From the NCBI GenBank assembly GCA_049472335.1, contig JBLIRO010000001.1, forward strand, positions 12,225 through 76,224: DNA of 64,000 nucleotides. The letters run 5' to 3'. This document shows positions 1 through 64,000 of this stretch, one piece after another. Made by a program: the position numbers and the translations under genes. Positions within the stretch are counted from its first letter, which is position 1; each line of letters begins with the position of its first letter. Source of the DNA: a bacterium. GTDB lineage: Bacteria; SZUA-182; DTGQ01; JAFGSM01. The notes below the pieces were generated by a model, which worked only from the letters and a program-made list of their open reading frames with translations, had not been told where the DNA came from and made no database searches.

Positions 1-28
1 TTTAAAAAAAACAGGTATTTTTTTAATA

Positions 29-754
29 TTGTTTTCTATCCTTGGATTTCTTGTATTTGCGGCTATAGCGTACTGTGCGGCATGGAATTACCCCATTTCC
101 ACTACTTATCCTCTTACTCTGACTTCACAATTTAATATTCCATCCCAAGCAATGAATTCCCTTTTTACTTCTTCCCTTTTTTCTACTTCTTTCGATTATT
201 ACAGGGGTGCCAATTCTCCGGAGAGAACCGCCATGCCCAATAACAGCTTTCAGGATATGTACTTCCTTAATCCATTTACTAATTATTTTTCTAATCCTTT
301 CAGTTACGTTCCATTAGGTTTCTCTCAAGGTATAGGGATTTATCCATACGGCTCAATAGGTGCCTTTCAAGATTATCCGTTTAGTCTTGCTTCTCAATGG
401 ACTGGTAATATGCCTGTTTCATATCCAACTACATATTCACCATTTATTTTGGACCGAATGAATTCTATAATTGGTTATAATACTACTCCTTATCAAGGGC
501 TTACACCAAATACATATGTTCAATATACAGTTATGCTGACAGAATATAATGAGGATAATGAAAAAATTTATTATCTGATGCCTAAAGACGCCGATTGTCC
601 TTGTATTGAATATGCTGAAGATTATGGTATCCCATGTAGTCTTGTAGAAGGTACTAAATATATCTTTAAAGGTAAAACCTATGCCAAATTTTCTGTATTA
701 GCAAATCCACTTATTTATTTAATAGCTGAAATGCCGACAGAAGCTACAGAATAA
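29..754 (+). CDS. Secreted aromatic/proline-rich low-complexity protein (signal peptide; Y/P/F/N/S-rich), function unknown
   Basis: The N-terminus is hydrophobic (MFSILGFLVFAAIAYCAA). The composition is rich in YP/NPF/GY motifs and resembles the ORFs at 9231 and 9719 and the N-terminal part of the A2M-like protein. Confidence 0.45.
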   Translation: MFSILGFLVFAAIAYCAAWNYPISTTYPLTLTSQFNIPSQAMNSLFTSSLFSTSFDYYRGANSPERTAMPNNSFQDMYFLNPFTNYFSNPFSYVPLGFSQGIGIYPYGSIGAFQDYPFSLASQWTGNMPVSYPTTYSPFILDRMNSIIGYNTTPYQGLTPNTYVQYTVMLTEYNEDNEKIYYLMPKDADCPCIEYAEDYGIPCSLVEGTKYIFKGKTYAKFSVLANPLIYLIAEMPTEATE

Positions 755-1252
755 AATTCTTGGGGTCCTGGAGGGTGTATTGATTAACAGGTTGTCTCGC
801 AAAAGCCGGGATAGAGAAAAATAAAATTTGTCTCTCTATCCCGGCTTTTCTATATTCTAAACCTTTTTAAATTGGTATAACGATTACCCCCATCCAAGCG
901 ATTTGACGTTAGCTTCGACACATCCTCATGCCGCCCAATATCAAAAACATCGTGTCCTTGCACCGGAGAAGAGTTTTACACGACCAAACCTGCCTGTTAT
1001 TTTTCGAGAAATTGAGGAATTGATAAGCCAAAAGTCACTATTTTGACATTATCAATCCGTCGTGAACAAGGGTATGTATCCCATTGGCCTGTAAGAGAAA
1101 ATGAATGAACGATAAATATTTCATTGATACAAATATTTTCATATTATCCAAGAGTTCTTTAATGTTGCCACAAATAAATTTAAAGTTCCATTAACCATTA
1201 CAAGATAGCAAAACATATCTCACAAAAGTTCTAATCCCCTTTGTGAAGTTTA

Positions 1253-1996
1253 TTATTTTTCCCTTCTCCATTCATTTAATTCTTTTTTAAGCGGTTCCCA
1301 GTATTCCCGGTCAAGCATTCTTTCTCTATCCTCTTCATCACGGAGCAATTTCTGTATCCTTTCTTCTTTTCCTTCAAGGGCAGATTTCAAAAGGGGACGT
1401 TTATTTATTAACGCGGCAGCAATATCCGGATATCTTGTCGTCAGAGATATCAACACTTCCGGAGTTCTACATTCAATAAGCCAAAAGCATATCTTATCTT
1501 GAGAAGGATTCTCAGAGGATTTAAAAATATCCGCCTCAACCAAACGTCTTATCATGGGCCAATCTTTATCCCGTTGTGTCTTTTTTGCTTTGACCAGGTC
1601 GGAAAGGCCCATAACAGCGACTTTACCTATGTCAGGCAACTCGATCTCTTCTCGTCTCTCCCATAACTTTGAAAAGGAATCTAAACCACGCATTGCCCCT
1701 ATAACATCAATTCTCAGGCCCTTTACATCTTCTCTCATACATCGGAAATGACACGCATGCCCTCTCAATAGAACATCTTTGGAAAGGTCGGGGAAAAAGA
1801 TCCTTTCTGCTTTTAGTTCATTAAGGGCTAATTTCAGGGTTTCCAGATTTTCTGAGGAAATCAGGATAGTTATATCAATGTCGCGACTGAATTCTGCCGC
1901 TCCATAAAGAATGCAGGCCTGCCCTCCGATTAATAGAGCTTGAAGATTATGCTTTAAAAATACAGAAAGGACTTTGGGTATCGGGCTCCGGGTCAT
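1253..1996 (-). CDS. Nucleotidyltransferase-fold protein, AbiEii/DUF1814-like putative toxin
   Basis: The motif LIGGQACILYGAAEFSRDIDI matches the GG...RxSxDiD nucleotidyltransferase signature of AbiEii-type proteins. The gene is 247 aa. Confidence 0.4.
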   Translation of the reverse strand: MTRSPIPKVLSVFLKHNLQALLIGGQACILYGAAEFSRDIDITILISSENLETLKLALNELKAERIFFPDLSKDVLLRGHACHFRCMREDVKGLRIDVIGAMRGLDSFSKLWERREEIELPDIGKVAVMGLSDLVKAKKTQRDKDWPMIRRLVEADIFKSSENPSQDKICFWLIECRTPEVLISLTTRYPDIAAALINKRPLLKSALEGKEERIQKLLRDEEDRERMLDREYWEPLKKELNEWRREK

Positions 1997-2141
1997 AATC
2001 GCCTCCGAAAAGCATAAAGACTTCCCATAGTTTCAGTGATTCAATAAAACGTTCTGAAGGGGACAAAGAATACCAGTCTAATATTTCCTCTTCAATTATC
2101 TCTTTTTCTTTGTATTTTGTATTAATAAAAAGGCTTTTCAT
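1947..2141 (-). CDS. Small hypothetical protein overlapping the start of the nucleotidyltransferase gene (possible partner or antitoxin)
   Basis: An internal Met (MKSLFINTKYKEK...) is the likely start and the ORF overlaps the downstream gene by about 50 nt. No recognisable domain. Confidence 0.2.
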   Translation of the reverse strand: MKSLFINTKYKEKEIIEEEILDWYSLSPSERFIESLKLWEVFMLFGGDYDPEPDTQSPFCIFKA

Positions 2142-2396
2142 TATATAATTCTCTATTTTTAAACAACCATATGGGGCAACGATTCTTCTGACTTCCTTTG
2201 TTATAGCTCCCCCTACCATATCCTGCTCGACCTATTAATTGACCGAATAGGTCATTTTTATCAATTTTCCTTTGACGGAGTAATCCTTCGAGTGAAATAC
2301 TCTCTGGCAATAAACCGGCAAAAAACGATAGAATATAGTTACTATCATGACATAATATATTGCTATATTCTCATACGTAAATCAAGGGATGGTAGC

Positions 2397-2660
2397 GATG
2401 CACTTATTAAAATGGGTTCATTATGAACAGGATACTAAAGGCCGGGATCTTGAATTAAGATATTTCAGAGATATCGATGGTCGGGAGGTGGATTTTGTCA
2501 TAACAGAGAATCTCGATCTATCTTTTTTATGGAGGTTAAATGGAATGATGCTGAGATAGTTAATGGATTAAAATATCTTAAACAACGGTTTCCTCAATCC
2601 CGAGCTTTCCAGATATCCGCTGAGGGGAAAAAAGATTATGTTACCCCGGAGGGGAATTAG
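2397..2660 (+). pseudogene. Remnant of a DUF4143-type AAA ATPase (C-terminal fragment only, frameshifted)
   Basis: The translation MHLLKWVHYEQDTKGRDLELRYFRDIDGREVDFVITENLDL shifts frame into EVKWNDAEIVNGLKYLKQRFPQSRAFQISAEGKKDYVTPEG. This is the typical C-terminus of DUF4143 ATPases, but no N-terminal ATPase part is present. Confidence 0.5.
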
Positions 2661-2902
2661 GTTAAAATATGATTAAAATAAAATTAAAAATTTTTAATCT
2701 ATTTGCTGATCGAAAAAAGATAACGATATTGACACTGTATTCTACTATTGAATATACTCTCTAACGGGAACCAATAAAGGAAAAGCCTTAGAAATTGATG
2801 AATAAGATGAATAAAAACATTGAGCTTTTTAGATCTGATATTCTGGATGAATTATAAAAAAGGAGAAATCTTATCACTCAAGTTAAAACAAATAAAAAGG
2901 CA

Positions 2903-3847
2903 TTGTGGAAAAGCGCCCCATTTATCACTTCGGTCCTGCTTCTCTTCGGTGTGATATTTTTTGTTGTCGGATACGGTAAGGAGCATGAATTCATCAAACT
3001 CCTCAGGCACTCCAAACCTGCGTGGCTTCTGGCTGCCGTTGCCTTACAGGGGCTTACTTATGTGTGTGCTGCCGGGATTTGGCAACGCCCCCTTTCCCGT
3101 TACGGGGAGCACCGTTCCCTTAACTCCCTGATACCTCTGGGACTCGCCAAGCTTTTTACAGACCAGGCTGTACCTTCCGCAGGATTGAGCGGCACACTCC
3201 TGGTGGCCCGGGCCTTGAAAAGGCGTGGCATCTCCAGGGATCTGACAATGACCGCATTACTTGTGGGGCTTGTGGCCTACTATCTCGCCTATGCAATGGC
3301 AGTGGCTTCAGCACTTTTTGTGCTCTGGTTCTATGGAGACCTCAACAAAATGACCATTATAATGGCAACTGTATTTTCCCTATTGGTCGCAATCGTACCC
3401 TTGGGGGTGTTCTGGCTCCACAGGCATCCGGATTTCAAGATCCCCTCCTGGTTGAAAAAGGCGCCAGGGGTAAAGGACATTCAGGATGCCCTTGCCGGGG
3501 CATCCACAAACATGTTCTCTTCTCCCGGACTGATCGCCCAGACAGTTCTCCTCCATTTTGCTGTCTTTGTGTTAGATGCGGCGACCCTCAGCGTCATGCT
3601 CAGGGCTGTGGGCTCACCCGCCGGCTTTGCCCCTGTATTTGCCAGTTTTGTCATAGGATCGGTAGTTGCGACAATCATGGTAATGCCGGGAGGGATAGGC
3701 ACCTTTGAAGGCTCGGCCATTGCCATGCTCCACATGTTTGGTGTGCCGCTGGAGGCTTCGCTTGCATCCGTGCTCCTTCTTCGGGGCTTTACCTTTTGGC
3801 TTCCCATGATCCCAGGGCTATGGCTGGCAAGGCGGGAGATGCTTTAG
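2903..3847 (+). CDS. Flippase-like / UPF0104 family membrane protein (lysylphosphatidylglycerol-synthase TM-region-like)
   Basis: Polytopic membrane protein of 314 aa whose pattern of hydrophobic segments and basic loops fits the UPF0104 family. Confidence 0.5.
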   Translation: MWKSAPFITSVLLLFGVIFFVVGYGKEHEFIKLLRHSKPAWLLAAVALQGLTYVCAAGIWQRPLSRYGEHRSLNSLIPLGLAKLFTDQAVPSAGLSGTLLVARALKRRGISRDLTMTALLVGLVAYYLAYAMAVASALFVLWFYGDLNKMTIIMATVFSLLVAIVPLGVFWLHRHPDFKIPSWLKKAPGVKDIQDALAGASTNMFSSPGLIAQTVLLHFAVFVLDAATLSVMLRAVGSPAGFAPVFASFVIGSVVATIMVMPGGIGTFEGSAIAMLHMFGVPLEASLASVLLLRGFTFWLPMIPGLWLARREML

Positions 3848-3946
3848 GATGAAAGAATCATGAATCTTTGATTCACAAAGAAGGATTAAAACTCCCGGAT
3901 AAGAATTTAGAGATAAAAAAAATTTATATCCCTGTTAAAAAAGGAG

Positions 3947-6311
3947 ATGATAAGGGATATGAGAGATGATCTTTCTCATTTCTGGAGTCTTCCTGCAGAA
4001 GAGTTAATGAAAATCCTGAAGACCTCATACAGGGGTCTCACAGGGGATGAGGCCGCTCTGAGACTGGCCCGGAACGTATCGGGAAAACTTCAAGATAAAA
4101 GTCGTTCAGGCCTGCCAACCCTTTTTCTCTCCCAGTTTAAAAGCCCTATTATCCTTATCCTCCTTTTCGCCGCAGTCCTTTCCTTTTTTCTCCACGATCC
4201 GGTTGACGCCCTGATCATATGCTCCATTATCCTCGTCAGCGGCGTGCTCGGTTTTTTTCAGGAGAAAAGTGCTGCGAGTGCGGTTGAAAAACTCCTGTCT
4301 ATAGTGAGGATGTACACATTGGTGTGCTCCCGGAAGGCACTCCCCTATCTCGCCGCAGCAATGTCCTTTTTATGGGCTCCCACGTAGTGAGCGGTAGTGC
4401 CCGTGCCATGGTTGTAAAAACCGGTAACGATACAGAGTTGGGTAAAATCTCCGGAAGGCTCAGACTGAGGCCCCCTCAAACTGAATTCGAGCGAGGTGTG
4501 GCACGTTTTGGATATATGCTCATGGAGCTTACACTGATACTTGTTGTGGCCATCTTCGCTATAAACGTCTACCTTAAGCGGCCGGTGCTTGAGTCCTTTC
4601 TCTTTTCCCTTGCCCTGGCAGTCGGCCTCACCCCGCAACTTTTACCTGCCATTGTGAGCGTCAACCTGGCACATGGCGCACGCCGTATGGCAAAAGCCAA
4701 GGTCATCGTAAAACGCCTTTTTTCCATAGAAAACCTGGGGAGTATGAACGTTATGTGTTCGGATAAGACTGGAACACTGACCGAGGGTGCGGTGCGGGTA
4801 CAAGGATACTACAATGCATCAGGGGAGAAGGATGAACGCGTCCTTTTTTATGCCTATCTCAACTCCTTCTATGAAACAGGGTATCAGAATCCAGTGGATG
4901 AGGCAATCCGGGGTTTCCGGTCTCTCAATATCAATGGATTTATAAAAAAAGGTGAGGTCCCCTACGATTTTATCCGAAAAAGGATCAGCATTTTAGCGGC
5001 CAAAGAAGAGGATAGCTATCTGATCACAAAGGGGGCTTTACGAAACGTCCTGGAGATTTGTGATTTTGCTGATCAGGGCCGAGGAAAAATTGCAGATCTT
5101 GCAGAGGGACGCAAGGTTATAGAGGATCGTTACAGCGGCTTCAGCAGAGAGGGCATGCGTATCCTGGGATTGGCGCTTAAAAAACTGGACGGGGAGCCGG
5201 GGGTTCTCAGAGAATAGGAGGCAGGGATGACCTTCATTGGTTTTCTGGTCTTCTCTGATCCTCCCAAGCAGGTGATCGCCGAAACAATAAACCGTTTCAA
5301 AGAGATCGGTGTCTCTTTCAAAATGGTCACAGGTGACAATCCCCTGGTGGCAGCAGCCATAGGCAGGCAGGTTGGACTTTCCCCAGAAAAGATACTCACA
5401 GGGCCCGAAGTGAGAAAGATGGGGGATGACGCCCTGCGACAGCGGGTGGAGGAGGTGGATATATTCGCCGAGGTGGAGCCTAACCAGAAAGAGCGGATAA
5501 TCCTTGCCTTCAAAAAGGCTGGCAGTGTGGTAGGGTATCTTGGCGACGGTATCAACGATGCGACCGCCTTGCATGCTGCTGATGCAGGCATTTCTGTGGA
5601 CAGCGGTGTGGATGTGGCGAAGGAAGCAGCCGATATAATCCTGCTGGATAAAGATCTCGATGTGATGATAGAGGGGGTTCTAGAGGGACGGACTACCTTT
5701 GCAAATACACTCAAATATGTATTTATGGCATCCAGCGCCAACTTTGGCAACATGTTCAGCATGGCCGGCGCCTCCCTGTTTTTACCATTTCTTCCTTTAT
5801 TGCCCAAGCAGATCCTGCTCACTAATCTGCTTACGGATCTCCCTGAGATCGCCATAGCCGGTGACCAGGTGGATACTGAGTATGTGGAGCGTCCACGCCG
5901 ATGGGATAATCGTTTCATCAGGCGTTTTATGCTGATCTTCGGCCTGCTGAGCTCCTTCTTTGACTATCTCACTTTCGGCTTCCTGCTTCTATTTGGGGTG
6001 AACCGGAACCAGTTTCGCGCCGGATGGTTTGTGGAGTCAGTGGCTTCAGCGGTTTTCATAGTGCTGGTAGTGAGAACCCGCAGGGCCTTTTTAAAAGTAT
6101 GCCTGCTATCCCGCTCCTAATGACGACGATCCTGAGCGCCTGTGCTGCAGGTTTTTTACCCTTTAGCCCTCTGGCGGGTATACTCGGGTTCGAGCCTCCT
6201 CCGTTTTGGATCTTTGCGGCCCTATGCGGGATTATCCTCATATACATATTTTTTGCGGAAAGGGTAAAGGGATATTTTTATAGCAAGAACTCTATGATCT
6301 TCAGGGACTGA
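3947..6311 (+). pseudogene. mgtA: Mg2+-type P-type ATPase (MgtA-like), disrupted by two frameshifts, an apparent actuator-domain deletion and an in-frame TAG
   Basis: The P-type ATPase motifs CSDKTGTLT, MVTGDN and GDGINDA are present. The gene is split over ORFs 3947-4387, 4324-5217, 5227-6120 and 6024-6311. The ORFs 4324-5217 and 5227-6120 are in the same frame, separated by TAG at 5215-5217. The TGES/actuator region is largely missing. Confidence 0.75.
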
Positions 6312-6331
6312 AACAAGGAGACCAACTTAAT

Positions 6332-7387
6332 ATGGCTGAGATTATTGGACAAAGGCAAAAACCTGATTTTTTGAAAAATGTATTAACTGTTGTCGGGATC
6401 GTGCTTTTAATAATTATTGCTTATGCGCTTAGAAATATACTCACAGCGGTTACTCTTGCAGTTTTCCTTTTCTATATTCTCGATCCAATAACCTCATTCC
6501 TGGAGCGCATAAGATCAGGTAAAAAATTGACTATCACACGTCCATGGGCGGCAATAATTGCCTTTATTATCGCCACCATTTTCATCACATTATTATTATT
6601 GATCTTTATCCCGTATATGATAGAAGAGATAAAAAATTTCCCCGGCTATAGACGACAAATCAATGAGGTGATTAATTATACAATGGAAAAATTCCGTGGG
6701 CTGAATCTGCCGCAGGAAGTACAAGATAGCATAACAAATATTATTGAAAAAGGCCTCTCCGGGTCAAAGGCATTTATAAGGCATTTAGTCCAGGGTATGG
6801 CCATCACTATTTTTTTCTCGCAGATTATTTTATTATTTATGGTGCCATTTTTAACGTTTTATATGCTCATTGAAAAAGAAAGCATGAAGGAAAGAATTGT
6901 AAAAATTTTTCCCTGCCGGTACCAGGAAGAGATTGAACAGATTATTACCGAATCAAGCTTATCCCTGCATGGATATTTTACCGGTCAGTTACTGCTCGGT
7001 CTTATCACGTGGATTTTAACAACGATCACCTTATGGATATTAGGTGTAAAGGCGGCTCTTTTTTTGGGGCTCCTGGCAGGGATCAGTAAATTGATACCCG
7101 TTGTCGGCATTTTTTTTGGGGTGTATTCCGGCAGCAATTGCTGCCCTTGCAACCTCCAGAACACTTGCCTTGTGGATTTTGATAATCTTTACTTTGATTC
7201 AGGTATTAGAGAATAAGCTTAATACTGCCGGTAATGCTTTCCCATTATGTTGATCTAAGTCCGCTAAAAATATTGTGCGCATTGATTGTAGGGGAAGAAT
7301 TGGGTGGTGTTCTCGGTATTTTCATTGCCACTCCGATTATGGCGGTTATAAGAATAATTTATATTCATATACAGAAGAAATATGAAT
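6332..7387 (+). pseudogene. AI-2E family transporter (PerM/UPF0118) with two frameshifts near the C-terminus
   Basis: The N-terminal 294-aa ORF is a typical AI-2E transporter. The conserved C-terminus (...IIFTLIQVLENKLNTAG... then ...VGEELGGVLGIFIATPIMAVIRIIYIHIQKKYE*) lies in two other frames. One shift falls at a T8 homopolymer near 7125. Confidence 0.7.
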
Positions 7388-7504
7388 AAAAAAGTTGGTT
7401 TCACTAAGATAAAAAACGACAACGGTATAATAAATATGTCCAGGGATTTAAATCATTCTATTCGATCCATTTAATCAATCTAATTTTTCAAAGGAGCTAA
7501 GATC

Positions 7505-8194
7505 ATGTCAAATAAATCATTATGTCTTATTTTTCTATCATTAATCATCTCCACAATCCTAATCTGCAGAGTCCGGGCGGACAATGAAAAATCAGAATCA
7601 TCATCCGATATCATCTATTTTGAAGACTATGTCTCTGCTATTGAGGATGAAACGGAAAGCAGATTTCATAAGGCCAGGGAATATTTTTTCAAAAACGATT
7701 ATGAGGCAGCGGCAAAGGAAATCCATAAAGGAGCAGTATTTTTAAGACTCGAATCCGGTTGGGCAACAAAAGAAGGCAAAGGGCCTCTAATCGCCTCTGC
7801 CCGGGAATTGGATATATTGGCAGATGAGGTCGAAAAGGGAGAAGTGGCATCCGTCAAAGATCTCGACCAGGCCTTTTCGCGGGCCCATTTTGCCCTGGCG
7901 AGGCATTATCGGCTAAGGGCATCTGAATCCGAGGTCAAAAAGGCTTATGAAAAATTGGGAACGGAATTGAAGGCAGCAGCCAAACACCTCAATCATGCCC
8001 TTTTGTGGAGCGGAGATAAGATTGAATCAGGCTTAAGGGAAATCAGAAAAGATGTTCAGATTTTCGAGGAGAAATTAGTTGAAGGCGGGAAGTGGGTACA
8101 TGATGAAGCAAACAGGATCATTAAATACATAGATAAGGAGATAGAAAAATTCAACAAAAAGACCGAGCCAGAAAAAAAACAGACCGATCCTTGA
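7505..8194 (+). CDS. Secreted hypothetical protein (signal peptide, charged helical)
   Basis: Signal peptide MSNKSLCLIFLSLIISTILICRVRA; the mature protein is K/E-rich. Confidence 0.5.
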   Translation: MSNKSLCLIFLSLIISTILICRVRADNEKSESSSDIIYFEDYVSAIEDETESRFHKAREYFFKNDYEAAAKEIHKGAVFLRLESGWATKEGKGPLIASARELDILADEVEKGEVASVKDLDQAFSRAHFALARHYRLRASESEVKKAYEKLGTELKAAAKHLNHALLWSGDKIESGLREIRKDVQIFEEKLVEGGKWVHDEANRIIKYIDKEIEKFNKKTEPEKKQTDP

Positions 8195-8710
8195 CAGTAA
8201 AATATTCCCATTATTCGGGCAGTCCTCCGGTTTTATAAACCCAAATCGGACCAGTAAAATCAGGCCTGAATCCGGGTTGAAAATACCGACTCGTTTTATG
8301 GATAAGAGATAAATTGACATTGATCTACCCGATGGGTTATAATTTTATTATATTTTTAAAGGTATAATTTTAGGGAAGGAGATGAACTGGTAGTATCGAT
8401 AAGATTTATTGCCAATCATTAAAAAGCCGATTCCTAAATTACATGGGAATGGATTATATTTCTCCATTGAAACAAGAAGTTAGATAGTAGAAATAAAAGC
8501 TCCTCCTTTTAAATATTATATGATTTTCCAAACAGCGATATTCCTCTTGTTTTTCGCTACATCTCTTTTAGCAATTCCCATATATAAATCCCCTGGCTGA
8601 TATATTCTTAAGGATAATTACAGCTAAAAGTCTTTTATCCGAGGATATTTCTGATTGGCATTTAAGATAAAACAATTCAAGATAATGAATAACCTGGTAA
8701 TGGATTTGAT

Positions 8711-9091
8711 ATGCGACTGAAGATCATAGCCATATTTGTGGTCTGTATATTTTTTACTTTAAGTATATTAGATACACCGGAATATGTTCATTGTATCAAC
8801 CTGGATCTCCTGGACACGTCAGATCTACATGTTGTTGTATCTAATATATTAAAGGCGGAAATCTTAAGTAAATTCTGCGACAAGACATTTGAAAATTTTA
8901 TCTCGATCCTTGAAAATTCCATAGATAACAAAGAGTATTTTTTATCTCAAATAATGCTTTCCGATCATATAGCTACGATATATGGTAACAGCGAATCGGA
9001 ATATCCGAAACATAGATTTACTTTCTTATTCGAAGAGAATGCGGTTTCAGAGATCACAAAGCTTATCGGTATTTCTATAATACGTTCTTGA
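8711..9091 (+). CDS. Hypothetical protein with N-terminal hydrophobic segment
   Basis: A 126-aa ORF with no recognisable domain in an AT-rich region. Confidence 0.3.
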   Translation: MRLKIIAIFVVCIFFTLSILDTPEYVHCINLDLLDTSDLHVVVSNILKAEILSKFCDKTFENFISILENSIDNKEYFLSQIMLSDHIATIYGNSESEYPKHRFTFLFEENAVSEITKLIGISIIRS

Positions 9092-9230
9092 ATCACCTTC
9101 TCAAAGATCCCATTTAACAATAAATGACGCAATAAAACGTCACAAGTATACAATATATGAATAAAAAACAACTTTGATTCTCCAGCAATCCCTTAGGTGT
9201 TCTAAATAAAGGTCAATATTTTCAGGAGGT

Positions 9231-9632
9231 ATGAAAATGAAAAACTTCTCTTTATTTATCACGATTATATTTGTTCTGGCAATATCTTTTTTGTTTATTC
9301 CTCAACACTGTACTGCTCAGACCTTTTTCCCTTTCTATTCCCCCTTTACTCCCATAATGCCTTTTTTTTCATCGATTCCGGGCCCCCTGCTTCCCAATTA
9401 TTATCAGGCAAATCCATTTATACCGAGCTTATCGCCGATCTCATTTCTTTCTGCGCCTGTTTTGTCCCCCTCTCTTATGAGTTTACCTACTATCAATCGT
9501 TCCGCGGCCGCTACCATCATTGTTCTTCCTCCTCCTGCTCCGACAGTGACAGCATACGCTCCGTTAGGGACACTCAGCTTGACCCCGAGCACGTTGGTAT
9601 TTTTGATTCTATACTTGACGTTGGCAGAATAA
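9231..9632 (+). CDS. Secreted proline/phenylalanine-rich low-complexity protein
   Basis: Signal peptide followed by PF/SP-rich sequence, with the RBS AGGAGG upstream. Composition is similar to the ORFs at 29 and 9719. Confidence 0.45.
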   Translation: MKMKNFSLFITIIFVLAISFLFIPQHCTAQTFFPFYSPFTPIMPFFSSIPGPLLPNYYQANPFIPSLSPISFLSAPVLSPSLMSLPTINRSAAATIIVLPPPAPTVTAYAPLGTLSLTPSTLVFLILYLTLAE

Positions 9633-9718
9633 TTCAATGGGGATTATCATGGAGAATCAATATCATTCCCTGAAGCGCGCTTCAGGGAGCATTTAATCTC
9701 AATAAGGAGGATTTTGAC

Positions 9719-10252
9719 ATGTTCACGAAAAATATTTCTTTGAAATGTATAGCCATTGTTTTTGCCAGTGTGATAATTATGGCATTTTTGGGCATCAATT
9801 CAGTCCATGCTCAATACTGGGTGGCTATTCCTCCATACAACACACTATGGCCTTTATGGTCTCCTGTTCTCTCCCCCGTTGGTGGTAAAACCGGAGTTCC
9901 TACTCCCCTTGTAACGAGCCTTACACCTAAGACAATACTGCCTGTCCAGCCAGGATTGACATGGGACCCATCCATCGGTTATCCATGGCTGTTATACAAT
10001 AGCACAGTAGGGCTTGCTTACTGGGATATGATATTCGGATTCAATTCCTGGCCGCCTGCCAGCCTGATCGATCCAGTTACAAATTTGCCCCTCCCCATTA
10101 CTCTGACAGGCAACTGGGCATTCCTTCCGCCAACCCCGTTTGCATGGGGTGCGCAATGGGTGCCAGTGGCCAACACCGCTTATACAAACTATCCGTATGC
10201 AGTCACCCCGATCGGGACGTTGTTGACCGCTCTTGATATATGGGGGATATAA
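9719..10252 (+). CDS. Secreted tryptophan/proline-rich low-complexity protein
   Basis: Signal peptide ending ...SVHAQ, with many WP/YP/LP motifs. The RBS AGGAGG lies upstream and a terminator downstream. Confidence 0.5.
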   Translation: MFTKNISLKCIAIVFASVIIMAFLGINSVHAQYWVAIPPYNTLWPLWSPVLSPVGGKTGVPTPLVTSLTPKTILPVQPGLTWDPSIGYPWLLYNSTVGLAYWDMIFGFNSWPPASLIDPVTNLPLPITLTGNWAFLPPTPFAWGAQWVPVANTAYTNYPYAVTPIGTLLTALDIWGI

Positions 10253-10299
10253 AGAGGTGTTAATGTTTGATGATTATCTCTTATTGTTTATTTAACGCC

Positions 10300-10339
10300 A
10301 AAGGCGATCCGCAGATTTTCCTGCGGATCGCCTTTTAAA
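10300..10339 (+). terminator. Rho-independent terminator hairpin after the 9719 gene (15-bp perfect stem AAAGGCGATCCGCAG / CTGCGGATCGCCTTT, then T-tract)
   Basis: A perfect inverted repeat with a 6-nt loop and a trailing TTTT lies between convergent genes. Confidence 0.7.
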
Positions 10340-10454
10340 ATATAAAAAAGACAATAAGGGTGACAAACTATCCTTGATCCTATTAACCGCAAGTTATTTG
10401 ACAAAAATTAACTTCTGTTTAACCCGAATCTTGATTTAAATTAGCGCTTATGAT

Positions 10455-12329
10455 CTATAGTCCGCTATGCTCAATTAAAAATAACAATCCCAAAAGCAAA
10501 AAAGAAACAGGGAGAACGATTATCCATGGATTGACATGGAATAGCTGCGGAATTGTCAATTCCCCAAAATCACCTTTAATTAGGATTTTATTCTGTATCC
10601 TTCGATAAAGGGATGAAAATATCCCTACTCCCAAAAGTATGCCGGTGACCCCTCCCAAAAGCGCATCCAATGATCCCTGACCTACAGCCCCTGCAATCGT
10701 CCCCGGACAATAACCCAGCAGTCCGAAACCAATCCCAAAAAAAAGGCCCCCGATTACGGATGCCCCAAATGATCCTGGTTTTGGATGAAGTTCAGCCAGT
10801 CCTATACTTTTTAAAAAATGGATGCCTATCATATCGGTGATTATTGCTGTAAGCATAATTTTAACCACGGTGAAATCCACAAGCATCAGTTGCCTGATAA
10901 TTACATTATATTTTGTCCGGAAAATTTTGCCGAAATAAAGGGGCCTATTACAATGCCGGCTACAAGCATCCATTGCCAGTCTATCATAGGTACATACTTC
11001 TGGTAAATTGAGTACCTCTTTAAATCCATGTTGTTTGAGGATACTTGCACCTAACCTTGACCGATGTCCTGTACCGCAGACAACTATAGTAGGCGCCTCC
11101 GGATCCAGCTCGCTGGATCGTGTTCTAAGATCAGCTACAGGGATATTTACGGCCCCTTCTATATGAAAATTACTATATTCGCTGGGGGCCCTCACATCCA
11201 CAATTACGATCTTCTCATTACCCATTGATATTTGATGAAGCTCTTTGGCCGACAACTGAGGGATATGATTTGTCGACAAACCTGATTTGGCCCAGTTGAA
11301 CATCCCCCCATCCAGATAGCCTGCCGTTTTGTCCAGGCCTACCCTCCTTAACCAAAAAACAGCTTCATGTGCCTGTTCATTGGATTCAGCTACAAGAAGA
11401 ATAGTTGCCTCATTAGGTATGATCCATCCTGCAAACGTAGCAAAATTGCTTTCGAAATCAATATGATAAGAACCGGGGATATGTTGTCCGCCAAAGGAGT
11501 CATAATTGCGTATGTCAAGCACAACCACATTTTCCTGCTCCATTTTCACGTTAAAAGCGCTTGGGGATAATGCTTCAATAACCTCGAGATTACCCACCAG
11601 TTCAGGTCCATCCCGGTTTATCGCACTGCATCGGCTGAAATGATCAGGGGCCGCCGGCATATTCATGGTTAAGGACCTGATAAATTCCTCTTTGTTGTTG
11701 ATCAGGAGCGCCGAGTTGTATTTTTTCTCATATCCTATAGTACTTGTCCTCTTTGCTCCCATAGAGCACCCACATAAAGAACCGGCTCCATGGGCCGGGT
11801 ATACCTCACAAAAATCAGGGAGCTTAAGCAGTTTATTATGTAAGTTGTCATATAACTGTGAGGCAAGCTCCTGCGCTTTGCCCGGAAAAAGATCAGGTCT
11901 GCCCACATCTCCCACAAAGAGAGTATCTCCGCAAAATACTGCAACAGGTTCCTCTCCCCGCGCTTTATCGGCTACCACATATGAGATATGCTCAGGTGTA
12001 TGGCCCGAAGTTTCTAACACCTTAAAGGACATATCCTCGATTTGAAAGGTATCCCCTTCCGAAAGAGAAATATGATTGAATTTACACCCAGCCGATTTTG
12101 GGGCATATATCTGGGCCCCTGTCTGCTGAGCCAAGTCCAGATGACCGGAAATAAAATCCGCATGAAGGTGCGTTTCAAGGATATGCGTTATTTTTACACC
12201 CATGGATTTGGCTGTTTCCATATAAATGGAAATATCCCTGCGAGGATCGACAACAGCACAACTTTTATTTCCTCCGATCAGATAAGAGCTATGTGCAATT
12301 CCCTTAATAAAAAACTGATGGATAATCAT
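10455..12329 (-). CDS. Persulfide dioxygenase (MBL-fold, ETHE1-like) – rhodanese – rhodanese fusion (CstB-like) with a C-terminal YeeE/YedE-type half-domain
   Basis: The domains, in order: MBL fold (HxHxDH-type THLHADFISGH, PDO-like); rhodanese 1 (..GGMFNW); rhodanese 2 (active-site CGTGHRS); a C-terminal membrane segment with the DUF395 motif GLLGYCPGT. The likely start is the internal MIIHQFF. Confidence 0.75.
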   Translation of the reverse strand: MIIHQFFIKGIAHSSYLIGGNKSCAVVDPRRDISIYMETAKSMGVKITHILETHLHADFISGHLDLAQQTGAQIYAPKSAGCKFNHISLSEGDTFQIEDMSFKVLETSGHTPEHISYVVADKARGEEPVAVFCGDTLFVGDVGRPDLFPGKAQELASQLYDNLHNKLLKLPDFCEVYPAHGAGSLCGCSMGAKRTSTIGYEKKYNSALLINNKEEFIRSLTMNMPAAPDHFSRCSAINRDGPELVGNLEVIEALSPSAFNVKMEQENVVVLDIRNYDSFGGQHIPGSYHIDFESNFATFAGWIIPNEATILLVAESNEQAHEAVFWLRRVGLDKTAGYLDGGMFNWAKSGLSTNHIPQLSAKELHQISMGNEKIVIVDVRAPSEYSNFHIEGAVNIPVADLRTRSSELDPEAPTIVVCGTGHRSRLGASILKQHGFKEVLNLPEVCTYDRLAMDACSRHCNRPLYFGKIFRTKYNVIIRQLMLVDFTVVKIMLTAIITDMIGIHFLKSIGLAELHPKPGSFGASVIGGLFFGIGFGLLGYCPGTIAGAVGQGSLDALLGGVTGILLGVGIFSSLYRRIQNKILIKGDFGELTIPQLFHVNPWIIVLPVSFLLLGLLFLIEHSGL

Positions 12330-12614
12330 GATAGATACCTCCCAAAAAACTTTCCGAATAAATATGTATAAAATTTTTTTTATTTTTCTCATAATACATG
12401 AGTTAATTCAAAATGTTAATACCCCCCATTGCAATTTCTGAAAATCTCGGCGGGACCTTGATAAGAAATCCAAAATGCGAAATACAGATCTTAAAATGCA
12501 GGATTATATATTCTTTTTTAATTTCTCTACTTGATTTTTATGAATTTAGAGGTTAGGTTATAAGGATTAACAAAAGACATGGATTATTAATAAACCGAAA
12601 AAGGGGGGCTGTTC

Positions 12615-13019
12615 ATGAGACTGGCGGCATTGGACGCAGAAAAATGTGTTGGTTGCCAAAATTGTATGTTTGCTTGTTCCAGAAGGCATGATGAGGCAGG
12701 CCTTGCCAAAACCTGTATCGGCGTAAGATCTGCCGGAGGTATGGAAAGAGGATTTATGGTGATTGTTTGCAGGGCCTGTAATGATCCGCCCTGTGCGAAG
12801 GTTTGTCCTGTCGACGCCCTCCGTCTGAGAGTTGGCGGTGGAGTAAACCTGGATATAGAAAAATGTATTGGTTGCGGGAAATGCCGTGATGCCTGTATTA
12901 TTGGAGCAATCTTCTGGGACGATGAGGTAAATAAACCGATGATCTGTTTTCACTGCGGTTATTGTGTAAAATTTTGCCCTCATGGTGTTCTGGGATTAGA
13001 TAAAAAGGAAGGTGTATAG
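12615..13019 (+). CDS. 4Fe-4S ferredoxin-domain protein (polyferredoxin partner of AOR)
   Basis: Several CxxCxxC...CP clusters are present (CVGCQNCMFAC, CRACNDPPCAKVCP, CIGCGKCRDAC, CFHCGYCVKFCP). Confidence 0.8.
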   Translation: MRLAALDAEKCVGCQNCMFACSRRHDEAGLAKTCIGVRSAGGMERGFMVIVCRACNDPPCAKVCPVDALRLRVGGGVNLDIEKCIGCGKCRDACIIGAIFWDDEVNKPMICFHCGYCVKFCPHGVLGLDKKEGV

Positions 13020-13020
13020 A

Positions 13021-14781
13021 ATGCTTAAGAATGATTCCCTTTTGAATGTTCTTTATGTGGACCTTTCTAAAAAATCATTTTCGATAAAATCAAGGCCGGA
13101 CCTGTTTGATAAATATATAGGAGGCACCGGTGTGGCCATTCAGCTCCTTCATGAAGAATGTCCGGTAAATTGCGATCCCTTTAATCCGGACAATCCTATA
13201 ATACTGGCAGTGGGGCCAATGACCGGCCTTTTTCCTCTCGGTTCCAAAACTGTCGCGATTTTCAAATCCCCTCTTACTGGCAATCTGGGAGAGAGCCATT
13301 GCGGGGGAAGAAGCGCTGTAGCCATTCGGATGGCCGGATACGGAGCTATTGTCATAAAGGGCGCGAGTGAAATCCCTCTATATTTGGCTATTCACGGAAA
13401 CAAAATATTCTTCCGGGATGCCTCCACTTTGTGGGGTATGGGCAGCAGCTTCTCCGTTGGCAGAATCATAAGGGAAAACGAACCCGGCGCTGGTTTGCGA
13501 ACCATTATGAGAATCGGGAGGGCAGGTGAAAAACTTATTAAATATGCGTGTGTAACCAGTGAGACATACCGTCATTTCGGGAGATTGGGGCTGGGAGCGG
13601 TTTTTGGCAGCAAAAAATTAAAAGCCATCGCAATCTCCGGAAAATCCTCGATACCTGTAACCAATATGAAGGAGTATAAAAAAACATATAACGAAGTGTA
13701 TCAATCCGCGGTGGAATCTCCGTTAATGAAGAAATACCACGACCTTGGGACAGCGGAAAATATCCGCCCGTTAAATGAATTCGGAGGACTTCCCATCCAA
13801 AATCTTCAAAAAACCCGGTTTGACGAAACCCCTGGGATTTCCGGTGAAGCTTTTGCGGAGGACTATCTGGGCAGAAGGCTTGCCTGTTCTAACTGTCCTG
13901 TAGGATGCATCCATATTGCAGCCCTAAGGGAACCCTATGAAGATGAGGCGTATTTTTACAAGACATCAATGATTTCCTATGATTATGAGCCGATCTATTC
14001 CCTCGGTACCATGCTGGGCATAACAGATCCTGAAGGTTTCCTGAAACTCATGGATCGTATAGAAGCCTGGGCACTGGACGCAATGAGCGCGGGTGTGGTC
14101 TTGGCCTGGGCGACAGAGGCGCTGGAACGCGGAGTTATTACAGAAGGGGAGACAGAAGGGATAAAACTTAAATGGGGAGACTATGAATCTTATATAAAAG
14201 CTGTCGGGCTTATCATTGAGCAGCCAAACAAATTTTATAAAGACCTTGGGCAAGGCGTGGCTTACGCCGCTTCCCAATATGGTGGTGAAGACTTCGCCCT
14301 GGCCTTTGGTAAAAATGAAATGCCGGGATATCATACAGGACCGGCCGCACATATAGGCGTTTTGATAGGTACCAGACATAGTCATTTGGATAATGGGGGT
14401 TATAGTGTAGATCAAAAAAAACTTGCAAAAAATCCTATGGGTCCTGAAGATCTTATAGAGAATCTGGTCAAGGAAGAAAAGTGGCGACAGATCTTATCAA
14501 GTCTCGTTGTCTGCTTTTTTGCAAGGGCTCTCTACCAGCCTGATCTGGTAATACGGGCCCTTTCATTATCAGGTTTTGAGGTCAATGAAGATGATCTTAA
14601 CCGGATTGGTGAACAGATTTACAATGAAAAAAATCGATTTAAGATGCAAGAGGGTTTTTCTTTCGACAATATGCAGATTCCTTCAAGGATCTTAGAAACC
14701 CCTACTCCGATTCGGGAAATGAGCAGGGAATATATTCTTAAGGCATTGAAACATGCGAAAAGGTTTATCTCCAATACTTGA
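13021..14781 (+). CDS. aor: Tungsten-containing aldehyde:ferredoxin oxidoreductase (AOR family)
   Basis: The N-terminal AOR domain (GGTGVAIQLL, PLTG) plus the C-terminal domains give the typical ~590-aa size. The ATG at 13021 lies 2 nt after the ferredoxin stop and is preceded by an RBS. Confidence 0.85.
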   Translation: MLKNDSLLNVLYVDLSKKSFSIKSRPDLFDKYIGGTGVAIQLLHEECPVNCDPFNPDNPIILAVGPMTGLFPLGSKTVAIFKSPLTGNLGESHCGGRSAVAIRMAGYGAIVIKGASEIPLYLAIHGNKIFFRDASTLWGMGSSFSVGRIIRENEPGAGLRTIMRIGRAGEKLIKYACVTSETYRHFGRLGLGAVFGSKKLKAIAISGKSSIPVTNMKEYKKTYNEVYQSAVESPLMKKYHDLGTAENIRPLNEFGGLPIQNLQKTRFDETPGISGEAFAEDYLGRRLACSNCPVGCIHIAALREPYEDEAYFYKTSMISYDYEPIYSLGTMLGITDPEGFLKLMDRIEAWALDAMSAGVVLAWATEALERGVITEGETEGIKLKWGDYESYIKAVGLIIEQPNKFYKDLGQGVAYAASQYGGEDFALAFGKNEMPGYHTGPAAHIGVLIGTRHSHLDNGGYSVDQKKLAKNPMGPEDLIENLVKEEKWRQILSSLVVCFFARALYQPDLVIRALSLSGFEVNEDDLNRIGEQIYNEKNRFKMQEGFSFDNMQIPSRILETPTPIREMSREYILKALKHAKRFISNT

Positions 14782-14843
14782 AATCGCTTCTATATAGTTA
14801 ACTGAGGCTAAAACATATTAAAATTAAGTAAGGTTGGTATAGC

Positions 14844-15908
14844 ATGTCAAGATTTTTCAAAAAGGTTTCAAAAAAAGCCGGTCTCGCCCCGGGTTCACTT
14901 ATACATATAAGCGAAAAAAAGGTGGAAAAAGCCACGATAACGGTCATGGACTATGATGAAAAAGATCTATCCGAAAAAGAGGCAAAATCCGCTGAAGAAT
15001 GTTTCCCTTTTAAAGAGACTCCCGGTGTTACATGGATCAATGTGGACGGCCTTCATGATATTGAGCTGATCCTGAAAATAGGGGAACATTTCGATCTTCA
15101 CCCCCTTGTTCTGGAAGATATCGTGAATACTACCCAGCGTCCGAAATATGAAGATTATGGAGATTATGTCTATGTCGTTTTAAAAATGCTCTATTTCAAC
15201 GGAGTCAGGGATGAAATCAAAGCCGAGCAGGTAAGCGTAATTATCGGTAAAAATTTTATCATCTCCTTTCAGGAAGAAGAAGGGGACGTCTTTAATCCTG
15301 TCAGAGAGAGAATCAGAAATTCCAAGGGCAGGATAAGAAAAATGGGGGCGGATTATCTGGCATATGCACTGCTGGACTCGATTATTGACAATTATTTTAT
15401 CATATTGGAAAGACTTGGTGAAATGATCGAGGATATGGAAGAAGAACTGGTTCAGGAACCTTCTCCCGCAACCCTCCAGATTATCCATAAGTTAAAGACA
15501 GAGACCATATTCCTCAGAAAATCGGTATGGCCTTTGAGAGAAGTCGTCAATTCCCTGGAAAGAAAAGAATCTACATTGATTCGTGAAACCACGATCCCAT
15601 TCTTCAGGGATCTCTATGATCATACCATTCAAGTCATCGATAGCATTGAAACATTTCGGGATCTGATCTCCGGGATGCTAGACATCTATCTTTCGAGTAT
15701 CAGTAACAAAATGAACAACGTAATGAAGGTATTGACAATAATAGCTACGATTTTTATTCCCTTGACCTTTATTGCCGGGATTTATGGAATGAATTTCAAA
15801 TTTATGCCCGAGCTTGAATGGCCCTGGAGCTACCCCTTTCTCTGGGCGGTTATGATCATTATTTTTGTTGGCATGCTATTTTATTTTAAAAGGAAGAATT
15901 GGATATAA
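14844..15908 (+). CDS. corA: CorA magnesium/cobalt transporter
   Basis: The YGMNF signature precedes two C-terminal transmembrane helices; 354 aa. Confidence 0.85.
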   Translation: MSRFFKKVSKKAGLAPGSLIHISEKKVEKATITVMDYDEKDLSEKEAKSAEECFPFKETPGVTWINVDGLHDIELILKIGEHFDLHPLVLEDIVNTTQRPKYEDYGDYVYVVLKMLYFNGVRDEIKAEQVSVIIGKNFIISFQEEEGDVFNPVRERIRNSKGRIRKMGADYLAYALLDSIIDNYFIILERLGEMIEDMEEELVQEPSPATLQIIHKLKTETIFLRKSVWPLREVVNSLERKESTLIRETTIPFFRDLYDHTIQVIDSIETFRDLISGMLDIYLSSISNKMNNVMKVLTIIATIFIPLTFIAGIYGMNFKFMPELEWPWSYPFLWAVMIIIFVGMLFYFKRKNWI

Positions 15909-15934
15909 GTTTCTTTAGATAAAGATTGGATTAA

Positions 15935-17761
15935 ATGAAGATCGGAGCATGGTATCAGTGTGACGGGAGATGCGGATTTTCAGTTTGGGCGCCTTTCTTA
16001 AAACATGTAAGCTGTGAAATTGTAGCTCCAGAAAAGTTATCGATACCTCTTCAAAAGTATGAACTGGGTTACTGGAAAGGTTCGGTCAGCGGAATCTCTC
16101 CTGGCTCCCGATACTATTTTAAGCTTGAAGAAAACCTTTTAAGGCCCGACCCGGCATCCCATTTTCAGCCTGAGGGTGTCCACGGCCCTTCAATGGTCAT
16201 TGATCATGAAAAATTCCAATGGGGCGACAGTTCATGGCAGGGCATTCCCCTTGAAAAGATGATTATCTACGAGATTCATACCGGAACGTTTACGCATGAG
16301 GGGACCTTTGAAGCCTGTATCGGAAGGCTCGATAATCTTCTTGACCTGGGGGTGAACACTATAGAGATAATGCCTGTTGCCCAATTCCCCGGAGAAAGAA
16401 ACTGGGGCTATGACGGTGTCCATCCCTTCGCCGTACAAAATTCCTATGGAGGACCTCGAGGTCTTAAGGGATTGGTTAATGCCTGTCATATCCGGGGGAT
16501 ATCCGTTATCCTCGATGTTGTGTATAATCACCTGGGACCTGAAGGGAATTATCTGGCTGATTTCGGGCCTTACTTTACTGATAAATACAAAACACCCTGG
16601 GGTAAGGCGGTTAACTTTGACGGCGCATATTCAGACAGCGTCAGGGATTTTATGATTCAAAATGCCCTGTACTGGTTCGAATACTATCATATAGACGCCC
16701 TAAGGCTGGATGCCGTTCATGGCATTTATGACACAGGGGCTAAACATATTTTGGAGGAACTGGCTGAAAAGGCCGGAGAATTTTCGAATACCCATAAGAG
16801 GGAATTCTATCTTATCGCCGAAAGTGACCTGAACGATGTCAGGGTCATCCGAAACAGGGAATCCGGGGGTTACGGCATCGACGCCCAGTGGTGCGACGAC
16901 TTTCATCACTCGGTCCATACTATTCTTACCCAGGAAAAGAGCGGTTATTATATGGATTTTGGGAAGGTTGAAAACCTGGTAAAATCCCTTCAGGAAGGTT
17001 TCGTTTATTCATGGGAATATTCTCCCTATCGTAAAAGGCATCATGGAAGCCCTTCAAGGGATTTGCCGGCCGATCGGTTCGTGACCTTTATCCAGAATCA
17101 CGATCAGGTCGGCAACAGGATGCTCGGAGAAAGACTGGCACAACGGGTTTCCTTCGAGGCGTTAAAGCTCGCAGCGGGCGTCCTGATGGTTTCACCTTAT
17201 ATTCCTTTATTATTCATGGGGGAGGAATATGCGGAGGATGCGCCTTTTCTTTATTTTATCAGCCACCTGGATGATAACCTTATCAGGGCTGTCAGGGAGG
17301 GACGAAAAAGGGAATTTTCGGCCTTCCAATGGAAAGGAGAGCCCCCTGATCCCCAAAGCCACGAAACTTTTTTGAAGACAAAGCTGCAATGGGATAAACA
17401 GAAGGGGGGGAAACATAAAGTTATCCGGGGCTTTTATCAGCAAGTTATTCGATTCCGAAAGGAAATCCCTGCGCTTTCCAATTTGAATAAGGATAATCTT
17501 AAGGCCTGGCATCTGCCTGATAAGTCTGTCATCTTTCTCACAAGACGGCACAGAGTAAGCAAGATCCTCTCCATAATGAATTTCAGCGATCAACAACAAT
17601 CCCTCCTGGTGGATTTTATCGAAGGCAAAGGGGTAAAACGCCTTGATTCCAGTGAAACCAAATGGATGGGACCGGGCGGCTTTATGCCTGAATCCATAGA
17701 AAAAGGACAACAGGTAACTATAGGGCCCTCAGGCTTTATATTATACGAGATGGAAACCTGA
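15935..17761 (+). CDS. treZ: Malto-oligosyltrehalose trehalohydrolase (TreZ, GH13)
   Basis: GH13 catalytic regions (GVNTIEIMPV, VILDVVYNHLG, GFRLDA-like LRLDAVH, IAESD, NHDQ) and an N-terminal E-set domain are present. Confidence 0.8.
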   Translation: MKIGAWYQCDGRCGFSVWAPFLKHVSCEIVAPEKLSIPLQKYELGYWKGSVSGISPGSRYYFKLEENLLRPDPASHFQPEGVHGPSMVIDHEKFQWGDSSWQGIPLEKMIIYEIHTGTFTHEGTFEACIGRLDNLLDLGVNTIEIMPVAQFPGERNWGYDGVHPFAVQNSYGGPRGLKGLVNACHIRGISVILDVVYNHLGPEGNYLADFGPYFTDKYKTPWGKAVNFDGAYSDSVRDFMIQNALYWFEYYHIDALRLDAVHGIYDTGAKHILEELAEKAGEFSNTHKREFYLIAESDLNDVRVIRNRESGGYGIDAQWCDDFHHSVHTILTQEKSGYYMDFGKVENLVKSLQEGFVYSWEYSPYRKRHHGSPSRDLPADRFVTFIQNHDQVGNRMLGERLAQRVSFEALKLAAGVLMVSPYIPLLFMGEEYAEDAPFLYFISHLDDNLIRAVREGRKREFSAFQWKGEPPDPQSHETFLKTKLQWDKQKGGKHKVIRGFYQQVIRFRKEIPALSNLNKDNLKAWHLPDKSVIFLTRRHRVSKILSIMNFSDQQQSLLVDFIEGKGVKRLDSSETKWMGPGGFMPESIEKGQQVTIGPSGFILYEMET

Positions 17762-17762
17762 A

Positions 17763-20186
17763 ATGAACCGCCATATTTGTATTCATGGTCATTTCTATCA
17801 ACTGCCGAGAGAAAATCCCTGGCTGGAAGAGGTGGAGCTTCAGGACTCGGCCTATCCTTACCATGACTGGAACAAAAAGATCGTTGAGGAATGTTACGCA
17901 CCCAATACCGCTTCCAGGATACTGGACTCGGAGCGAAAAATCATTGATATCGTAAATAATTATTCCAAAATGAGTTTTAATTTCGGCCCTGCCCTACTCA
18001 AATGGCTGAAAAAGAATGAGCCTGATATCTATAAAGCGATTCTGGAAGCGGACAAGATCAGCCAGGATCGGTTTTCCAACCATGGCTCGGCCATTGCGCA
18101 ATGCTACAATCATATGATCATGCCCCTTGCCAACCCCCGTGACAAAAGGACTCAGATCCTCTGGGGGATAAGGGATTTTAAGGCAAGATTCGGCAGAAAT
18201 CCCGAAGGGATGTGGCTTCCAGAGACGGCTGTCGATCTCGAGTCTCTGGATCTCATGGCAGAACAAGGGATAAGGTTCACCATCCTTGCACCTTGTCAGG
18301 CAAGGCAAGTAAGAAGGATAGGCGATAATCAATGGAATGATGTTACCGGGGCAAAGATTGACCCGAAAATGCCTTACCTGTGCCGGCTCCCTTCAGGGAG
18401 AACGATTGCCCTGTTTTTTTATGACGGCCCCATATCCCGTGATATTGCCTTCACGGATGTACTAAATAACGGAGAAAATTTTGCAGGGCGGTTGTTGAGC
18501 GGCTTTTCAGAGCATCATGATCATCAACTTCTTCATGTGGCAACAGACGGAGAGACCTATGGTCATCATCATAAACATGGTGATATGGCCCTGGCCTATT
18601 GCCTTTACTATCTGGAAACAAATAATCTGGCCAAAATCACTATTTATGGTGAATATCTGGAGGCGCATCCCCCTGATCACGAGGTGGAGATATTTGAAAA
18701 TTCCTCATGGAGCTGTACCCACGGAATTGAAAGGTGGAAAAAAAATTGTGGATGCAATACAAGTACACATCCCAGCTGGAACCAAAATTGGCGATCAGTC
18801 TTAAAGGGGGCAATGGATTGGCTGAGGGACAACCTCATACAGATCTATGAAAGGCAAATGTCATCTTATATTAAAGATCCCTGGTTAGCCAGGGATGATT
18901 ATATTATGGTCATAGCAAACAGATCGCCTGACAACGTGGAACAATTTTTTATAAAACATGCAATCCGGGATTTATCAAAAGAAGACAAGGTCCATGTGCT
19001 GAAGCTTTTAGAGATGCAGAGACATGCCATGCTTATGTACACAAGTTGCGGATGGTTTTTCGATGATATATCCGGTCTGGAAACCATTCAGGTCATGCAG
19101 TTTGCCGCGAGGGCCATGCAACTGGCGCAGGAAGTGAGCAACCTGTCTTTAGAGGAAACCTATATCACACTACTTGAGCGGGCATCAAGCAATGTTCCCA
19201 AATATCAAAACGGAGGAAAAATCTACATAGAATTCGTAAAACCTGCAGTCCTGGACTTGCTGAGGGTAGGCATCCATTATGCTGTTTCCTCCCTGTTCGA
19301 GGATTATACGAACCCTAAAATCATCTATAGCTATACCATCGAAAGTCAAATCCATGAAAAAGAGGAGGCCGGAAAACAGAAGCTGGCTCTAGGAAAAGCC
19401 TTAGTACATTCCGATATTACATGGGACGAAAACATTATCAGTTTTGCCATTTTGCATCTGGGTGATCATAATTTGATCGGAGGTGTCCGTGAGTTCATGG
19501 GCAAAGTCAAGTTTTCGGAAATGCAAGCGAAAATAAAAGATGCCTTTGTGAAAGGTGATATTTCAAGGGCCATCGAATCAATAGAAAAATACTTCGATAC
19601 AGGTAATTGTTCCCTCTGGCATTTATTTAAGGATGTGCAGAGAAAGGTCTTAAATCAGATCATTCATGACACCTTAAATGAGGTGGAGGGATCTTTAAGA
19701 CAGATAAATGAACACCACTATTCCATCATCCAGGTAATGAGGCAGTTGAATGTGCCTCTGCCGAGGGTCCTTGCGCTCACGGAAGAATTCATTCATAACA
19801 CGGACCTGCTTAACCTTATGGAATGCGAAGAAATCGATATTCAGCGCCTTCAGAAACTGATAGAGAAGATAGAGGAAGGGTCGTTCAATGTGGATAAAAC
19901 CACACTCAATTTTTTAATAAATAATAAAATCAATACAATGATGAGGGAATTTTCCCAAAATCCTTATAATCCCTCTTTATTGGGATCAGCCGAATCCCTG
20001 CTCCGGGCTCTGGATCCATTGTCCCTGAGTCTGGATCTATGGGAGGCACAGAATATCTATTTTTCCGTAGGAAAACAATTTCTGACGGAAATGGAAGACA
20101 TGGCCGGCAGGGGTGATGAAAAAGCCGACAACTGGTTGAAATGTTTCCAAAAAATGGGTGATTATTTACAGGTAAAGATTGTGTAA
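17763..20186 (+). CDS. Glycoside hydrolase family 57 protein with C-terminal DUF3536-like extension
   Basis: The N-terminus ICIHGHFYQLPRENPW is characteristic of GH57/DUF3536 proteins. The gene sits between treZ and treY. Confidence 0.7.
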   Translation: MNRHICIHGHFYQLPRENPWLEEVELQDSAYPYHDWNKKIVEECYAPNTASRILDSERKIIDIVNNYSKMSFNFGPALLKWLKKNEPDIYKAILEADKISQDRFSNHGSAIAQCYNHMIMPLANPRDKRTQILWGIRDFKARFGRNPEGMWLPETAVDLESLDLMAEQGIRFTILAPCQARQVRRIGDNQWNDVTGAKIDPKMPYLCRLPSGRTIALFFYDGPISRDIAFTDVLNNGENFAGRLLSGFSEHHDHQLLHVATDGETYGHHHKHGDMALAYCLYYLETNNLAKITIYGEYLEAHPPDHEVEIFENSSWSCTHGIERWKKNCGCNTSTHPSWNQNWRSVLKGAMDWLRDNLIQIYERQMSSYIKDPWLARDDYIMVIANRSPDNVEQFFIKHAIRDLSKEDKVHVLKLLEMQRHAMLMYTSCGWFFDDISGLETIQVMQFAARAMQLAQEVSNLSLEETYITLLERASSNVPKYQNGGKIYIEFVKPAVLDLLRVGIHYAVSSLFEDYTNPKIIYSYTIESQIHEKEEAGKQKLALGKALVHSDITWDENIISFAILHLGDHNLIGGVREFMGKVKFSEMQAKIKDAFVKGDISRAIESIEKYFDTGNCSLWHLFKDVQRKVLNQIIHDTLNEVEGSLRQINEHHYSIIQVMRQLNVPLPRVLALTEEFIHNTDLLNLMECEEIDIQRLQKLIEKIEEGSFNVDKTTLNFLINNKINTMMREFSQNPYNPSLLGSAESLLRALDPLSLSLDLWEAQNIYFSVGKQFLTEMEDMAGRGDEKADNWLKCFQKMGDYLQVKIV

Positions 20187-22975
20187 TGCATATTCCGGTT
20201 TCCACTTACAGGATTCAGTTTAGCCCCTCATTTGATTTTAATTCAGCACGCGAGATAATACATTATCTCTTGGAGTTGGGGATTTCCGATCTCTATGCCT
20301 CGCCCATTTTTAAGGTGAGAAGAGGGAGTATGCACGGCTATGACGTGGTAGATCCCAATCAGTTGAATCCAGAGCTTGGAGACACAGAGAATTTTGAAAG
20401 GCTTATCGCTGAATTAAGAAGCATGGACATGTTCTGGCTCCAGGATATCGTTCCCAATCACATGGCATATGACAGCCAGAATGAGATGATCATGGATCTC
20501 CTTGAAAACACGGAAAATTCTAAATTTTATCATTTTTTTGACATTGACTGGGACCATTTCTATGACAGCCTTAAAAAAAAGCTGCTGACTCCTTTTCTGG
20601 GGAAATTCTACTCCGAATCCCTGGAAGATGCAGAGATTCAGTTAAGATATGATCAGAATGGTCTGAGCGTAAATTATTATTCACTCCGGCTCCCTTTAAG
20701 ATTAGAATCGTATGTCCGGGTGTTCAAGCATAACATCAAAGTACTGGAAGGCACACTCGGGCAAAATAATCCCGAGCTCATAAAATTCCTGGGCACCCTT
20801 CACCTGATTGATGATTTGGCCAATATCAAGGAGTTCAAACCTGAATACGATCAGGTTAAACATGCCAAAGGGATGCTGTGGAAACTTTACATGCAAAATC
20901 CCACCATCAAGGCCTTTATGGATGCAAATATCCTGTTTTTTAATGGGGAAAAGGGACAACCAGACAGTTTCACTCATCTTGACGATCTTCTCGCAGAACA
21001 ACCTTTCAGATTATCCTTCTGGAAAGTAGCTGCAGAAGAGATAAACTACCGCAGGTTTTTCAGCATAAATGATCTTATCTCCCTGAGGGTGGAAGATGAA
21101 GAAGTCTTCACTTTCACACACGAACTTATCTTTAAGCTGGTTGATGACAAAAAATTCGACGGGCTACGGATCGATCATATCGATGGTTTGTGGGACCCCA
21201 CCACCTATCTCGAAAGGTTAAGGGAAAAAACAGACCAGACCTATATAGTGGCTGAAAAAATCCTTGATTTCGATGAAAAGTTCCCTCCTTTTTGGCCCAT
21301 TCAGGGGACAACCGGTTATGATTTTATGAATCATATCAACGGGGTCTTTTGCAGAAAGGGAAATAAAAAGGCATTTTCCAAGATATATGATGGATTTACT
21401 GATTTTCATCTTTCATTCGAAGATCTTGTACCAGAGAAAAAAAGGCTGATCATAGAAAAACACATGGCCGGAAACATCGACAACCTGGCCCACATCATGA
21501 AAAAGATCGCCGTAAAGGACCGTTATGGAAAAGACATTACCCTTTATGCCCTCAAGCGGGCGCTCGTTGAAGTGATGAGCTTTTTCCCTGTATATCGCTC
21601 CTATATCAATGAAAACAAATTCAGCGACACTGATAAGTTATATATTAGCCGGGCCATCAGGGATGCACTGCGCATAAATCCCGATCTCGTTTATGAGATG
21701 AGCTTTATCGAAAAATTCTTTTCCCCTGATTTTTCAAAACAGCTCAATGATGAAGAAAACGAACAACTAACGTATTTTATAATGCAATTTCAACAATTTA
21801 CAAGTTCCATTATGGCAAAGGGCTTTGAGGATACAGTACTTTATATCTATAACAAGCTTATCTCCCTGAATGAAGTGGGAGGCAACCCAGACCGGTTTGG
21901 CGTGTCAGAAGAGGAATTTCATACATTCAGCCAATACAGAGCTGTGCATCTGCCTCATACATTAAATGCCACATCCACCCATGACACAAAAAGGGGCGAG
22001 GATGTCAGGGCAAGGATCAATGTCCTTTCCGAAATACCCGGAGAATGGGAATCTCATTTGAAGAATTGGCACAGGATCAACAGGAGGTTTAAAAAAAGGG
22101 TCAATAGCGCCTATATGCCTGATGGAAACGATGAATATTTTCTTTACCAGACCCTTATCGGCGCCTTCCCTTTTGATGCCGGTGAACTACCTCAGCTTAC
22201 AGACAGGATAAAAAACTATATAATAAAGGCAGTCAGGGAAGCCAAGCGGCATACTGCCTGGATCAAACCTGATACGGAATATGAGGATGCATGCCTCCAT
22301 TTTGTAGAAGAGATCCTAAGACCCGGGGATGAGAATATATTCCTGAAGGAGTTTATGTCATTTCAGAAAAAAATAGTTTTTTACGGGATATTCAACTCCC
22401 TTTCCCAGACCCTGGCGAAGATAACAAGCCCCGGTGTCCCCGATTTTTATCAGGGGACCGAGCTGTGGGACCTGAATCTCGTTGACCCTGACAACCGCCG
22501 GCCTGTTGATTATCAAAAAAGGGAGTATTTTCTGAAAGACATCAGGAAAAAGTCCCAACATGATATACTGGGTCTTATCAATGAACTGCTTGAAAACAAA
22601 GAGGACGGCAGGATAAAACTCTTTCTGATCTATAAGGCGCTCAAAACCAGGCGGGAAAGGCAGGATATCTTCCAAAACGGCATCTATATTCCCATTAAGA
22701 CGGAGGGAAGATTCAGGGACTGCATTATTGCCTATGCGAAAAACTATCAGGATAGGCTGGCCATTACCGTAATACCCCGTTTTCTGACAAACCTTATAAA
22801 AGAAGGGGTATTCCCTTTAGGTGAACAGGTATGGGAAGACACACGCCTTGTATTACCCGACGAATTATCCTCATTTAGCTGGACAAACGCAATCACGGAT
22901 CAACCCGTGAGTGGTGAAGGGCCACTACTGGCAGGAAAGATCTTTGAACACTTTCCGGTAGGATTATTAATATAG
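20186..22975 (+). CDS. treY: Malto-oligosyltrehalose synthase (TreY, GH13)
   Basis: The N-terminus YRIQF...LGISDLYASPIFK...HGYDVVDPN...VPNHMA, together with the 929-aa length, is typical of TreY. Confidence 0.85.
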   Translation: MHIPVSTYRIQFSPSFDFNSAREIIHYLLELGISDLYASPIFKVRRGSMHGYDVVDPNQLNPELGDTENFERLIAELRSMDMFWLQDIVPNHMAYDSQNEMIMDLLENTENSKFYHFFDIDWDHFYDSLKKKLLTPFLGKFYSESLEDAEIQLRYDQNGLSVNYYSLRLPLRLESYVRVFKHNIKVLEGTLGQNNPELIKFLGTLHLIDDLANIKEFKPEYDQVKHAKGMLWKLYMQNPTIKAFMDANILFFNGEKGQPDSFTHLDDLLAEQPFRLSFWKVAAEEINYRRFFSINDLISLRVEDEEVFTFTHELIFKLVDDKKFDGLRIDHIDGLWDPTTYLERLREKTDQTYIVAEKILDFDEKFPPFWPIQGTTGYDFMNHINGVFCRKGNKKAFSKIYDGFTDFHLSFEDLVPEKKRLIIEKHMAGNIDNLAHIMKKIAVKDRYGKDITLYALKRALVEVMSFFPVYRSYINENKFSDTDKLYISRAIRDALRINPDLVYEMSFIEKFFSPDFSKQLNDEENEQLTYFIMQFQQFTSSIMAKGFEDTVLYIYNKLISLNEVGGNPDRFGVSEEEFHTFSQYRAVHLPHTLNATSTHDTKRGEDVRARINVLSEIPGEWESHLKNWHRINRRFKKRVNSAYMPDGNDEYFLYQTLIGAFPFDAGELPQLTDRIKNYIIKAVREAKRHTAWIKPDTEYEDACLHFVEEILRPGDENIFLKEFMSFQKKIVFYGIFNSLSQTLAKITSPGVPDFYQGTELWDLNLVDPDNRRPVDYQKREYFLKDIRKKSQHDILGLINELLENKEDGRIKLFLIYKALKTRRERQDIFQNGIYIPIKTEGRFRDCIIAYAKNYQDRLAITVIPRFLTNLIKEGVFPLGEQVWEDTRLVLPDELSSFSWTNAITDQPVSGEGPLLAGKIFEHFPVGLLI

Positions 22976-23139
22976 TCTGAGTGGAGAATTAAAACACTGA
23001 AATCATTATTACACAATCTCCTGCTAGTAATTCCTGCAGTATTAATGGGCCTCTACTCCAATCATATCAAATTGTATTTTATGACAATGTTAATCTTGAA
23101 GAATCGGAGATTTTAGTGAACGGCTTCATTAAATTGTCC

Positions 23140-23535
23140 TTATAGATCTATCTTCTCATGTTTTAAGCCAACAATAGAGCTGATGATTTCAAAATCGTTG
23201 TCTACATGTAATATAACTGCTTTCCCCTCGGCTGCTGCAGCAATGATAAGATCAGTTGTTGGAATTGTTTTCCCTTTTCTATCCAGCATGAATCCATATT
23301 TAGCTGCCGTTTCTATAACGGAATTATCTATAGGGATCTGAGGGAGTGAGAGAAACGTATCCTTAAGCATTTGAAATGATTTGTTGTCTTTAGCACCCCT
23401 CAGTATTTCTACAACCACAATACCGCAGGAGACCGCGTTTTCTTTTTCGAGAATTTCCCTCACCCGGGCTTTTACTCTTTTTGATCCTTTAGGTCTTAAG
23501 TATTCAATCCATGCTGAACTATCTATGAGGAACAT
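23140..23535 (-). CDS. vapC: PIN-domain toxin VapC
   Basis: The protein begins MFLIDSSAWIEYL..., contains acidic PIN residues and is 131 aa. It overlaps the upstream antitoxin. Confidence 0.8.
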   Translation of the reverse strand: MFLIDSSAWIEYLRPKGSKRVKARVREILEKENAVSCGIVVVEILRGAKDNKSFQMLKDTFLSLPQIPIDNSVIETAAKYGFMLDRKGKTIPTTDLIIAAAAEGKAVILHVDNDFEIISSIVGLKHEKIDL

Positions 23536-23746
23536 CCCTTTTCCTGTTTCTCAAAAAATTATCTAAAGTGAAGGATAGCTCTATTTTTCCTTCAAGCTCT
23601 AACAATTTTTTCGCTTTTCTGCGCCTTATAAACTCCTCAAGGGCTACTTCAACGGCTTCCTTCTTTGTCCTGGCACCTGACAATTCCTTTGCCTCGTTCA
23701 GCAATTCTTCATTTATGGCTAATGTTGTTCTCATTGATGCCTCCAT
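23519..23746 (-). CDS. vapB: VapB-type antitoxin (ribbon-helix-helix-like)
   Basis: A 75-aa protein overlapping the vapC start by 17 nt. The N-terminus TTLAINEELLNEAKELSG is typical of VapB. Confidence 0.6.
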   Translation of the reverse strand: MEASMRTTLAINEELLNEAKELSGARTKKEAVEVALEEFIRRRKAKKLLELEGKIELSFTLDNFLRNRKRDVPHR

Positions 23747-23926
23747 AAAGCATATTATATTAGCATAATATCAGATGCATTTATTCATGTCAAATTTATT
23801 GTTTCTGTGATATACATTTACCCTACAAGAAAGGGGACGGAGTTAGTTTATTATTTTAAGATGCTCAGGATTAAAAAGTGAACCAATTTTCCCCTATCTT
23901 CCATGCTGCAATCAAAAAAACTCGCT

Positions 23927-24496
23927 TCAATTTAATGTAAAAGATTTAACAATATTTTCAAAAACCTCGATGTCACGAGGGAAGTAATGGAGACTGGGTG
24001 CTCTATAGTACAGGGTATAAAAGCCGATTTTATTTGTAAAACCATAAAGAATCAGTTCATATCTTAATCCCCTTTCATTTTTGAACTGGGCATGTATCCT
24101 GAAACCCGGTCTGCCCCCGATTGTGGTGGGTTTATTTTCAAGGACAACAATATTTGACATGTCACTCGTAGCTTTCATCTCAGAAATGGTCAACTCGGCT
24201 AACTCTGAAGGCAGCATATCTTCGGAAGATCTTTTCCCTATGGCAGGAAATGCATTTTGATGGGAGTATTTTTCGATTAAAATGATCTGAATACCAGGTC
24301 CGTCCCGGGTAATGAGGAGCTTATCCTTAACGAACTCAGCGTGCACCCATCCAAAAGGTAAATTTACGCTATAAGTATTATCCGGGCCATTCATATAAAT
24401 CTGATCAAGCCGGACCCATGTCCTTGGTGCGCAACCGATGATTAGAGCTATTAATAAAAACGATATGATATATAAAAACCTATTTATTTTAATCAT
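23927..24496 (-). CDS. Lipoprotein, function unknown
   Basis: Signal peptide with a lipobox (LIIGC). It is the last gene of an envelope-protein operon. Confidence 0.5.
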   Translation of the reverse strand: MIKINRFLYIISFLLIALIIGCAPRTWVRLDQIYMNGPDNTYSVNLPFGWVHAEFVKDKLLITRDGPGIQIILIEKYSHQNAFPAIGKRSSEDMLPSELAELTISEMKATSDMSNIVVLENKPTTIGGRPGFRIHAQFKNERGLRYELILYGFTNKIGFYTLYYRAPSLHYFPRDIEVFENIVKSFTLN

Positions 24497-25656
24497 TGTT
24501 CTTTTTGTATTTGTCTAATGTATTGTCGAATATAATCCTTATCCTCAGCATCAGGTTCTATCTGCAAATATTTAGACAGATAATAAAGTGCCTGTTGAGA
24601 ATCATCCTTCTTCATATAATGCAAACCAAGCGCCCTATAGGGAGGCGCGAAATATGGCAATTTTTCAATGCATTTAATATAAGCATGCACGGAAAGATCC
24701 TGATCCCCTTTTTCATCCCGCAAACGATAGGCTTCACCTTGATAGAAATATGCATCAGGAGGATAATGTTTTAACCTTTCAGTGTCGCTCAATACAAAAA
24801 TAAGGTTTTTATAACGACCTATTGAAAGATCTTCCCTCAGGCATGCCAGTCGTAGCTGACTCGTTTTTTCCAAATACTCTTGCTCTCCGATTCGGCCACG
24901 GCGGTATGTTTGATCGCGGTTGAATTTTGTGAAGTTTTCGATTCTCTCCTGAAGCTTTGGATGTGAAGAAAAAAAGAAAGGTTCCTCAATTTCCAGGGCT
25001 TCGACCTCTGCCTTCAGATGCATAAAAGCCTTTACTGACTCTCTTGTATCATATCCTGCTTGTTTGAGTCTCTGATAGCCTATCTCATCCGCTTCCCTTT
25101 CCAGATCACGGGAATATCCATAAATTGAAGAAAAAGCCAGAACATCTACTAAAGGGATGCCTGCCATTTTCATAAACGTGGCAAATGCAGCAGTGGATTT
25201 CAGTTTTAATCTTTGTTTAAGCGCATGTTTCTGGACGAAATGAGCTCCTTCATGAGCCAAAACTGAGGCTACCTGAGCTTCGTTATCAAAACGTCCAAGA
25301 ATTCCCAGGTGAATATATATACTTCCATGAGGAAGGGCAAAGGCATTCAAGATCGGCGATTTGAGCACCAGAACGTGAATATTCCCTTTGAATTCGGGAT
25401 AGAGCAGGTCCATAATTTCCTGCAGGTAGGATTGAAGTACGGCGTCCTTATACAGTTGATCCATATTGAGAATCGTTTCATCAAATTTATTCCCCTGCAT
25501 CCACAATCGAGATTCATCATCTGTAAGGGGCTTGACTTCGGAGCCTGCACTGAAAGGCCTGACAGCTCGGGTGGTCTGACACCCTGCAAACATAGAGAAG
25601 CCAAAAAACAGCATGAAATATATCTGAAGTAATTTATTTTGCCTAAGACTTATCAT
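24493..25656 (-). CDS. M48-family zinc metalloprotease with C-terminal TPR region (BepA/YfgC-like)
   Basis: Contains the HExxH motif (AHEGAHFVQKH) and an N-terminal lipoprotein-type signal. The C-terminus (YYLSKYLQIEPD...) is TPR-like. Confidence 0.75.
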   Translation of the reverse strand: MISLRQNKLLQIYFMLFFGFSMFAGCQTTRAVRPFSAGSEVKPLTDDESRLWMQGNKFDETILNMDQLYKDAVLQSYLQEIMDLLYPEFKGNIHVLVLKSPILNAFALPHGSIYIHLGILGRFDNEAQVASVLAHEGAHFVQKHALKQRLKLKSTAAFATFMKMAGIPLVDVLAFSSIYGYSRDLEREADEIGYQRLKQAGYDTRESVKAFMHLKAEVEALEIEEPFFFSSHPKLQERIENFTKFNRDQTYRRGRIGEQEYLEKTSQLRLACLREDLSIGRYKNLIFVLSDTERLKHYPPDAYFYQGEAYRLRDEKGDQDLSVHAYIKCIEKLPYFAPPYRALGLHYMKKDDSQQALYYLSKYLQIEPDAEDKDYIRQYIRQIQKEQ

Positions 25657-26444
25657 TACTTTAATTTTGCCTCCGGATAATTCTCGAGATAAATATTGAG
25701 TCCCGGATAGTCTTTTAAGATATCCCGGAGCGTGAAATAGGCGTCTTCCGGCTTTCGCATGTCCATGATTTCACGACCGGATCTATGATTAAACCAGACA
25801 ATGTCCCCTGTTGCCAGGTCCACAACGCTAATCGCCAGAAAAGAGCTGCCCAACGAAACAGGAACACCAAAAATGACACCCGCCACTCCCATAGCTTTGC
25901 GGCCTGAAGTCGGGATAACATCTGATCCTGTTATAAACAAACAAGTATCTGCCCCTGTTTTTTCTTTAAGAAAGTTCAAGCCTTTGCCCAGGGTATAATC
26001 AAAATGATGCTCTTTATGTCTCCAGGCCGGATAACTTGAATAGGAAAACACATATGCATTATTACATATTAAATCATAAAGGGCGAGATGCTCGTCAAAT
26101 ATCATCTGTTCTTCCGGAGTCAACTCTACCATATCAATGATGTCAACAGCCGGTATGGATGCAAAATATTTGAAGATTGCTTCATGACTATTCTCTGATG
26201 CTTGTTCTGACCATTGAGAAACCTCTTCTATCACCCCACCTGATGACATTTCGCTCATCTTAAGTTTCACAGGTAAAAATAAGATCTTTTGAGGATTATC
26301 TTTTGAAAACGATTGAAGGACAGCAAAATAATTGCCGTTTATTCTATGGCCCGGAGCAGCTTGTATTTGAACTGCATATCCTATGATCAGAGAAAGGGCT
26401 ACGGACACAATAAAGGTTAGATGAAACTTTTTAATAAACTTATC
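25656..26444 (-). CDS. Exported hypothetical protein
   Basis: Signal peptide (…FIVSVALSLIIGYAVQIQA) but no recognisable domain. Confidence 0.4.
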   Translation of the reverse strand, partial: DKFIKKFHLTFIVSVALSLIIGYAVQIQAAPGHRINGNYFAVLQSFSKDNPQKILFLPVKLKMSEMSSGGVIEEVSQWSEQASENSHEAIFKYFASIPAVDIIDMVELTPEEQMIFDEHLALYDLICNNAYVFSYSSYPAWRHKEHHFDYTLGKGLNFLKEKTGADTCLFITGSDVIPTSGRKAMGVAGVIFGVPVSLGSSFLAISVVDLATGDIVWFNHRSGREIMDMRKPEDAYFTLRDILKDYPGLNIYLENYPEAKLK

Positions 26445-26584
26445 CATTCTTAGTATCCACTTTGTTTTTTTAACATGGGATTTTTTCCACATTGTATCTT
26501 TTATCCGATTTGGTTGTAAGTCTAAAACAAAATATATTGGATAAAATAATGGTCATTACAAACAAATCCATTGATACTTTTCCT

Positions 26585-27307
26585 CTATCGTCTGAAACCC
26601 TGTGAGTTTTCTATTAAGTCAAGTTTTTTCTGTATCTTGGCCTTCAGACTATCATTGTCAGCCTTTTGAAGTGCCTCTTTATAAGACTCTTTCGCCTTTT
26701 CTATGTTCACTAAATTACTTATGTGATTTCCTCGCATTTCAGTATATGCGTCCCCTTTTAATTCATAATATCTGCAAGGCGCTTCACCCGCCAAAATTAT
26801 TGCCTTTTCTATATATCTTGTCGCGCTATCCGGCCGGTTATTAATAAGATAGCTTTTTGCTAATATATACAATACATCTGGTTGATGTTTATATTTCTTC
26901 GACATCGCTTTCCCCATATAATACGGTGTATAAATCAATTGCTTGTAAGCTTTGTCACCATTTGCCTTCATAATATCACATTTTTCTAAATAGGCCCTGG
27001 CAAGAAGTATCCTTGGTCTTATAACATCAGGATTTTCATTACAATAAGGGCTCAATTCCGATATTACATCATCATATCTGCCCTGATCAAACAGCTCGAC
27101 AGCTTTGCTGTATGGATCTTCTGTGTCTTCATCGTAATAATTTTGATACAATTCCGCCTTCTTGCATATTAATTGAATCTGCTGATCATTTAATCCCTCT
27201 TCTTTCATTGCTCTTATAAGTCCCTGGGTACATGATTCTGAAAGACATGGTAAGCTTATAAAGATGACAACAAAAAGTGGGCACAGCAGAAAAAATAATT
27301 TTTTCAT
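26585..27307 (-). CDS. Secreted TPR-like repeat protein
   Basis: Signal peptide with helical repeat-like, K/E/Y-rich sequence. Confidence 0.45.
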   Translation of the reverse strand: MKKLFFLLCPLFVVIFISLPCLSESCTQGLIRAMKEEGLNDQQIQLICKKAELYQNYYDEDTEDPYSKAVELFDQGRYDDVISELSPYCNENPDVIRPRILLARAYLEKCDIMKANGDKAYKQLIYTPYYMGKAMSKKYKHQPDVLYILAKSYLINNRPDSATRYIEKAIILAGEAPCRYYELKGDAYTEMRGNHISNLVNIEKAKESYKEALQKADNDSLKAKIQKKLDLIENSQGFRR

Positions 27308-27838
27308 TTGCTCTTTCTCCATGTTTGTTATTATGCCAGGGATTTGCTTTTACGTTTTAAATTATAGGGAAGAACCCTGATTTTATCAAGAGAAATATTG
27401 AAAATTATTTTCTATAAAATATCGAATGTGAATTTTTAAGTATGAAAATAAGTAAGGACTATATATCAATCTGTTTTACCATTTGGAGTGAGAAGATGAA
27501 GAAGTTTTTTGATGACAAATAACATATTAAGATAACATTTGTTACCTTATGGTGTCCAGGGAACGTTGTTTACTAATCTTGCTTATTTATTTCTTCTCCT
27601 GTCTCATGAGTTTTATTATAAGATATTAAAGACTTTAACTGCTTTTACCATTTCATATTTTGTTCTTGGCTGTATGGAAGAAATCAGCCCCTACAAGAAT
27701 TTGAAAGGCTTTTATAAATCATCGTTTCTTATTTTCTTCGGTTAACCTTATCTTAGCCTCTTCATAAAAAGCTTGGTTGAATAGGGCTTCAAATCATTTT
27801 CCGGTAGATTTTTATTAAATTTTGTTTTGAAGAAGCGG

Positions 27839-30800
27839 TTAGTGCGTTTCAGTTGATTTGATTATGCTGCAATGCCTTCCATGGCATTCCGAGCATTTAT
27901 AAGGGGAAGCGGAGTTCACATAATCCTCATGATCTCTCAATTCATCCTTATGACATGTGCAGCAGCTATTTTTACCACAGTCGTTCGGATCTTTCTCCCA
28001 TTTCTCAACCACATTGAGCGGTCCTTTATTGAGATAGTGTTTGCCTGAAGAGAAGACCCCGGGATGGCAGATCTGACAATCTGCAAGCTCCCTCGGATGT
28101 TCGCCGTGTTTCTCAACCCCATTACAGATGATATTGATTGACGGAGGGTCTCCATGGCAGTATCTGCATTTCCGGGAATCCAGGAGATACCCGCGCAATG
28201 ACGCGGTGCTGCCGTGGTCATGATGACATTCCGTGCAGGAAACCCAGGATGGGACCCTTGCATGAAGCAACTGCCCGTCCGGCAATTTGACGTCTCCATT
28301 GGCATGGCATACAACGCAATTTCTTGAACCCATTATCATTGAGCAATGTTCTTCATGACACGTATTACATGGAGAATTGATTGTGTCGTGAACCTTCATG
28401 GAAGGATTGAGCGGGTTCTTCCGGTCCTCGCCGTGACAGACCCCGCAATCATTATAATTATCTTCATCCTCGCTTTCAGAATAATAATCTTTATTGGTCC
28501 AGCTTTGCTCCATATTTCCTATCTTTGCGGAAAGCATATAATGCCCCTTTTCGATTACAAGCTTATTTTCTTTAGCTTTGAACATATCATGACAATTAAG
28601 GCAATTGGCCCGTACCGCGTGATTAAACCTGCCTGACTTACAGGAGACTGTGATCCGGCTGAGGTTTTCAGAGGTATGACACGACTTGCATTTTTTTTCA
28701 AGCTCGTCCTGTGTGGCTCCTTCAGCGTACAGGATCGACCCTGCTTCATGGGATGATGAGTGACAGTCTATACAGGCCAGACCTTCACTAAGAACAAACT
28801 TGTTGTGAAGATAACCGCCTGATACAACCTTTTTATCCGTCTCAGGGGTATGACATCCAAGGCAGGTGATTCCACTTATATGAGTAAGCCTGCGATGCCT
28901 TAAATGGCAGTCTGAACACCGGGAAGAGGGGTGGGATCTCTCATAGTTCTCATGGATGGTCTTGGATCTGCTGAACCTGTCCTTTTCTTTCGGATCGCTG
29001 AGATATTTTTCATGATGACACGCACCGCAGCCTGTAACCTCATTCCAGTCCTGTGTATAATGGAGATGAAGATGGACGTTGCTCTTTTTTTTGTAAGTGG
29101 TATGGCATATTGTACATGTTTTTCCGGTGACATCGGTAAAATCACAATGCCATTTAGGGACTGTAGATGGATGGCAGTCGCCACACTGGGCGGTGGGATT
29201 GGTTTTATCATAATTCTCATGGATAGTCTTTGATCTCCTGAATATCTCTTTTTCTTTCTGGGTGGTTAGATATTGTTCCTGATGACATACACCGCACCCT
29301 GTAACCTCATCCCAGTCCTGTGTATAGTTAAGATGGATCCGGACATTACGCCTTTTGAAAAAGTTGATATGGTGTCCGTAATTGGGATTTTTTGACAAAA
29401 GCTCGATCACATTGGGATCTGTGATTTTGATTTTCTTGACCATATTGGGATCATTGCTGTTTATAATATCACACACCTTATCATGACAGAACGTACAATT
29501 CTTGTCCGCGGTATGCACCCAATGTTTATTCGCATCATGTACCCCGCCAAGAGGTTTCCCGATAATGGTTTGATTATGGCATTTGAGACAGCAGGCATCC
29601 ACGGCGCCTTGATTATTAGCTTGTAACGCGTCACATATGACAAATTTTCTATGCTCATTACCATGACATTCCGGGCAGCTTCCGGCAGGGAATTGATGAG
29701 CGAGTGACGATAATTGTGAAAGCTTGTGAAAACTCAATTTTTGTTCGTCAGAATGACAGCATCCGCATCCTGCCGGCTCGAAGGTATTGACGATTTTATC
29801 CCTTGCGAGAACTTCCACCTGACCGTTTACGTGCTTATAAAAGCCCGGTTTCTGCTCATACAGGCCATTATGAGGATGACATGTATCACATGAAGCTGTG
29901 CATTGTGAATGATTTGTCCCGGTCATATCAGGCGGGGTATGATGGCAATTACTGCAATAGTTGAATCGACCGTTTTCATCCTTACACTGGGGATTATTGG
30001 GGTCACGGCAATAGACAACCGATTCGTCCCATGTGTGGTTCCATGTGACAGTGGTATAAACCCCCTTTCCGTTACTGTGGCAGTAAAGATTTGTACAGGC
30101 CTTTGTCGTTTTGTTATATTTTCCGTAAGGATTACGATACGGATCGAATCTTACAGGAATATTGCCGTCGAGAGGGAATATGTATTCCTGATCCGGATCG
30201 TAAGAGGAATCTGATATATCCCTTGGGTCAATATGACATTCCCTGCAGGGGAAATTATACAATGCGTGCGTCCTGTGGGGATCCTTTACCCTTTTGCCAT
30301 CGGAAAAGGGAGGAGGTGGCGTTCCATGCCCCTTTCCCGCGATGTCGGGTTTGTTTCCCCTGCTCCGGTACTCCTCATAGTCGAAGGTCCCGATATGGAT
30401 TCTGCCGATTCCGTGGCACCTGCATGTGGGGGCAAAGGCCTTTGAATTGAAGGGATACAGGCCAACAGTATCATCGAGTTTCCTCTGTTCCTCAAGGGTA
30501 TAAGGCGGCAGGGGAAGAGGAGGATCAGGGTCGTGCACATGACATCCTGTGCAATCGGTGTCGCGATAGTCGATTACATATACATCTGAGGGCGCACCGG
30601 GATTTTTATCCGGATCGAAATAGTGTCGGGCACCGTTTCGGTGGGGCTCACTTTTTATATCAGGGTCCTTGTCCGCCCCCGGTTTGGTCCATCTCGCCTT
30701 ATCTTTTCCCTGATGGCATACCTCGCAGATATCCGAACTATTTTCGGGTATTACAGGGGAATTGACAGGGGAGATTCTTTCTCGTATATCCAGCCTTAAT

Positions 30801-32368
30801 GGGTCACTAAAATCCACCGCCCATGACTTCGAGTGATCAACCGTGGGGGGCCTGGGATTGTCGGAGGATATTTCGGGGCTGCAGGATGCCTGTGTGAATT
30901 GGCTGAAATGGCAGTTGCTGCACTTCTCTTTTTCTTTATCTATCCTCCCGTTTATCATAAAAAGATTGGTTTTTCCATTTTCACTCCCTGATCCATGGGG
31001 ATTATGGCATACGATGCAATGAGAATCCCTTGCCTCGTGCTGATATTTACTACTGTGACTCGATTCGCATACAAGGTGCGCATATTTAGCAGGATGACAC
31101 TCCCTGCATTTTTTCCAGACAGAATTAGGAGTAAGGATTTTTTTATTCAGCTCGATCCACCGTTCGTCTTTGTATTTTTGTGTGTCCAGATGTCCATTAT
31201 ATTTTCCTATTGGCAGCCCTGTGGGATAATCACGAGACTCAACACACATAAGTTTCTTGACCGTTGTGTTTGACCAGTGACATTCCCAGCAAAAGTTTTT
31301 ATTTCCATCATTCGGATCCAGATCGAGGTCGTATGACTGGCCGTGTTTTTTATCGGTAACAGGCATGTTTGGGCTGTCCGCAGAGTTTCTATCGGAGAGC
31401 TTTGAGGATCTTTCAGGGGCAGGGTATCCTGTATCAAGCGTAGCGCTTGTGTAAGATGAATTAAACATCGCTCCATGCCCGTTGACAGACCAGTAATTCT
31501 GACCCGGAACCTTATCAGGATCCGGCGCCGTTATGGTGCATTCCTCATATTTCCAGTCGTGATAGAACGTATAATCCTTTTCAATCAACGTTGAATACCT
31601 GCTTACGTATGAGGCATATATCCCTCCGTTCTCCTCAGAGTCATCATGACATTGCAGGCAGGTGACCGTGGCAGGATCGCCCCATTGCAGAATTGACACG
31701 GAATCGGGATCTATATCCGAGGGGCTGCCTATATTCAGATCCCATGCGCGGGAATGTTTCGGATAGAATCCTCCATGACACCTGGTGCATACGAGCGTAT
31801 TTTCCAGTGTCTTTCCGTCTTGAAAGAAGATATTTTCCCCTGTATTATGACCATCCCGGGTTGCTTTATTTGATTGATATTTCGATTTATCATGGCAATC
31901 CAGACACCTTCTCCCCAATCCAAAAGGCTGATACACAAGGTGGGTCAAATGTCCTTTTTTTCTCATTGAATACTGTTTTCTATAACCTAAAGAGGGATTT
32001 GGTCCCGGTTTCCTGACCGGATCATAGGTTAACGAAGAGTAGTCAACAGGAAACCGTCTGCCGTTTTTTAAGGAGGTAAAACAGGAACAGTTTGGTGAAT
32101 CAGGATCATCAGGATCATATGCCAAATCAGGATAGAGATCGGAGTGGCAGGCAAAACACCCTTCATCCTTAAGTGGCTGAAGCAAGAGAGGCCACAATTC
32201 GTCTGTTGTATCGCCCGGTGTATTGCCTGTTGTATAACGTATCCAGCGCTTCCCGTTTCTCTGAACACGGTCAAAGGCAAAGAGAGGGATAGCAGAGTGA
32301 AAAGAAAAAAACAGCAGAAAAAGAATTAAAGAGAGAGTTTTAAAAACCAACTGCTTATAATCACTCAT
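27839..32368 (-). CDS. Giant multiheme c-type cytochrome (about 33 CxxCH motifs), secreted
   Basis: Signal peptide. By my count there are about 33 canonical CxxCH motifs, plus candidate CX4CH (CTNLYCH) and CXCH (CRCH) sites. There is also an internal ~60-aa tandem duplication (…NYTQDW(D/N)EVTGCG(V/A)CH…KTIHENY…). Confidence 0.9.
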   Translation of the reverse strand: MSDYKQLVFKTLSLILFLLFFSFHSAIPLFAFDRVQRNGKRWIRYTTGNTPGDTTDELWPLLLQPLKDEGCFACHSDLYPDLAYDPDDPDSPNCSCFTSLKNGRRFPVDYSSLTYDPVRKPGPNPSLGYRKQYSMRKKGHLTHLVYQPFGLGRRCLDCHDKSKYQSNKATRDGHNTGENIFFQDGKTLENTLVCTRCHGGFYPKHSRAWDLNIGSPSDIDPDSVSILQWGDPATVTCLQCHDDSEENGGIYASYVSRYSTLIEKDYTFYHDWKYEECTITAPDPDKVPGQNYWSVNGHGAMFNSSYTSATLDTGYPAPERSSKLSDRNSADSPNMPVTDKKHGQSYDLDLDPNDGNKNFCWECHWSNTTVKKLMCVESRDYPTGLPIGKYNGHLDTQKYKDERWIELNKKILTPNSVWKKCRECHPAKYAHLVCESSHSSKYQHEARDSHCIVCHNPHGSGSENGKTNLFMINGRIDKEKEKCSNCHFSQFTQASCSPEISSDNPRPPTVDHSKSWAVDFSDPLRLDIRERISPVNSPVIPENSSDICEVCHQGKDKARWTKPGADKDPDIKSEPHRNGARHYFDPDKNPGAPSDVYVIDYRDTDCTGCHVHDPDPPLPLPPYTLEEQRKLDDTVGLYPFNSKAFAPTCRCHGIGRIHIGTFDYEEYRSRGNKPDIAGKGHGTPPPPFSDGKRVKDPHRTHALYNFPCRECHIDPRDISDSSYDPDQEYIFPLDGNIPVRFDPYRNPYGKYNKTTKACTNLYCHSNGKGVYTTVTWNHTWDESVVYCRDPNNPQCKDENGRFNYCSNCHHTPPDMTGTNHSQCTASCDTCHPHNGLYEQKPGFYKHVNGQVEVLARDKIVNTFEPAGCGCCHSDEQKLSFHKLSQLSSLAHQFPAGSCPECHGNEHRKFVICDALQANNQGAVDACCLKCHNQTIIGKPLGGVHDANKHWVHTADKNCTFCHDKVCDIINSNDPNMVKKIKITDPNVIELLSKNPNYGHHINFFKRRNVRIHLNYTQDWDEVTGCGVCHQEQYLTTQKEKEIFRRSKTIHENYDKTNPTAQCGDCHPSTVPKWHCDFTDVTGKTCTICHTTYKKKSNVHLHLHYTQDWNEVTGCGACHHEKYLSDPKEKDRFSRSKTIHENYERSHPSSRCSDCHLRHRRLTHISGITCLGCHTPETDKKVVSGGYLHNKFVLSEGLACIDCHSSSHEAGSILYAEGATQDELEKKCKSCHTSENLSRITVSCKSGRFNHAVRANCLNCHDMFKAKENKLVIEKGHYMLSAKIGNMEQSWTNKDYYSESEDEDNYNDCGVCHGEDRKNPLNPSMKVHDTINSPCNTCHEEHCSMIMGSRNCVVCHANGDVKLPDGQLLHARVPSWVSCTECHHDHGSTASLRGYLLDSRKCRYCHGDPPSINIICNGVEKHGEHPRELADCQICHPGVFSSGKHYLNKGPLNVVEKWEKDPNDCGKNSCCTCHKDELRDHEDYVNSASPYKCSECHGRHCSIIKSTETH

Positions 32369-32470
32369 CTCTCTAACCTACTATAAATCATAATGTTAAG
32401 AATTTACCTTTTAGAAAAATTATAGAGAAGGCCCCTGCCTTTGTCAATATAAATTAAATAAATAAAATAA

Positions 32471-32492
32471 TTGTCAATATAAATATTGACAA
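32471..32492. promoter_or_regulatory. 22-bp perfect palindrome TTGTCAATAT-AA-ATATTGACAA, with an extra half-site copy at 32441-32454, upstream of the multiheme cytochrome gene; candidate operator
   Basis: A perfect inverted repeat lies about 100 nt upstream of the 32368 start. The half-site TTGTCAATATAAAT is repeated 30 nt away. Confidence 0.4.
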
Positions 32493-32695
32493 TTATTTTC
32501 TAAAAACCTTACAAGGAAAAGTATTGACCCGGATAGTTCATTTAAAAAGAAAGTTATAACGCTAAAGGATCAAAATCAGATTGCTTTTAAGCAATATTTA
32601 TCGTAAGATAAAAATATAATAATATGATATTAGAATAAATGAGTATAGTCAAACATATTGTCATCTGATTTATAAAAAATTTAGCCATAAATAAC

Positions 32696-33121
32696 ATGAA
32701 AAAAAATAATACCATAAAACGAATCGTTGATTATTTTAACCACAGGGATGAGGTCTCTGTTTTATATATCTTTGGAAGTTTTGGAAGTCGCAAGGAAACA
32801 AAGGAAAGTGATATTGACATAGCTGTGCTCGTCGATGAAACAAGATTAAAGAAAAAAAATTTCGCTGATCTAAAAAAAGATTATTATTCGGCATCACCAA
32901 CCTTCTCTATGCGACCTGTAGACATTGTAATACTCAATACAGCCCCATCTTTTCTCAAACACCATATTCTTAAAACAGGCAGAATATTATATGAAAAAAA
33001 TAGAAATCTAAGGATAAGCTTTACAACAAAGGCAATAATCGAATATCTCGATTATAAGCCAGTAGAGGACATATGCCTAAAGGCCATAGCCAATCGCTTC
33101 AGGAGATCAGCTATTGGTTGA
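32696..33121 (+). CDS. mntA: MntA-type nucleotidyltransferase antitoxin
   Basis: Contains the GSFGS...ESDIDIAV minimal nucleotidyltransferase motif and overlaps the hepT start. Confidence 0.8.
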   Translation: MKKNNTIKRIVDYFNHRDEVSVLYIFGSFGSRKETKESDIDIAVLVDETRLKKKNFADLKKDYYSASPTFSMRPVDIVILNTAPSFLKHHILKTGRILYEKNRNLRISFTTKAIIEYLDYKPVEDICLKAIANRFRRSAIG

Positions 33122-33533
33122 TAAATCCCTTATTAATAGAAAACTTGAAAGGGTAGAAAGCTATCTTAAACAGATTCGTCTTAAAAAAGACCCCGGGTTC
33201 GATTTGTTTGCAAAGGATGCAGATCTTCAAAGCATAATCCTTTTTAATCTCATCCAGGCAATCCAGACATGCATCGATATCGGGGCACATATAATAAGCG
33301 ACTCGGAATGGGAAACGCCCGGAACATTAGCAGACATATTTGAAATACTCTTCCAGCATAATGTTATTTCAAGAGAACTCACAGAAAAAATGATACAGAT
33401 GGCGGGCTTTAGGAATAGGATAGTTCATGAATATGAAAAAATAGATCTTGAGATAGTGCATACGGTATGGAGAAAAAACCTAGGTGATATCGAAGGATTT
33501 TGCAGGGCTGTGGTGTTAAAATACAATCTGTAG
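33114..33533 (+). CDS. hepT: HepT (DUF86) toxin
   Basis: Contains the Rx4HxY motif (FRNRIVHEY). It has a TTG start that overlaps the mntA stop. Confidence 0.8.
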   Translation: MVDKSLINRKLERVESYLKQIRLKKDPGFDLFAKDADLQSIILFNLIQAIQTCIDIGAHIISDSEWETPGTLADIFEILFQHNVISRELTEKMIQMAGFRNRIVHEYEKIDLEIVHTVWRKNLGDIEGFCRAVVLKYNL

Positions 33534-33581
33534 AGTTAATAAACTGATAATCTGCAATATAAGGGCCTGATGCACCCAGTT

Positions 33582-33839
33582 TTATCCCTCCCCCATTTCT
33601 TTAATAAACTGATGGTATAAACTATCTTTAACCCATAAGCCTGAATCCTTCATCTCTTCAACTATAGTCTTAACCTCTGTAATCAATTCCATAGCTTTTG
33701 CCTCTTTAATGATTCTAATGATTTCTCTATAAACCGCCTCTGGGATTAAAAGCTCATTGATTACCTGCTGCAATAAATCCAGATATCCCGCCCTGGAGAA
33801 GGAAATAATCGGCCCTGAGTCTGAGATAAAGATTTTCAT
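33582..33839 (-). CDS. DUF3368-like PIN-related nucleic-acid-binding protein (toxin-like)
   Basis: The N-terminus MKIFISDSGPIISFSRAGYLDLL... fits DUF3368, and the gene overlaps a UPF0175 partner by 4 nt. Confidence 0.5.
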   Translation of the reverse strand: MKIFISDSGPIISFSRAGYLDLLQQVINELLIPEAVYREIIRIIKEAKAMELITEVKTIVEEMKDSGLWVKDSLYHQFIKEMGEG

Positions 33840-34099
33840 TTTTTAAAAATCTGTTTTGAGAGTTCTTTTTTCAATTCTTTTTCGGTCATCTCAACTACTG
33901 GGATGTCATATTTAGCCATGAGATCAAATAGGTCATGACGGTTTATATCCAGAATTTCAGCAGCCTTGCCTTGGGATATCTTCCCTTTATGGAGAAGCTC
34001 CATCACAGCTCCTTCTTTAGCTTTCATTAATACTTCTTTGTCCCGGAGATCTTTTTCTGAAACCTCTTCAGGAAATTCTAAAACTATTTTCCTGGACAT
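33836..34099 (-). CDS. UPF0175-family protein (antitoxin-like partner of DUF3368)
   Basis: A family-typical segment ...GKISQGKAAEILDINRHDLFDLMAKYDIPVVEMTEKELKKEL. The internal Met (MSRKIV) is the likely start. Confidence 0.5.
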   Translation of the reverse strand: MSRKIVLEFPEEVSEKDLRDKEVLMKAKEGAVMELLHKGKISQGKAAEILDINRHDLFDLMAKYDIPVVEMTEKELKKELSKQIFKK

Positions 34100-34674
34100 A
34101 ATTATTATCCTCCTTCTATTTATCTTTTTTGATAGGGATGACAAATTTTTAGGGTTTATTACTATAATTCCCAATCTCTTAATTTACCCCTTTTATCTTC
34201 CAGTTTAGAAGAGCCAAGAAAAACTGTCAAGATCAAGAGGATTTTATTATCAATGCCTTGTACTTAACAGGATAGGTGATTAGAATTACAGGCCTTTTTT
34301 ATATATTCCCATAAACAGCTAAAATGATCAAAATATCCAAGGTTATCAGGATGATGTTGAATAAATTGTTTTTTTGATCATAATAATAGGGAAATTTATA
34401 AATGAATTTTGTATTATATAACACAATTCTAAAATAGACTTAATTCATGAACAAAGAATAGAGATTCTGAAAAGGATGCATAGGATTCTAAATTAGACTT
34501 TCATAGCTGCAACAGCCTTAGAGAATAATTTGATACTTATTACAAGCAATATCAAACACTTTAAGATAGCAGACGGATTAATTGTTCAAAAACCTTATTA
34601 AAACTTACCTTTTCCCATCCGGATTCCAGCCCCGGGCAGGCCTCGTCAGGGAGGCCGGCCCGGAGCACCTTAAG

Positions 34675-36699
34675 TCAAAAGTGGAGAGCTGTAGATAGCT
34701 GGACTACGCTTACGCTGTCAATCACCGGCCCATAATAGCTGTTAGATCCAATGGCCGTAAACTCGATTGTAGTTGTCGGTCCGGTCGCTGTGAACTGGAA
34801 CGTGAACGGCGTGAACGTCCGGTCCGCCGACCGTCCAACCCGTGATTGTCGTACTGTCTCCCGGAGCAACCCCCATATATCCAGGACCCCGAGCAAAAGT
34901 AATACCACCACCGTTTACAAACACCCCGAGCTCAAAGCTGCCCGCTCCTATACCGTAGGTTGCATCTATAATGTTGGTCGTATGGACAATCTCGGTTATT
35001 GTTGCCGCAAGTCCGGTGGCATCGGAATAAATATTACCGTTCGATCCAACCACAAAATTGACGAATTCTCCATGATTGAGGGTCTGACTAATGCTAAAAC
35101 CCTTCAGGTCGGCGCGTCCGTTGATATAATCCGAGAATATATCCTGCTGCATATTTGCAGTGATATGCACATCAGTAGTGGCATTATCCAGGCCGATAAA
35201 GTAGCCTGTGATGCTGTATGTACCAGTGCGTGATGCAGTGAACCTCAATACAGTCGGAATAGCGCTGTAGCTTGGATCGAAGCGAAGGACATTGGCAGGC
35301 CAGTAATAGTTATCCGAGATGGGCACACCGGTCCAGTCAATAAATGGCCCTCCGGAAGGACTATACCAGCAACCAAAGTTTTGGCTGCTGTCAGAATATG
35401 GAAGCAGGCTGAATGTACTTCCGGTGTAATACCCGTAGGAGAAGGGGGGATTTGGGTTAGAAACACTGGAAAAACCGGTTGTTACGTCAATAGCTGCCCC
35501 TTCAACCACGGCATTCCCCTTTCCCGAATTGTAAAGATATACAAGCTCGGCATCCGTAAGGGCTCTGTTCCAAAAGGCAACCTCATCTATCATGCCATTC
35601 ATTGCAAAGCCCCGAGCGTCACCGTCTTCCCGTTTGCCGAGGAGAAGGGAATTGGCGGAGGGAGTTCCGGCTATGGCGCCTATTGAATTGTTATAGGCAA
35701 CCAGGGTCCCGTCCGAGAACATCTGCAGGTAGCTTCCGGTTCACTGGACAATATATTGGTGACACTGGTTGGTGGCAATATTGAGAACACTGGAATCGAT
35801 ATACGGCCATGCATCGAGGTGAAAGCGAAGTGCATTAGTATGGAGCTTGGTGAGTGTCCATCCAGGGCCGCCAGCACCAGTCAATTTCTCGATGGCCACC
35901 TATTCATTGGCGGTGGTGTTGTAATTCACCCATATCTGGATCGTGAAATCTCCTGATCCAACATCAAAGGCAGTGTCGTTTGCGCTTCTGACTGCATATG
36001 ACCCGGTGCTGCCTGAAAGGGTCAAGCCTGGCCCATGAGCCCGGTTGAGGCAAGCCCTGTTCCGTTAAGGGTGAGGTCTCGCCCATGACCGCTGGAATCA
36101 AGACCGCTTCCATCAAATTGCCAGTAGCCCTGAAGTCCATTGGTCAAGGGAGGGCCAAGGTCTAAAATAGATTGATAAAGCTGACCGATCTCAGCCTGAG
36201 TCATGGCCTTGTCGTGGACACGGACATCATCGATATCTCCTATAAATCCACATATAAAGACACCTGTGTGTAAGAAAACACCGCCCATTATCAAGTCCAC
36301 ACCATTATAGTAAGGTGTTCCGGGCTCTGAGCTGATAAACTGTCCATCGACATACAGACTACCAATAGATCCGTCATTTGTGCCTACTACAAAATGCCAT
36401 TGGTTGTCATCATATGTATAAGGAGTCACTATTCGTGTGCCATCCCGGTTGAAATAGAAATCAAGCCTGTTTGTATTGACTGCCGGGTCCCAGTTACGTC
36501 CAACATCAATAAAATAGCCATTTGTAAAACCAGCGGAATGCTTGCTAATGATCATATATTCGCCGGTGCCAAGAGTGCTGTATCGGACCCATGCCGCCAG
36601 AATGAATCCGCTCGCACCAAAATTGAGGCTCACAGTATTCGCGAGATCCACATAGCCTGATCCATCAAATCTCAGTGCACTTACTATCATTACGCACAT
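34675..36699 (-). pseudogene. Fragmented LamG/concanavalin-A-like domain secreted protein (at least three frames)
   Basis: The ORFs 36699-36022, 35722-34742 and 34911-34675 are consecutive pieces on the minus strand. LamG-like motifs include ALRFDGSGYVDL and ...DEVAFWNRALTDAEL. Confidence 0.45.
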
Positions 36700-37186
36700 T
36701 TAATTTCGAGAAACTATAGGACCAACGCTTGTTTTAGCAGTTGGTCAGGAGCAAAGCAGAAGGCCAATCCGACTCCAAGCAGTTGTACGCTGGGGACTCT
36801 TGGGGGCATCACTCCAGCAGCAGGCGGATGAAGCAACCACCTCCGCCTCCTCCATCGCCTCCGCCTACTCCATTGCCTCCGCCTATTCCATGGCTCCCGC
36901 TGTCGTCGACATCAAAAGAAAATGGCAAATAGGTGCCAAAACCAGCAATATATTGAACAGGAACGAAATCCTCCGGGATTTGAACAGGATACCATTTTAA
37001 ATAATTATATCAGCTTAAGATTAAAGAAAGATTAAAATAAGATTAAAAATTTTTAATCTTATCTTAAATAGAAGTCGTTAGGGGTTTGAGGGTATTTCAG
37101 GGACGTTGTTGAGCAAATTGACAAGCTATTATTTGTCAACTTTGTCAACAACGTCCCCTTTATTTTCTATTTGAAACCCTTGAATC

Positions 37187-40100
37187 CTACTGCACAGTTA
37201 TAAATTCACTGGCTGAATGGCTGTTGAACTCAGGCGCGTACATACACTGAATCGAGGCCATCCCCATCTGATACTCCCCTTTATGCTGTATCCTCAGAGC
37301 ATACTCAAATACATATGTTCCCTTGGGAAGATAATCAATGAAGAAATGGGTGGCCGTGTCCCTTGTGGACTCATAATATGCAAGCCCATCCTGATATTTA
37401 TATTGAGAGAGTACATTGACCGGCTCGGTTCCGGACCCTCTGTAATCCTTCATGTGAACGTACTCCATATCCCTGTCCGACCGCAATATTATCCTGACGA
37501 TAATCTTATCCCCCACGGCAAGATTGCCCTGAACCGGCTCTATCACAGGGCCTTGTGTGGTCTGTCTTTCCACATAGAGGGATTTTTCCAGTTGAAGCGG
37601 CGTATCTTCATGCGGGGTAACCTTGCTCATATCTTCAAGATACTGCCAATGGAGGCTGCCCCAGGCAATCCCATCATCGAGCTTCTCTACGGTGACCTGG
37701 CCGTAATCGGACAGGACCTCTTCCCTGATAAACTTCTTCTCATAGAACCCTGTGCCCGCTTCGGTGGTCTCAGGGACTATCAACATATCTCCCAGGGTCA
37801 CATTAACCAGTTGATCAGAGGCGAGTAGGTTTTCACCCCTCAGCAGGAGTGCATAGACTGCATCGGCAGTAGCTTTGGAGGTCTTCCAGTTCTGGGTTTG
37901 CTTCTGCTTTAGCAGCCATACCTTTAGATCCTCTACTGCTGTCTGGTCATCAGCCACTTCATCAAATGCCTCTATCATCACTGCCTGGGTTTCTATGGGG
38001 GCATGGAACCACCACCAGGAAAGCTCCAGGTCCCTCCAGAACATGCCCAACTCCTCATCGCTGACTGAGCGTTCCTTCAGGGAGGCCATTATTTTGTTGG
38101 CTGTCACCGGATCATTAAACCTGTTACAGGCCAGAGCCAGGTGTCCCTGGGATAGTCTCGAGTTTAGATCAAGCCAGTATACTGCTGCCTGACCCAGGAA
38201 ATAATAGACCGCTTCCTGACAGTCATCAGGAATAGGCTGGATATCCTTGTAAAAGGATCTTCCGTAAAGATACATGGCAATGATGCTGGTGAGGTTGTTC
38301 AGCTCAGGGTGCCCATACTGTTTGATTTTCTCATATCTATCTTTGATGGAATTATCCAGATAATCAAGGCTTCTTATGGCCAAATCCTGTTGAATATCGA
38401 TATTCATATGCCGTAAGCGGCCGAAACCTGTCATGATATATAATGTCATATAGAAATTAGCCGGTCCGCCGGGGAACCAGGACCATGCCCCGTCCGAACG
38501 CTGCATCTGGGAAAGTTTGTAATAGGCGCTGGAAAGGGACGTCTCCATCTGATCTTCATCAAAGAGCAGGCCCACACGTCTTTTGGCCTCCGATTCACTT
38601 TCTGCGGCCCTGACCCAGGGGGTCTCCTCCAGGAGAACAGACTTTAGTTCCTCATTCTTTTCCAGATTGGAATCCAATGCATCGGTTTCCCGCCATTGAT
38701 CAAAGACACTTTTAATTTCAGGGTCCGAATTGGCAATATGCCTGGCTAGGGCATTGGCGTAAAGCCGGTTGAAGGCACTTGTTGAACATTCATGCTGATA
38801 TTCTATCAAGTATGGCAGGCTCTGCACCGCATACCAGGCCGGATTGCTTACCATCTGCAGTGTAAGGGCTTGATGCTCCAATGTGTCTGATGCATCCGAT
38901 TCAAGAAGCTTGTCAAAACTGAATATCTTGGTCTGGGCCCCACGAATGGGTAACGGGAGCGATTCGGTCACAAAAATTCTGTTTGAAAGCACCGGCAGGC
39001 AGGCTTCCTCACCGTCAGAGAGCGTTCCTGTGGAGGCTACAACCCTGTGGGTTAGAGCGCCTGTAAAGTCGTCCGGGACCTCGATCTCCCAGTAATAGGA
39101 CCGGGAGCTGTTTGCCGGCACGGAAAAAGACTGATCTGGCTGGCCAATTTGAAATTCATTATCCAGAGATTGCCCGGTAGAGGCATCCGACAGGGTCAAC
39201 CTGATAGTCCCGTTTAGTCCCTGATCAGATATATTAGTCACCTTGGCTGAGAATAAAAGGATATCCCCTTCTCTAAAAAAACGGGGAGGATTGGGCTGCA
39301 CCATCAAATCCTTTTTAGTCACGGTCTCTTCGGAAAGCATTCCCCAGAGCAGGTCTCTGGCATGGGCAAAACCCATAAATTTCCAGGTTGTCAATGCCTC
39401 GGGTATGGTGAATGTAATGGAGACCCGGCCCTCTTCATCTGTAAGCAGGTGAGGGAAAAAGAAGGCTGTCTCATCCAGGTTTGTTCTGGCTGAAACCTGA
39501 GAAAGGTCTATCTCCTCCTCAGGCTCTTCAACAGAACCTGCTGTTTCACCTCCATATGCGGGGGGGGCTGGTGTCTTATCTGCACCATCAGCGTCTTGTG
39601 CACTGTTATATGAGTACGATGAGTACGATTCTGAATACCCGTACATTCCTCCACCATAACCATAATAATAGCCCGGATATCCATAATTGCCATAGTTCTG
39701 AATAACGTCATCAGGAAATCGGGTATAGGTCCTGCTAATATAACCTGAGACATATTCGTTCCACTCATATGTCCGGCTCCTGGGATAACTGACATTATTA
39801 GCAAACCAGATTGAGAGGCTGCTGTAATCCTGTCTGAAGATAGACCCAAGTCCGGACCAGTTGTGGATTTGAAATAGATCGAGGGAGGAATCATACAGGG
39901 TAGCCACCATTTCTGCGGCCACATGTTCCGCCTCAGATCCCTTGATCTGGATTGTCCAGGTTTCTTCAGCCCCGGGGTCAAGCTTCGACCTGAAGGAAGA
40001 AAAGCTTACTTCAAGGTCCTTATTTGTCCAGGGGACATCTATGCGTTCTTCCGAAATATAGGCGCGGTTGTCATGCACCTGAGTTATATGCAGGAAGAAT

Positions 40101-43100
40101 CCCCCTCTGTATCCCTCAAGAACAGGCCACGTTACTTTTTGCTGGGTATTCTGAGCTTCTGTCCAGTAGCTTTCTACAATCTGCCCTCTATGTTCAATCT
40201 CGATAAAGGCATGGCCCTCCTGATAGCCGGTGCCCCAAATGGCTTCAAGTGTATCACCGACCTCCAGGGTCGTGGATTTCAACTTTACCATATCCGGGAT
40301 AGGGACATTATAATCAGACGCGCCGGGATCAATCACCATTATCGGAAGCACAGCACTTACTTCCTCACCATGACTATCATAAGCCGTGGCTATTGCTTTG
40401 TATACACCTGGCTGGAGGACAAAGGAGACCTTATGTTCCCCTTCAGAGGTATTGAACTGGGAGGAGGCCACTGCTTCATTTTCCGGCCAGTTTTCCCATT
40501 TGGATTCATCTACGCTATCTTCAGACTCTCCCATAGGCTGACCCAGGAGGGATGATCTTACAGGCCTTTGAGGCTGCTTTAAATCAAATACCGTTATGGT
40601 TCCAACGGCATTGAGAGGTTGTTGATCCAGCGTCATGGCAGAGACGCTCAATTCTACAGGCTCGTCACTGGTTAACCAGTCGGAGGCGGAGATATTCAGT
40701 TCCATAGATACGTATCCGATATTTACCCTCCTGCTGGCCGAGCGTGTCTCGCCTGCGCCGTCTGTAACATCGGCCGAAACCTTGAAGATAAATGTCGGCT
40801 TATCCGATTCAGGTATGGAACGGTCAGGCCTGGCTGTGAAACGAATGTGAAATCTGCCTTCCGAGTCGGTCTGGAGCCGGCCGTGTGCTATCTCCCTGGC
40901 GCTCGAAGATTGGTATCTGCGCCACCAGCACCAATAGGGATAGCGCACCTCTCTAACCACCCGGTAAGAGACATTGGCGTAATCAATCGGCGCCCCGGTA
41001 TAGGCCATGGCAAGGCCTGAAAGCTCGACCTCTTCATCCAGACGGCTCTCCGCTGTAGGCGGATCAAGGGTTACTCTAAACTTGGGCCTCTTGTATTCTT
41101 CCACTCTGATACTTGTACTCCCGCTCGGCTGGCTGCAGCTTATGGTCATATTCCCGGCAAGTATTCCGGCAGGAGCGGTAAATGTGCCGGAAGCAGAGCC
41201 GAATGCGTTTGTAATCAGATCCAGATGTTCGACCTCCTGGTAATTGTGATCCCTAAACATAATAGTCAGGCTGGTATTTGGAAGGAAATCGTAGGTATCG
41301 TTATCCTGGTTGCTCTTTATGGCCAGAACCTTGAAATGAATCATCTGGCCGGGTCTGTAAATGGCCCGGTCGGTAAAAAATATCGTCCTTTTATATTCGC
41401 CATTTTCTTCTCTTTCATAGGTATAACCTGACCAGCCCAGCAATTCATATCCTTGATATTTAGCGTGCAACACTCTGGTTCTATTAGAAGGGTTAGGGAC
41501 AGTAAAGGAACCCTTTTCATCTGTATAGGTTACAGCCGCCTGGTAATAATTTCCCTCTGAGTTTTGTATAAAGATGGTTATCACAGCCCCTTCAAGAGGT
41601 GCCCCGCTATGGGCATCCAGTATAAAACCACCGGCTGTGCCATCAATTGACTTCGTCACCATGGCTATCTCTGTCACCCAGAATGTAACAATCCTTATGG
41701 CGTTTTTATCCTCCGCGAAATCCTCTCGCCACGAGGCTATCAACCTATAATAACCCGGTTCTAAAGAAGGCAGATCAATGGCATGAGAGTGAGTTTTGTA
41801 ATCTATGGTCGGTTCCAGATCGAGTGACCATGATTTTGCAGGTATTGCTTGAATAAGCTCCTGAAACTTATCATTATCTATATAATACGGTGAGCTGTAA
41901 GTTTCTTCTAAAAATTCATCCCATTGATCCTTTACTACACGAAAATGCACCTTGTCAATATTTCTATAATCGATCCTGACTTCGCTATATGAAGGAGTAA
42001 CTGAATATTCACTCTGCAGGGTCATCTCCTTTGCCTCTATCTGGCTCAGGAGAGATCGACACATATTCGACCCGTATGAGCCTGTATGCTGAGCTTCACC
42101 TATTTTGGCAATCCTGTGCGCTTCAACATAGTTGTCCTGACCATAGAGTTCCTGGGCCCAGTAATAGTACGCCAGACTCGATAGGGACATATATGAGTAA
42201 GTCTCGGCAATCTCGGACAGCCTCGTCATATAATGACTGGATTTTTCCTCTCCAAATGAATATCCCTTAATGAATGCCAGCCTGTTGATATCCGCGTCAA
42301 CAAAGGCCTCTTTTGAGGAGTCATTGATGTGAAAACCCAGAACCTTCTGGTAAAGCTTCATGGCCTTTAACACAGGAGATGAGGTGTCTGTTGTTTCAGG
42401 TGTATATAGTATAAAATCCGCTGCCGGTGCAAAGGCGTCCGAATCCGCATCCAGCTCGAAGGCATCCTCCGGCTCATTTCTGAGCTGATCGCCATCCTGG
42501 TAAAAGGAAATGGCGGAAAAAGCGGCAAAATCAAACAGTGTTGGCCTGTAGGACACCGGAACAGTGCCTTGTTCAAAAAAATCACTAAACGTTTCCATTG
42601 ACATGGATTTCAACTGCTCCTCCTTGGAAAGCACCTCGGTGTATAGCTCATCTATTTTGTCAAAAAGCCGGGGCAGGTCCCAGGTAGTAAAATCCGACTC
42701 ATCTATAACAGCAGTGGCATCACGCTCTGAAAAGCGCCACCGGTTTTCCTGATAGTACTGCCAATACCATTGAGCCAAGACAAGCTTTAACAGAGGCTTA
42801 AGTAAATCAGGGGCATTCTCTATCTCTTCAGTCAGCCTTATTATCTTTTCCTCAGGTTTATCTCCCTGAATATTGGCTTCAAGCACAAGCTGTTTGCAGA
42901 TCCCCTTCATGGCCAGGCCGTATTTTTCCTTTTCAAGGGCAATAGGTATGAATTCCTCCAGACGATCTATAGCCGTCACGGGGAGACCGTTTTCAATGGC
43001 CTCACCGATTTTTCCCCATAACCGTTCAAGGTCCTCATCAGTAGGAGGAGTAGCCGGCCATGCCCACAGACCGGTTCTCAAATAAAGGGTATCAAAAGGC

Positions 43101-43591
43101 CAACCAAGCCCGCTGAACGGCAAATATGGAGACCCATACAATGATAGTGATGAATAAAATGGAGCCGCTATCAGCCGGGGGCTTACAGATGGGCTTTCAT
43201 TTGATGAAGCTGCGGATTCCAGACCCAACGAAGATGTATTTAACAATGGCAGAGAATCTGAGTGCGAAGAGGCCCAAAGAGGGCTTAGGAGGCTTGGAGT
43301 CTCCTCGTAAGAGGTCCAATATGGGCCCAAAAAACTCGGATAAACGGATGATGCCCGGGGGGTCAGAAAAAAGTTTGGAACTATGGATGGTTGAGAAAAA
43401 AAGTAATTCCCATATAAATTGCCAGGTAATATATTACCAAATATCGATGCTACAAAATTTGAAGATATATAATAAGGGTATGAAAATGGCTGTAATGTCT
43501 GAGCCTGAGCACTTACCGCCGCTATACAGCATATTATTGAAATCAGTATTATTGCTGTATAAATCTTTTGTCTTATGTTAAGACTTTTCAT
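37187..43591 (-). CDS. Alpha-2-macroglobulin family protein (MG domains + alpha/alpha-toroid TED-like domain + receptor-binding-like C-terminus); no canonical thioester
   Basis: The 2134-aa product has a signal peptide and a TED-like region (DGAWSWFPGGPANFYMTLYIMTGF). The thioester position reads YQHECSTSAF rather than CGEQ. The ATG at 43591 is preceded by a GGAGGA RBS. Confidence 0.7.
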   Translation of the reverse strand: MKSLNIRQKIYTAIILISIICCIAAVSAQAQTLQPFSYPYYISSNFVASIFGNILPGNLYGNYFFSQPSIVPNFFLTPRASSVYPSFLGPYWTSYEETPSLLSPLWASSHSDSLPLLNTSSLGLESAASSNESPSVSPRLIAAPFYSSLSLYGSPYLPFSGLGWPFDTLYLRTGLWAWPATPPTDEDLERLWGKIGEAIENGLPVTAIDRLEEFIPIALEKEKYGLAMKGICKQLVLEANIQGDKPEEKIIRLTEEIENAPDLLKPLLKLVLAQWYWQYYQENRWRFSERDATAVIDESDFTTWDLPRLFDKIDELYTEVLSKEEQLKSMSMETFSDFFEQGTVPVSYRPTLFDFAAFSAISFYQDGDQLRNEPEDAFELDADSDAFAPAADFILYTPETTDTSSPVLKAMKLYQKVLGFHINDSSKEAFVDADINRLAFIKGYSFGEEKSSHYMTRLSEIAETYSYMSLSSLAYYYWAQELYGQDNYVEAHRIAKIGEAQHTGSYGSNMCRSLLSQIEAKEMTLQSEYSVTPSYSEVRIDYRNIDKVHFRVVKDQWDEFLEETYSSPYYIDNDKFQELIQAIPAKSWSLDLEPTIDYKTHSHAIDLPSLEPGYYRLIASWREDFAEDKNAIRIVTFWVTEIAMVTKSIDGTAGGFILDAHSGAPLEGAVITIFIQNSEGNYYQAAVTYTDEKGSFTVPNPSNRTRVLHAKYQGYELLGWSGYTYEREENGEYKRTIFFTDRAIYRPGQMIHFKVLAIKSNQDNDTYDFLPNTSLTIMFRDHNYQEVEHLDLITNAFGSASGTFTAPAGILAGNMTISCSQPSGSTSIRVEEYKRPKFRVTLDPPTAESRLDEEVELSGLAMAYTGAPIDYANVSYRVVREVRYPYWCWWRRYQSSSAREIAHGRLQTDSEGRFHIRFTARPDRSIPESDKPTFIFKVSADVTDGAGETRSASRRVNIGYVSMELNISASDWLTSDEPVELSVSAMTLDQQPLNAVGTITVFDLKQPQRPVRSSLLGQPMGESEDSVDESKWENWPENEAVASSQFNTSEGEHKVSFVLQPGVYKAIATAYDSHGEEVSAVLPIMVIDPGASDYNVPIPDMVKLKSTTLEVGDTLEAIWGTGYQEGHAFIEIEHRGQIVESYWTEAQNTQQKVTWPVLEGYRGGFFLHITQVHDNRAYISEERIDVPWTNKDLEVSFSSFRSKLDPGAEETWTIQIKGSEAEHVAAEMVATLYDSSLDLFQIHNWSGLGSIFRQDYSSLSIWFANNVSYPRSRTYEWNEYVSGYISRTYTRFPDDVIQNYGNYGYPGYYYGYGGGMYGYSESYSSYSYNSAQDADGADKTPAPPAYGGETAGSVEEPEEEIDLSQVSARTNLDETAFFFPHLLTDEEGRVSITFTIPEALTTWKFMGFAHARDLLWGMLSEETVTKKDLMVQPNPPRFFREGDILLFSAKVTNISDQGLNGTIRLTLSDASTGQSLDNEFQIGQPDQSFSVPANSSRSYYWEIEVPDDFTGALTHRVVASTGTLSDGEEACLPVLSNRIFVTESLPLPIRGAQTKIFSFDKLLESDASDTLEHQALTLQMVSNPAWYAVQSLPYLIEYQHECSTSAFNRLYANALARHIANSDPEIKSVFDQWRETDALDSNLEKNEELKSVLLEETPWVRAAESESEAKRRVGLLFDEDQMETSLSSAYYKLSQMQRSDGAWSWFPGGPANFYMTLYIMTGFGRLRHMNIDIQQDLAIRSLDYLDNSIKDRYEKIKQYGHPELNNLTSIIAMYLYGRSFYKDIQPIPDDCQEAVYYFLGQAAVYWLDLNSRLSQGHLALACNRFNDPVTANKIMASLKERSVSDEELGMFWRDLELSWWWFHAPIETQAVMIEAFDEVADDQTAVEDLKVWLLKQKQTQNWKTSKATADAVYALLLRGENLLASDQLVNVTLGDMLIVPETTEAGTGFYEKKFIREEVLSDYGQVTVEKLDDGIAWGSLHWQYLEDMSKVTPHEDTPLQLEKSLYVERQTTQGPVIEPVQGNLAVGDKIIVRIILRSDRDMEYVHMKDYRGSGTEPVNVLSQYKYQDGLAYYESTRDTATHFFIDYLPKGTYVFEYALRIQHKGEYQMGMASIQCMYAPEFNSHSASEFITVQ

Positions 43592-44029
43592 TTGTTTTTT
43601 CCTCCTTCTATCTATCGGTATTGCTGATCCGAAGGAGCCCCCCCTCTTCATGACAGCATTTTTAAATAAGGATACGAACGGATAGGCCGAACGTACAGGT
43701 CATATTTAATGCATATAACGTGCCTGTGTTTTATCCCCTTTCCTTCTCATTAGAAGTATTGGATGCATTTTTTTGTCTCTATATAATAGACGTAAAAACT
43801 TCTACAGTTTCCTACGAAAAAATCAAATGTTATTGATTTTTTATTGACAGGACTATCTATTCTCACATATACTTTCCCGTATTAAAATAGATACAAATTT
43901 TGCATTGTATTAATTTTCAAAGACAGGCTTGAGTCCATAATTGTCATTATATTTTTAATATAAGAGAAAAAAGTCTAAAAATCTAATGGACATCCCGGAG
44001 CGCCAAGGGGTGAAAAAGGAGGGGGAAAA

Positions 44030-44584
44030 ATGTTAGCAATGGATATACCCATAGCTTTAATGGCAGGTTTGGTTCTGGCTGAAGCAGGGAAAGATTTAAT
44101 CAGGAGTGAAGATGCATACAAAAAGGGATTTTTAAGGGCGGTTACTCTGGCATACGCAGCTATTTTTATTGCACCCACACCCGTTTATTACTTTTTGGGA
44201 TGGCCTGCCTGGGAGGTGAATTTCATATGGAAATGGGTGGATCACATTATTGATTCTCCTCTTAGGGCATCCTTTTCCTATGCCTTGCTGGCGTGTGCCG
44301 TTTTACCCACATACCTGGGTTTGAAACTGGGAGAATTCCTCATCAAAAAGAGACAGGATAAGTGGGTCCGTATCCTCTATATTTCAATGCTGGTCCTGGT
44401 GGGCATCATAATACTTCTTCTTAAAGATATTACCTTTAATGTTTCGAGTACTTATGCCAAATTTAAAGCAGGTGAATCTTATTCCTTCTGGTCCCATCCA
44501 TTTGTTACAGGTTGGGCCATTACATCTCTTTACTTCTGGGTATCTCTGGTGACTTTCTATCTCTGGCTCAGAAAAAAGAAGTAG
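44030..44584 (+). CDS. Small integral membrane protein, unknown function
   Basis: Strong RBS (AAGGAGGGGG) and four or five hydrophobic helices. Confidence 0.5.
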   Translation: MLAMDIPIALMAGLVLAEAGKDLIRSEDAYKKGFLRAVTLAYAAIFIAPTPVYYFLGWPAWEVNFIWKWVDHIIDSPLRASFSYALLACAVLPTYLGLKLGEFLIKKRQDKWVRILYISMLVLVGIIILLLKDITFNVSSTYAKFKAGESYSFWSHPFVTGWAITSLYFWVSLVTFYLWLRKKK

Positions 44585-44703
44585 CCATTCCCTCTGAACT
44601 CTCTCTGACTTAAAAATATTATCATATAGAACACAGAGATCATAGAGTATTTTAAAAATTAAAAATTTAATAAAAGACCCCATTTTTTTGACCACTAATT
44701 TTT

Positions 44704-44934
44704 CTATGCAGCAATTCTTTCATAATTAATTACTTCAATCTCCGGCAATTCTGTATTGTCTAAAAATTTTTCGATTTCAAGAATTGTTTCATTAGCCAGA
44801 TAAATCTCTCCACAGTTCTCACATACTAAACAAGGGATTTTTTTGATAATGAGTATTTGATCCTTTTCATAAAAAAGTTTATTAGTATTTCCAGAATTAA
44901 ATTTAGTATGTTTACAAACAAAGCATTTTTTCAT
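44704..44934 (-). CDS. YgiT-type zinc-finger protein (antitoxin-like)
   Basis: Two CxxC pairs are present: CFVCKH...CLVCENC. It overlaps a DUF4258 partner by 4 nt. Confidence 0.55.
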   Translation of the reverse strand: MKKCFVCKHTKFNSGNTNKLFYEKDQILIIKKIPCLVCENCGEIYLANETILEIEKFLDNTELPEIEVINYERIAA

Positions 44935-45251
44935 CTCTTTTTTCTCCTTTCAAAGCCCTCTTCCCAAATCTCTAGCCTTGGTTGATATGTTGTTATAAAA
45001 TAAATTTCAAAATCTTCAGCATTTATCCCAATAACCATATGCGAGGGCATCTTATCCCCTTTATAACCAAGAATTAAAAAAGACGAGAAAGGCTTGTCTT
45101 CATAATCGCTTTCTATTATTTTAAAATACTGAAGAGCAAAAAATATCTCTTTTGTCTTGATTTTTCTGCTTCTCATCTGTTCTAAGATGTGCTCTTTCCA
45201 AACAATGGAACCTTTTTTAATGCTCTCTTTTATAATTTTTTCAATATTCAT
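44931..45251 (-). CDS. DUF4258-like protein (toxin-like partner of YgiT zinc-finger protein)
   Basis: A 106-aa protein; this pairing with a YgiT-type gene is a recurrent toxin–antitoxin-like arrangement. Confidence 0.45.
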   Translation of the reverse strand: MNIEKIIKESIKKGSIVWKEHILEQMRSRKIKTKEIFFALQYFKIIESDYEDKPFSSFLILGYKGDKMPSHMVIGINAEDFEIYFITTYQPRLEIWEEGFERRKKR

Positions 45252-45409
45252 ATCTTATTGTTCACTCTAAAATTTTTTCATAATTATTGAGTTGACGGTT
45301 CCTAAGTCAAATTTCTTTTGCCATAATATGCTAAACATTAAACTTAAATGTCAAGGCAAGGGCTCTCCCCTTCTTCTAAATGTCAAAGGAACTGCCCCCG
45401 TGACATTGA

Positions 45410-45740
45410 CATACTCATCTTCATCTTCCCATTTAGGTCTGATAATTGGGATTATGGGATTATGTAATCATTAACGTCCCTAGCTTTTAAGTCAAAAATT
45501 AATTGTTAGAGTAACCAACCCTTTGACAAATAAGTAAGATTAGTAAACAACGTCCCTCATCTTCCCTCATCTTCCTCACATACTCATCTTCATCTTTCCA
45601 TTTAGGTCTGATAATTGGGATTATGGATTATGGGATTATATAATCATTAACGTCCCTAGCTTTTAAGTCAAAAATTAATTGTTAGAGTAACCAATCCTTT
45701 GACAAATAAGTAAGATTAGTAAACAACGTACCTCATCTCC
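45410..45740. repeat. Tandem direct repeat, 2 copies of ~165 bp at ~95% identity, with an internal GGATTAT heptamer copy-number difference
   Basis: Copy 1 spans 45410-45578 and copy 2 spans 45579-45738. Each contains TTGACAAATAAGTAAGATTAGTAAACAACGT. Confidence 0.85.
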
Positions 45741-45947
45741 CCTCTCATAAAAAGAAAAAAGAAGAAATCCATTTAAACTGGAAATATGTGCCCACCCACA
45801 ATTTAAAATTTTTCAATTTTTCAAATTATAATAAGATTACTAAAAAATAGAACCATCCCTTTTTCTCTAGTTTCCTCTAGTAATCTGTCCCCGTTTTTCT
45901 TAAATGGGTAACCTTATCTCCTTTAAAAACATGGGCTCAATTTTGCC

Positions 45948-48900
45948 TCAATAGAATCTGGGATCAGGAGAATGTGGAGCTGAAATTACCCCCCCTGATT
46001 GTGGTCTTCGAAAAGATGGGGAAGGTAAATGTATATGGTCAGGTGCTGTTTTGTCTATAATAGACCCTCCGGCTATAGTTACCGTCCTTATAGTAATTCC
46101 TCTAACTATTTTGTGAGAAATAGAAGTTGCAATTCCTGTTGCCGCTCCCCATATTAATCCTGCACCCATTGTACTAATCATAGGGATTGGATCTACCATT
46201 GGATTACGATTAATACCAATTTCATCTATTATGTTTCCACTTGGATCACGTGTAATCCATTCATTATCAGATGGAAGTTGATTTTTGGGTGAAGGATCTA
46301 GCCAATACGCTGGATTATTAAGAATTTCTTTTGGTGATGTGATATTCCCCCTTTCAGTAGTCTCATCCTTTGGTGAAAGTAAAGGACGTCCGTCATCTTT
46401 ACATGGCTTTTTACATAATCCTAGTGCATCGACAAAGTTAACCGGATTATTCCCCACATACCGATACAAATTAATATCCCCACCAGCAAACCCAATCGGA
46501 TCGGGGGTCAAGAATCTTCCAATTTTCGGATCATAGTACCTTGCTCGATAATAGTATAGTCCACTTTCTGGATCGTATTCTCTGCCAGTATAGGTGTATG
46601 GATTATTCAAAGCACTGGTTTGATCTACTATATTTCCAAAGGAATCGTAGGTGTATTCCTGTTGGGTATTTCCATAAATATCAAGAACTTGCACTATGCT
46701 TCCTAAAGCATCAAATAGGTAATAATATGAAATATCTCCTTGCTCCATTTGGATTGGTTCATCAATACCAAGGCCATGAGTGTAACGGGATGAGATATTG
46801 AAGCTGCCATTCAGGATAAATATAATATCTTCGTCATCATAGATATAATAGGTTTTAACACCATTCACTTCTTTGCAAATTCTTCTACCCAATCCATCGT
46901 AGTAGTAAAAAATGTTATTATTAGAAGTGTTAATTCCTATCAACCGATTTTCAGAATTATAGGTATAGTTTGTAGCTTGGCCTGTGGACTTATTGGTCTT
47001 TCGGGTAAGGCAACCATTAGTATATTGATATGTAAAATCCCCATCATCAAGAAGCCTGTTCCCTGTATCATAGCTCCAACCGGATGTGAGAGCAGAAGAG
47101 AGACGATTTCCCGCTGTATCGTAAGTAAAGGTTTCTGTATCAATGGATGGATGAGCCGCCTGGAGCAACTGATTGAGTTTATCATAGATATAATCATGAT
47201 CACCATCCAGATCTGTCATCTTTGTGCGATTCCCTACTGCATCATATTCATAGCTATAACCGGATATAGTAAATGAATCGAGATTATGATTCAGAGAAGA
47301 AAGATCACCATTGGAATTATAGCTGTAAAGAGAGGAGAGATTATTGGGTAATGTTTTTGAAGTTCTTCGGTTATTTTGATCATATGTAAAGCTTGTAGTC
47401 TGGCCATTTGGATCTGTAATTGTAGTAGGACTATCGAGTTCATTATAGGTGTAATTGGTTACCGAGCCATAGGGATCGGTAATACTCAACCGATTACCAT
47501 TGGAATCATAGGTGTAAGTGATTGTTGTTTGTGGTTGATAGGCGCTGGCTGCCGTCCGGGCAGTAATGGGCCGATTATTATTGTCATAGCTGAAGGAGAG
47601 AGAAGAAAAGGGATTGGTAATGCCGATGATATTGTCCACCTGATCGTAGCTATAAGTAGTCATGCTTCCATCAGCCAAAATCTTTTTTGTCATGCGGTCA
47701 AGACTGTCATACTCATAGTTTATTTTGTCGCTGTTATAGAGTGTTTTTTGAATCAGGTTTCCATTCTTATCATAAGTATAAAATTCTTGCTCTCCTAAAG
47801 GATTAGTCATAGACACCTTACGATTTAGATTATCATAGCTAAAGGTGGTGGTCTGCCCTTTGGCATCGGTAATGGCAAGAAGATTGCCATTTCCATCATA
47901 AACAAATGTGGTTTGACCATTGAGTGGATCGATAGTTTTTATCATCCGATTCTCTAAGTCGTATTCATAGTAAAAAGTATTCCCTTTTGCATTGGTCATA
48001 GAGATGCGATTTCCCATAGCGTCATAGGTATAAGTTGTCTGATTGCCAAGCGGATCGGTCTCTTTGATTAAACGGTTAAGGGCATCGTATTCATAAGCAG
48101 TAGTGGCGCCTTTTGCGTCCATGCTGGTCAAGATATTATCATTGTTGTCATATGTGTAAGTGATTTCATTCCCTAAAGGATCTATGATCTTGACAAGCCT
48201 GTCTTTGCTGTCATATTGGTATTGAGTTGTATTCCCATTTGCATTTGTCATAGAGATACGATTTCCCATAGCGTCATAAGTAAAACTTATTTGCCCTCCT
48301 TCGGGATCAATAAGATTTGTTAAATTATTCATAGCATCATAGGCATAAGTGGTAATATGTCCTAATGAATCAGTAACTGAGATTATATTTCCCGCAGCAT
48401 CATAGGTGTAAGAGGTTACATTTCCCAGGGCATCGGTTTTTTTAATCATATTGCCAAATGAATCATATTCATAAGTGGTAGTGGCACCATTGGCATTTGT
48501 AATAGTATGAACAAGCCCGTTGCTGTAATAGGTCATGGTTGTTGTATGACCAATCGGGTTTGTGACTTTGACTGGATTTCCCTTGGTATCGTAATTAAAG
48601 GTAGTGACCCTGCCTAAGGGATCGGTTATGGTTTTAACTTTATTGAAGGTGCTCTCATACGTATAGATAGTGGTATTCCCTTCTCTATCTGTATAAAAAA
48701 GAAGATTGCCTTTATCATCATATCCTTTTTGGACGGTGGCACCATCAGGGGTATGGATTTTAGTGACATTACCTGATTCCGTATCACGTTCATATGTTGT
48801 GACATTATTTAAAGCATCTGTTTTACTCAATAAGCGTCCATATTTATCTGTTTTCATATGTGTCATATTCCCCTCAGGATCTGTGTACAGATCATCATGA

Positions 48901-51900
48901 GGTAATTGAACTGAGACAGGATTTCTGTATGTCCCGATATTTTCGGGAAGATCGTTTATTAAACCTGACCCGTCAGAAGGAGCGTATTGGTCAATCCCTT
49001 CATCAGGCCAAACAACACTATTAACCATGCCATGAATGTTATAGTTGAACTGGGTAGTCCTGCCAAGAGGATCGGTTTTAGATGTCATAAGATGTTGGTT
49101 ATCATAAGTGAAATTTGTGTTTGATCCATCCGGAGCAATGATTTTAATAAGGTTATTGTCAGCGTCATGGCTAAATTGTGTAGTCCTTCCGGCAGGATCG
49201 CTGATTGAAGCAAGGTTATGGCCGTTGTAAGTAAAAGCAGTAACAAGATCTGCCGGATCGGTAATACTTGCCAATCTGTCATTTGCATCATAGGCATAAG
49301 TTGTGGTCCGGCCATTGGTGTCTGTCTTGGAGGTCTGGAGTCCCTTAGCATTGAATTGATACGTTGTACCATCTTTCATAATGCGGGTGTAGGTGCCATC
49401 ATCATGGCGGGTGAGTTTGGAATAATCTCCTTCAGGTGAAGAAAGTTCCGAAGTTCTAATTCCAAATCCGATATCCTTTATTATCCTGATGCAGTGATTT
49501 ATCAAGTCAGCAATATATAAGTTTCCTGCTCCATCAATTTTTACCATCCTCGGCCAATCCAAGTCTGCCTCAGTCGGGGGGCCTCCATCTCCTGAATAAC
49601 CCCTAGTTCCTGTTCCTGCTATAGTGGTAATTATACCATTGGGATCTACACGCCGTATTCGATTATTACTAAAGTCAGCAATATAGATATATGATCCGTC
49701 AACTTCTACTCCACAGGGATTTCTGAGACACGCCTGTGTAGCAGGGCCCCCATCTCCTGAATAACCCCTGATTCCAGTTCCTGCTATGGTGGTGATTATA
49801 CCGGTAGAGGTGTCCACTCTTCGTATACAACTATTATCCCTGTCAGAAATATACAGATTTCCTGCGGCATCGGTTTCTGCATTAAAGGGACGATTTAAGC
49901 TTGCCTGTGTAGCAGGACCTCCGTCTCCTGAATAGCCCCTGATTCCATTGCCTGCATAAGTAGTGATGATACCGGCAGGATCTATTCGCCGCACACGGTC
50001 ATTTTCTCTGTCAGCAATATATACATTTCCTGCTGCATCAACTGATATCCCTGTCGGAGAGTTAAAGCTTGCCTGTGTAGCAAGGCCTCCGTCTCCTGAA
50101 TATCCTGCTGTTCCGGTACCTGCTATAGTGGTGATGATACCGGCGGGATTTATTCGCCGTATGCTATGATTACCATAGTCAGAAAAATAGATATTTCCAG
50201 CTCTATCAACCGCAATTCCCCAGGGATAAAATATACTTGCCTGTGTAGCAGGCCCGCCGTCTCCTGAATAGCCTATCGTTCCTGTCCCTGCTATAATGCT
50301 GACTACACCAGTGGGGTCGACTCGCACTATGCGTTGGTTATTAGAGTCTGCAATATAGAGATTTCCTTCTGCATCGGCTGCTATCCCATTAGGAGTGTTA
50401 AAGGTTTCCTGTGTAATCGGACCTTGAAAATCTTTTACATAAGTTTTAATGGTGCCTCCAGTATCAAAATACAATTTTTCTCCTGAACCTGAGACAAGCG
50501 TGACATAGTTATCATAAGAATTGCCATAGATCCTTTGCAGTTCGGCAATACTCCAACCTGCACCAATCGGACTGTTAATCCGGTTATCAATGCTGATTTT
50601 GCCCTTAAATTCCCTTTTTAAAGGAAAATCTCGTGGTGCCCGTATAGGATTACCCAGACTATCTAAGACTAATCCCCCCGACTGGGAGGCAAACCATGGA
50701 GCAGCATTGTAATAAGCGGGACACCAATTAATTAGCTCGATAAGATAAGGAAAGCCGCCGGAGGGCAGCTTTTCTCCTCTAAAATTTGTTCCATCAAATA
50801 AATACCTGAAGCTTATATTGTCATTTTTGGGTAAAAAGACACGGCTTGTGTTTATCCCGCCTATATTTACTTTGAATTCTACCTTTTCAATTAAGGCCAC
50901 CTGATTTGAGTCCATTTCATATTCCAGAGAAATCATCGCCTTGGGATCGGCAGAATTGCTTCTATAGAAAAGTGATACGGTATGAGAGGCCCCTATTGAA
51001 TTGTATGCCGGCAGATGATAATCCTCAATCAATTCCCCGTCTTTATAGATGACTTTGCATCCTCCCTTTCCATCCTTATCACTGGATGCAGGGTTATTTT
51101 TTTTTCGACTGGTGTTTTTTACCGGTATTTTTTTTAGTGCTTCGGAGCTTGATGAAGGCCTTGAACCATAGTTTAAATCATACGAACTGAAGTGGACTAC
51201 AAAATACTCCATATATTTTCCATCTTCTGTGATCACACCCATGCCATCGGGAACCCATCTTCCCAGATCCTTACGATAATAGCCCACCGGTACAGGGGTG
51301 CCGGGAGCAAAACCAAGGGAATTTTCTACCAGTATTCGCGTGGGTTTCTCCAAGGTCAAGCCGTCAGGTGTTAGTTTAACAGCAGTGGTAAAATGAGAAG
51401 TAGGGGGCAAATCACCAGGAAGCTCTCGATTGTCGTAGAGCCGCGTAGCTGAAACATTAACTGCTTCTGTCACGGAATTAACCTCAAAATGGAGCTCAAC
51501 ATCACCGGTAGAATTAATCAGTGTTCCTCCATCCTCGGGCGTAATTGTAACAGTTACCGGATCAATGGGAACAAGGTAAATAGGTTCAACTGCAAAATCA
51601 TACCCTGATTGGACATGAATTCGCCTTTGGGCATAAGTGTATCCTTCTTTTTCAATCAGGATTAGATAAAACCCTTCTTTTGGAGTAGGGAAAGAAAATT
51701 TCCCATTTGCATCTGTCATCATCTGGCCCACATTGGCCATTTTAATGGTTGCACTCTCTAAAGGTGCTTCAGTTCTGGCATCAAAGACCTCACCATCGAT
51801 AAAGCCTGATTTTTCAACGATAGTTGGAGTAAGATAGCATAGATCAGATCCATTACAATCCTCATCAATGCCATTACATTGAATTTCAGTTGCGCCAGGA

Positions 51901-53120
51901 TATGCCCCGGGATTTTGATCATGACAGTCTCCGCTCTCTGCCGTATAGCCATCGAAGTCCAGATCTGCCAGGTGAGGAGATGGTGCATCCTTGCCATCAC
52001 AATTTTCATCAATGCCATTCTCGGGAAAATCTGTGGCACCAGGGAAGACAGCAGGATTATTATCATCACAATCCCCTTGCCCAACTGACCAAAGATCTCC
52101 ATCGGCATCATTCAAAACACACGGAAGGTCCTCTCCGCTGCAATCCTGATCTGTATTGTCCTCACATATTTCCGCAATTCCGGGATTAATATTTGGATCG
52201 TTGTCATCACAATCTTGTGGTCCACAAGTACTTCCTTCAATAGAGAAGCCGTCACCATCGGTATCAGTACAACATATCGAATCCTTTCCATTGCAGTCCT
52301 GATCAATACCGTCTTCACAGATCTCAGAAGCGCCAGGGAAAATACTGGCATTGTTGTCATCACAGTCGCCTCCGCAGGTAGTAATATTATCTCCATCTGA
52401 ATCAAAGCCCTCATCTGTTAATGCATTGCAATTATCATCAATATTATTGCAGATTTCGTTGGCATCCGGATTTATATTTGGATCGGTATCATTGCAATCC
52501 CGAGGACCACATAAACCACTTTCAATGGCAAAACCGTCTTCATCAAAATCAGTACAAACAATAGGTCCTCCACTCCCATCAACAATTAACAGGGTTTTGT
52601 TATCTGTATTACTTAGGAGAATCCAATATCCTTTGGAAGGTTCAAGATATTCGGATTCAAGGATTCGTTTATATCCAATCCCTCTTACATAGCCATATAT
52701 CACTTCAATATTGCCATTTTGCACTGAAGCCTTAGCAGGACATGTACAACCACCAATCATAAGCCATCCATCCTCAGATATTGTTTGGTTATACGATTGA
52801 AAGATTGTACCGTTTACACTATATGCTTGGTTTTGATCTAATAGTATCCAATAGCCCTTACCACTCTCGAGTTCTTCATTGTCGGCAACTCGAACATACC
52901 CTATCCCCTTTTTATAACCATAAATAACAACTGCACCAGGGAACAATGATGAAACATAGGCGTTTACAGGTATAACTGGAAGTGAAATCATACTCCAACC
53001 TGCAGGGAAATCCAGATTATTACTTATATTTTCTGCTCCGGCATAAGGAAGATAAACTATTAATAAAGCTATCAATACAAAACAAAAAGACATATAAAAG
53101 ACATTAGTGTTATTTTTCAT
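45948..53120 (-). CDS. Giant secreted teneurin-like polymorphic-toxin protein: Cys-rich MopE-type repeats + carboxypeptidase-regulatory (TTR-like) domain + NHL beta-propeller + YD-repeat shell + RHS core + C-terminal variable domain
   Basis: The 2390-aa product has a signal peptide from the ATG at 53120 (RBS GGGGA). It carries five DxDGDG...DCDD...CDGxDxDC repeats. The NHL repeats read …NLYIADxxNxRIRRVD…IAGTG…GYSGDGGPAT. There are many YD repeats (YTYDxxGN). The RHS core ends …YYDPKIGRFLTPDPIGFAGGDINLYRYVGNNPVNFVDALGL, followed by about 170 aa of unrelated C-terminus. Confidence 0.85.
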   Translation of the reverse strand: MKNNTNVFYMSFCFVLIALLIVYLPYAGAENISNNLDFPAGWSMISLPVIPVNAYVSSLFPGAVVIYGYKKGIGYVRVADNEELESGKGYWILLDQNQAYSVNGTIFQSYNQTISEDGWLMIGGCTCPAKASVQNGNIEVIYGYVRGIGYKRILESEYLEPSKGYWILLSNTDNKTLLIVDGSGGPIVCTDFDEDGFAIESGLCGPRDCNDTDPNINPDANEICNNIDDNCNALTDEGFDSDGDNITTCGGDCDDNNASIFPGASEICEDGIDQDCNGKDSICCTDTDGDGFSIEGSTCGPQDCDDNDPNINPGIAEICEDNTDQDCSGEDLPCVLNDADGDLWSVGQGDCDDNNPAVFPGATDFPENGIDENCDGKDAPSPHLADLDFDGYTAESGDCHDQNPGAYPGATEIQCNGIDEDCNGSDLCYLTPTIVEKSGFIDGEVFDARTEAPLESATIKMANVGQMMTDANGKFSFPTPKEGFYLILIEKEGYTYAQRRIHVQSGYDFAVEPIYLVPIDPVTVTITPEDGGTLINSTGDVELHFEVNSVTEAVNVSATRLYDNRELPGDLPPTSHFTTAVKLTPDGLTLEKPTRILVENSLGFAPGTPVPVGYYRKDLGRWVPDGMGVITEDGKYMEYFVVHFSSYDLNYGSRPSSSSEALKKIPVKNTSRKKNNPASSDKDGKGGCKVIYKDGELIEDYHLPAYNSIGASHTVSLFYRSNSADPKAMISLEYEMDSNQVALIEKVEFKVNIGGINTSRVFLPKNDNISFRYLFDGTNFRGEKLPSGGFPYLIELINWCPAYYNAAPWFASQSGGLVLDSLGNPIRAPRDFPLKREFKGKISIDNRINSPIGAGWSIAELQRIYGNSYDNYVTLVSGSGEKLYFDTGGTIKTYVKDFQGPITQETFNTPNGIAADAEGNLYIADSNNQRIVRVDPTGVVSIIAGTGTIGYSGDGGPATQASIFYPWGIAVDRAGNIYFSDYGNHSIRRINPAGIITTIAGTGTAGYSGDGGLATQASFNSPTGISVDAAGNVYIADRENDRVRRIDPAGIITTYAGNGIRGYSGDGGPATQASLNRPFNAETDAAGNLYISDRDNSCIRRVDTSTGIITTIAGTGIRGYSGDGGPATQACLRNPCGVEVDGSYIYIADFSNNRIRRVDPNGIITTIAGTGTRGYSGDGGPPTEADLDWPRMVKIDGAGNLYIADLINHCIRIIKDIGFGIRTSELSSPEGDYSKLTRHDDGTYTRIMKDGTTYQFNAKGLQTSKTDTNGRTTTYAYDANDRLASITDPADLVTAFTYNGHNLASISDPAGRTTQFSHDADNNLIKIIAPDGSNTNFTYDNQHLMTSKTDPLGRTTQFNYNIHGMVNSVVWPDEGIDQYAPSDGSGLINDLPENIGTYRNPVSVQLPHDDLYTDPEGNMTHMKTDKYGRLLSKTDALNNVTTYERDTESGNVTKIHTPDGATVQKGYDDKGNLLFYTDREGNTTIYTYESTFNKVKTITDPLGRVTTFNYDTKGNPVKVTNPIGHTTTMTYYSNGLVHTITNANGATTTYEYDSFGNMIKKTDALGNVTSYTYDAAGNIISVTDSLGHITTYAYDAMNNLTNLIDPEGGQISFTYDAMGNRISMTNANGNTTQYQYDSKDRLVKIIDPLGNEITYTYDNNDNILTSMDAKGATTAYEYDALNRLIKETDPLGNQTTYTYDAMGNRISMTNAKGNTFYYEYDLENRMIKTIDPLNGQTTFVYDGNGNLLAITDAKGQTTTFSYDNLNRKVSMTNPLGEQEFYTYDKNGNLIQKTLYNSDKINYEYDSLDRMTKKILADGSMTTYSYDQVDNIIGITNPFSSLSFSYDNNNRPITARTAASAYQPQTTITYTYDSNGNRLSITDPYGSVTNYTYNELDSPTTITDPNGQTTSFTYDQNNRRTSKTLPNNLSSLYSYNSNGDLSSLNHNLDSFTISGYSYEYDAVGNRTKMTDLDGDHDYIYDKLNQLLQAAHPSIDTETFTYDTAGNRLSSALTSGWSYDTGNRLLDDGDFTYQYTNGCLTRKTNKSTGQATNYTYNSENRLIGINTSNNNIFYYYDGLGRRICKEVNGVKTYYIYDDEDIIFILNGSFNISSRYTHGLGIDEPIQMEQGDISYYYLFDALGSIVQVLDIYGNTQQEYTYDSFGNIVDQTSALNNPYTYTGREYDPESGLYYYRARYYDPKIGRFLTPDPIGFAGGDINLYRYVGNNPVNFVDALGLCKKPCKDDGRPLLSPKDETTERGNITSPKEILNNPAYWLDPSPKNQLPSDNEWITRDPSGNIIDEIGINRNPMVDPIPMISTMGAGLIWGAATGIATSISHKIVRGITIRTVTIAGGSIIDKTAPDHIHLPSPSFRRPQSGGVISAPHSPDPRFY

Positions 53121-53480
53121 AGCATTCCCCTTAAATAAATTTATTTCATTGCCATTAAATTTCATAAGGAATTGCTTTAAAATAAATAATGAATAGGATT
53201 TGCTTTCCTGTATAAAAGTATAAGCAGAGCTTTCGACTTTTGTTTAAAAAGCTCCTATCTGCATCGTATAGCTCATTTACTAAAATATGGAAGATTTTTA
53301 ATGTCTCACAAACATATCAAATCGCTTGCAAAAAAACAACTGTAGAAGCAGTTTCCAACTAATTATTTTTTTTATAAACTTTTATCCTTCGGTGTGATCC
53401 ATAGATCATGAGTGTTTAGCAAAAGATGAATCTGGTAAATTTCAATCTCTGGCTAAGAAAAAAGAGATAGATGAAATCAT

Positions 53481-53567
53481 CTATCTCTTTTTTGCAATGA
53501 ATAAGGCATTGATATCATTATCAGTAAAATAATGGATTGCCAGCCTTAATATTAGTCTTGGTCTTCA
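53481..53567 (-). CDS. Tiny ORF (28 aa, GTG start) VKTKTNIKAGNPLFYCNDINALFIAKKR, a paralogue of the neighbouring 19-aa ORF
   Basis: The SD GGGGGTG lies 9 nt upstream. The N-terminus matches the 53655-53714 ORF with mainly synonymous differences. The 3' end overlaps an A/T-rich palindrome (53458-53493). Confidence 0.35.
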
Positions 53568-53654
53568 CTTTTAATTCACCCCCTTTTTATTGGAAGAAGA
53601 ACGTGTCACAAGGTCTTTTTCAATATATAATCTTGAGTTTTAAAAGATTAGTGT

Positions 53655-53714
53655 TTAGTATGACCACCAGGGTTTGACATCCACTCCGGCTTTAATGTAG
53701 GTTTTGGTCTTCAT
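53655..53714 (-). CDS. Tiny ORF (19 aa) MKTKTYIKAGVDVKPWWSY with a strong Shine–Dalgarno site
   Basis: The SD AGGAGGTG lies 7 nt upstream of the ATG. The paralogue 90 nt downstream conserves the first 10 aa. Confidence 0.45.
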   Translation of the reverse strand: MKTKTYIKAGVDVKPWWSY

Positions 53715-53885
53715 TCCAATTCACCTCCTTTTTTGCTTTCTGATTTAATAGACGAACAAAAATTATTTTTTCCTTTTTAGATTTTTTATTTTGGGACAAG
53801 CTGATTTTTTTCTACTGCAGAATGACCTTTTACGATCCTATCATTACTGAGAAATCATGGGAATTTGCCTATTGGGAAAAAAACA

Positions 53886-53915
53886 CTTGCATACGTCTAT
53901 TAGAATGAGATATAA
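53886..53915 (+). promoter_or_regulatory. Candidate sigma70-type promoter (TTGCAT-N18-TATAAA) for the HlyD–ABC cassette
   Basis: Hexamers spaced 18 nt apart lie about 30 nt upstream of the ATG at 53946. Confidence 0.25.
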
Positions 53916-53945
53916 AAATCATAGTTGACAAAACAGGGAGATTTT

Positions 53946-55496
53946 ATGTCCTTTACCCGGTCCCTCAGATTTATATATACTGAAAGATCTCGTCTTCCTT
54001 TATGGGGAATCTTTATTCTTATCATTCTCCTTACCTGCTGGATGGTATGGTTTTCTTCCGTAAAGATTCCCATTTATACAATGACGGATTCAGCCCGCCT
54101 AGAAGTGGATCAGGCTTCACACCCCATACAAACATCCATTGATGGAAAGATCACAGAGATTTCCATGAAGCTCGGACAGGAGGTCCAGGTTGGAACAATC
54201 CTGGTCAGATTGGATGATCAGTCCCTTCAGTTGAGAAGAAAAGAAGCGCTGGACCGGTTCAACTCTCTCTCCGCCGAAGCATCGGCCCTGGAAAAACAGA
54301 TATCCCAGGAAGAAATGCTCCTTGAAGAGGAAGGAAAAATCGTCCTTATAAAACTTCAGGAGGCGCGATCCCGTTATCAAGAAGGAGAGATAGCGGCAGT
54401 ATTCGCGGAGGATGAAGTCAAACGTTTAAACAAGCTTTTCACCCAGGGGGCACTATCTGAGTCAAAACTTTTACACGCTAAATCCGAAGCCGAAAAGAAA
54501 AGGGCGTCTGCAGAAGCGCTTCGTATCGCCCTTGACAGGCTAAGAGGGGAATGTCAGGTCCAGGAGAAGAGACGCCAAACGCGCTTGAGTCAACTCAGGC
54601 AGCAACTGCTTCACATTCAGGGAGAGATTCAGAACAGCGCCACGGTAATGGAGCAGCTCGACTGGGAGATTGAGAAGCACCTTATCAGGACTCTGGTGGC
54701 CGGCGAAATTGCCGAGATTGCCGACCTTCATCTCGGGATGTTTATTGAAGAAGGATATAGGCTAGGCGCCATTCTGCCCCAGGGCAAGCTCCGTGTGGTG
54801 GCATATTTTGAGCCGGCAGTCGCCCTTGGCAAGGTTCACCCCGGCCAGAAGGCTCATCTGAGGATGAAGGGCTTTTCCTGGCTGGAATACGGCCGGGTGG
54901 CGGCAAGGGTCCAGAAGGTAAGCCAGGAGATCCGCCACGGACAGTTGCGGGTCGATCTGGAGGTCGACGATAAGGACAGCCCCATCCCTCTGCAGCATGG
55001 TCAGCCGGTAAGGGTCGAGATTGAAACCGAAAGGATTACCCCAGCAACACTGGTTCTGCGAAAAGCGGGAAATGTCTTTTCCCCCGGGTCTCCTTCCGTT
55101 TCCATCAATAATCATTCCCTGACCGTGGAAGTTGTTGCCACCAGAGCAGCAAGACAGCGGGGCCTGATGTACCGGGAAATGCTTCCGGCCGATCATGGGA
55201 TGTTGTTTGTTTTCCCAAGGGAAGGCCCTCTTTCATTCTTGATGAAAGATACGTTTATCCCGCTCAGTATAGCCTTTCTTAATTCCGAAGGGATCATCCT
55301 GAAGATTATGAAAATGTATGTTGAACCTACGAATAATGAAGCGTTGTCTAGAACATATGCCACGGACCCTCATGCGCCTGCTATGTATGCCCTGGAAGTG
55401 AATCAGGGCTGGTTTGAAAGCCATGGGGTTAGACGTGGAAACCGGGTAAAAGGTCTCAAACGATTGAATATCGGCTTTGTAGAATCCCAGGCCTGA
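53946..55496 (+). CDS. HlyD-family periplasmic adaptor (type I / bacteriocin secretion) fused to a C-terminal DUF192/UPF0127 domain
   Basis: The N-terminal TM helix, lipoyl-like domain, long coiled coil and beta-barrel are typical of HlyD. The C-terminal ~110 aa (…RGLMYREMLPADHGMLFVFPREGPLSFLMKDTFIPLSIAFLNSEGII…YALEVNQGWF…GNRV) match the UPF0127/DUF192 consensus. Confidence 0.75.
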   Translation: MSFTRSLRFIYTERSRLPLWGIFILIILLTCWMVWFSSVKIPIYTMTDSARLEVDQASHPIQTSIDGKITEISMKLGQEVQVGTILVRLDDQSLQLRRKEALDRFNSLSAEASALEKQISQEEMLLEEEGKIVLIKLQEARSRYQEGEIAAVFAEDEVKRLNKLFTQGALSESKLLHAKSEAEKKRASAEALRIALDRLRGECQVQEKRRQTRLSQLRQQLLHIQGEIQNSATVMEQLDWEIEKHLIRTLVAGEIAEIADLHLGMFIEEGYRLGAILPQGKLRVVAYFEPAVALGKVHPGQKAHLRMKGFSWLEYGRVAARVQKVSQEIRHGQLRVDLEVDDKDSPIPLQHGQPVRVEIETERITPATLVLRKAGNVFSPGSPSVSINNHSLTVEVVATRAARQRGLMYREMLPADHGMLFVFPREGPLSFLMKDTFIPLSIAFLNSEGIILKIMKMYVEPTNNEALSRTYATDPHAPAMYALEVNQGWFESHGVRRGNRVKGLKRLNIGFVESQA

Positions 55497-55520
55497 CCTG
55501 ACACACACAGGATTTTTTAA

Positions 55521-58262
55521 ATGCTTGTTTCTCTTATCAAAAAACAGAAAAAATCTTTTATCCCGGAGGTCATTCAAAGCTCGGCCATGGATTGCGGTCC
55601 GGCTTCGCTCAAGGCCCTTCTGGAAGGATTCGGCATCCCGGTAAGTTATGGGCGGCTCCGCGAAGCATGTCAGACCAGTGTGGATGGAACGTCCATTGAC
55701 ACACTGGAGGAAGTTTCCAATCAGCTCGGCCTTGAAGCAGAGGAGATCATGCTCCCCCCGGATCACTTCTTTCTCCCGGAAGCGAAGGCCCTGCCCGCTA
55801 TAGTCGTGGTCCGGCTCCCAAGCGGTGTGACCCATTTTGTAGTGGTCTGGGAACGCCATGGCCCTTTTGTACAGGTCATGGACCCGGGCAGCGGAAGACG
55901 CTGGGTCACCTATAAACAGTTCATGAAGGAGGTTTATATCCACCGCATGCCCGTTTCTGCCTCTCTTTGGAGGGAATGGGCAGGATCTGAGGCCTTTCTC
56001 TCTCCCTTCAAAAGGCGCCTGACTCAGCTTGGGATTTCTCAAAGGGAGCAAAAGGAGCTCATTCATCATTCCCTTTCAGACCCTGGCTGGTATCATCTTG
56101 GTGTCCTGGATGCCGCCACCCGAATGGTGGATGCCCTCATGAAAGCCGGTGGACTGCAAAGAGGTCGGGAAGCGGCAAAGGTGCTTCAAACATTTGTCCC
56201 GGAATCCCTTTCAAAGGGTCCTTTTCAGGAATCTCCCATCCCTCCCGTTTACTGGTCCATCCAGCCCATGCCTTCAGCCAGTGACGGGGAGGAGGAACAA
56301 CTGATCCTCAAGGGAATGGTCCTTGTAAGGGTATCAGGCCGCCGTTCGATCCCCTCTGATCAAAAGAAGCAGGATTTTACAGAAAAGGCTCCCCTCCCCC
56401 TGGAGCTTGAGGCAGCCCTTAAAGAACCTCCGGTCAAGCCGGGAAGGGAAATCTTAAGATTCCTCCGGGCCGATGGCATCCTGACTCCCTTAGCCCTGGG
56501 TTTTGCCTTTATTCTTGTATCCTTTGGCTTTATTCTGGAGGCCATATTATTGCGGAGCCTTTTTGAGATCGGAAGGGACCTGAACCTGATAGAACAAAGA
56601 TTAGGCGCAATGGGGGCCCTTATCATCTTTTCCCTTGCCCTGCTGTTGTTAGAGCTCCCTATTGGCTCATGCATCTTAAAACTGGGGCGGCATCTGGAAT
56701 CCCGGCTCAGGATAGCGTTTTTGCAAAAGCTCCCCCGGCTTCAGGACCGCTATTTCCAGAGCCGGCTCAATTCGGACATGGCGGAACGATCTCACAGTGT
56801 TAACAAGATAAGGCTTTTACCCGGATTGGGCAGCCGGTTTGTACGCTCTATAATAGAGTTCTTCATCACTGCCGCGGCCATTGTGTGGCTCTTTCCGGAA
56901 AGTCTTTTAATAGTCCTGGCAGGCGTTTTCCTCACCATCATTATACCGCTTGCCAGCCTGTCATTCCTCACGGAAAGGGACCTTCGGGTACGAAGCCATC
57001 TGGGGGCCTTAAGCCGTTTTTACCTGGATACACTTCTGGGGCTTGTCCCCACGAGGGCACATAGCGCTCAAAAACCTATATGCAGGGAACATGAAAGCAT
57101 GCTCGTGGAATGGAGCAGGGCAAGCCTTCGTAATGTGATCGCTGTACTGACTGTGGAGGCAGTTCAGGACCTGATCGGGTTCGGTATCGCCTTCTGGCTG
57201 CTCCTGCACTATTATAAACGGGGAGGGCCTGAAAGCGGCGTACTTCTCCTGGTTTACTGGGGTCTACATCTATCCGCGCTGGGCCAGGAAATTATAAAAA
57301 CAGCCCGCCAGTATCCTACCCATCGCAATATCGCCCTGCGTCTCATGGAGCCTTTAGGGGCTCCTGAAGAAAACTCCTCCCGGGGAGGGGATTTGTCCCA
57401 AACGAAGGACTCATCTCCTTCAAAAAACAATCTTTCTCATGGGATCTCCATATCCATGGAAGGGGTGGGTATAAAGATCTCCGGTCACAACATATTAGAA
57501 GGCGTGGACCTTGCCATTCCGCCCGGTGCCCATTTCGCAATCATCGGACCATCCGGAGCTGGAAAATCAAGCCTGGTCGGCCTTCTCCTGGACTGGTACC
57601 GTCCGTCCGCGGGAAAGATCCTGATCAATGGAAGGCCTCTTACACCTGAAGTATTGGAAAATATGCGCAAGTCCACCGCCTGGATCGATCCGGCTATACA
57701 GCTTTGGAACCGCTCCCTTATAAAGAACATTTACTACGGCATCGATCCTGAATCAGCCTCTCCTGCCGGAATGGTCATGGAAGAGGCCCAGCTTATGGAA
57801 CTTCTGGAGAAATTACCTCAAGGCCTGGGAACAATCCTGGGAGAAGGCGGAGCACTGGTTTCCGGAGGGGAAGGCCAAAGGGTGCGCCTGGCACGGGCCA
57901 TGGCAAAGGGCGATGTCCGTCTTGTAATCCTGGATGAGCCATTTCGGGGGCTCGACCATCAAAAAAGGGATGAGCTTCTCAATAAGGCCCGCTGCCTCTG
58001 GAAGGATGCCACCCTGATCTGCATTACGCACGATATCAGCGCCACAAAGAGCTTTGACAGGGTCATTGTCATAGAGCATGGGAAGATTGTCGAGCAGGGG
58101 GCCCCGAAAGACCTCGCGGAAAAGGCGGATTCCTTTTACCGGAAATATCTGGATTTTGAAAAAGCGGTCACAGAAGAGATTTGGCGTAAATCATTGTGGA
58201 GGAGGATCTCCATCAAAAAGGGAAGGATTATAGAGGAGGGAGTCCCTGATGGAAAGGTTTGA
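55521..58262 (+). CDS. Peptidase-C39-domain ABC transporter (bacteriocin/peptide processing-export, permease + ATPase)
   Basis: The C39 catalytic Cys (SAMDCGPASL) and His (THFVVVW) are present, followed by six TM helices. The ATPase carries Walker A GPSGAGKSS, signature LSGGEGQR and Walker B LVILDE. Confidence 0.85.
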   Translation: MLVSLIKKQKKSFIPEVIQSSAMDCGPASLKALLEGFGIPVSYGRLREACQTSVDGTSIDTLEEVSNQLGLEAEEIMLPPDHFFLPEAKALPAIVVVRLPSGVTHFVVVWERHGPFVQVMDPGSGRRWVTYKQFMKEVYIHRMPVSASLWREWAGSEAFLSPFKRRLTQLGISQREQKELIHHSLSDPGWYHLGVLDAATRMVDALMKAGGLQRGREAAKVLQTFVPESLSKGPFQESPIPPVYWSIQPMPSASDGEEEQLILKGMVLVRVSGRRSIPSDQKKQDFTEKAPLPLELEAALKEPPVKPGREILRFLRADGILTPLALGFAFILVSFGFILEAILLRSLFEIGRDLNLIEQRLGAMGALIIFSLALLLLELPIGSCILKLGRHLESRLRIAFLQKLPRLQDRYFQSRLNSDMAERSHSVNKIRLLPGLGSRFVRSIIEFFITAAAIVWLFPESLLIVLAGVFLTIIIPLASLSFLTERDLRVRSHLGALSRFYLDTLLGLVPTRAHSAQKPICREHESMLVEWSRASLRNVIAVLTVEAVQDLIGFGIAFWLLLHYYKRGGPESGVLLLVYWGLHLSALGQEIIKTARQYPTHRNIALRLMEPLGAPEENSSRGGDLSQTKDSSPSKNNLSHGISISMEGVGIKISGHNILEGVDLAIPPGAHFAIIGPSGAGKSSLVGLLLDWYRPSAGKILINGRPLTPEVLENMRKSTAWIDPAIQLWNRSLIKNIYYGIDPESASPAGMVMEEAQLMELLEKLPQGLGTILGEGGALVSGGEGQRVRLARAMAKGDVRLVILDEPFRGLDHQKRDELLNKARCLWKDATLICITHDISATKSFDRVIVIEHGKIVEQGAPKDLAEKADSFYRKYLDFEKAVTEEIWRKSLWRRISIKKGRIIEEGVPDGKV

Positions 58263-60369
58263 TATCCTCTACTGGCCTGTCTCCAGACTGGGAGAGGCAC
58301 TAAAGCTTATGGGTGAAATAAGCGGCCTTTCTCCGAAGCCTGAGGAAATCCCTTTGGCCCCTAAAGGGACTAGTGAGAACGAGGACTCCATCTCGGAATG
58401 GATCGAAGCCCTGGCGCAATGGATAGGCATTGAAGCCGAGCCGATGGAGGTCAGCTACGGGGATGTGGAAACATTTATCCTGCGGTCGGCCCCGGCCCTC
58501 ATCCGTCTGCCGGGGGATGGCTCTCCATCCTTTTTTGCACTTCTTGGACAGAAAAAGAAAAAGGCCCTTGTTTTAGGAAAAGACGGGGGCATTCACCCCA
58601 TGGAGGTATCTCACATTGCAAAGATGCTTTGCGGGCCCATGGAGGAAATGCTGGGGCCGCAGATCGAAGATCTGTTAAACAGGGCAGAGATCCCGGAAAA
58701 AAAGAGGGCCGGAATCAAACAGGAGCTTCTTTCCACCCATCTTTCACCTGTTTTGTTAAAGGGATTCTGGCTGCTCCGCCTTGCACCATACCGGGGCTTT
58801 TTTAAGACCCTGTTCCAGGCAAAGGTGATCTTCCCTTTTTTTACCTTTCTCCTTGTCCACACCTTCCAATATCTCTTATGGATACTCTCCTGGTGGGTTA
58901 TAGGAAAAGGGGCGCTTGAGGGCCACCTGCATCTGGAATGGATCATGGGATGGGGGCTTCTCCTTTTGAGCCTTGTTCCCTTAAAGGCCCTTGTGACATG
59001 GGCCGAAGGGCGCCTGGCCATAGGAGTGGGCGGGGTGTTTAAACAGAGGTTACTCTATGGCGCCATGCGTATAGAACCGGATGACATCCGGCACCTTGGA
59101 TCAGGTGCCCTCCTGGGGCGTGTTTTCGAATCAGAAGCCCTGGAATCCCTGGCCCTGAGCGGGGGATTTACAGCGATCCTCGCCCTGGTGGAGCTTATCA
59201 TCTCTCTCGCTGTCCTCATGATAGGTGCAGCCGCGTGGCTTCATACACTGTTTTTTATCCTATGGATGGCCATATTTTCGGTTATACTTTTAAAGTACTT
59301 GAAAGCCCATAAGCTCTGGGTAGAAGGCCGTATCCGGATGACGAACGACCTGGTGGAAAAGATGGCAGGGCATCGGACAAGGCTCACCCAGGAAGCAAAA
59401 GAGCGTTGGCATCAGGGAGAGGATGAAGCCTTGGAGGAGTATCTAAAACAATCAAAGAGGTTAGACCGGTCTTCCCTCCTGATCATGTCCCTTATCTCAA
59501 GGGGATGGATGGTCCTGGGCCTGACCGGACTTGCCCCTGCCTTTGTCCGGGGCGTTTCTCCCGCCTATCTGGCGATCAGCCTGGGAGGAGTGCTGCTGGT
59601 ATATAAGGCACTTAAAAGCCTCTCTGTCAGCCTTGTGCAGCTCATCGGGGCATTCGTAGCATGGAAATACGTATCTCCCTTTTTATATGCAGCCGGCAAA
59701 CCCGAAGAGACAGGGGTCCCCACGTGGACAAAAGCCCGGGAAGACCTTTCGGAAAAGGACCCCCTTCTGGTATCAAGGCACCTGTTTTTTCATTACCCTA
59801 ACCGAAGGGATCCCGTCATTCAGGATAGTGACCTTTCCATCTATTGGGGTGACAAGATACTGCTTGAAGGCCCCTCCGGATGCGGGAAGTCCACCTTGAG
59901 CGCCATCTTATCCAACCTGCGCGATCCCAAGGGAGGCATAATTCTCCTGCACGGACTGGACCGGAACATCCTGGGAAGGAAAAACTGGCACAAATCCGTG
60001 TGCGTTGCACCTCAATTTCATGAAAACCATGTGTTTACAGAAACCTTTGCCTTCAATCTGCTGATGGGGCATCGATGGCCTCCCCGGCCGGAAGATATGC
60101 AGGAGGCAGAAACCATCTGCCATGAGCTCGGACTCAGCGAGGTCCTTTTAAGGATGCCAGCGGGACTGCTCCAGATGGTTGGAGATACCGGATGGCAGCT
60201 CTCCCATGGGGAAAAAAGCCGCCTTTACATGGCAAGGGCCCTTCTCCAAAAGGCGGACCTTATCATCCTGGATGAAACCTTTGCCGCTCTGGACCCCCAG
60301 ACCCTTGAACAATGTCTGCAATGTGTGCTTCGCCGGGCCAAAACCCTTCTGGTGATCACCCATCGTTAA
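58249..60369 (+). CDS. Second ABC transporter (permease + ATPase) with a degenerate, Cys-less N-terminal C39-like domain
   Basis: Carries Walker A GPSGCGKST, signature LSHGEKSR and Walker B LIILDE. It is translationally coupled to the upstream ABC gene and has a strong RBS AGAGGAGGG. Confidence 0.8.
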   Translation: MERFDILYWPVSRLGEALKLMGEISGLSPKPEEIPLAPKGTSENEDSISEWIEALAQWIGIEAEPMEVSYGDVETFILRSAPALIRLPGDGSPSFFALLGQKKKKALVLGKDGGIHPMEVSHIAKMLCGPMEEMLGPQIEDLLNRAEIPEKKRAGIKQELLSTHLSPVLLKGFWLLRLAPYRGFFKTLFQAKVIFPFFTFLLVHTFQYLLWILSWWVIGKGALEGHLHLEWIMGWGLLLLSLVPLKALVTWAEGRLAIGVGGVFKQRLLYGAMRIEPDDIRHLGSGALLGRVFESEALESLALSGGFTAILALVELIISLAVLMIGAAAWLHTLFFILWMAIFSVILLKYLKAHKLWVEGRIRMTNDLVEKMAGHRTRLTQEAKERWHQGEDEALEEYLKQSKRLDRSSLLIMSLISRGWMVLGLTGLAPAFVRGVSPAYLAISLGGVLLVYKALKSLSVSLVQLIGAFVAWKYVSPFLYAAGKPEETGVPTWTKAREDLSEKDPLLVSRHLFFHYPNRRDPVIQDSDLSIYWGDKILLEGPSGCGKSTLSAILSNLRDPKGGIILLHGLDRNILGRKNWHKSVCVAPQFHENHVFTETFAFNLLMGHRWPPRPEDMQEAETICHELGLSEVLLRMPAGLLQMVGDTGWQLSHGEKSRLYMARALLQKADLIILDETFAALDPQTLEQCLQCVLRRAKTLLVITHR

Positions 60370-60504
60370 CCAAAAAATGACCATAAGGATTTACTAAAAA
60401 ATCCTTCTTGACAAAAGGCATCTTCCAGGGATGAAAGTCATCGGTACCAAAATTTCAATCCTAAAGCACCCATTTCATATTCTGTTTTAATACGCATTTT
60501 GTAA

Positions 60505-60714
60505 TCAGCCATAAAGGGGAATTCCTTTTTGTTGAATGAGTTGGATAAATTTAGAAGTTTCTGAAAGATCAACTATGTCAAGAGGTTTTGCCAGTGCAAA
60601 TAAAAGATCACCATTAAATTTATAAAAATCCTTTGGACTTATTCCTTCAATAGCCAAATCAATATCTGTGCTTTCTTTGGCAGGCAATAGACAAGAGCTA
60701 AAAAAGCAATACAC
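60505..60714 (-). pseudogene. Truncated nucleotidyltransferase-domain (MntA-like) fragment
   Basis: The segment ...STDIDLAIEGISPKDFYKFNGDLLFALAKPLDIVDL... is a nucleotidyltransferase C-terminal part. The GS motif is missing and an in-frame stop lies immediately upstream. Confidence 0.3.
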
Positions 60715-60953
60715 GTTTTATATATATTTTCTGGATATGTCTTCTATTATTTTTTTTCTGCCTCAGTAATCAAGGGGAAATTGGGCATGAATTATTTTGA
60801 TAATGAGAAATTAGTGCGACAACTTTGACGTTACCGTGGTTACCGGGTTGAGATCTTGACAAAAATTAAAAATTATGCATATATTTTATATTTTGGAAAG
60901 TAAATTTATATTTATTATCAATATCAATAAATACAATAAAAAAGGAGAATATA

Positions 60954-62393
60954 ATGGCTATGCAAAGGATTCGGGAATATAGCGTTTCCCCCCTTATTAC
61001 TGGCGTCTGGATTCTCGTTTCTATTGGTTTGATAAGAATGTGGCCTTTAAAGACAGTGGAAGCTAAAACTATTCGGCCCAATATTATGATCATCTTTGAC
61101 ACCTCAGGAAGTATGCAGTGGGATGTAAATGGATTAACACTAGACATACCAGATTCACAAGGGCGAAAATATGGCTCCCATGAAGACAGCCGTCTTTCCA
61201 TCACAAAAAGCGTTATTACTGATGTGCTTAATGAGACCAGAACCCTTGCGAACTTCGGTCTTATGACGTTTCTTCAGACCCATTATAACTTAACATCATC
61301 ATCAAATGGATATTTCCCATACTATAAGGCATATAACGGATCTACGGTCACAAAAACCATGTACTTCTCGAAGGAGGTTTTAAACATAAATCAATATACA
61401 GTTGATGGCGTATCCGATCAAAAGGCAAGCAGTGGCAGTCCATGCTATAAGCCGGTCAATTCCTTTGAGTATAATGGGATCAATTATACACTTAGGGCTG
61501 TCAATAACAGCAAGTATCAGAGAGATGTGGGAGACTCGGGGAAAAAAGAGGTGGATCACGACTACTGCTCTCCCTGTGGTAATAAGTGCATGTTTGCCGA
61601 CCCTGATGATGGAATTACCTACAAATGGCTATATCAGGGTAGTTACTACGAATATGAAGAGATGCCGGTCGCAAGTTATACAATTTATCATTTCAAAAAA
61701 TACTATGGCCGGCAGTTCAAGGCATTGGGCACAGAAGACCTAAATGGAGGCTGTAATCTTCCGGTAGATCCCGATGATGTATTTGTATATTATAGCGGAG
61801 TAAACAATATCGACTTTTTATATCCCAATACTGCGCCCTGGGCGTGGCCCATTTATCCGGTTGGAGCAACATACGCAGATGACACAAACCGGGGCGGGGT
61901 TGTGCTTGTACCCTTTTCATTTTCCAGCGACCAGGATGATCAGGAAATGAAAGTCAATGATATCCTTCAGTGGATGGGGCCTCAGACTGCAGGGGGATTG
62001 ATCGCAACCGGATATACACCGACCGGTTCCACTCTCAGCAACGACACAACAGCAAAAGGCTACTATAATGATTTTAAGGAATACTTTCTTGCAGAGGTCA
62101 ATCCGAATGATCCCATTGAGAATAGAATGAACTGTATCCTTTTTATTACCGATGGAGAACCCACCCCTTTATCCGAGGGAAATATGGCAATCACTAATGC
62201 AATGCATCTCTATCAGGATTATGAAATAAGAGTCTATATGGTGGGATTTGGATCAGATGCTGCAGGGAGTGCTACGATAGATGACATTGCGGAAGCCGGA
62301 GGATGCCCCCTAAAACCGGATGGACATTATGCTTACTATGCAAATAATGCTGAGGAACTGAGAGCATCTCTTAGAGATATTATCAATCAATAA
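60954..62393 (+). CDS. von Willebrand factor A (VWA) domain protein with a large insertion in the domain (PilY1-N-terminal-like)
   Basis: The MIDAS motif IIFDTSGSM is separated from ...CILFITDGEPT by about 300 aa. An N-terminal TM/signal sequence is present, with an RBS AAAGGAGA. Confidence 0.55.
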   Translation: MAMQRIREYSVSPLITGVWILVSIGLIRMWPLKTVEAKTIRPNIMIIFDTSGSMQWDVNGLTLDIPDSQGRKYGSHEDSRLSITKSVITDVLNETRTLANFGLMTFLQTHYNLTSSSNGYFPYYKAYNGSTVTKTMYFSKEVLNINQYTVDGVSDQKASSGSPCYKPVNSFEYNGINYTLRAVNNSKYQRDVGDSGKKEVDHDYCSPCGNKCMFADPDDGITYKWLYQGSYYEYEEMPVASYTIYHFKKYYGRQFKALGTEDLNGGCNLPVDPDDVFVYYSGVNNIDFLYPNTAPWAWPIYPVGATYADDTNRGGVVLVPFSFSSDQDDQEMKVNDILQWMGPQTAGGLIATGYTPTGSTLSNDTTAKGYYNDFKEYFLAEVNPNDPIENRMNCILFITDGEPTPLSEGNMAITNAMHLYQDYEIRVYMVGFGSDAAGSATIDDIAEAGGCPLKPDGHYAYYANNAEELRASLRDIINQ

Positions 62394-62520
62394 GGCATTA
62401 GAAGGTGAACCCTTGTAAGGGTGATTTCCAAGTAGCCTGATACAGTTTCTTTTATTTGATAAGAGTTTCAAACAAACGGTCCGCCGGCCACATCGGAAGA
62501 GCCCATTTCAATATTGATTA

Positions 62521-62965
62521 ATAAGATTGGAAATACATATTTCCCTTTTTATATGCAGCCGGCTAGTCCGAAGAGACAGGTGTTCCTGTATGGACGAAAG
62601 ACCGGGAAACCTTTGCCTTCAACCTGCTGATGGGACACCGATGGCCACCCCGGCCGGAAGATATGCAGGAGGCCGAAACCATCTGCCATGAGCTCGGACT
62701 CAGTGAGGTCCTTTTAAGGATGCCCGCTGGACTGTTACAGATGGTGGGAGATACCGGGTGGCAGCTCTCCCATGGGGAAAAAAGCCGCCTTTATATGGCA
62801 AGGGCGCTTCTTCAAAGGGCGGACCTTATCATCCTGGATGAAACCTTTGCAGCACTTGCCCCCCAGACCCTCGAACAATGCCGGCAATGTGTCTTAGCCG
62901 GGCCAAAACCCTTCTGGTTATCAACCACCGTTAATTAAAACCATAACCATAAGGATTTACCCACA
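62521..62965 (+). pseudogene. Decayed partial duplicate of the 3' end of the ABC gene at 58249-60369
   Basis: Nucleotide identity to 59664-60395 is high but interrupted by an internal ~287-bp deletion at an AACCTTTG microhomology and a 1-bp frameshift near the end. The identity extends 25 nt past the stop codon. Confidence 0.75.
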
Positions 62966-63306
62966 GGTGCCTTGGGGATACATTGAGCCAGGGCCTGAGA
63001 ATTTGGATATCATTCAGTTCGGCACCCGCCGGATCCCGTATTTCCTTCATCGAGCTGTCTGCAAACCTACCCGGAAAAATTTAAGGATAGAAGAATTAAT
63101 AGTAAGAAATATCCGATAGCATAAAGAAAAAGTAAAATTTTAAATGTTTATTTTTAAGTCTGACTTCTGAGTTTCAGAATACATTCAGAATATCTTTTTG
63201 TTTAATAAAAATTAGAGCCTGACAAATTATAAATTCTTTAACTAAAAAGGAATGTCCTTAACCATTAAATATATGGGCTAATTACTTTAAATCTTAAAAA
63301 ATTTTT

Positions 63307-64000
63307 AATGAAAAAAATTCGCCTTTTTACAATATTCTTTTTTATACTCTTACTGTTCGGAATCATTTTTAGCAATACATTTGCAGATCAAAGCATTCCT
63401 GAAATTATTGGAAGGATTAATGATTTTGCGGACATGCTCACTTCTTATGAGGAAATTCAACTGGAAAGTTTACTGGAAGAATATGAAAAGACCACATCCA
63501 ATCAAATAGTTGTGGTAACCATCGATACATTACGGGGTAATGTTTTAGAAAATTACTCCATGCGTCTAGCTGAGAAATGGAAGATTGGTCAAAAGGGGAA
63601 AAATAATGGTGTAATTTTATTAATTGTTAAGCAAGAGAAAAAGCTTCGTATAGAGGTAGGTTATGGTTTAGAAGGTGCTTTGCCGGATGGACTCTGTGGA
63701 TCTATTATACGAGAAAAGATAGCCCCCTTTTTTAAAGGGGGCTATTATCTTCAGGGAATAAAAAATGGGCTTAATGCAATTATAAAGGCAACAAAAGATG
63801 AATATATATCTCAAAAAACTATAAATGATATTACGGACACTTTTATCACATGGCTAATTATTCTGTCCATCTTATCCGGTTTTTTTGTTTTATGGATGGC
63901 TGCGGGGATTTTTAAAAGTCTGCACTTTATTTTTATATCTCTGTTTAAAAACAAAGAAAAAAAACCAAAATTTTTATTATTTCCTAATGTTATACTTCCT
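63307..64000 (+). CDS. TPM-domain (TLP18.3/Psb32/YgcG-like) protein, truncated by the window end
   Basis: Signal/TM helix followed by …INDFADMLTSYEEIQLESLLEEYEKTTSNQIVVVTIDTL…GVILLIVKQEKKLRIEVGYGLEG…, which matches the TPM-domain consensus. Not in the ORF track because no stop codon falls within the window. Confidence 0.65.

Follow-up and report, generated by a model that had tools for sequence, protein, structure and literature searches.

A large predicted multiheme c-type cytochrome with a conserved head and a heme-dense variable tail, from a very rare bacterial protein family

The cytochrome gene, its product and its surroundings

The window analyzed here, a 64,000-nt (64-kb) stretch of bacterial DNA, was found to contain an intact ORF of 1509 aa on the minus strand. 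The ATG start is essentially fixed, with an in-frame stop 3 codons upstream. Features of the gene and its upstream region, numbered by position in the window, are as follows.

27839..32368, minus strand: multiheme c-type cytochrome gene, complete (ORF scan, motif count and dN/dS)
32276..32368, minus strand: predicted Sec signal peptide, aa 1-31 (MSDYKQLVFKTLSLILFLLFFSFHSAIPLFA/FD, the slash marking the cleavage point here and below; by-eye assignment)
32419..32447, minus strand: consensus sigma-70-type promoter, TTGACA-17-TATAAT, 12/12 positions, ~50 nt upstream of the ATG (pattern match only)
32464..32499, no strand assigned: perfect 36-bp palindrome with 17-nt arms AAAATAATTGTCAATAT/ATATTGACAATTATTTT, candidate operator (pattern search)

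A preliminary description of this DNA had called the product an exported multiheme c-type cytochrome with about 33 CxxCH motifs. The assignment was borne out by the N-terminal hydrophobic segment and by the CxxCH motifs, of which 34 were counted versus 0.36 expected from the protein's own Cys and His content; the large multiheme count thus stands and the exact figure is corrected. The strand, the division into head and tail and the rarity of the family were not mentioned in that description.

Two non-canonical motifs were also present, CTNLYCH (CX4CH) at aa 758 and PTCRCH (CRCH, a CXCH motif) at aa 649. CTCH (aa 1470) as an extra CxCH site and CCLKCH (aa 926) as a CX3CH site were rejected, since each merely overlaps a canonical motif. 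The computed mass of the mature apoprotein is ~167 kDa, and ~190 kDa with 36 hemes; the sequence contains 97 His and only 13 Met. Comparison with the gene for P0001, a 69%-identical homolog from the sulfidic Zodletone spring named in NCBI as a CxxxxCH/CxxCH domain protein, gave a dN/dS of ~0.16 over the whole length. The gene is under purifying selection.

Only one hydrophobic segment was found in the cytochrome, at aa ~5-33, and the signal peptide was called by eye from this segment and its LFA/FD cleavage-type site, at which cleavage is predicted. The N-terminus is conserved in P0013 and also, out of frame, upstream of P0001, and the signal peptides of the other family members are clear; paralogues have SQA/A, LHA/S, VYA/N and PYA/Q sites. 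No lipobox, sorting signal, membrane anchor beyond the N-terminus or hematite-binding-type motif was found in the cytochrome sequence. In relatives, the heme regions are interspersed with Ig-like domains (He_PIG, Big_2, Big_9) and a MopE motif, features typical of surface proteins. The cytochrome may finally reside at the surface or in the periplasm, and the extracellular or nanowire-like setting and the syntrophic or metal-reducing host evoked in the preliminary description are conjectural.

The palindrome search gave six matches in the window, versus 0.32 expected, and a third half-site overlaps the -35 hexamer; the 36-bp palindrome was not found upstream of homologues. The next gene begins after a gap of 516 bp and is served by a promoter of its own, and the cytochrome gene looks monocistronic. 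Directly upstream are an MNT/HepT and a DUF3368/UPF0175 pair. Downstream, four genes (a TPR protein, a 278-aa unknown, an M48 peptidase-TPR lipoprotein and a 189-aa lipoprotein) precede VapBC. The statement that toxin-antitoxin modules flank the gene therefore holds for the upstream side, where both pairs adjoin, but not for the downstream side. The 64 kb contained no other real gene with CxxCH, and none of the neighbouring ORFs that were scanned or read was recognisable as a porin, in agreement with the earlier remark that no porin or cytochrome partner is adjacent. Likewise, no linked porin, periplasmic cytochrome, quinol dehydrogenase or secretion gene was found here or in 5 other family loci, nor was any gene neighbour conserved across the family loci.

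With toxin-antitoxin, RHS and other accessory genes around it, an adjoining cassette that differs in a sibling genome and an exact protein sequence absent from the protein collection, the cytochrome gene could be viewed as an accessory part of a variable genomic island that is decaying or not expressed. This is very improbable in view of the intact 4.5-kb ORF, the low dN/dS, the consensus promoter, an ortholog fragment 94% identical in the sibling MAG and the invariance of heme motifs across genomes.

Conserved head and variable tail

Comparison with relatives divided the protein into two parts, and the following features were located on the minus strand.

29771..32203, minus strand: family-defining conserved "head", aa 56-866 (~810 aa; 6-protein comparison and profile search)
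30299..32203, minus strand: N-terminal ~630-635 aa of the head, aa 56-690 (Pfam, NCBIfam and PDB searches without match)
30413..30424, minus strand: contracted CRCH, aa 649-652, within the invariant block FNSKAFAPTCRCHGIGRI (cross-member conservation)
29813..30133, minus strand: CxxxxCH/CxxCH domain, one full copy, aa 746-852 (home-made HMM)
27842..29770, minus strand: variable heme-dense "tail", aa 867-1509, 21 CxxCH (Pfam and family comparison)
29087..29353, minus strand: tandem three-heme module, copy 1, aa 1006-1094 (DNA and protein repeat comparison)
28820..29086, minus strand: tandem three-heme module, copy 2, aa 1095-1183 (DNA and protein repeat comparison)

The head contains 13 CxxCH, CRCH and CTNLYCH, giving 15 heme sites. 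Among the 6 proteins compared, 261 columns of the head are invariant; 14 of its heme motifs, including 12 of the 13 CxxCH, are found in all six and the 15th in 5/6. Exactly 15 non-motif His are invariant, versus 15 heme sites, which fits all-bis-His ligation of the head; from this count, we infer that its hemes may be bis-His ligated. Three non-motif Cys (96, 277 and 375) are also invariant, as are several blocks free of heme motifs (KGHLxHLVYQPFGLGR, GGIYASYxSRY, ITAPDPDxV, PIGKYNGHLDT and GKGHGTPPPPF). The two non-canonical candidates put forward earlier held up, both being invariant in all 6-7 relatives covering them, and CX4CH lies within a recognised CxxxxCH/CxxCH domain. CRCH was conserved in 7/7 sequences covering the site (Q, P0001-P0004, the L006 protein and P0015). 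Heme may be bound at both sites, and at CRCH the number of invariant His is indirectly consistent with occupancy.

Known-domain matches in the head were confined to aa ~746-852 (PF09698/TIGR01904). An HMM built from 587 CxxxxCH/CxxCH domain copies of ~80 remote proteins matched aa 746-852 with 65 bits (E 2e-21); this region contains CTNLYCH (30077-30097), CSNCH-HTPP and CDTCH-PHNG, followed by FYKHVNGQV. The curated models scored under their cut-offs (PF09698, 18.9 bits vs 21.7; TIGR01904, 20.2 bits vs 27), indicating that the copy is divergent and that the cytochrome is not to be filed as a typical member. Each family member has one strong copy, with other matches of 15 bits or less. A possible degenerate copy was noticed around CRCH. 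The first ~630 aa of the head had no match in Pfam, NCBIfam or PDB, and the N-terminal ~635 aa constitute a novel module.

Head identity between family members is 52-77%. Such conservation across genomes is beyond the need of a passive wire and gives a hint that the head does something more specific, possibly catalysis. The protein could then be a multiheme oxidoreductase, with a catalytic or substrate-binding heme in the 15-heme head and a tail that feeds or drains electrons. The special heme might be at CRCH, and the one characterised CXCH heme, that of Kuenenia KsTH, is reportedly ligated in an unusual way; alternatively, the ligand of the special heme might be any of the three extra invariant Cys, whose odd number means that they cannot all form disulfides. 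Long blocks without heme motifs among the 261 invariant columns also fit an enzyme. Because one relative, P0001, is from a sulfidic source, the substrate to consider first would be sulfur or some other inorganic compound. We nevertheless consider an oxidoreductase unlikely: 15 invariant distal-type His for 15 sites leave no site obviously lacking a sixth ligand, the cytochrome has no CxxCK or known catalytic signature, searches of Pfam, NCBIfam and PDB revealed no similarity to NrfA, HAO, OTR or MccA, and accessory or maturation genes are absent nearby. It is more doubtful still that the N-terminal ~630 aa specifically form an undescribed catalytic or substrate-binding multiheme module with a special heme at CRCH or at a Cys-ligated site. 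If true, an uncultured bacterial lineage would possess multiheme oxidoreductases of a new class, in which the enzyme and an electron wire of adjustable length are built into one protein.

Heme sites are denser in the tail (one per 30.6 aa) than in the head (about one per 54 aa). Six stretches matched Pfam Cytochrome_C7 (PF14522), and aa 1080-1237 matched the MtrC/MtrF domain II/IV (PF22113) with 40.4 bits vs a cut-off of 30, a generic multiheme match. Relatives of the tail outside the family were remote only (E of at least 7e-9, 20-25% identity). The tandem module duplication recognised in the preliminary description was confirmed at both levels. The DNA repeats 28904-29089 and 29171-29356 are 186 nt long and 77% identical, with a spacing of 267 nt, corresponding to 89 aa; the 89-aa copies at aa 1006-1094 and 1095-1183, with 3 CxxCH each, are 55-58% identical. 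Both copies are present in P0001 and just one in P0002, and modules have been gained and lost among Q, P0001, P0002 and P0003.

Family distribution and comparison with known cytochromes

By the searches performed, the cytochrome family is very rare and undescribed. The databases searched yielded about a dozen sequences, each of them from an unclassified bacterial MAG or a metagenome fragment, and the number of CxxCH per chain ranged from 27 to 69 among six relatives. With the head profile, only ~6 further proteins, mostly fragments, matched the first 600 positions, and ~80 remote matches were all confined to the CxxxxCH/CxxCH part. Multiheme cytochromes of this general kind are already known; this family is set apart by its head.

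With the CxxxxCH/CxxCH cytochromes (PF09698 GSu_C4xC__C2xCH; TIGR01904), first described in Geobacter, the protein shares one complete domain copy (aa 746-852) with the signatures CxNxYCH, CxxCH-xTPP and CxxCH...HxNGxV. Typical members are tandem arrays, with 5-25 copies in the matches seen, whereas one good copy is present here, and they do not have the ~630-aa N-terminal module. A literature search found no functional study of this domain, which is without established function.

Giant single-chain multiheme cytochromes are known mainly through genome mining. The "nanowire-like" giants of Desulfuromonadia, such as GSU2884/OmcA, OmcH and OmcG, have 27-87 heme motifs, and the largest solved structure among giant single-chain cytochromes has 16 hemes (PMC11492766). 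With these giants and the dodecaheme GSU1996 (c7-type units), the present protein shares many hemes on one polypeptide, repeated c7-like modules, a spacing of ~30 aa per heme (in the tail) and growth by module duplication. However, no close sequence kinship is detectable (best non-family tail match, E 7e-9 and ~21% identity), and those proteins come from another host lineage and lack the conserved head.

Likeness to the outer-surface decahemes MtrC/OmcA/MtrF is limited to the PF22113 (domains II/IV) match and a weak match to the DmsE-family decaheme model (TIGR03508, 30 vs a cut-off of 192). Unlike them, the cytochrome has no lipoprotein signal or flanking beta-barrel domains I/III, and no MtrA/MtrB-type partner was recognised in the window or the 5 homolog loci. 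As regards filament subunits of the OmcS/OmcE/OmcZ type, no PDB sequence matched at E<=1.

For CRCH, the nearest parallel is the tetraheme protein of Kuenenia stuttgartiensis (KsTH), in which the contracted CKCH was shown experimentally to bind heme; it is the only experimental precedent for heme at CXCH (PMC7096707; Ferousi et al. 2019 via PMC11492766). Both motifs have a one-residue, basic spacer between the Cys. KsTH is a small tetraheme electron carrier of the hydrazine synthase cluster, whereas CRCH here is a candidate heme site known from sequence.

Proposed role

Long-distance electron transfer and electron storage have both been proposed for very large multiheme cytochromes (PMC11492766), and a conduit or store role is plausible for the present protein. 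Our preferred reading, to which we give a probability of roughly one half, is an exported long-range electron conduit of ~190 kDa with 34-36 c-type hemes, a head and an adjustable tail. The gene would form a transcription unit by itself, driven by a strong promoter of its own and probably subject to a palindrome-binding regulator, and the Sec-exported holo-cytochrome would carry 34-36 covalent, mostly bis-His (low-spin) c-type hemes. Dense heme packing would give a continuous electron-transfer chain; the two AlphaFold models of the cytochrome were of low confidence (pLDDT 26 and 30) and too poor for a fold search. The conserved ~810-aa head with 15 hemes would serve as a specific docking or reactive end, and the 21-heme tail of small c7-like/three-heme modules as a wire of adjustable length. 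The host would be an anaerobic diderm bacterium, with conduction either at the surface of the cell or across its envelope. Counting against this reading are the lack of linked partner genes, the lack of a lipobox, sorting signal, membrane anchor or hematite-binding-type motif, and a head more conserved than a passive wire would require.

A periplasmic electron store, holding up to ~36 electrons and buffering supply under fluctuating acceptors with no delivery outside the cell, would suit a soluble protein with a signal peptide only, with no linked secretion, anchoring or porin partners, and storage is one of the two roles named above. Yet relatives carry surface-type Ig-like and MopE domains, bulk storage needs no specific, highly conserved head, and a set of small cytochromes could provide it at lower cost (as argued in PMC11492766). 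A periplasmic store is thus considered unlikely; in the preferred conduit reading, long-range conduction would be the main job and storage a by-product.

The head is distinguished by two invariant non-canonical motifs, of which the contracted CXCH is rarely seen. If heme at CRCH is confirmed, CXCH would no longer be limited to one anammox tetraheme protein but would occur in a further family unrelated to it, and which maturation system handles CRCH would become a question. The cytochrome is also a candidate marker of extracellular or long-range electron transfer in an uncultured lineage of sulfidic and other anoxic sites. A conserved 15-heme head is joined to tails of very different length, which grow or shrink from one relative to another as modules are duplicated in tandem or deleted, and this provides a natural experiment on heme-wire lengthening by module duplication. 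In a sibling genome, part of a heme module recurs as a stray 274-bp copy downstream of the gene.

The cytochrome gene and its family

The cytochrome is encoded by a single uninterrupted ORF of 1509 codons (27839-32368); the preliminary description had placed it correctly without giving its strand, which is the minus strand. The start is essentially fixed by an in-frame stop 3 codons before the ATG at 32368. Counting on the protein gave 34 CxxCH motifs, one more than the approximate 33 previously given, versus 0.36 predicted from its share of Cys (6.1%) and of His (6.4%). Two further candidate sites had been proposed and both were found: CTNLYCH (CX4CH) at aa 758 and CRCH (CXCH, in PTCRCH) at aa 649, with FAPTCRCHGIGR and ACTNLYCHSNGK as the peptides of the two sites. 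Other CxCH and CX3CH matches only overlap canonical motifs. From the composition, 97 His versus 13 Met, we infer that the 34-36 hemes would be mostly low-spin and bis-His ligated. Exact-sequence look-ups put the window on a 153.8-kb contig and showed the cytochrome sequence to be absent from the protein collection, and a motif search found no hematite-binding-type motifs in it.

Four relatives (P0001-P0004) were obtained by word-indexed searching of 5.8 billion protein clusters, and a fifth came from a scan of GTDB representative genomes. The searches were not perfectly exhaustive, since a fragment of the cytochrome's ortholog in the sibling MAG (94% identical) was missed by the word-indexed search and recovered by a later profile search.

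Relatives of the window cytochrome (name; length; CxxCH motifs or identity; source)
P0001; 1319 aa; 69% identical to the window cytochrome; Zodletone spring MAG
P0002; 2595 aa; 69 CxxCH; same MAG as the window (locus tags ACMUIU)
P0003; 1638 aa; 39 CxxCH; sibling MAG (GCA_049472415.1)
P0004; 1750 aa; 27 CxxCH; same sibling MAG as P0003
Further relative; 3257 aa; 60 CxxCH; third MAG, 55% GC

All these relatives have in common a block of ~810 aa, the head (aa 56-866 in the window cytochrome), with 52-77% pairwise identity and 261 invariant columns in a six-protein alignment. Outside the head they diverge freely. P0004 has its heme-rich extension at the N-terminus, most members at the C-terminus; the extension ranges from ~500 to 2400 aa in length, and in two members it carries Ig-like domains (He_PIG, Big_9, Big_2) together with a MopE motif. 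When 1.84 billion representative proteins were searched with HMMER, ~6 sequences, mostly contig-end fragments, matched positions 1-600 of the head profile, and ~80 other proteins matched at positions ~625-812 only. From 241 million metagenome records came only three further fragments, all short. On these results the family is very rare, with roughly a dozen sequences.

Relative to the P0001 gene, dN/dS was ~0.16 whether taken over the head, over the CxxxxCH domain or over the tail (aa 867-1509), indicating that the whole chain is under purifying selection. Together with a signal peptide assigned by eye, the sequence evidence identifies the predicted product as an exported, selectively maintained multiheme c-type cytochrome with a conserved head and a modular tail.

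Two observations concern the relatives. At the P0001 locus (L001, ~9816-10000), an upstream ATG encodes MIDRKYLVFITLSLIILLFLPF..., similar to the signal peptide of the window cytochrome and out of frame with the annotated P0001 ORF; the annotated start is probably wrong, a frameshift in the P0001 MAG being the likely cause. Two large relatives, P0002 (…GGGGGLGGGGGGLGGGGGGGLGGGIPVI) and P0019 (…GGGLGGGGGVGIGVGVGGGMPLP), have glycine-rich C-termini that may serve as a sorting or anchoring signal, and the window cytochrome has no such C-terminal tail.

The conserved head and its non-canonical motifs

The part of the head that occurs in other proteins is the CxxxxCH/CxxCH domain. An HMM built from 587 domain copies in remote matches to the head profile matched aa 746-852 of the cytochrome (65 bits, E 2e-21), so CTNLYCH belongs to a recognised domain, as its signature. 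The copy is divergent and the only strong one in the protein, scoring below the cut-offs of the curated models PF09698 and TIGR01904, and the cytochrome lacks the tandem-array architecture of the CxxxxCH/CxxCH family. The initial ~630 aa of the head matched nothing in Pfam, NCBIfam or PDB. PDB sequence searches with the whole protein and with the head profile returned nothing meaningful, and no sequence similarity to any solved structure was seen. AlphaFold2 models of the head (5 sequences; mean pLDDT 25.9) and the tail (4 sequences; mean pLDDT 30.4) were unusable.

The CRCH motif is set in an invariant block, FNSKAFAPTCRCHGIGRI, and is kept in all seven sequences covering the site. It has a precedent as a heme site: heme binding by a contracted CKCH has been demonstrated for a Kuenenia tetraheme cytochrome (PMC7096707; Ferousi et al. 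2019 as cited in PMC11492766), and both motifs have a basic residue between the cysteines. Twelve CxxCH motifs of the head, CRCH and the CX4CH motif are invariant in 6/6 proteins, and one more CxxCH (aa 483) is shared by five of them. In the same alignment, exactly 15 invariant His lie outside the motifs. This match of 15 sites by 15 His fits the number needed for 15 bis-His hemes, and gives indirect support for heme at both odd motifs.

A weakly supported proposal, that a second and degenerate CxxxxCH/CxxCH domain lies upstream, around CRCH, was set aside. In P0002 and P0004, HMM positions 18-85 align from the CH of CRCH at E ~7e-4; this was not seen in the window cytochrome. Direct pairwise alignment of the two halves was insignificant.

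The head also contains three invariant extra Cys (96, 277, and 375) and many invariant blocks without heme motifs. These cysteines and the unusual conservation of the head would suit an enzyme with its active site there; however, no distal histidine is lacking and no catalytic signature is present, which argues against it, and we regard an enzymatic function, one of the two main rivals to an electron conduit, as improbable.

Giant multiheme cytochromes can have as many as 113 motifs (PMC11492766), and the size of the present protein alone is therefore unremarkable. It has a generic heme-domain match to the MtrC type and none of the features of porin-cytochrome systems. What is new is the ~630-aa N-terminal module of the head, the head/tail organisation common to a very rare family, and the invariant contracted CRCH motif.

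The heme-dense tail and the proposed role

The tail holds 21 CxxCH motifs, one per 30.6 aa, and is the source of the c7-type and MtrC/F domain II/IV Pfam matches. Outside the family, its best match was only to generic multiheme proteins (E 7e-9, ~21% identity). The tandem duplication reported in the preliminary description is evident at both levels: in the DNA, 28904-29089 and 29171-29356 (186 nt each, 267 nt or 89 aa apart) are 77% identical; in the protein, aa 1006-1094 and 1095-1183 are 55-58% identical, with three CxxCH each. This three-heme module is present in two copies in the cytochrome and P0001 and in one copy in P0002, and, apart from module-sized gains and losses, the tail follows the same order as the initial part of the P0002 extension. 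Orthologous copies in the cytochrome and P0001 are 76% and 68% identical, versus 58% between the cytochrome's own two, which places the duplication before the split from P0001 on sequence comparison. The two copies of P0001 are 70% identical to each other, which suggests partial homogenisation.

In the sibling MAG, a 274-bp copy of an internal tail segment (window 28262-28535, 87% identical) lies just past the stop codon of the ortholog (locus L011, 1813-2086), where it is annotated as a 54-aa ORF. It is probably a stray heme-module fragment and further indicates that modules are still being shuffled.

Solved c7-type polymers such as GSU1996 have a heme spacing of roughly 1 nm each. At this spacing, a chain of the cytochrome's size could span tens of nanometres, comparable to a periplasm. 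The heme density, above all in the tail, suggests close packing and hence a continuous chain. Long-distance electron transfer and electron storage have both been proposed as roles of such giant proteins (PMC11492766). We favour, with a probability of about one half, an electron conduit in which the conserved head would form a specific end and the tail would act as a wire of adjustable length. A purely periplasmic electron store, which would draw on the second of these roles, is the other main rival and seems unlikely to us. As to a cell-surface location, the Ig-like domains of relatives would point outward, but no linked secretion gene, anchor or porin was found for the cytochrome.

Gene neighbourhood and other genes of the window

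Pattern matching upstream of the gene gave a predicted promoter and a candidate operator, with further half-sites.

Predicted regulatory features
~50 nt upstream of the ATG: predicted sigma-70 promoter, 12/12 consensus positions
32464-32499: perfect 36-bp palindrome, candidate operator, just upstream of the promoter
32441-32450: third palindrome half-site, overlapping the -35 hexamer of the predicted promoter
27395-27409: one-mismatch half-site beside the promoter of the downstream TPR gene

The palindrome 15-mer (≤2 mismatches) occurs six times in the window versus 0.32 expected; the 36-bp palindrome was not found upstream of the cytochrome's homologues.

A gap of 516 bp separates the gene from the next one downstream, which has a promoter-like site of its own, so the cytochrome gene looks monocistronic. 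Toxin-antitoxin modules had been described as flanking it; the downstream neighbours are in fact genes for a TPR protein, a 278-aa unknown protein, an M48-peptidase-TPR lipoprotein and a 189-aa lipoprotein, and VapBC does occur after these four. That the four genes share an operon with the cytochrome, or provide a porin, was considered and rejected on four grounds: the 516-bp gap, their own promoter, products that look lipoprotein or periplasmic rather than beta-barrel, and replacement of the whole block in the sibling genome. There, the region corresponding to 22976-27816 (4.84 kb, VapBC to TPR), between the cytochrome and amylase/GH57 genes, is 1.8 kb long (L011 1776-3602) and carries MNT/HepT toxin-antitoxin genes, with flanks ~92% identical in nucleotides on both sides. 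The block is thus a swappable cassette adjoining the cytochrome gene. No gene partner is common to the six loci compared (the window, L001, L002, L003, L006, and L011), and, as first described, no cytochrome partner is nearby: no other credible gene across the 64 kb has a heme motif. Rfam gave no matches over the whole window, and no tRNAs were found.

Genes for aldehyde:ferredoxin oxidoreductase, ferredoxin and a rhodanese/sulfur-transport fusion point to an anaerobic host, and the bacterial alpha-2-macroglobulin and lipoprotein genes suggest a diderm envelope. After the best-ranked ones, relatives of the neighbouring GH57 enzyme are mixed; Omnitrophota lead at ~60% identity, and the mixture has no discriminating power. 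In the 645-aa fusion (10455-12392), two rhodanese domains are combined with a metallo-beta-lactamase fold and a membrane domain for sulfur transport; its gene adjoins those for ferredoxin and aldehyde:ferredoxin oxidoreductase and is a hint that the host handles sulfur. In the stretch 34742-43651, the alpha-2-macroglobulin (2154 aa) is followed just downstream, on the same strand, by two LamG-domain ORFs, of which the 326-aa one matches the last third of the LamG model only and may be a fragment.

A P-type cation ATPase (3947-6120; GC 50% versus 43% for the window) is spread over three consecutive or overlapping ORFs, carrying the N-terminal domain, the E1-E2 domain, and the hydrolase with the C-terminal domain; either a frameshift that left a pseudogene or faulty assembly is the probable cause. 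What looks like a polymorphic-toxin locus consists of a gene for a 2405-aa RHS/YD-repeat protein (45948-53165), which has NHL repeats and five MopE-type motifs, and a DUF4258 gene (44931-45251) close behind it in the same orientation. The region 53925-60369 (52% GC) resembles an export island of the bacteriocin type, with genes for an HlyD-DUF192 fusion and for two ABC proteins, one of them a C39-peptidase exporter.

Follow-up and report, generated by a model that had tools for sequence, protein, structure and literature searches.

A probable bacterial teneurin-like protein with an undescribed N-terminal module and an orphan C-terminal domain

Gene structure and N-terminal region

The window, i.e. 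the whole stretch of 64,000 nucleotides analysed here, contains on its minus strand an open reading frame at positions 45948..53165, which encodes 2405 amino acids and is open up to the ATG at 53165. As an AAGGGG ribosome-binding site is located 7 nt before a second ATG at 53120 (Met16) and none is found before ATG 53165, the second ATG is the likelier start and gives a protein of 2390 amino acids. The initial annotation had placed the end of the gene at this same ATG; the strand of the gene was missing from it. Residue numbers are counted throughout from ATG 53165. From the N- to the C-terminus the order is signal peptide, duplicated β module, five MopE repeats, transthyretin (TTR)/CarboxypepD_reg-like domain, TIP domain, FN-plug, six-bladed NHL propeller, YD shell, Rhs core and C-terminal domain (CTD), the arrangement of a bacterial teneurin-like protein (TLP; Table 1). 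Domain-model searches detected each of the NHL, RHS_repeat, Rhs core, CarboxypepD_reg and MopE elements proposed earlier, and matches to EGF, ABD and Tox-GHH were absent.

Table 1. Features of the gene and its product in the window. BiTLP denotes the TLP of Bacillus inaquosorum CW14.
Feature	Positions	Strand	Residues	Remarks
Whole TLP gene	45948..53120	minus		probable start ATG 53120, stop codon 45948-45950
Sec-type signal peptide (predicted)	53034..53120	minus	16-44	MKNNTNVFYMSFCFVLIALLIVYLPYAGA, followed by ENIS; hydrophobic core with Kyte-Doolittle mean >2
Duplicated all-β module	52557..53033	minus	45-203	motifs GWSMISLPV...VIYGY..GIGY.R...GKGYWILL, x2
Five MopE-type Cys-rich repeats	51831..52556	minus	204-445	Pfam PF11617 (Cu-binding_MopE) 140 bits, 5 stretches
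Transthyretin-like/CarboxypepD_reg domain, TTR position of TLPs	51561..51818	minus	450-535	PF13620
TIP (teneurin insertion protein) domain	51171..51560	minus	536-665	phmmer against BiTLP, E = 6.5e-9
FN-plug	50451..51170	minus	666-905	phmmer alignment to BiTLP
Six-bladed NHL β-propeller	49467..50450	minus	906-1233	TEN_NHL 125 bits, NHL 90 bits
YD-repeat shell	46650..49466	minus	1234-2172	RHS_repeat 447 bits, 17 stretches; YD_repeat_2x 368 bits
Rhs-associated core	46416..46649	minus	2173-2250	TIGR03696 (Rhs_assc_core) 95.9 bits
Orphan CTD	45951..46415	minus	2251-2405	155 aa, 16.8 kDa, pI 8.0
Hydrophobic Gly-zipper segment of CTD	46116..46187	minus	2327-2350	IPMISTMGAGLIWGAATGIATSIS; G2336xxxG2340xxxG2344

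The cleavage site of the predicted signal peptide, between AGA and E, was assigned by eye, and a lipobox is absent from residues 16–44. Export by the neighbouring C39 ABC transporter via a double-glycine leader was considered and rejected, since the protein begins with a classical Sec signal peptide.

The duplication that the initial annotation had noticed near the N-terminus was recovered by aligning the two halves of the all-β module (approximately residues 55–120 and 132–195), which gave a score of 129 compared to 28 ± 6 for 300 shuffled sequences. Its predicted structure reached a pLDDT of 95.7 and has no close solved fold. The module belongs to an undescribed family found at the C-terminal position in other proteins of uncultured bacteria, and it is not among the types of N-terminal module listed for TLPs (PMC13018210). 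Its most likely role is to tether the protein to the cell surface or to present it there. It is a stand-alone domain, with which other secreted proteins from related uncultured bacteria end C-terminally.

All five MopE repeats counted earlier were detected by the Pfam model, four of them also by a regular-expression search. The parallel drawn between these Cys-rich repeats and teneurins was an over-reading, as MopE repeats are not homologous to the EGF/Cys-rich region of teneurins. The only element in common with MopE-type copper-binding proteins is the short Cys-rich PF11617 repeat, and the name of the repeat does not establish metal binding. The MopE repeats belong to a large set of interchangeable N-terminal modules. 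Relatives retain the TLP chassis with altered N-terminal modules: in one, at 62% identity, the first module is different and the MopE repeats number three, and a second relative has no MopE repeats.

The teneurin-like chassis

Bacterial TLPs were described by Jackson et al. 2018 (PMC5851990) and were characterised as polymorphic toxins, with 139 TLP-positive genomes in six phyla, by Raoelijaona et al. (Nat Commun 2026, PMC13018210). Members of the family combine variable N-terminal adhesion modules and Sec signal peptides with a TIP domain, which is present in 96% of them, and an encapsulated, hypervariable CTD with a mean mass of ~15 kDa (PMC13018210; PMC5851990). The structure of BiTLP has been solved by cryo-EM (9PT5 and 9IFO, PMC13018210).

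The CarboxypepD_reg/transthyretin-like domain of the initial annotation held in its generic form. The CarboxypepD_reg model matched residues 456–521 with 32.6 bits in the whole protein and 38.7 bits in the isolated segment (cut-off 32.3), and the domain is collinear with the TTR domain of BiTLP (pairwise E = 5e-5), but the Pfam teneurin TTR model (PF25020, TTR_TEN1-4), which BiTLP matches with 85 bits, gave no match here. The ~370 amino acids from this domain to the NHL propeller correspond to the TIP domain and the FN-plug, both of which had been overlooked. Alignment of the TIP domain with those of relatives revealed conserved motifs with invariant columns, namely LPPTS.[FY]T.AV, N.L.F.[PV]G..VP.G[YF]Y and a W.

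For the FN-plug, homology was visible in just two comparisons, the full-length alignment and a one-to-one test. In the former, phmmer aligned residues 741–1740 with BiTLP residues 756–1781, and the FN-plug part of this alignment (741–905) runs into the NHL propeller; in the latter, the segment alone matched BiTLP with E = 1.4e-6, its first ~75 residues being unalignable. A PDB-wide search with the segment alone returned nothing. The FN-plug loop, which is cleaved in BiTLP, contains a Cys in both proteins; Cys703 lies close to the position of BiTLP C719. A counterpart of the conserved Ser present at the BiTLP autocleavage site (between G723 and S724) is not evident: the loop is unalignable by HMMER, MAFFT sets KDG-E opposite KEG-S of BiTLP, and one relative (L030) has QNG-E. 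Judged from the sequence, the putative FN-plug lies directly upstream of the NHL propeller and the TTR-like domain is followed by the TIP domain, as expected of TLPs.

The multi-blade NHL propeller of the initial annotation proved to consist of six blades with an exact period of 56 residues (cores at 934, 990, 1046, 1102, 1158 and 1214) and five GYSGDGG motifs, and the score of the teneurin model TEN_NHL (PF25021) compares with a cut-off of 27.1. The YD repeats and the Rhs core were likewise found as proposed. The YD shell aligns to that of BiTLP and to the shells of T6SS Rhs proteins. The Rhs core terminates in ...DPIGFAGGDINLYRYVGNNPVNFVDALGL and its aspartyl autoprotease residues R2209, D2222 and D2246 are intact; they align without gaps to R2103, D2116 and D2140 of BiTLP at the identical spacing of 13 and 24 residues, and cleavage is predicted after L2250. 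The second protease motif is DALG in place of DPxG.

The best matches of the protein in the PDB were 9pt5_A (E = 5e-144) and 9ifo_A (E = 3.6e-143), both named "Teneurin-like protein"; the alignment consists of four collinear segments, which correspond to TTR/TIP, to FN-plug up to YD, to YD and to the Rhs core. Together with the agreement of Pfam and NCBIfam models, the six NHL blades and the BiTLP-like spacing of the Rhs residues, these matches indicate that the gene likely encodes a bacterial TLP, a Sec-exported polymorphic toxin which by homology would carry an enclosed, self-cleaved CTD. The chassis and its order from the TTR-like domain through the Rhs core are identical to those of BiTLP, and in both proteins a short CTD follows the ...GL cleavage site. 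The N-terminal modules differ, BiTLP having BIG domains instead of the duplicated β module and MopE repeats.

T6SS Rhs effectors (RhsA 7Q97, Tse5 8CP6, Tre23 7PQ5) and TcB-TcC cocoons (6H6G) also enclose a self-cleaved polymorphic toxin in a YD cocoon and share the Rhs core motif, and structures of T6SS Rhs proteins and TcC match the YD shell and Rhs core with E = 1e-68 to 1e-13. It is nevertheless extremely improbable that the protein is a conventional Rhs effector delivered by a T6SS or a TcB/TcC-type cocoon which carries NHL repeats by chance. These matches are limited to shell and core, while the TLP match, stronger by ~75 orders of magnitude, also spans TTR, TIP, FN-plug and NHL, elements which the T6SS and Tc proteins do not have. 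Their delivery proceeds by PAAR/VgrG or TcA rather than by Sec and surface modules; the protein described here carries a Sec signal peptide, PAAR, VgrG and TcB N-terminal domains are absent from it, and no T6SS or Tc genes were found among the scanned ORFs of the window, from which several smaller ORFs were left out.

The teneurin-like domain order and the kinship with the teneurin superfold recognised in the initial annotation were supported: both the NHL and the TTR-like domain were detected beside the Rhs elements, TEN_NHL scored above and TEN_YD-shell below threshold, and structures of chicken and mouse teneurins were matched with E of about 1e-37 to 1e-23. Metazoan teneurins (for example chicken Ten2 6FB3 and mouse Ten3 6FAY) are membrane proteins of type II that possess an intracellular domain as well as EGF repeats, whereas the bacterial protein has a signal peptide and MopE repeats. 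Furthermore, most of them are without the TIP domain present here, their Rhs protease is inactive while the catalytic residues are intact in our protein, and the latter, unlike them, would contain a small enclosed CTD. The complete bacterial TTR+NHL+YD+RHS arrangement had been called evolutionarily informative; it is already published, with the FN-plug included (PMC5851990, PMC13018210; structures 9PT5 and 9IFO).

A scan of contigs with residues 450–1300 as query yielded mostly NHL-only proteins. The nearest partial relative is labelled Omnitrophica, a label outside the six phyla of the 2026 survey.

The C-terminal domain and the downstream region

The tail behind the Rhs core is as unfamiliar as the initial annotation had stated, having no Pfam, NCBIfam or PDB match, and is 155 rather than ~170 amino acids long. 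No homologue of the CTD was found in a word-indexed search of 5.8 billion clusters, in an exhaustive phmmer search over 1.84 billion representative proteins or in a scan of JGI metagenome contigs; it has no relative in about 15 billion proteins. Pfam and NCBIfam searches at E <= 10 and E <= 0.01 revealed no family and no enzyme motif, the Pfam Gly-zipper families did not match, and the PDB sequences gave only a chance match at E = 0.71. Single-sequence AlphaFold2 prediction resulted in a pLDDT of 48 and a pTM of 0.14 with almost no secondary structure, a failure which does not prove that a fold is absent. Of the earlier suggestion of a new toxin fold, the lack of a match to any known toxin family thus stood, while structural support for it was nil. 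In its length, mass and lack of homologues, the domain fits the short, hypervariable CTDs of TLPs. The GC3 value drops from 0.34 in the gene body to 0.19 in the CTD; this shift agrees with a swapped cassette.

Residues 2327–2350 form a hydrophobic segment flanked by Pro-rich polar stretches, with a moderate Kyte-Doolittle 19-residue mean of up to 1.3. The CTDs of BiTLP and of our protein are unrelated in sequence and differ in length (93 aa in BiTLP), but both have a Gly/Ala-rich hydrophobic segment, a Pro-rich polar tail and Cys. Once directed to the periplasm of E. coli, the BiTLP CTD permeabilises the cells (PMC13018210). Based on the GxxxGxxxG pattern in a hydrophobic stretch, the BiTLP-like make-up, the lack of an enzyme motif and the lack of a predicted globular fold, we tentatively suggest that the CTD may not be an enzyme but a peptide that inserts into membranes and permeabilises them. 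Gly-zipper membrane toxins such as the CdiA-CT EC93 ionophore and the Tse4/Ssp6-type toxins of T6SS are short hydrophobic GxxxG-rich C-terminal peptides without an enzymatic motif, and those of polymorphic systems are accompanied by small membrane immunity proteins. No sequence similarity between them and the CTD is known; the GxxxG-rich hydrophobic C-terminal make-up is common to both, while an adjacent immunity protein is found only with the known toxins.

As TLP CTDs span many enzyme classes (PMC13018210), the CTD could also be a soluble enzymatic toxin whose fold is truly new and which would escape both sequence searches and structure prediction from a single sequence. The complete lack of homologues and a His-rich DHIH motif close to the C-terminus agree with such an enzyme. 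Its composition (12% Pro, 13% Ile) with long polar Pro-rich stretches and the almost complete absence of predicted secondary structure argue against it, a conserved catalytic motif is undefinable without homologues, and the Gly-zipper segment better suits a membrane peptide; we consider a new-fold enzyme very unlikely.

An immunity gene is located directly downstream of almost all TLPs (PMC13018210). In contrast, the 696-bp spacer downstream of the gene contains no same-strand ORF of at least 27 amino acids, and hence no adjacent immunity gene, and an Rfam scan of the spacer was empty. The locus is therefore a rare case; a downstream immunity gene is a usual accompaniment of TLPs, not a defining structural feature. 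The next genes past the spacer encode a DUF4258/YgiT-zinc-finger toxin-antitoxin pair, which was rejected as a source of immunity, being a self-contained module 0.7 kb off. A convergent ORF at 44030–44584 encodes a multi-TM protein of 184 amino acids.

The missing immunity gene would be explained if the protein served chiefly in surface adhesion or cell-cell recognition and had a decayed or non-toxic passenger as CTD, because such a protein needs none. This is also in line with the orphan CTD lacking a predicted fold, with the abundance of adhesion-type modules at the N-terminus and with a role of TLPs in communication or adhesion, which PMC13018210 left open. Decay is at odds with the CTD frame, which runs through 155 codons of AT-rich DNA without a stop, while stops abound in the two other frames, and which scores as coding (+0.11 bits/codon compared to -0.8 in the other frames). 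Moreover, intact autoprotease residues would be unexpected with irrelevant cargo. We therefore regard an adhesin with an irrelevant passenger as unlikely.

Proposed mode of action and implications

A polymorphic toxin of the TLP type would leave the cell via its Sec signal peptide. The duplicated β module and the five MopE repeats would act as variable display or adhesion modules, the former tethering or presenting the protein at the cell surface. They would precede the conserved chassis of TTR-like domain, TIP, FN-plug, six-bladed NHL propeller, YD shell and Rhs core. As in its solved homologue BiTLP, the Rhs core would cleave itself after Leu2250, the CTD would be held inside the YD shell with the FN-plug as closure, and it would be freed at the target cell. 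Points against this scheme are the missing adjacent immunity ORF, the FN-plug Ser that is not evident, DALG in place of DPxG and the moderate hydrophobicity of the Gly-zipper segment.

A further proposal, which we consider rather unlikely, is that the GWSMISLP...GYWILL module serves the uncultured lineage as a new domain for surface anchoring or sorting and has here moved to the N-terminus, or that the CTD acts as a membrane toxin of a new, immunity-independent kind. The shift of a normally C-terminal module to the N-terminus would be explained by the C-terminus of TLPs being reserved for the toxin. If true, such an anchor would be the first concrete clue to TLP display, and an immunity-independent membrane toxin could, for example, be directed against cells whose envelope is of another type.

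That bacteria possess the complete teneurin superfold is already established by structures and toxicity assays. The architecture described here is known, and only the two ends of the protein are unusual. The locus opens no new question; it is useful for cataloguing the cargo of polymorphic toxins or for asking how TLPs are displayed.

Domain organisation and family assignment

A sequence search of the PDB placed 9pt5_A and 9ifo_A, both named 'Teneurin-like protein', far in front (E = 5e-144), followed by the best T6SS Rhs protein (E = 3e-68) and teneurin-2 (E = 1e-37). Both entries originate from Raoelijaona et al. 2026 (PMC13018210), where teneurin-like proteins (TLPs) are defined by variable N-terminal adhesion modules followed by TTR, TIP, FN-plug, NHL, YD shell and Rhs core, with a hypervariable C-terminal domain (CTD) of ~15 kDa, cleaved and encapsulated within the shell. 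TLPs occur in 139 genomes from six phyla (PMC13018210), and the bacterial occurrence of the teneurin fold was already recognised in 2018 (PMC5851990). The alignment with the TLP of Bacillus inaquosorum CW14 (BiTLP) was collinear over TTR/TIP (452-645), FN-plug through YD (741-1740) and Rhs core (2145-2251). Judged by its sequence, the window protein is a further member of the known TLP family. The teneurin-like architecture described in the initial annotation is thus upheld, and its novelty is not.

The protein is encoded by the single long ORF at the locus. The end coordinate given initially, 53120, coincides with its second ATG. As AAGGGG is located 7 nt upstream of the second ATG (53120) and the first ATG (53165) has no ribosome-binding site, 53120 was taken as the start; residues are nevertheless counted from 53165. 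A classical signal peptide (aa 16-44, MKNNTN-hydrophobic core-PYAGA/E, cleavage site judged by eye) was found. Pfam and NCBIfam annotation recovered every domain named initially: five MopE repeats (140 bits), CarboxypepD_reg (32.6 bits for the whole protein, 38.7 bits for the segment, cut-off 32.3), TEN_NHL (125 bits) with NHL, 17 stretches of RHS_repeat (447 bits) and Rhs_assc_core (aa 2173-2250, 95.9 bits). Six blades with an exact 56-residue period make up the NHL domain. The proposed N-terminal duplication is real, scoring 129 versus 28 +/- 6 for shuffled sequences.

Single pieces were compared with the BiTLP reference sequence (Supplementary Data 4 of PMC13018210). The TTR (E = 5e-5), TIP (E = 6.5e-9) and FN-plug (E = 1.4e-6) segments each matched the corresponding segment, and the invariant TIP motifs were visible in a multiple alignment including three relatives from the databases; therefore, the ~370 residues between the TTR-like domain and NHL represent TIP and FN-plug. 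This stretch had been left blank in the initial annotation. The Rhs core aligned without gaps, with R2209, D2222 and D2246 corresponding to the catalytic R2103, D2116 and D2140 of BiTLP, and cleavage is predicted after L2250. The second protease motif is DALG instead of DPxG. The BiTLP FN-plug loop is cleaved before a conserved Ser, whereas the window TLP has KDG-E and a 62%-identical relative QNG-E in this unreliably aligned loop. The TTR-position domain matched the generic CarboxypepD_reg and not the Pfam teneurin TTR model, which BiTLP matches with 85 bits.

The C-terminal domain and its possible function

The CTD comprises the 155 residues after L2250 (16.8 kDa, pI 8). No relatives were detected in 5.8 billion protein clusters, by exhaustive phmmer of 1.84 billion representatives or in JGI metagenome contigs, and no family or structure matches in Pfam, NCBIfam or PDB. 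Its frame is coding (+0.11 bits/codon; the other frames abound in stops and score -0.8), and its GC3 of 0.19 versus 0.34 in the rest of the gene is as expected for an exchanged cassette. Since AlphaFold2 without alignment yielded almost no secondary structure (pLDDT 48, pTM 0.14), the new fold considered initially cannot be claimed.

A polar, proline-rich first half is followed by a segment of moderate hydrophobicity (2327-2350) containing a glycine zipper (G2336xxxG2340xxxG2344) and then by a proline-rich tail. The CTD of BiTLP is composed in the same way; it associated with membranes in simulation and, exported to the periplasm, rendered E. coli propidium-permeable (PMC13018210). Because of this likeness our preferred, still tentative, reading is that the window CTD may be a membrane-active peptide. 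One can speculate that Cys703 of the FN-plug loop and Cys2251/2255 of the CTD pair as a disulfide; BiTLP contains C719-C2216 (PMC13018210).

Several TLP CTDs are toxic to E. coli, and almost all TLPs are reported to have an immunity gene, usually directly downstream (PMC13018210). In contrast, the 696 bp after the window TLP stop codon contain no same-strand ORF of at least 27 aa, which is the main argument for the alternative that the CTD does not, or does not any longer, act as a toxin on kin. The 184-aa hydrophobic ORF is a long-shot immunity candidate, considered because it encodes the membrane protein nearest to the CTD; it gave no family match apart from a weak TauE-like resemblance (E = 0.016). 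This ORF runs convergent to the next genes downstream of the TLP gene (0.7 kb), the DUF4258/YgiT pair, a self-contained type II toxin-antitoxin-like module. The tandem repeat in the spacer has no Rfam match and no further copy within the window. A short-read contig of another sample (DRR851354) spans the same spacer with one repeat copy fewer, which may be real variation or assembly collapse.

Features of the window around the TLP gene
Feature	Position	Strand	Description
Two consecutive ORFs	4324-5217 and 5227-6120	plus	297 aa each
Multihaem cytochrome	27839-32368	minus	1509 aa; cytochrome c7-like and MtrC/MtrF-like multihaem domains
Alpha-2-macroglobulin, then LamG-like protein	36022-43651	minus	2154 aa; 225 aa
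Hydrophobic ORF	44030-44584	plus	184 aa; multi-TM as judged by eye
DUF4258 protein and YgiT/MqsA-type zinc-finger protein	44704-45251	minus	106 aa and 76 aa; overlapping genes
Spacer tandem repeat	45409-45744		176 bp unit, 1.9 copies, 92% identical
TLP ORF	45948-53165	minus	2405 aa
Hairpin after tiny ORFs	~53458-53493		perfect 16 bp and T-run; -19.6 kcal/mol, z = -4.8
Tiny ORFs MKTKTYIKAGVDVKPWWSY and VKTKTNIKAGNPLFY	53521-53568 and 53655-53714	minus	common leader MKTKT[YN]IKAG
Peptide-export system	53925-60369	plus	three genes

Neighbouring genes

The two tiny ORFs, both with a strong GGAGG/GGGGG ribosome-binding site, are located between the TLP gene and the divergent export operon and could encode exported signal or bacteriocin-like peptides cut after KAG. 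The accession numbering of their neighbours suggests that they are unannotated in the source record. The operon encodes an HlyD-family adaptor fused to DUF192 (523 aa), an ABC transporter with an N-terminal C39 peptidase domain (913 aa) and a second ABC protein (706 aa); among NCBIfam models it most resembles the NHLP bacteriocin export set, with all scores far under the cut-offs.

The surroundings are chromosomal and anaerobe-like, with genes for aldehyde:ferredoxin oxidoreductase and GH57 as well as those for the multihaem cytochrome and the alpha-2-macroglobulin; the window ORFs scanned included no T6SS, Tc or phage genes. The very large alpha-2-macroglobulin carries MG2, A2M, bMG10 and one CarboxypepD_reg domain, and the multihaem protein is suggestive of extracellular electron transfer by the host. 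The first 297-aa ORF matched the E1-E2 ATPase actuator region only; the pair may represent a P-type ATPase gene that has been split or frameshifted.

The N-terminal module and its exchange

For the N-terminal module (aa 45-203), which no Pfam or NCBIfam model covers and which has no second copy within the window, we identified 39 homologues (43-69% identity), all from metagenomes or MAGs. AlphaFold2 with their alignment gave a confident all-beta model (pLDDT 95.7, pTM 0.88). In most homologues that have flanking sequence at both ends, the module is C-terminal, preceded by SBBP, FG-GAP/VCBS, LVIVD or multihaem domains or by a short stub with a signal peptide; the homologues derive mostly from short contigs and are possibly fragments. 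This module, recurring C-terminally in many otherwise dissimilar secreted proteins of uncultured bacteria, looks like a lineage-specific terminal domain for anchoring or sorting. It is absent from the module types in Supplementary Fig. 1 of PMC13018210.

Over TTR, TIP and FN-plug, the N-terminal part of a TLP relative on a JGI contig (Ga0307378_10011085, 8850-11651), which stops within the NHL domain, shares 62% identity with the window TLP. The chassis is kept in this relative, but the protein begins with another module and has three instead of five MopE repeats. In an 'Omnitrophica' relative, MopE repeats are lacking and Ig-like modules are present. From these comparisons, the N-terminal differences are read as the modular exchange described in PMC13018210. 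The window TLP is distinguished within its family by an undescribed N-terminal beta module, an orphan and possibly membrane-active CTD and the lack of an immunity gene next to its own gene.

Follow-up and report, generated by a model that had tools for sequence, protein, structure and literature searches.

Tandem ultrashort peptide genes beside a C39-peptidase ABC exporter: putative secreted signal peptides of a family found mainly in Acidobacteriota

What might two tiny open reading frames be doing between a peptide-export cassette and a giant gene of a bacterial locus? This question is raised by a window of 64,000 nucleotides from a bacterial contig, in which ORF1 and ORF2 occupy the minus strand beside a gene for an RHS/teneurin-like protein of 2405 aa. 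A preliminary description of this DNA proposed that the two ORFs encode leader/core precursors exported by the neighboring C39-ABC system or, alternatively, attenuator peptides that control the giant gene. It was accurate about the neighborhood, with HlyD, C39-ABC and ABC genes on the plus strand and the giant RHS/teneurin-like gene on the minus strand. The features on which our analysis turns are collected in Table 1.

Table 1. Positions of the peptide genes, their putative signals and the export cassette in the window.
Feature	Position	Strand	Description
Hairpin resembling an intrinsic terminator	53458..53493	minus	perfect 17-nt arms; A tract before, U tract after
ORF2	53521..53568	minus	15-aa precursor, leader MKTKTNIKAG followed by NPLFY; GTG start, TGA stop
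ORF1	53655..53714	minus	19-aa precursor plus stop; leader MKTKTYIKAG (10 aa), putative core VDVKPWWSY (9 aa)
Promoter-like bipartite motif GGAAAA-N13-CGTCTAT	53748..53773	minus	upstream of ORF1
Second copy of the motif, GGGAAAAA-N-CGTCTAT	53874..53900	plus	faces the exporter operon; CGTCTAT at 53894-53900
HlyD-family membrane-fusion/adaptor protein	53946..55496	plus	PF13437/PF13533; C-terminal DUF192
Peptidase-containing ABC transporter, 913 aa	55521..58262	plus	C39 domain (residues 17-137), permease, ATPase
Second ABC permease/ATPase, 706 aa	58249..60369	plus	no peptidase domain; probable heterodimer partner

Both ORFs are genuine tiny genes. ORF1, which is translated as MKTKTYIKAGVDVKPWWSY, was described correctly from the outset in its coordinates, its sequence and its strong Shine-Dalgarno (SD) sequence, AGGAGGTG at 53729-53722. 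ORF2 required correction: its SD, GGGGGTG at 53583-53577, is present, but the start lies one base away from the coordinate assigned to it, at a GTG (53568-53566), and the product is VKTKTNIKAGNPLFY, with 15 rather than 28 residues, the "CNDINALFIAKKR" tail being an artefact of a one-base frame slip. The last sense codon, tac at 53526-53524 (...NPLFY), is followed by TGA TAA TGA at 53523-53515, of which the TAA and TGA at 53520-53515 are extra stops. Recoding of the first TGA was considered and rejected, as translation table 11 leaves the long ORFs unbroken and a TAA follows it directly. Tyr is the last residue of both peptides, and those of the window lineage end in aromatic residues. Of codons 2-10, six are not the same in ORF1 and ORF2, as the first reading had it: one Y/N change and five synonymous pairs (aaa/aag, acc/act, aaa/aag, gcc/gct and gga/ggc). 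A degenerate pattern for the leader DNA matches the window twice and 100 shuffles not at all, and relaxed six-frame motif scans, which also covered the spacer downstream of the second ABC gene, found no further family member in the window.

The signals around the two genes are those of a small operon. The GGAAAA-N13-CGTCTAT motif, which may act as an ECF-sigma-like promoter, precedes peptide genes and hlyD not only in the window but also at two related loci (L001 and L025), and at L001 an equivalent site lies upstream of hlyD. ORF2 has no such motif of its own, and ORF1 and ORF2 therefore probably share one transcript. Downstream, the A/T-rich palindrome of the preliminary description is indeed a perfect inverted repeat that folds stably; as RNA it reaches -21.7 kcal/mol (centroid structure), with z = -3.65 for the 91-nt segment, and enters the U tract. 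A consensus terminator scan did not call this hairpin, though fold and repeat tools did find it, and comparable inverted repeats followed by T runs were read by eye 3' of the peptide genes at L025 and L001. Judged by these features, it is probably an ordinary operon-end terminator. The last codons of ORF2 do not lie inside it, as had been reported; the hairpin starts 27 nt after the ORF2 stop, with no overlap. A candidate sigma-70-like promoter occupies 53246-53217, between the hairpin and the RHS start. Across the whole window, an Rfam scan found no RNA family and a tRNA scan no tRNA.

The preliminary description suggested a search for homologous tiny ORFs, and these are plentiful in other genomes. 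In a collection holding one genome per species, the degenerate leader pattern returned 98 stretches with 128 unique sites (about 9 expected, by our estimate), spread over about 61 species-level MAGs, mainly of Acidobacteriota but also of Myxococcota and Chloroflexota. A start codon (ATG/GTG/TTG) lies directly 5' of 118 of the 128 leader sites, 115 of those 118 have an SD, and the ORFs are very short, with a median of 18 aa (30 aa or less in 102/115). The 10-residue leader, with the consensus M-K-(T)-K-T-N-(V/I/L)-K-A-G, is the most conserved part of these peptides and ends at a fixed position in Ala-Gly in 9 of 10 members, S-G, C-G and A-G-G being seen as well. The proposed layout of a conserved N-terminus with a variable C-terminus holds in about 130 tiny genes, where cores of 3-30 aa behind this same leader are either hypervariable or conserved within subfamilies. 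The genes often form tandem arrays of up to 5, and longer members are built as concatemers, with L-KVKTNVKAG recurring ahead of each unit; many of these multi-unit relatives carry a conserved NHN(E/Q)T motif. Such repetition would be expected of a protease recognition site, but not of an N-terminal translation signal. The xPLFY core of ORF2 also recurs with synonymous codon changes (NPLFYTSYGYF at L025, SPLFY at L001), in one case behind a variant leader, MKQKTGVKSG. Searches of Pfam and NCBIfam with 12 members, up to E = 10, gave no meaningful match, and full-text literature searches for leader and core strings or for the topic, with supplements and subscription papers outside their scope, found no description. 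Standard gene callers do not see genes of 14-20 codons; accordingly, the family has no name, no Pfam or NCBIfam model and no paper.

The synonymous differences between ORF1 and ORF2 had been taken to mean that selection acts on the peptide rather than on the DNA, and the wider family bears this out. Every synonymous codon is used at every position of the leader among the 128 sites, and its pN/pS is 0.03 at a pS of about 0.6, a figure biased by the search pattern itself. Among the cores, those encoded between hlyD and the C39-ABC gene, a position shared by 7 species, have a pN/pS of 0.28, xAxWGx cores give 0.34, and between the MRVA cores of two species there are 3 synonymous changes and no non-synonymous one. 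At about 0.3 in positionally orthologous cores, these values show selection on the peptide. We also looked for what the preliminary description had said would count against it, an absence of amino-acid conservation in related genomes, and such conservation is clearly present.

The peptides are linked to the exporter cassette. The start of the window's HlyD was set at ATG 53946, since its orthologues begin MSFT(R/S)SLR. The C39 domain of the 913-aa protein (PF03412, 74 bits), aligned to PCAT1 (4ry2), conserves Q, C (DCGPASL), H (THFVVV) and D (MDPGSG), which are the catalytic residues of PCAT1; by this alignment, the catalytic residues of the window's domain are intact. The gene order HlyD/C39-ABC/ABC is repeated, with HlyD conserved, in about 25 related loci. 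At L001, the closest relative, with an exporter 77% identical, 7 such peptide genes flank the cassette, and in Pyrinomonadaceae a peptide gene lies inside the exporter operon. Among 86 unique arrays, 25 share an 8-kb tile with ~900-aa C39-ABC/ABC genes of 41-54% identity, 16 of them at 600 bp or less from the exporter genes. With so many arrays adjoining orthologous cassettes, comparison strongly supports the earlier proposal that the neighboring C39-ABC system would export these leader/core peptides. The pump clade also serves other precursors: at L104, the Chloroflexi pump homologue belongs to an NHLP-like and LanM cluster, and no KTKTN peptides were found near this homologue or near that of Desulfonema (L101; Desulfonema magnum). 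The clade is therefore not exclusive to the KTKTN family. A metagenome scan with the window's HlyD found a single close relative, on a 1.4-kb contig, with no peptide genes upstream. When a GH57 protein was used for taxonomic placement, its nearest matches were unclassified MAGs, followed by Omnitrophota at about 60% identity.

The remaining recurrent partners in relatives are regulatory. Of 155 genes, 28 are preceded by a sigma-54 -24/-12 motif, where about 2 would be expected. Arrays have FHA-GAF-sigma54 activators as direct neighbors in at least 10 loci, and Ser/Thr kinases of receptor topology, falling into orthologous, syntenic groups, lie at 600 bp or less from 18 of 86 arrays; all three come from loci of genomes dominated by Acidobacteriota and Myxococcota. 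At least one of these partners is found at 63 of 93 arrays, and 40 of 86 have no kinase, ABC or HlyD family gene in their 8-kb tile, tiles being short and such precursors often scattered. We sought a simple correspondence between the type of core and the sensor type of the kinase and claim none, as YRIQ/MRVA arrays adjoin a PD40-type kinase at L012 and a TPR-type kinase at L027. The window itself has no Ser/Thr kinase, sigma-54 activator homologue or sigma-54 motif, so a signaling role for its peptides is transferred from distant relatives.

We consider it probable, at roughly 0.65, that these peptides are C39-ABC substrates that are cut after Ala-Gly, exported, and most probably serve as extracellular signals. 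Specifically, MKTKTYIKAGVDVKPWWSY and MKTKTNIKAGNPLFY are putative C39 substrates with a predicted cut after Ala-Gly. They would be expressed from an operon that runs from the promoter-like motif through ORF1 and ORF2, each behind its SD, to the intrinsic terminator, and the divergent HlyD-adaptor/C39-peptidase-ABC/ABC cassette would be their cognate machinery. The C39 domain would recognize the K-x-K-T-N-V-K-A-G cassette and cut at this double-glycine-type site, and the heterodimeric ABC pump with its adaptor would export the C-terminal peptide (VDVKPWWSY or NPLFY). Once released, the peptides would most probably serve as pheromone-like signals outside the cell; an antimicrobial role is the less likely of the two.

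Several other readings of the same genes have to be weighed against export as signals. The leader/core layout and the aromatic-rich cores resemble substrates of the darobactin, streptide and biarylitide type, and the products might therefore be RiPP precursors whose cores (PWWSY, PLFY) acquire cross-links or other modifications before export, from enzymes encoded at other sites, the exporter only removing the leader. The same exporter clade does serve a lanthipeptide-type cluster at L104, and the NHN(E/Q)T motif of the multi-unit relatives could be a modification site. Nevertheless, no radical-SAM, P450, YcaO, LanM or similar enzyme was found in the 64-kb window or among the recurrent neighbor families of about 90 arrays, and a leader of 10 residues offers little space for a separate enzyme-recognition sequence; we regard modification as unlikely. 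Bacteriocin-like peptides of the microcin or class II type, with tandem arrays as toxin cocktails, are a slightly poorer prospect. Loci of the microcin V and blp types combine a small peptide with an adaptor and a peptidase-ABC. That layout recurs here with its transporter class (PMC6363468), cores within arrays are diverse, and in the window an RHS toxin gene adjoins the peptide genes. Known unmodified bacteriocins, however, are far longer than the 3-12 residues of most cores, the array neighbors showed no recurrent small membrane protein of the immunity type and are instead sensory or regulatory where they recur, and no relative has an RHS gene beside its peptides.

It is also conceivable, though with a lower probability still, that the decapeptide is never removed and is itself the functional part, the products acting inside the cell or at the membrane as micropeptides that modulate the kinase, the activator or the pump. 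The conservation of the N-terminus would fit, as would the many arrays whose tile holds no exporter (about 40% in one count, with only about a quarter having an exporter in another) and a leader without the canonical recognition residues (PMC6363468). Against this, the motif always ends in (A/S/C/G)-G like protease sites of this class, it recurs internally in the concatemers, the core subfamilies are themselves under purifying selection, and peptide genes sit within exporter operons in several lineages. Attenuation, in which translation of the ORFs would control read-through of the hairpin into the giant RHS gene, drew on the position of the ORFs upstream of that gene on its own strand, with a strong hairpin and U tract between. 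We find this proposal unsupported and highly improbable: the reported overlap of ORF2 with the hairpin was a frame error, the fold offers one dominant hairpin and no prominent alternative anti-terminator pairing, and the RHS gene has a promoter candidate of its own 3' of the hairpin. Moreover, the peptides of relatives have their own terminators and adjoin unrelated genes, the downstream gene differing in every relative and never being RHS, and attenuation makes no sense of concatemers or of arrays with as many as 5 genes.

If secreted signals are indeed the correct reading, a more speculative and in our view rather doubtful extension is that the KTKTNVKAG peptides are the diffusible signals of a new cell-cell communication system of uncultured Acidobacteriota, Myxococcota and allies with a complete kinase-FHA-sigma-54 circuit. 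Ultrashort peptides cut and exported by the HlyD/C39-ABC/ABC pump would be detected extracellularly by a single-pass receptor Ser/Thr kinase through its TPR or beta-propeller domain. A GAF-sigma-54 activator would take up the kinase signal through its FHA domain and turn on transcription of the peptide genes from their sigma-54 promoters, thereby closing an autoinduction loop. In the window lineage, the output would have been rewired to the ECF-sigma-like promoter, which would serve an alpha-2-macroglobulin-like gene as well as the peptide and pump operons.

Comparison with characterized systems places the family closest to double-glycine peptides. Like ComC/ComAB, BlpC and the blp bacteriocins with BlpAB, CvaC/CvaAB (microcin V) and RaxX/RaxAB, it joins a small ribosomal peptide, whose leader ends in a pair of small residues and has a hydrophobic residue at -4, to a linked C39-peptidase ABC transporter with Cys/His/Asp intact and an HlyD-type adaptor, with several paralogous peptides per locus. 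The family leader differs in having only 10 residues including fMet, where microcin V has 15 and typical double-glycine leaders 15-30, and to our knowledge it is far shorter than any characterized leader of this type. The predicted site is Ala-Gly, a pair that occurs in NHLP/Nif11 leaders, and not Gly-Gly/Ala/Ser; the pump is a two-gene (heterodimeric) pair of ~900 and ~700 aa; precursors may be concatemeric; and cores go down to 3-5 residues, which would, as far as we know, be unprecedentedly small cargo for peptidase-ABC pumps. The double-glycine consensus calls for hydrophobic residues at -4, -7 and -12, as L(-12)xxxE(-8)L(-7) and V-4, the -7 and -12 positions being used by LahT and ComA, and AG is not among the cleavage-site pairs listed (PMC6363468). 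Only -4 (V/I/L) of the family leader fits that consensus; Lys stands at -7 and Thr at -8, and the leader reaches back only to -10, leaving no -12 position. As in com/blp, a sensor kinase and a dedicated activator adjoin the peptide genes, in relatives though not in the window, but these are a Ser/Thr kinase and an FHA-GAF sigma-54 activator with sigma-54 rather than a His kinase and response regulator. A com/blp-type circuit consists of peptide, PCAT, membrane sensor kinase, cognate transcription activator and an inducible promoter on the peptide genes. Of these roles, only the peptide, the PCAT and a shared promoter-like motif are present in the window, whereas Acidobacteriota relatives fill all of them with other protein families; the system may work like com/blp without being a member.

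Two further groups invite comparison. With NHLP/Nif11 systems, the family shares the order and composition of the export cassette (TIGR03794 HlyD, TIGR03796 peptidase-ABC, TIGR03797 ABC), many precursor genes per genome scattered away from it, and, at L104, a homologous exporter that sits with an NHLP-like precursor and LanM. The best NCBIfam match of the window's C39-ABC protein is TIGR03796, but the exporter proteins fall far below the equivalog cut-offs (36.1 vs 156.2 bits for TIGR03794, 185.1 vs 853.3 for TIGR03796 and 96.8 vs 709.4 for TIGR03797). Moreover, 10 family members searched against NCBIfam and Pfam (E <= 10) have neither an NHLP (TIGR03793) nor a Nif11 (TIGR03798) domain, and the leaders of those systems measure about 70-80 aa. 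Tiny genes, mature products of about 5-10 residues and polymorphic cores also recall Phr/PapR/SHP/XIP of Firmicutes; those peptides, however, are exported by Sec or PptAB, processed by other proteases, re-imported and sensed by cytoplasmic RRNPP regulators, and no such components were seen here.

The family is most likely a variant of the double-glycine peptide/peptidase-ABC exporter theme, carried mostly by uncultured soil Acidobacteriota. If our reading is true, its leader would be the shortest known for a peptidase-ABC exporter, and a 9-residue recognition cassette that is reused in concatemers would be attractive in practice as a tag with which to secrete and process peptides. Gram-positive pheromone systems follow a two-component logic, from which the proposed one, of Ser/Thr kinase, FHA activator and sigma-54, would depart. 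Acidobacteriota are among the most abundant and least understood of soil phyla, and these peptides would be the first concrete candidate for peptide-based signaling among them.

Two tiny genes on the minus strand, divergent from the export cassette, are genuine and selected protein-coding genes of a large peptide family, in which a shared leader, M-K-(T)-K-T-N-(V/I/L)-K-A-G, precedes a variable core. As the preliminary description had claimed, codons 2-10 of the two genes (ORF1 and ORF2) differ by five synonymous changes and one Y/N substitution. A degenerate DNA pattern of the shared motif is matched twice in the window vs 0 times in 100 shuffles, and the SD regions of the two genes are direct repeats of each other. 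A one-base slip of the reading frame accounts for the 28 aa previously ascribed to ORF2, whose actual product has 15 aa and is closed by three stop codons in succession.

Features of the window and of related loci (L numbers, 8-kb genome tiles of relatives; P numbers, protein matches from the profile search)
Feature	Position	Strand	Details
ORF1	53714-53655	minus	product MKTKTYIKAGVDVKPWWSY; start nine bases past AGGAGGTG; atg aag acc aaa acc tac att aaa gcc gga gtg gat gtc aaa ccc tgg tgg tca tac taa
ORF2	53568-53521	minus	product (f)MKTKTNIKAGNPLFY; GGGGGTG precedes start; gtg aag acc aag act aat att aag gct ggc aat cca tta ttt tac TGA TAA TGA
Palindrome, intrinsic-terminator-like	53458-53493		17-nt perfect arms; U tract at its end
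Third bipartite motif, GGAAAC-N14-CGTCTAT	43768-43811 (site 43792)	minus	upstream of 2154-aa ORF 37187-43651
Cassette gene 1		+	HlyD-family adaptor fused to C-terminal DUF192 domain (55143-55496, residues ~400-509, 98 bits)
Cassette gene 2	55521-58262	+	913-aa ABC transporter, N-terminal C39 peptidase domain
Cassette gene 3		+	706-aa ABC subunit without peptidase domain
P-type ATPase split over two adjacent ORFs	4324-5217, 5227-6120	+	probable pseudogene or assembly frameshift
Isolated 102-aa ABC ATPase fragment	62630-62938	+	probable pseudogene or assembly frameshift
L001 peptides, three upstream of cassette			VKTKTNVKAG-VDRGTWLNHPPIILGGPA; VKTKTNIKAG-MNKADLVEKMAGEAGISKV; ...KTKTNVQAG-AYVAPPSADPIGGGYYPINMPSLPGFLPP
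L001 peptides, two downstream of cassette			...KAG-QSNFPGTY; ...KSG-QIFEPYRYLF
L001 peptides, variant leader		other strand	MKQKSGVKCG-DGSWHIVF; MKQKTGVKSG-SPLFY
Concatemeric members	P0122-P0165; L015:2869, L048:1486, L073:4180, L096:4657		unit repeated 2 to about 17 times
Loci with sigma-54 motif	L007, L027, L028, L038, L056, L057, L061, L069, L075, L086, L089, L092 and others

A search for the leader pattern AARACNAARACNWAYRTNMARGCNGG across 185,579 species, each represented by a single genome, matched 98 stretches, against about 9 estimated by chance. A start codon stands directly 5' of 118 of the 128 unique sites (113 ATG; chance rate about 5%), an SD is present at 115 of these 118, and the ORFs are short (median 18 aa; 102 of 115 at most 30 aa), none of these properties having been built into the search pattern. 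The roughly 10 sites lacking a start codon correspond to the chance estimate, and the only two cultured isolates fall among them. Since all synonymous codons are in use at every leader position, the family is not a DNA repeat; neither a chance nor a DNA-repeat origin is supported. About 61 species-level genomes carry the family, all of them MAGs and mostly Acidobacteriota (Bryobacteraceae, Pyrinomonadaceae, Terriglobales/Acidobacteriaceae, Vicinamibacterales, Thermoanaerobaculia), with further carriers in Myxococcota and Chloroflexota and single MAGs of Eisenbacteria, Rhodothermales, Acidimicrobiia and Gammaproteobacteria. Tandem arrays of 2-5 genes make up 33 of the 86 unique arrays.

Several cores recur between species, including SYR(A/V)RGTSGGF, (S/T)AVWGS, MRVA, YRIQ, LAVHTAR, GIVMTGAD and AGVRMDDNG. 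Homologous tiny ORFs do occur at HlyD/C39-ABC loci. In seven species a core can be defined by its place between hlyD and the C39-ABC gene, and these cores show a pN/pS of 0.28 (pS 0.59); the xAxWGx core group gives 0.34, and the MRVA core differs between two species by three synonymous changes and no others. Searching 5.8 billion proteins with a profile added 188 longer members (24-91 aa), all annotated as "hypothetical protein" and free of Pfam domains. Many are concatemers, MK(T/V)KTN(I/V/L)KAG-G..NHN(E/Q)T(L/I)V..GL-KVKTNVKAG-..., where each unit (KVKTNVKAG + G..NHN(E/Q)T(L/I)V..GL) opens with the leader motif; the conserved element of the family is a cassette of 9-10 residues that ends in Ala-Gly and recurs inside the concatemers. 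Within the conserved NHN(E/Q)T there is a sequon-like N-x-T motif. The family is undescribed in Pfam, NCBIfam, the source annotations and searchable papers.

The three-gene exporter operon begins 231 nt from ORF1. Its C39 domain is alignable with PCAT1 and ComA, and the Gln, Cys (DCGPASL), His (THFVVV) and Asp (MDPGSG) aligned with PCAT1, which we take to be the oxyanion and catalytic residues of that protein, are all kept; on the strength of these residues the domain should be an active protease and not a degenerate C39-like domain. The best NCBIfam match of the C39-ABC protein is TIGR03796, an NHLP-type export-cassette family, at a score far under the cut-off; TIGR03794 and TIGR03797 match the adaptor and the second ABC subunit, neither as its protein's best match and both far under cut-off. 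About 190 residues between peptidase and permease of the C39-ABC protein (residues ~140-325) and a ~270-residue N-terminal region of the second subunit (58249-59100) have no Pfam match, and both blank regions are typical of the ~900/700-aa exporter clade. The adaptors of L001 and of a second relative, L002 (420 and 382 aa), are too short for a DUF192 domain.

Peptide genes and exporter are genetically coupled. Genes for C39-ABC/ABC proteins of about 900 aa, 41-54% identical to those of the window, share an 8-kb tile with 25 of the 86 arrays (HlyD in 21 of those) and lie within 600 bp in 16, and two more metagenome contigs have the cassette flanked by MK(V/M)KTNLKAG variants whose cores are 35-42 aa long. 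The pump clade also occurs apart from the family: one Chloroflexi homologue adjoins an NHLP-like precursor and LanM, and no such peptide lies beside the Desulfonema homologue. Unexpectedly, three regulatory features also recur in the genome loci, most of which belong to Acidobacteriota and Myxococcota. A -24/-12 motif of sigma-54 type (TGG-N8-TTGCA) precedes 28 of 155 peptide genes where about 2 would be expected, and its usual place is 25-27 nt ahead of the ATG of the array's first gene; a ~644-aa FHA-GAF-Sigma54_activat-HTH (HTH_8) activator directly adjoins the array in at least 10 loci; and 18 of 86 arrays have a Ser/Thr kinase of about 900-1000 aa within 600 bp, an enrichment estimated without a matched random-locus control from the same genomes. 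In these proteins the kinase domain is N-terminal and a TPR or PD40/WD40 domain C-terminal, with a single hydrophobic segment; they fall into orthologous groups whose position beside the peptides is retained across species. At least one of pump, kinase, activator and sigma-54 motif is found at 63 of 93 arrays. In one Acidobacteriota MAG, a 40-kb island (CAWIQL010000001.1 3,024,001-3,064,000; consecutive tiles L056, L012, L038, L023 and L021) interleaves at least 12 family genes with two complete HlyD/C39-ABC/ABC cassettes, two FHA-GAF sigma-54 activators and several Ser/Thr kinases of ~970 aa.

The 64-kb window holds none of the relatives' sigma-54 motifs, FHA-GAF activators or Ser/Thr kinases, nor any sigma factor, other kinase or sigma-54 activator. 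A bipartite motif, GG(G)AAAA-N13/14-CGTCTAT, precedes ORF1 and, on the other strand, the hlyD operon. In L001, the nearest other genome, it stands before hlyD and every peptide transcription unit (four units, 6 of 7 genes), and it also precedes the peptide gene of L025, a third MAG. We infer promoter function from its resemblance to ECF-sigma promoters (GGAA...CGTC), whose usual spacing is 1-2 nt longer. The third window copy lies before an alpha-2-macroglobulin-like giant gene, and this shared motif suggests that the gene is regulated together with the peptide and exporter operons. Because ORF2 lacks the motif, ORF1 and ORF2 probably form one transcript ending at the hairpin; terminator-like inverted repeats with T runs were likewise seen by eye 3' of the L025 and L001 peptide genes.

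An unclassified NCBI MAG encodes a protein 100% identical to the window's pump; the pump of L001 is 77% identical, and there seven tiny family genes surround the cassette. One of them (L001:8191-8280, plus strand) fuses the leader to 18 residues, MNKADLVEKMAGEAGISKV, that look like the start of a DNA-binding protein of HU/IHF type, after which a stop follows; it may be a pseudogene or have captured the 5' end of a gene. The L025 gene, VKTKTNVKAG-NPLFYTSYGYF, stands isolated and has a terminator of its own. The ORF2 core is conserved at the amino-acid level, since it recurs in L025 and L001 with synonymous changes (aat cca tta ttt tac / aat cct ttg ttt tac / agt ccc tta ttt tat). The final residue is aromatic in 7 of the 10 cores of the window, L001 and L025 (WSY, LFY, GTY, YLF, IVF, LFY, GYF); as pure speculation, such ends recall the outer-membrane-protein C-termini that activate ECF sigma-E, a parallel to the ECF-like motif.

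The preliminary description had also considered attenuator peptides controlling the RHS/teneurin-like gene (2405 aa, minus strand) downstream. The proposed hairpin exists (centroid -21.7 kcal/mol; z = -3.65 for a 91-nt segment), but the overlap with ORF2 does not, as the palindrome starts 27 nt beyond the ORF2 stop; the attenuator reading is therefore not supported. Between that hairpin and the start of the RHS gene there is a candidate promoter of sigma-70-like type. Nor is membership in an enzyme-modified RiPP class supported: the 64-kb window contains no radical-SAM, P450, YcaO, LanM or similar gene. The products may yet be modified by enzymes encoded elsewhere. The system works like the double-glycine peptide/peptidase-ABC systems (com, blp, microcin V, RaxX), but its leader departs from their consensus; the cassette has the same layout as in NHLP/Nif11 systems, whereas the peptides lack NHLP/Nif11 domains and the exporter scores below equivalog cut-offs.

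The C39 domain would bind the 9-10-residue cassette and cut after Ala-Gly, and the ABC heterodimer with its adaptor would export the C-terminal peptide, VDVKPWWSY or NPLFY. Counting against this mechanism, the leader lacks the hydrophobic -7 and -12 residues on which characterised C39 domains rely, and the minimal substrates tested with those domains kept 13-14 leader residues (PMC6363468); recognition must therefore differ from theirs. The peptides may have an antimicrobial role, though a less likely one; that they would act as extracellular signals is suggested by their very short, subfamily-conserved cores, by the absence of genes for modification or immunity, and by the sensory and regulatory character of the recurrent neighbours in relatives. 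Such signals could close an autoinduction loop, in which the peptide would act on a receptor Ser/Thr kinase, the kinase on the FHA activator, and the activator on the sigma-54 promoter of the peptide genes.

What the first reader, a model, noticed from the sequence alone, without database searches (positions are those of the whole stretch)
53946..55496. HlyD-family membrane-fusion protein carrying a C-terminal DUF192/UPF0127 domain
The 523-aa product has a normal HlyD adaptor (TM helix, lipoyl-like domain, long coiled coil, beta-barrel). It then continues in frame into an ~110-aa domain whose sequence (…RQRGLMYREMLPADHGMLFVFP…FLMKDTFIPLSIAFLNSEGII…YALEVNQGWF…) matches the uncharacterised UPF0127/DUF192 family. 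Fusing a function-unknown periplasmic domain to a peptide-export adaptor suggests DUF192 takes part in substrate handling, for example processing, binding or gating. I do not recognise this fusion as a described architecture.
Basis: partly seen in the sequence, partly recalled or inferred. Interest (0 to 1): 0.6.

Follow-up and report, generated by a model that had tools for sequence, protein, structure and literature searches.

The report
Peptide-export adaptor with extra DUF192 domain
The gene is real: it encodes the periplasmic adaptor of a peptide-cleaving ABC exporter that has picked up a complete, normally free-standing domain of unknown function (DUF192) at its tail, a rare, recurrent and dispensable add-on, and following it up exposed a family of tiny secreted-peptide genes next to these exporters.

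Summary
The ORF at 53946..55496 (+) is uninterrupted and encodes 516 aa from the ATG that has a ribosome-binding site (523 aa only from an upstream TTG). It is an EmrA/HlyD-type adaptor (aa 1-378), a disordered linker of about 14 aa, and a full DUF192 domain (aa 393-502; Pfam 97.7 bits against a cut-off of 27; fold matches 3pjy and 3m7a). It heads a three-gene cassette: adaptor, C39-peptidase ABC, second ABC. The fusion is rare: 5 of the best 150 family representatives and 0 of 80 metagenome relatives. It recurs in at least four diverged lineages, whose DUF192 domains resemble free-standing DUF192 proteins more than each other. Relatives 80% and 65% identical lack it as a clean ~450-nt indel. 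The C-terminus lies at the inner-membrane end of the adaptor, so the domain cannot cap the tip. The function of DUF192 is still unknown. My best reading is a tethered accessory binding module, as in SilB-CusF. By-product: 14-20-aa peptide genes with the leader MKTKTN(V/I)KAG flank these cassettes (37 of 87 loci against 0 of 80 controls; two in this window). They are probably the substrates.

The parts
53946..55496 (+). Gene for the 516-aa HlyD/EmrA-type periplasmic adaptor fused to DUF192. It is identical to NCBI MGA1839034.1.
   Evidence: ORF; RBS GGGAG 7 nt upstream of the ATG; Pfam; identity to the deposited protein.
54000..54068 (+). Single N-terminal transmembrane helix (aa 19-41). The Arg-rich aa 1-18 before it are cytoplasmic, so everything after the helix is periplasmic.
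   Evidence: Hydropathy scan; AF2 helix 19-38. The orientation is inferred from the positive-inside rule.
54069..55079 (+). Adaptor core (aa 42-378): split lipoyl domain, two helices of about 75 residues forming the hairpin (92-166 and 172-244), a beta-barrel (300-364), and a conserved C-terminal helix TPATLVLRKAG (366-378).
   Evidence: AF2 pLDDT mostly 85-96; Foldseek best hit EmrA 4tko E=2.8e-19, then EmrAB-TolC and MacA; HlyD_3 and Biotin_lipoyl_2; invariant P366, L369 and R372.
55080..55121 (+). Flexible Ser/Pro/Gly-rich linker (aa 379-392). This is the fusion junction. Unfused relatives end about here.
   Evidence: pLDDT below 50 for aa 379-393. Linker length and sequence differ between fused lineages. 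DNA homology to the unfused L010 and L005 stops at about 55080-55098.
55122..55451 (+). DUF192/UPF0127 beta-sandwich domain (aa 393-502), followed by a 14-aa tail that runs to the stop codon.
   Evidence: PF02643 97.7 bits; PDB 3pjy E=7e-18 and 3m7a E=5e-7 by sequence; AF2 domain model pLDDT 86.6 with Foldseek TM 0.73/0.81 to 3pjy; all 13 invariant family columns retained.
55521..58262 (+). 913-aa ABC transporter with an N-terminal C39 peptidase domain. The Q19, C25, H105 and D121 motifs are present.
   Evidence: Peptidase_C39 74.1 bits, ABC_membrane and ABC_tran. The best NCBIfam hit is NHLM_micro_ABC1, far below its cut-off. The catalytic residues were read from the translation.
58249..60369 (+). 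706-aa second ABC half-transporter without a recognisable peptidase domain. Its start overlaps the upstream gene by 14 nt.
   Evidence: ABC_tran 75.8 bits. The same gene order is found in L005, L006, L008, L010, L011 and L173.
53655..53714 (-). Micro-peptide gene A: MKTKTYIKAGVDVKPWWSY (19 aa). Probable exporter substrate, transcribed divergently from the cassette.
   Evidence: RBS AAGGAGGTGA and ATG. The leader family is enriched at these cassettes: 37 of 87 loci against 0 of 80.
53521..53568 (-). Micro-peptide gene B: (GTG start) MKTKTNIKAGNPLFY (15 aa). Probable exporter substrate.
   Evidence: RBS AAGGGGGTGA and GTG. Compared with gene A, five of the six differing leader codons are synonymous (read).

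Best explanation
The gene encodes the inner-membrane-anchored periplasmic adaptor of a three-gene peptide exporter. The other two genes encode an ABC protein with an active-looking C39 leader peptidase and a second ABC half-transporter. The likely cargo is a family of very small ribosomal peptides. Each has a conserved 10-residue leader, MKTKTN(V/I)KAG, ending in a small-residue-Gly pair, followed by a variable tail of 4-20 aa. Two such peptides are encoded divergently just upstream. The C39 domain would cut after the A-G pair, and the adaptor would carry the peptide out through an outer-membrane channel. A complete DUF192 beta-sandwich has been added to the adaptor's normal C-terminus through a disordered linker of about 14 residues. 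Elsewhere DUF192 is a free-standing protein with a signal peptide. Topology places the domain in the periplasm at the inner-membrane (beta-barrel) end of the adaptor, around the exit of the ABC dimer, and not at the tip. I read it as a tethered, non-essential accessory binding module. The fusion concentrates whatever DUF192 normally does in the periplasm at the export site, with several copies per pump if the adaptor oligomerises like its relatives. The CusF-like domain on the C-terminus of the SilB adaptor is the precedent. Shown here: the architecture, the topology, the rarity, the recurrence, the dispensability and the peptide association. Inferred: the cleavage site, the cargo identity, and above all what DUF192 binds.
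For: Architecture: Pfam, PDB and AF2 results. Cassette: the same adaptor, C39-ABC, ABC order is found in many loci. Selection on the domain: it is 75% identical between the window and P0002, against 79% for the adaptor part, and all invariant DUF192 columns are kept. Recurrence: there are eight fused proteins in about five 50%-identity clusters. They are scattered in a neighbour-joining tree of the adaptor part, with unfused nearest neighbours. Their DUF192 domains are 35-42% identical between lineages but 51-57% identical to free-standing DUF192 proteins. Some carry the PLS motif and others the PLD variant. Tethering rather than rigid integration: the linker has pLDDT below 50 and varies in length and sequence. 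Modularity: the domain is a clean ~450-nt indel relative to L010 (80% aa identity) and L005 (65%). Cargo: leader-type peptide genes occur in 37 of 87 cassette loci (91 genes) and in 0 of 80 control loci of equal total length. With only the first 8 leader positions fixed, 93 of 98 hits continue with [A/S/G]-G. 69 of 80 have a Shine-Dalgarno core. A second, distant fused locus (L173) also has MKTKTNVKAGQASYQPQPQ about 200 nt upstream. Precedent: SilB carries a C-terminal CusF-like metallochaperone domain that also exists as a stand-alone protein (PMC4446572).
Against: No experiment or literature assigns any activity to DUF192. Beyond the family's own structures, the fold search gives only weak similarity to beta-sandwich and lectin-like folds. 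Cargo that passes from the ABC dimer into a sealed adaptor/outer-membrane duct would not meet a domain hanging outside that duct, so a substrate-binding role needs an extra assumption. Unfused cassettes have no DUF192 gene within 8 kb (0 of 87 loci). Free-standing DUF192 genes have no adaptor within 6 kb (0 of 80) and no consistent neighbour. DUF192 is therefore not a regular partner of this machine. The fusion does not track peptide tail type: the unfused L005 has similar aromatic-rich tails. The neighbour-joining trees are not bootstrapped, so the number of independent fusion events is approximate. No outer-membrane factor gene lies in the cassette.
Confidence: 0.5

Rival explanations
1. The fusion is neutral or opportunistic. 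DUF192 only needs to be outside the cytoplasm and near the membrane. Joining it to the C-terminus of any N-in/C-out periplasmic protein replaces its own signal peptide. There is no functional coupling to peptide export.
For: The domain is dispensable: relatives 80% and 65% identical keep the operon without it. DUF192 and this cassette are never neighbours when they are separate genes. DUF192 also turns up in single cases fused to unrelated cytoplasmic enzymes, a shikimate dehydrogenase (P0065) and a GlmS-like protein (P0066), so sporadic fusions do occur. The linker of P0192 (SSALLALAGPS) looks like a leftover signal peptide.
Against: The same partner and the same junction recur in at least four diverged lineages with differently related DUF192 domains. 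The domain is as conserved as the adaptor and keeps every invariant residue. In L173, L174 and L003 a fused adaptor is maintained beside a plain paralogue, which suggests a distinct role.
Confidence: 0.22
2. The domain is a structural surrogate for a membrane-proximal domain. DUF192 docks on the periplasmic loops of the ABC heterodimer, or on neighbouring adaptor protomers, and stabilises or gates the adaptor-transporter complex, as the membrane-proximal domain does in MacA- and AcrA-type adaptors.
For: The adaptor is EmrA-like and has no membrane-proximal domain (PMC4446572). DUF192 sits exactly where a membrane-proximal domain would follow the beta-barrel.
Against: The linker is disordered and not conserved. 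The domain is about 50% identical to ordinary free-standing DUF192 proteins and has no adaptor-specific features. More than 95% of family members work without it.
Confidence: 0.15
3. DUF192 is an enzyme that acts on the exported peptides in the periplasm, for example by trimming or modifying them.
For: The family has a conserved polar cluster (E, R, K/R-N/D-T, S/D, E, N). The cargo is unusually small and variable.
Against: There is no similarity to any catalytic fold. The PLD/PLS position varies within the family. The family is ubiquitous, occurs in unrelated gene contexts, and is present in monoderms and many phyla. The peptide tails share no common modifiable residue.
Confidence: 0.05
4. The fusion is an artefact: two adjacent genes joined by a sequencing error, a missed stop codon or a chimeric assembly.
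For: None was found. The only caution is that the window comes from a metagenome-assembled genome.
Against: The frame is continuous. The same fusion occurs in at least eight proteins from independent samples and sources. There is no signal peptide or start codon at the junction in this lineage.
Confidence: 0.01

Closest known systems
EmrA / HlyD-type periplasmic adaptor proteins (membrane fusion proteins), e.g. Aquifex EmrA (PDB 4TKO), E. coli EmrAB-TolC, HlyD, and CvaA of the colicin V exporter
   Same: An N-terminal TM anchor, a split lipoyl domain, a very long alpha-hairpin, a beta-barrel, no membrane-proximal domain, and a gene placed next to its inner-membrane transporter. CvaA/CvaB/TolC is the classic pairing of a Gram-negative adaptor with a C39-ABC transporter (own knowledge).
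   Different: It carries an additional C-terminal DUF192 domain. It works with two different ABC proteins rather than one. It scores far below every curated NCBIfam adaptor subfamily cut-off, for example TIGR01843 71 against 208.65 and TIGR00998 74.5 against 390.8.
NHLP / Nif11-type three-gene export cassette (TIGR03794 adaptor, TIGR03796 C39-ABC, TIGR03797 ABC; Haft et al. 2010, PMC2887384)
   Same: Identical three-part architecture and gene order. The peptide cargo is defined by a conserved leader rather than by tailoring enzymes.
   Different: All three proteins score far below the equivalog cut-offs: 36.2 against 156.2, 185.1 against 853.3, and 96.8 against 709.4. The associated peptides have a 10-aa MKTKTNVKAG leader and tails of 4-20 aa, not NHLP or Nif11 leaders of about 70-80 aa.
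SilB of Cupriavidus metallidurans CH34: an RND adaptor with a C-terminal CusF-like metallochaperone domain (Bersch et al. 2011, cited in PMC4446572)
   Same: A small periplasmic beta-domain that also exists as a stand-alone protein is fused to the C-terminus of an adaptor. This places an accessory binding function at the pump.
   Different: The pump class differs (RND metal efflux that captures substrate from the periplasm). CusF and DUF192 are unrelated folds. The CusF ligand is known, and the DUF192 ligand is not.
DUF192 / UPF0127 / COG1430 free-standing proteins (PDB 3PJY from Sinorhizobium meliloti, 3M7A Saro_0823 from Novosphingobium)
   Same: About 50% identity to many 130-170-aa members. 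The fold is the same and all invariant residues are present.
   Different: Free-standing members have their own signal peptide or anchor and sit in unrelated gene neighbourhoods. Here the adaptor's TM helix provides export and anchoring.

Membership tests
Periplasmic adaptor / HlyD-family membrane fusion protein | Lipoyl (biotinyl-like) domain split by an alpha-helical hairpin, followed by a beta-barrel domain | tested here: met
   HlyD_3 43.9 bits (cut-off 22.2) and Biotin_lipoyl_2 30.5 bits (cut-off 29.8). The AF2 model has helices 92-166 and 172-244 and a barrel at 300-364. Foldseek matches EmrA 4tko at E=2.8e-19.
Periplasmic adaptor / HlyD-family membrane fusion protein | Inner-membrane anchor (N-terminal TM helix or lipid) with the bulk of the protein in the periplasm | tested here: met
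   One hydrophobic helix at aa 19-41 after an Arg-rich N-terminus. The orientation is inferred, not measured.
Periplasmic adaptor / HlyD-family membrane fusion protein | Encoded with its cognate inner-membrane transporter | tested here: met
   The C39-ABC gene starts 25 nt downstream on the same strand. The order is conserved in many loci.
Periplasmic adaptor / HlyD-family membrane fusion protein | Bridges to an outer-membrane factor (TolC-like) | not testable with these tools
   No outer-membrane factor gene lies in the cassette. The hairpin length is like that of EmrA and HlyD. Neighbouring genes in the window (bacterial alpha-2-macroglobulin, an MtrC-like cytochrome) suggest a diderm cell.
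DUF192 / UPF0127 (PF02643) | Match to the family HMM above the gathering score | tested here: met
   97.7 bits against 27; aa 393-502 cover profile positions 2-95 of 96.
DUF192 / UPF0127 (PF02643) | Same fold as the solved members 3PJY and 3M7A | tested here: met
   AF2 domain model pLDDT 86.6. Foldseek TM 0.73/0.81 to 3pjy and 0.69/0.71 to 3m7a.
DUF192 / UPF0127 (PF02643) | Conserved family residues (GLMxR, GMLF, FWMKNT, PL[SD], YALE.N.GWF) | tested here: met
   All 13 invariant columns of a 121-sequence alignment are present. One near-invariant Trp (FWM) is Leu in the window. PLS replaces the PLD of the crystal structures, as it does in most close free-standing members.
NHLP/N11P export cassette (TIGR03794/03796/03797 equivalogs) | Three-gene architecture: adaptor, C39-ABC, ABC without peptidase | tested here: met
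   and PMC2887384.
NHLP/N11P export cassette (TIGR03794/03796/03797 equivalogs) | Proteins reach the curated equivalog scores | tested here: not met
   36.2 against 156.2, 185.1 against 853.3, and 96.8 against 709.4 bits.
NHLP/N11P export cassette (TIGR03794/03796/03797 equivalogs) | NHLP or Nif11-type precursor genes associated with the cassette | tested here: not met
   No such family appears among the 25 NCBIfam families listed for the 69 small intergenic ORFs of the window, but 184 families matched and only those 25 are shown. No classical double-glycine leader was found by regex. A different family with a 10-aa leader is present instead.
Peptidase-containing ABC transporter (PCAT) for the downstream gene | N-terminal C39 domain with catalytic Cys/His (plus Gln and Asp) fused to the ABC transmembrane and nucleotide-binding domains | tested here: met
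   Peptidase_C39 74.1 bits (cut-off 22). Q19, C25 (MDCGPASL), H105 and D121 were read from the translation. ABC_membrane and ABC_tran are present.

The most novel reading that the evidence does not exclude
The adaptor / C39-ABC / ABC cassette is the dedicated processing and export machine for an undescribed, widespread family of 14-20-aa ribosomal micro-peptides. These have the leader MKTKTN(V/I)KAG and mature tails as short as 4 residues, and they often sit beside Ser/Thr kinases with TPR domains. Together they would form a peptide signalling or antagonism system of soil and sediment bacteria. The occasionally fused DUF192 domain would be a periplasmic receptor or chaperone for these peptides, which would give this ubiquitous, structurally solved domain of unknown function its first assignment.
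Probability: 0.2. Interest if true: 0.8.

Novelty: new variant of a known kind. Interest (0 to 1): 0.5.

Why it matters
DUF192/UPF0127 is found across many bacterial phyla, and two crystal structures have been available since 2010. No function is known, and I found no informative gene neighbourhood for it. A fusion that recurs in-frame with one particular exporter adaptor is the only contextual clue obtained here, and it suggests direct experiments: truncate the domain and test peptide binding. For transport biology it adds a second example, after SilB-CusF, of an adaptor that carries a stand-alone periplasmic domain on its C-terminus. It is also the first such example on an ABC peptide exporter. 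The follow-up further points to an apparently undescribed class of tiny leader-bearing peptides tied to a conserved cassette with two ABC proteins. If confirmed, that would define the cargo of hundreds of 'orphan' HlyD/C39-ABC operons in soil metagenomes. The fusion itself is rare and dispensable, so it is not a core feature of the machine.

Tried and rejected
- Literature searches for DUF192, UPF0127, COG1430 and PF02643 gave only incidental mentions. A search for the peptide leader string gave nothing, and so did a search for C39 + HlyD + Acidobacteria.
- The DUF192 domain has no PHROGs hit.
- I surveyed the neighbours of 80 free-standing DUF192 genes by running Pfam on 126 flanking genes. 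No family occurs in more than 5 of them (superoxide dismutase 5, LpxC 4), and no adaptor lies within 6 kb. Gene context therefore gives no functional lead.
- The 'long' DUF192 ORFs in those loci are start-codon over-extensions in high-GC DNA, not fusions.
- I looked for a separately encoded DUF192 near 87 unfused cassettes and found none.
- P0004's C-terminal tail ('AMYLFEAGNG') was checked as a possible decayed DUF192 remnant. The DNA alignment shows no homology, so this was rejected.
- A dN/dS comparison with P0002 was not possible because no DNA is held for it. Per-region amino-acid identity was used instead.
- The metagenome scan seeded from the fused alignment used motifs in the adaptor part and returned only unfused relatives.
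- A classical double-glycine leader regex and an NCBIfam scan of small window ORFs found no known precursor family. NCBIfam does not recognise the micro-peptides.
- The synonymous/non-synonymous count over all leaders is circular, because the hits were selected by amino-acid pattern. I do not use it as evidence.
- The N-terminal 200 aa of the second ABC protein show no significant similarity to the C39 domain.
Full report
**1. Observation**

The + strand carries one uninterrupted ORF that ends at 55496. Two starts are possible: TTG 53925 (523 aa) and ATG 53946 (516 aa). GGGAG lies 7 nt before the ATG. The 516-aa product is identical to the deposited protein NCBI MGA1839034.1, 'MAG: DUF192 domain-containing protein [bacterium]'.

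Pfam gives DUF192 (PF02643) at aa 393-502 with 97.7 bits against a gathering score of 27. It also gives HlyD_3 and Biotin_lipoyl_2 above their cut-offs.

**2. Anatomy**

A hydropathy scan finds one TM helix at aa 19-41 behind an Arg-rich N-terminus. By the positive-inside rule, the rest of the protein should be periplasmic.

An AlphaFold2 model built on 55 homologues is confident for the adaptor part. It shows:
- lipoyl strands;
- two helices of about 75 residues (92-166 and 172-244);
- a beta-barrel (about 300-364);
- a conserved terminal helix (366-378).

Residues 379-393 have pLDDT below 50. The best solved match is the MFS-type adaptor EmrA (4tko, E=2.8e-19), followed by EmrAB-TolC and MacA. 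EmrA-type adaptors have no membrane-proximal domain (PMC4446572).

The DUF192 part was modelled alone on 121 sequences and reaches pLDDT 86.6. It superposes on the two solved DUF192 proteins, 3pjy (TM 0.73/0.81) and 3m7a. It also hits them by sequence, at E=7e-18 and 5e-7. Beyond these, only a trypanosome mitoribosome assembly factor matches significantly. Other beta-sandwich, lectin or CBM folds match only weakly. No catalytic fold is suggested.

The adaptor's tip is the hairpin turn near aa 166-172, and the chain returns to the membrane end before the linker. DUF192 must therefore sit near the inner membrane. It cannot cap the tip.

**3. Operon**

The next gene starts twenty-five nt downstream. 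It encodes a 913-aa ABC protein with an N-terminal C39 peptidase. The Q19, C25, H105 and D121 motifs are all present. A 706-aa ABC protein without a peptidase follows.

NCBIfam places the three proteins closest to the NHLP/Nif11 export cassette, but far below every equivalog cut-off. That cassette was defined by Haft et al. 2010 as adaptor + C39-ABC + ABC (PMC2887384). The window's cassette works like it but is not a member.

The same three-gene order is conserved in many bacteria, including Methyloglobulus morosus.

**4. How common is the fusion?**

- An exhaustive HMMER search of 1.84 billion representatives finds 845 relatives at E<=1e-30. Among the best 150, only five extend through DUF192: P0002, P0189, P0008, P0192 and P0236.
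- The word-indexed search adds P0001 and P0016.
- Of the 80 best metagenome relatives, none is fused.
- No DUF192 ORF lies within 8 kb of any of 87 cassettes other than the fused ones.
- Conversely, 80 free-standing DUF192 genes from many phyla, including monoderm lineages, have no adaptor within 6 kb and no recurrent neighbour.

DUF192 is therefore not a regular component of this machine.

**5. Is the fusion selected?**

Several results say yes.

- *Independent assemblies.* The fusion is present in independent assemblies, one of them a Blastocatellia MAG.
- *Conservation.* Between the window and P0002 the DUF192 part is 75% identical, against 79% for the adaptor part. All 13 invariant family columns are kept.
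- *Scatter in the adaptor tree.* In a neighbour-joining tree of the adaptor part, the fused proteins fall in at least five places, and each has unfused nearest neighbours.
- *Different DUF192 sources.* The DUF192 domains of different fused lineages are only 35-42% identical to each other but 51-57% identical to free-standing DUF192 proteins. Some lineages carry the PLS motif and others the PLD variant.
- *Same junction.* The junction always follows the conserved ...LRxAG helix, but the linkers differ in length and sequence.

Together these point to several independent gains or domain swaps. The trees are not bootstrapped, so the exact number is uncertain.

The domain is also dispensable. L010 (adaptor 80% identical) and L005 (65%) have the same operon without it. 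At the DNA level the module is a clean ~450-nt indel between collinear flanks.

In L173/L174 and L003 a fused adaptor coexists with a plain paralogue (58.6% and 41% identical) beside the same ABC pair.

**6. Cargo**

Clustering the genes around the cassettes exposed short ORFs read in the wrong frame. In the right frame they are tiny genes that begin MKTKTNVKAG.

- With a leader pattern, 37 of 87 cassette loci (784 kb) carry 91 such genes. None of the 80 control loci (776 kb) carries any.
- When only the first eight leader residues are required, 93 of 98 hits continue with A-G, S-G or G-G. None of the 4 control hits does.
- 69 of 80 distinct genes have a Shine-Dalgarno core, which was not part of the selection.
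- Tails are mostly 4-6 aa (for example YRIQ, QRVQ, MHIA), with some longer. A few precursors repeat the unit KVKTRVKAG...NHNETL.

The only two matches in the whole 64-kb window lie in the intergenic region next to the adaptor gene, on the minus strand. They are 53714..53655, MKTKTYIKAGVDVKPWWSY, and 53568..53521, (GTG) MKTKTNIKAGNPLFY. Each has a strong RBS. Five of the six codon differences in their leaders are synonymous.

A distant fused locus (L173) also has MKTKTNVKAGQASYQPQPQ about 200 nt upstream.

The small-residue-Gly pair next to a C39 transporter makes these the probable substrates, cleaved after Gly10. This is an inference. NCBIfam does not know the family, and no paper contains the leader string. 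Ser/Thr kinases with TPR repeats recur near the cassette in 23 loci.

**7. Mechanism**

*Shown:*
- the fusion architecture;
- the periplasmic, membrane-proximal position of DUF192;
- the flexible tether;
- rarity, recurrence and dispensability;
- the peptide association.

*Inferred:* DUF192 is an accessory binding module that the fusion concentrates at the export site. This is analogous to the CusF-like domain on the C-terminus of the SilB adaptor, which also exists as a stand-alone periplasmic protein (PMC4446572).

*Weak points:* nothing is known about what DUF192 binds, and cargo travelling through a sealed duct would not meet a domain outside that duct.

*Rivals:*
- a neutral fusion that merely supplies export and anchoring (0.22);
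- a docking surrogate for a membrane-proximal domain (0.15);
- a peptide-modifying enzyme (0.05);
- an artefact (0.01).

**8. Novelty and verdict**

The fused protein is in public databases under automatic names, but I found no description of it in the literature. It is a new variant of a known kind: an adaptor with an accessory C-terminal domain. By itself it is of moderate interest. It is the only contextual handle on DUF192 found here, and it led to an apparently undescribed micro-peptide/exporter association that deserves its own follow-up.

Noticed in passing
window 53521-53568 (-) and 53655-53714 (-); also L005, L008, L093-L172 (37 loci), and L173:9797: A family of tiny genes (mostly 14-20 aa) with the conserved leader M[KQ][TV]K[TS]x[VI][KR][ASG]G, variable tails and strong ribosome-binding sites. 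They often occur in tandem arrays of 2-9 beside the adaptor/C39-ABC/ABC cassette: 37 of 87 loci against 0 of 80 controls. NCBIfam does not recognise them, and no paper contains the leader string.
   Followed up: yes
L094, L108, L125, L145, L150, L153 and others (23 loci); L011:2217-7493: Ser/Thr protein kinases fused to TPR repeats (some with CHASE2, AAA_16 or WD40-like repeats) recur next to the cassette, sometimes 3-4 per locus. They could be receptors for the peptides, but this is untested.
   Followed up: partly
L112, L114, L157, L161: Longer precursors repeat the unit ...KVKT[RHK]VKAG-x5-NHN[EQ]TLV... two or three times. This suggests multi-core peptides in which each core is preceded by the leader motif.
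   Followed up: no
window 62528-62960 (+): A decayed partial duplicate of the 3' end of the second ABC gene. It matches 59662-59749 and 60040-60394 at 84-91% nt identity, with an internal deletion, a premature stop and a frameshift. It lies after an inserted ~2.2-kb segment that carries a 479-aa gene of unknown family and a MntA-like fragment.
   Followed up: partly
window 53946-55600 compared with L004:10001-11655: Mosaic divergence between two strains. Nucleotide identity is 88-95% across the adaptor part but 98-100% from about nt 1200 of the gene onward (DUF192 and the start of the ABC gene). The switch falls close to the domain junction and suggests recombination. Homology upstream of the gene ends about 85 nt before the ATG, and L004 has a transposase-like gene (DUF772) there instead of the peptide genes.
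   Followed up: partly
window 58249-60369 (+): The second ABC protein stops immediately after the H-loop (...LLVITHR*), so it lacks the usual ~40 C-terminal residues of a nucleotide-binding domain. Homologues have similar lengths (666-765 aa), so this appears to be a family trait rather than a truncation.
   Followed up: no
window 53464-53493: A 10-bp hairpin (GAGATAGATG-AAAT-CATCTATCTC) flanked by A and T runs on both sides lies just downstream of the second peptide gene. It looks like a bidirectional intrinsic terminator, but the scan tool did not call it.
   Followed up: no
window 45948-53165 (-), 37187-43651 (-), 27839-32368 (-): Three very large neighbouring genes: a 2405-aa RHS/YD-repeat protein with NHL and MopE-type repeats, a 2154-aa bacterial alpha-2-macroglobulin, and a 1509-aa multihaem cytochrome with an MtrC-like domain. 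Together they are consistent with a diderm, probably anaerobic organism.
   Followed up: no
P0065, P0066, P0058, P0063 (proteins): Other DUF192 architectures: tandem DUF192-DUF192 (P0058), a 600-aa protein with several DUF192-like repeats (P0063), and single-case fusions to shikimate dehydrogenase and to a GlmS-like GATase-SIS protein.
   Followed up: partly
PDB 6yxx/6yxy/7aoi chain EH/XH: A Trypanosoma brucei mitoribosomal large-subunit assembly factor is the only significant structural match to DUF192 outside the family's own structures (E about 3e-4, TM 0.57-0.60 over the query).
   Followed up: no
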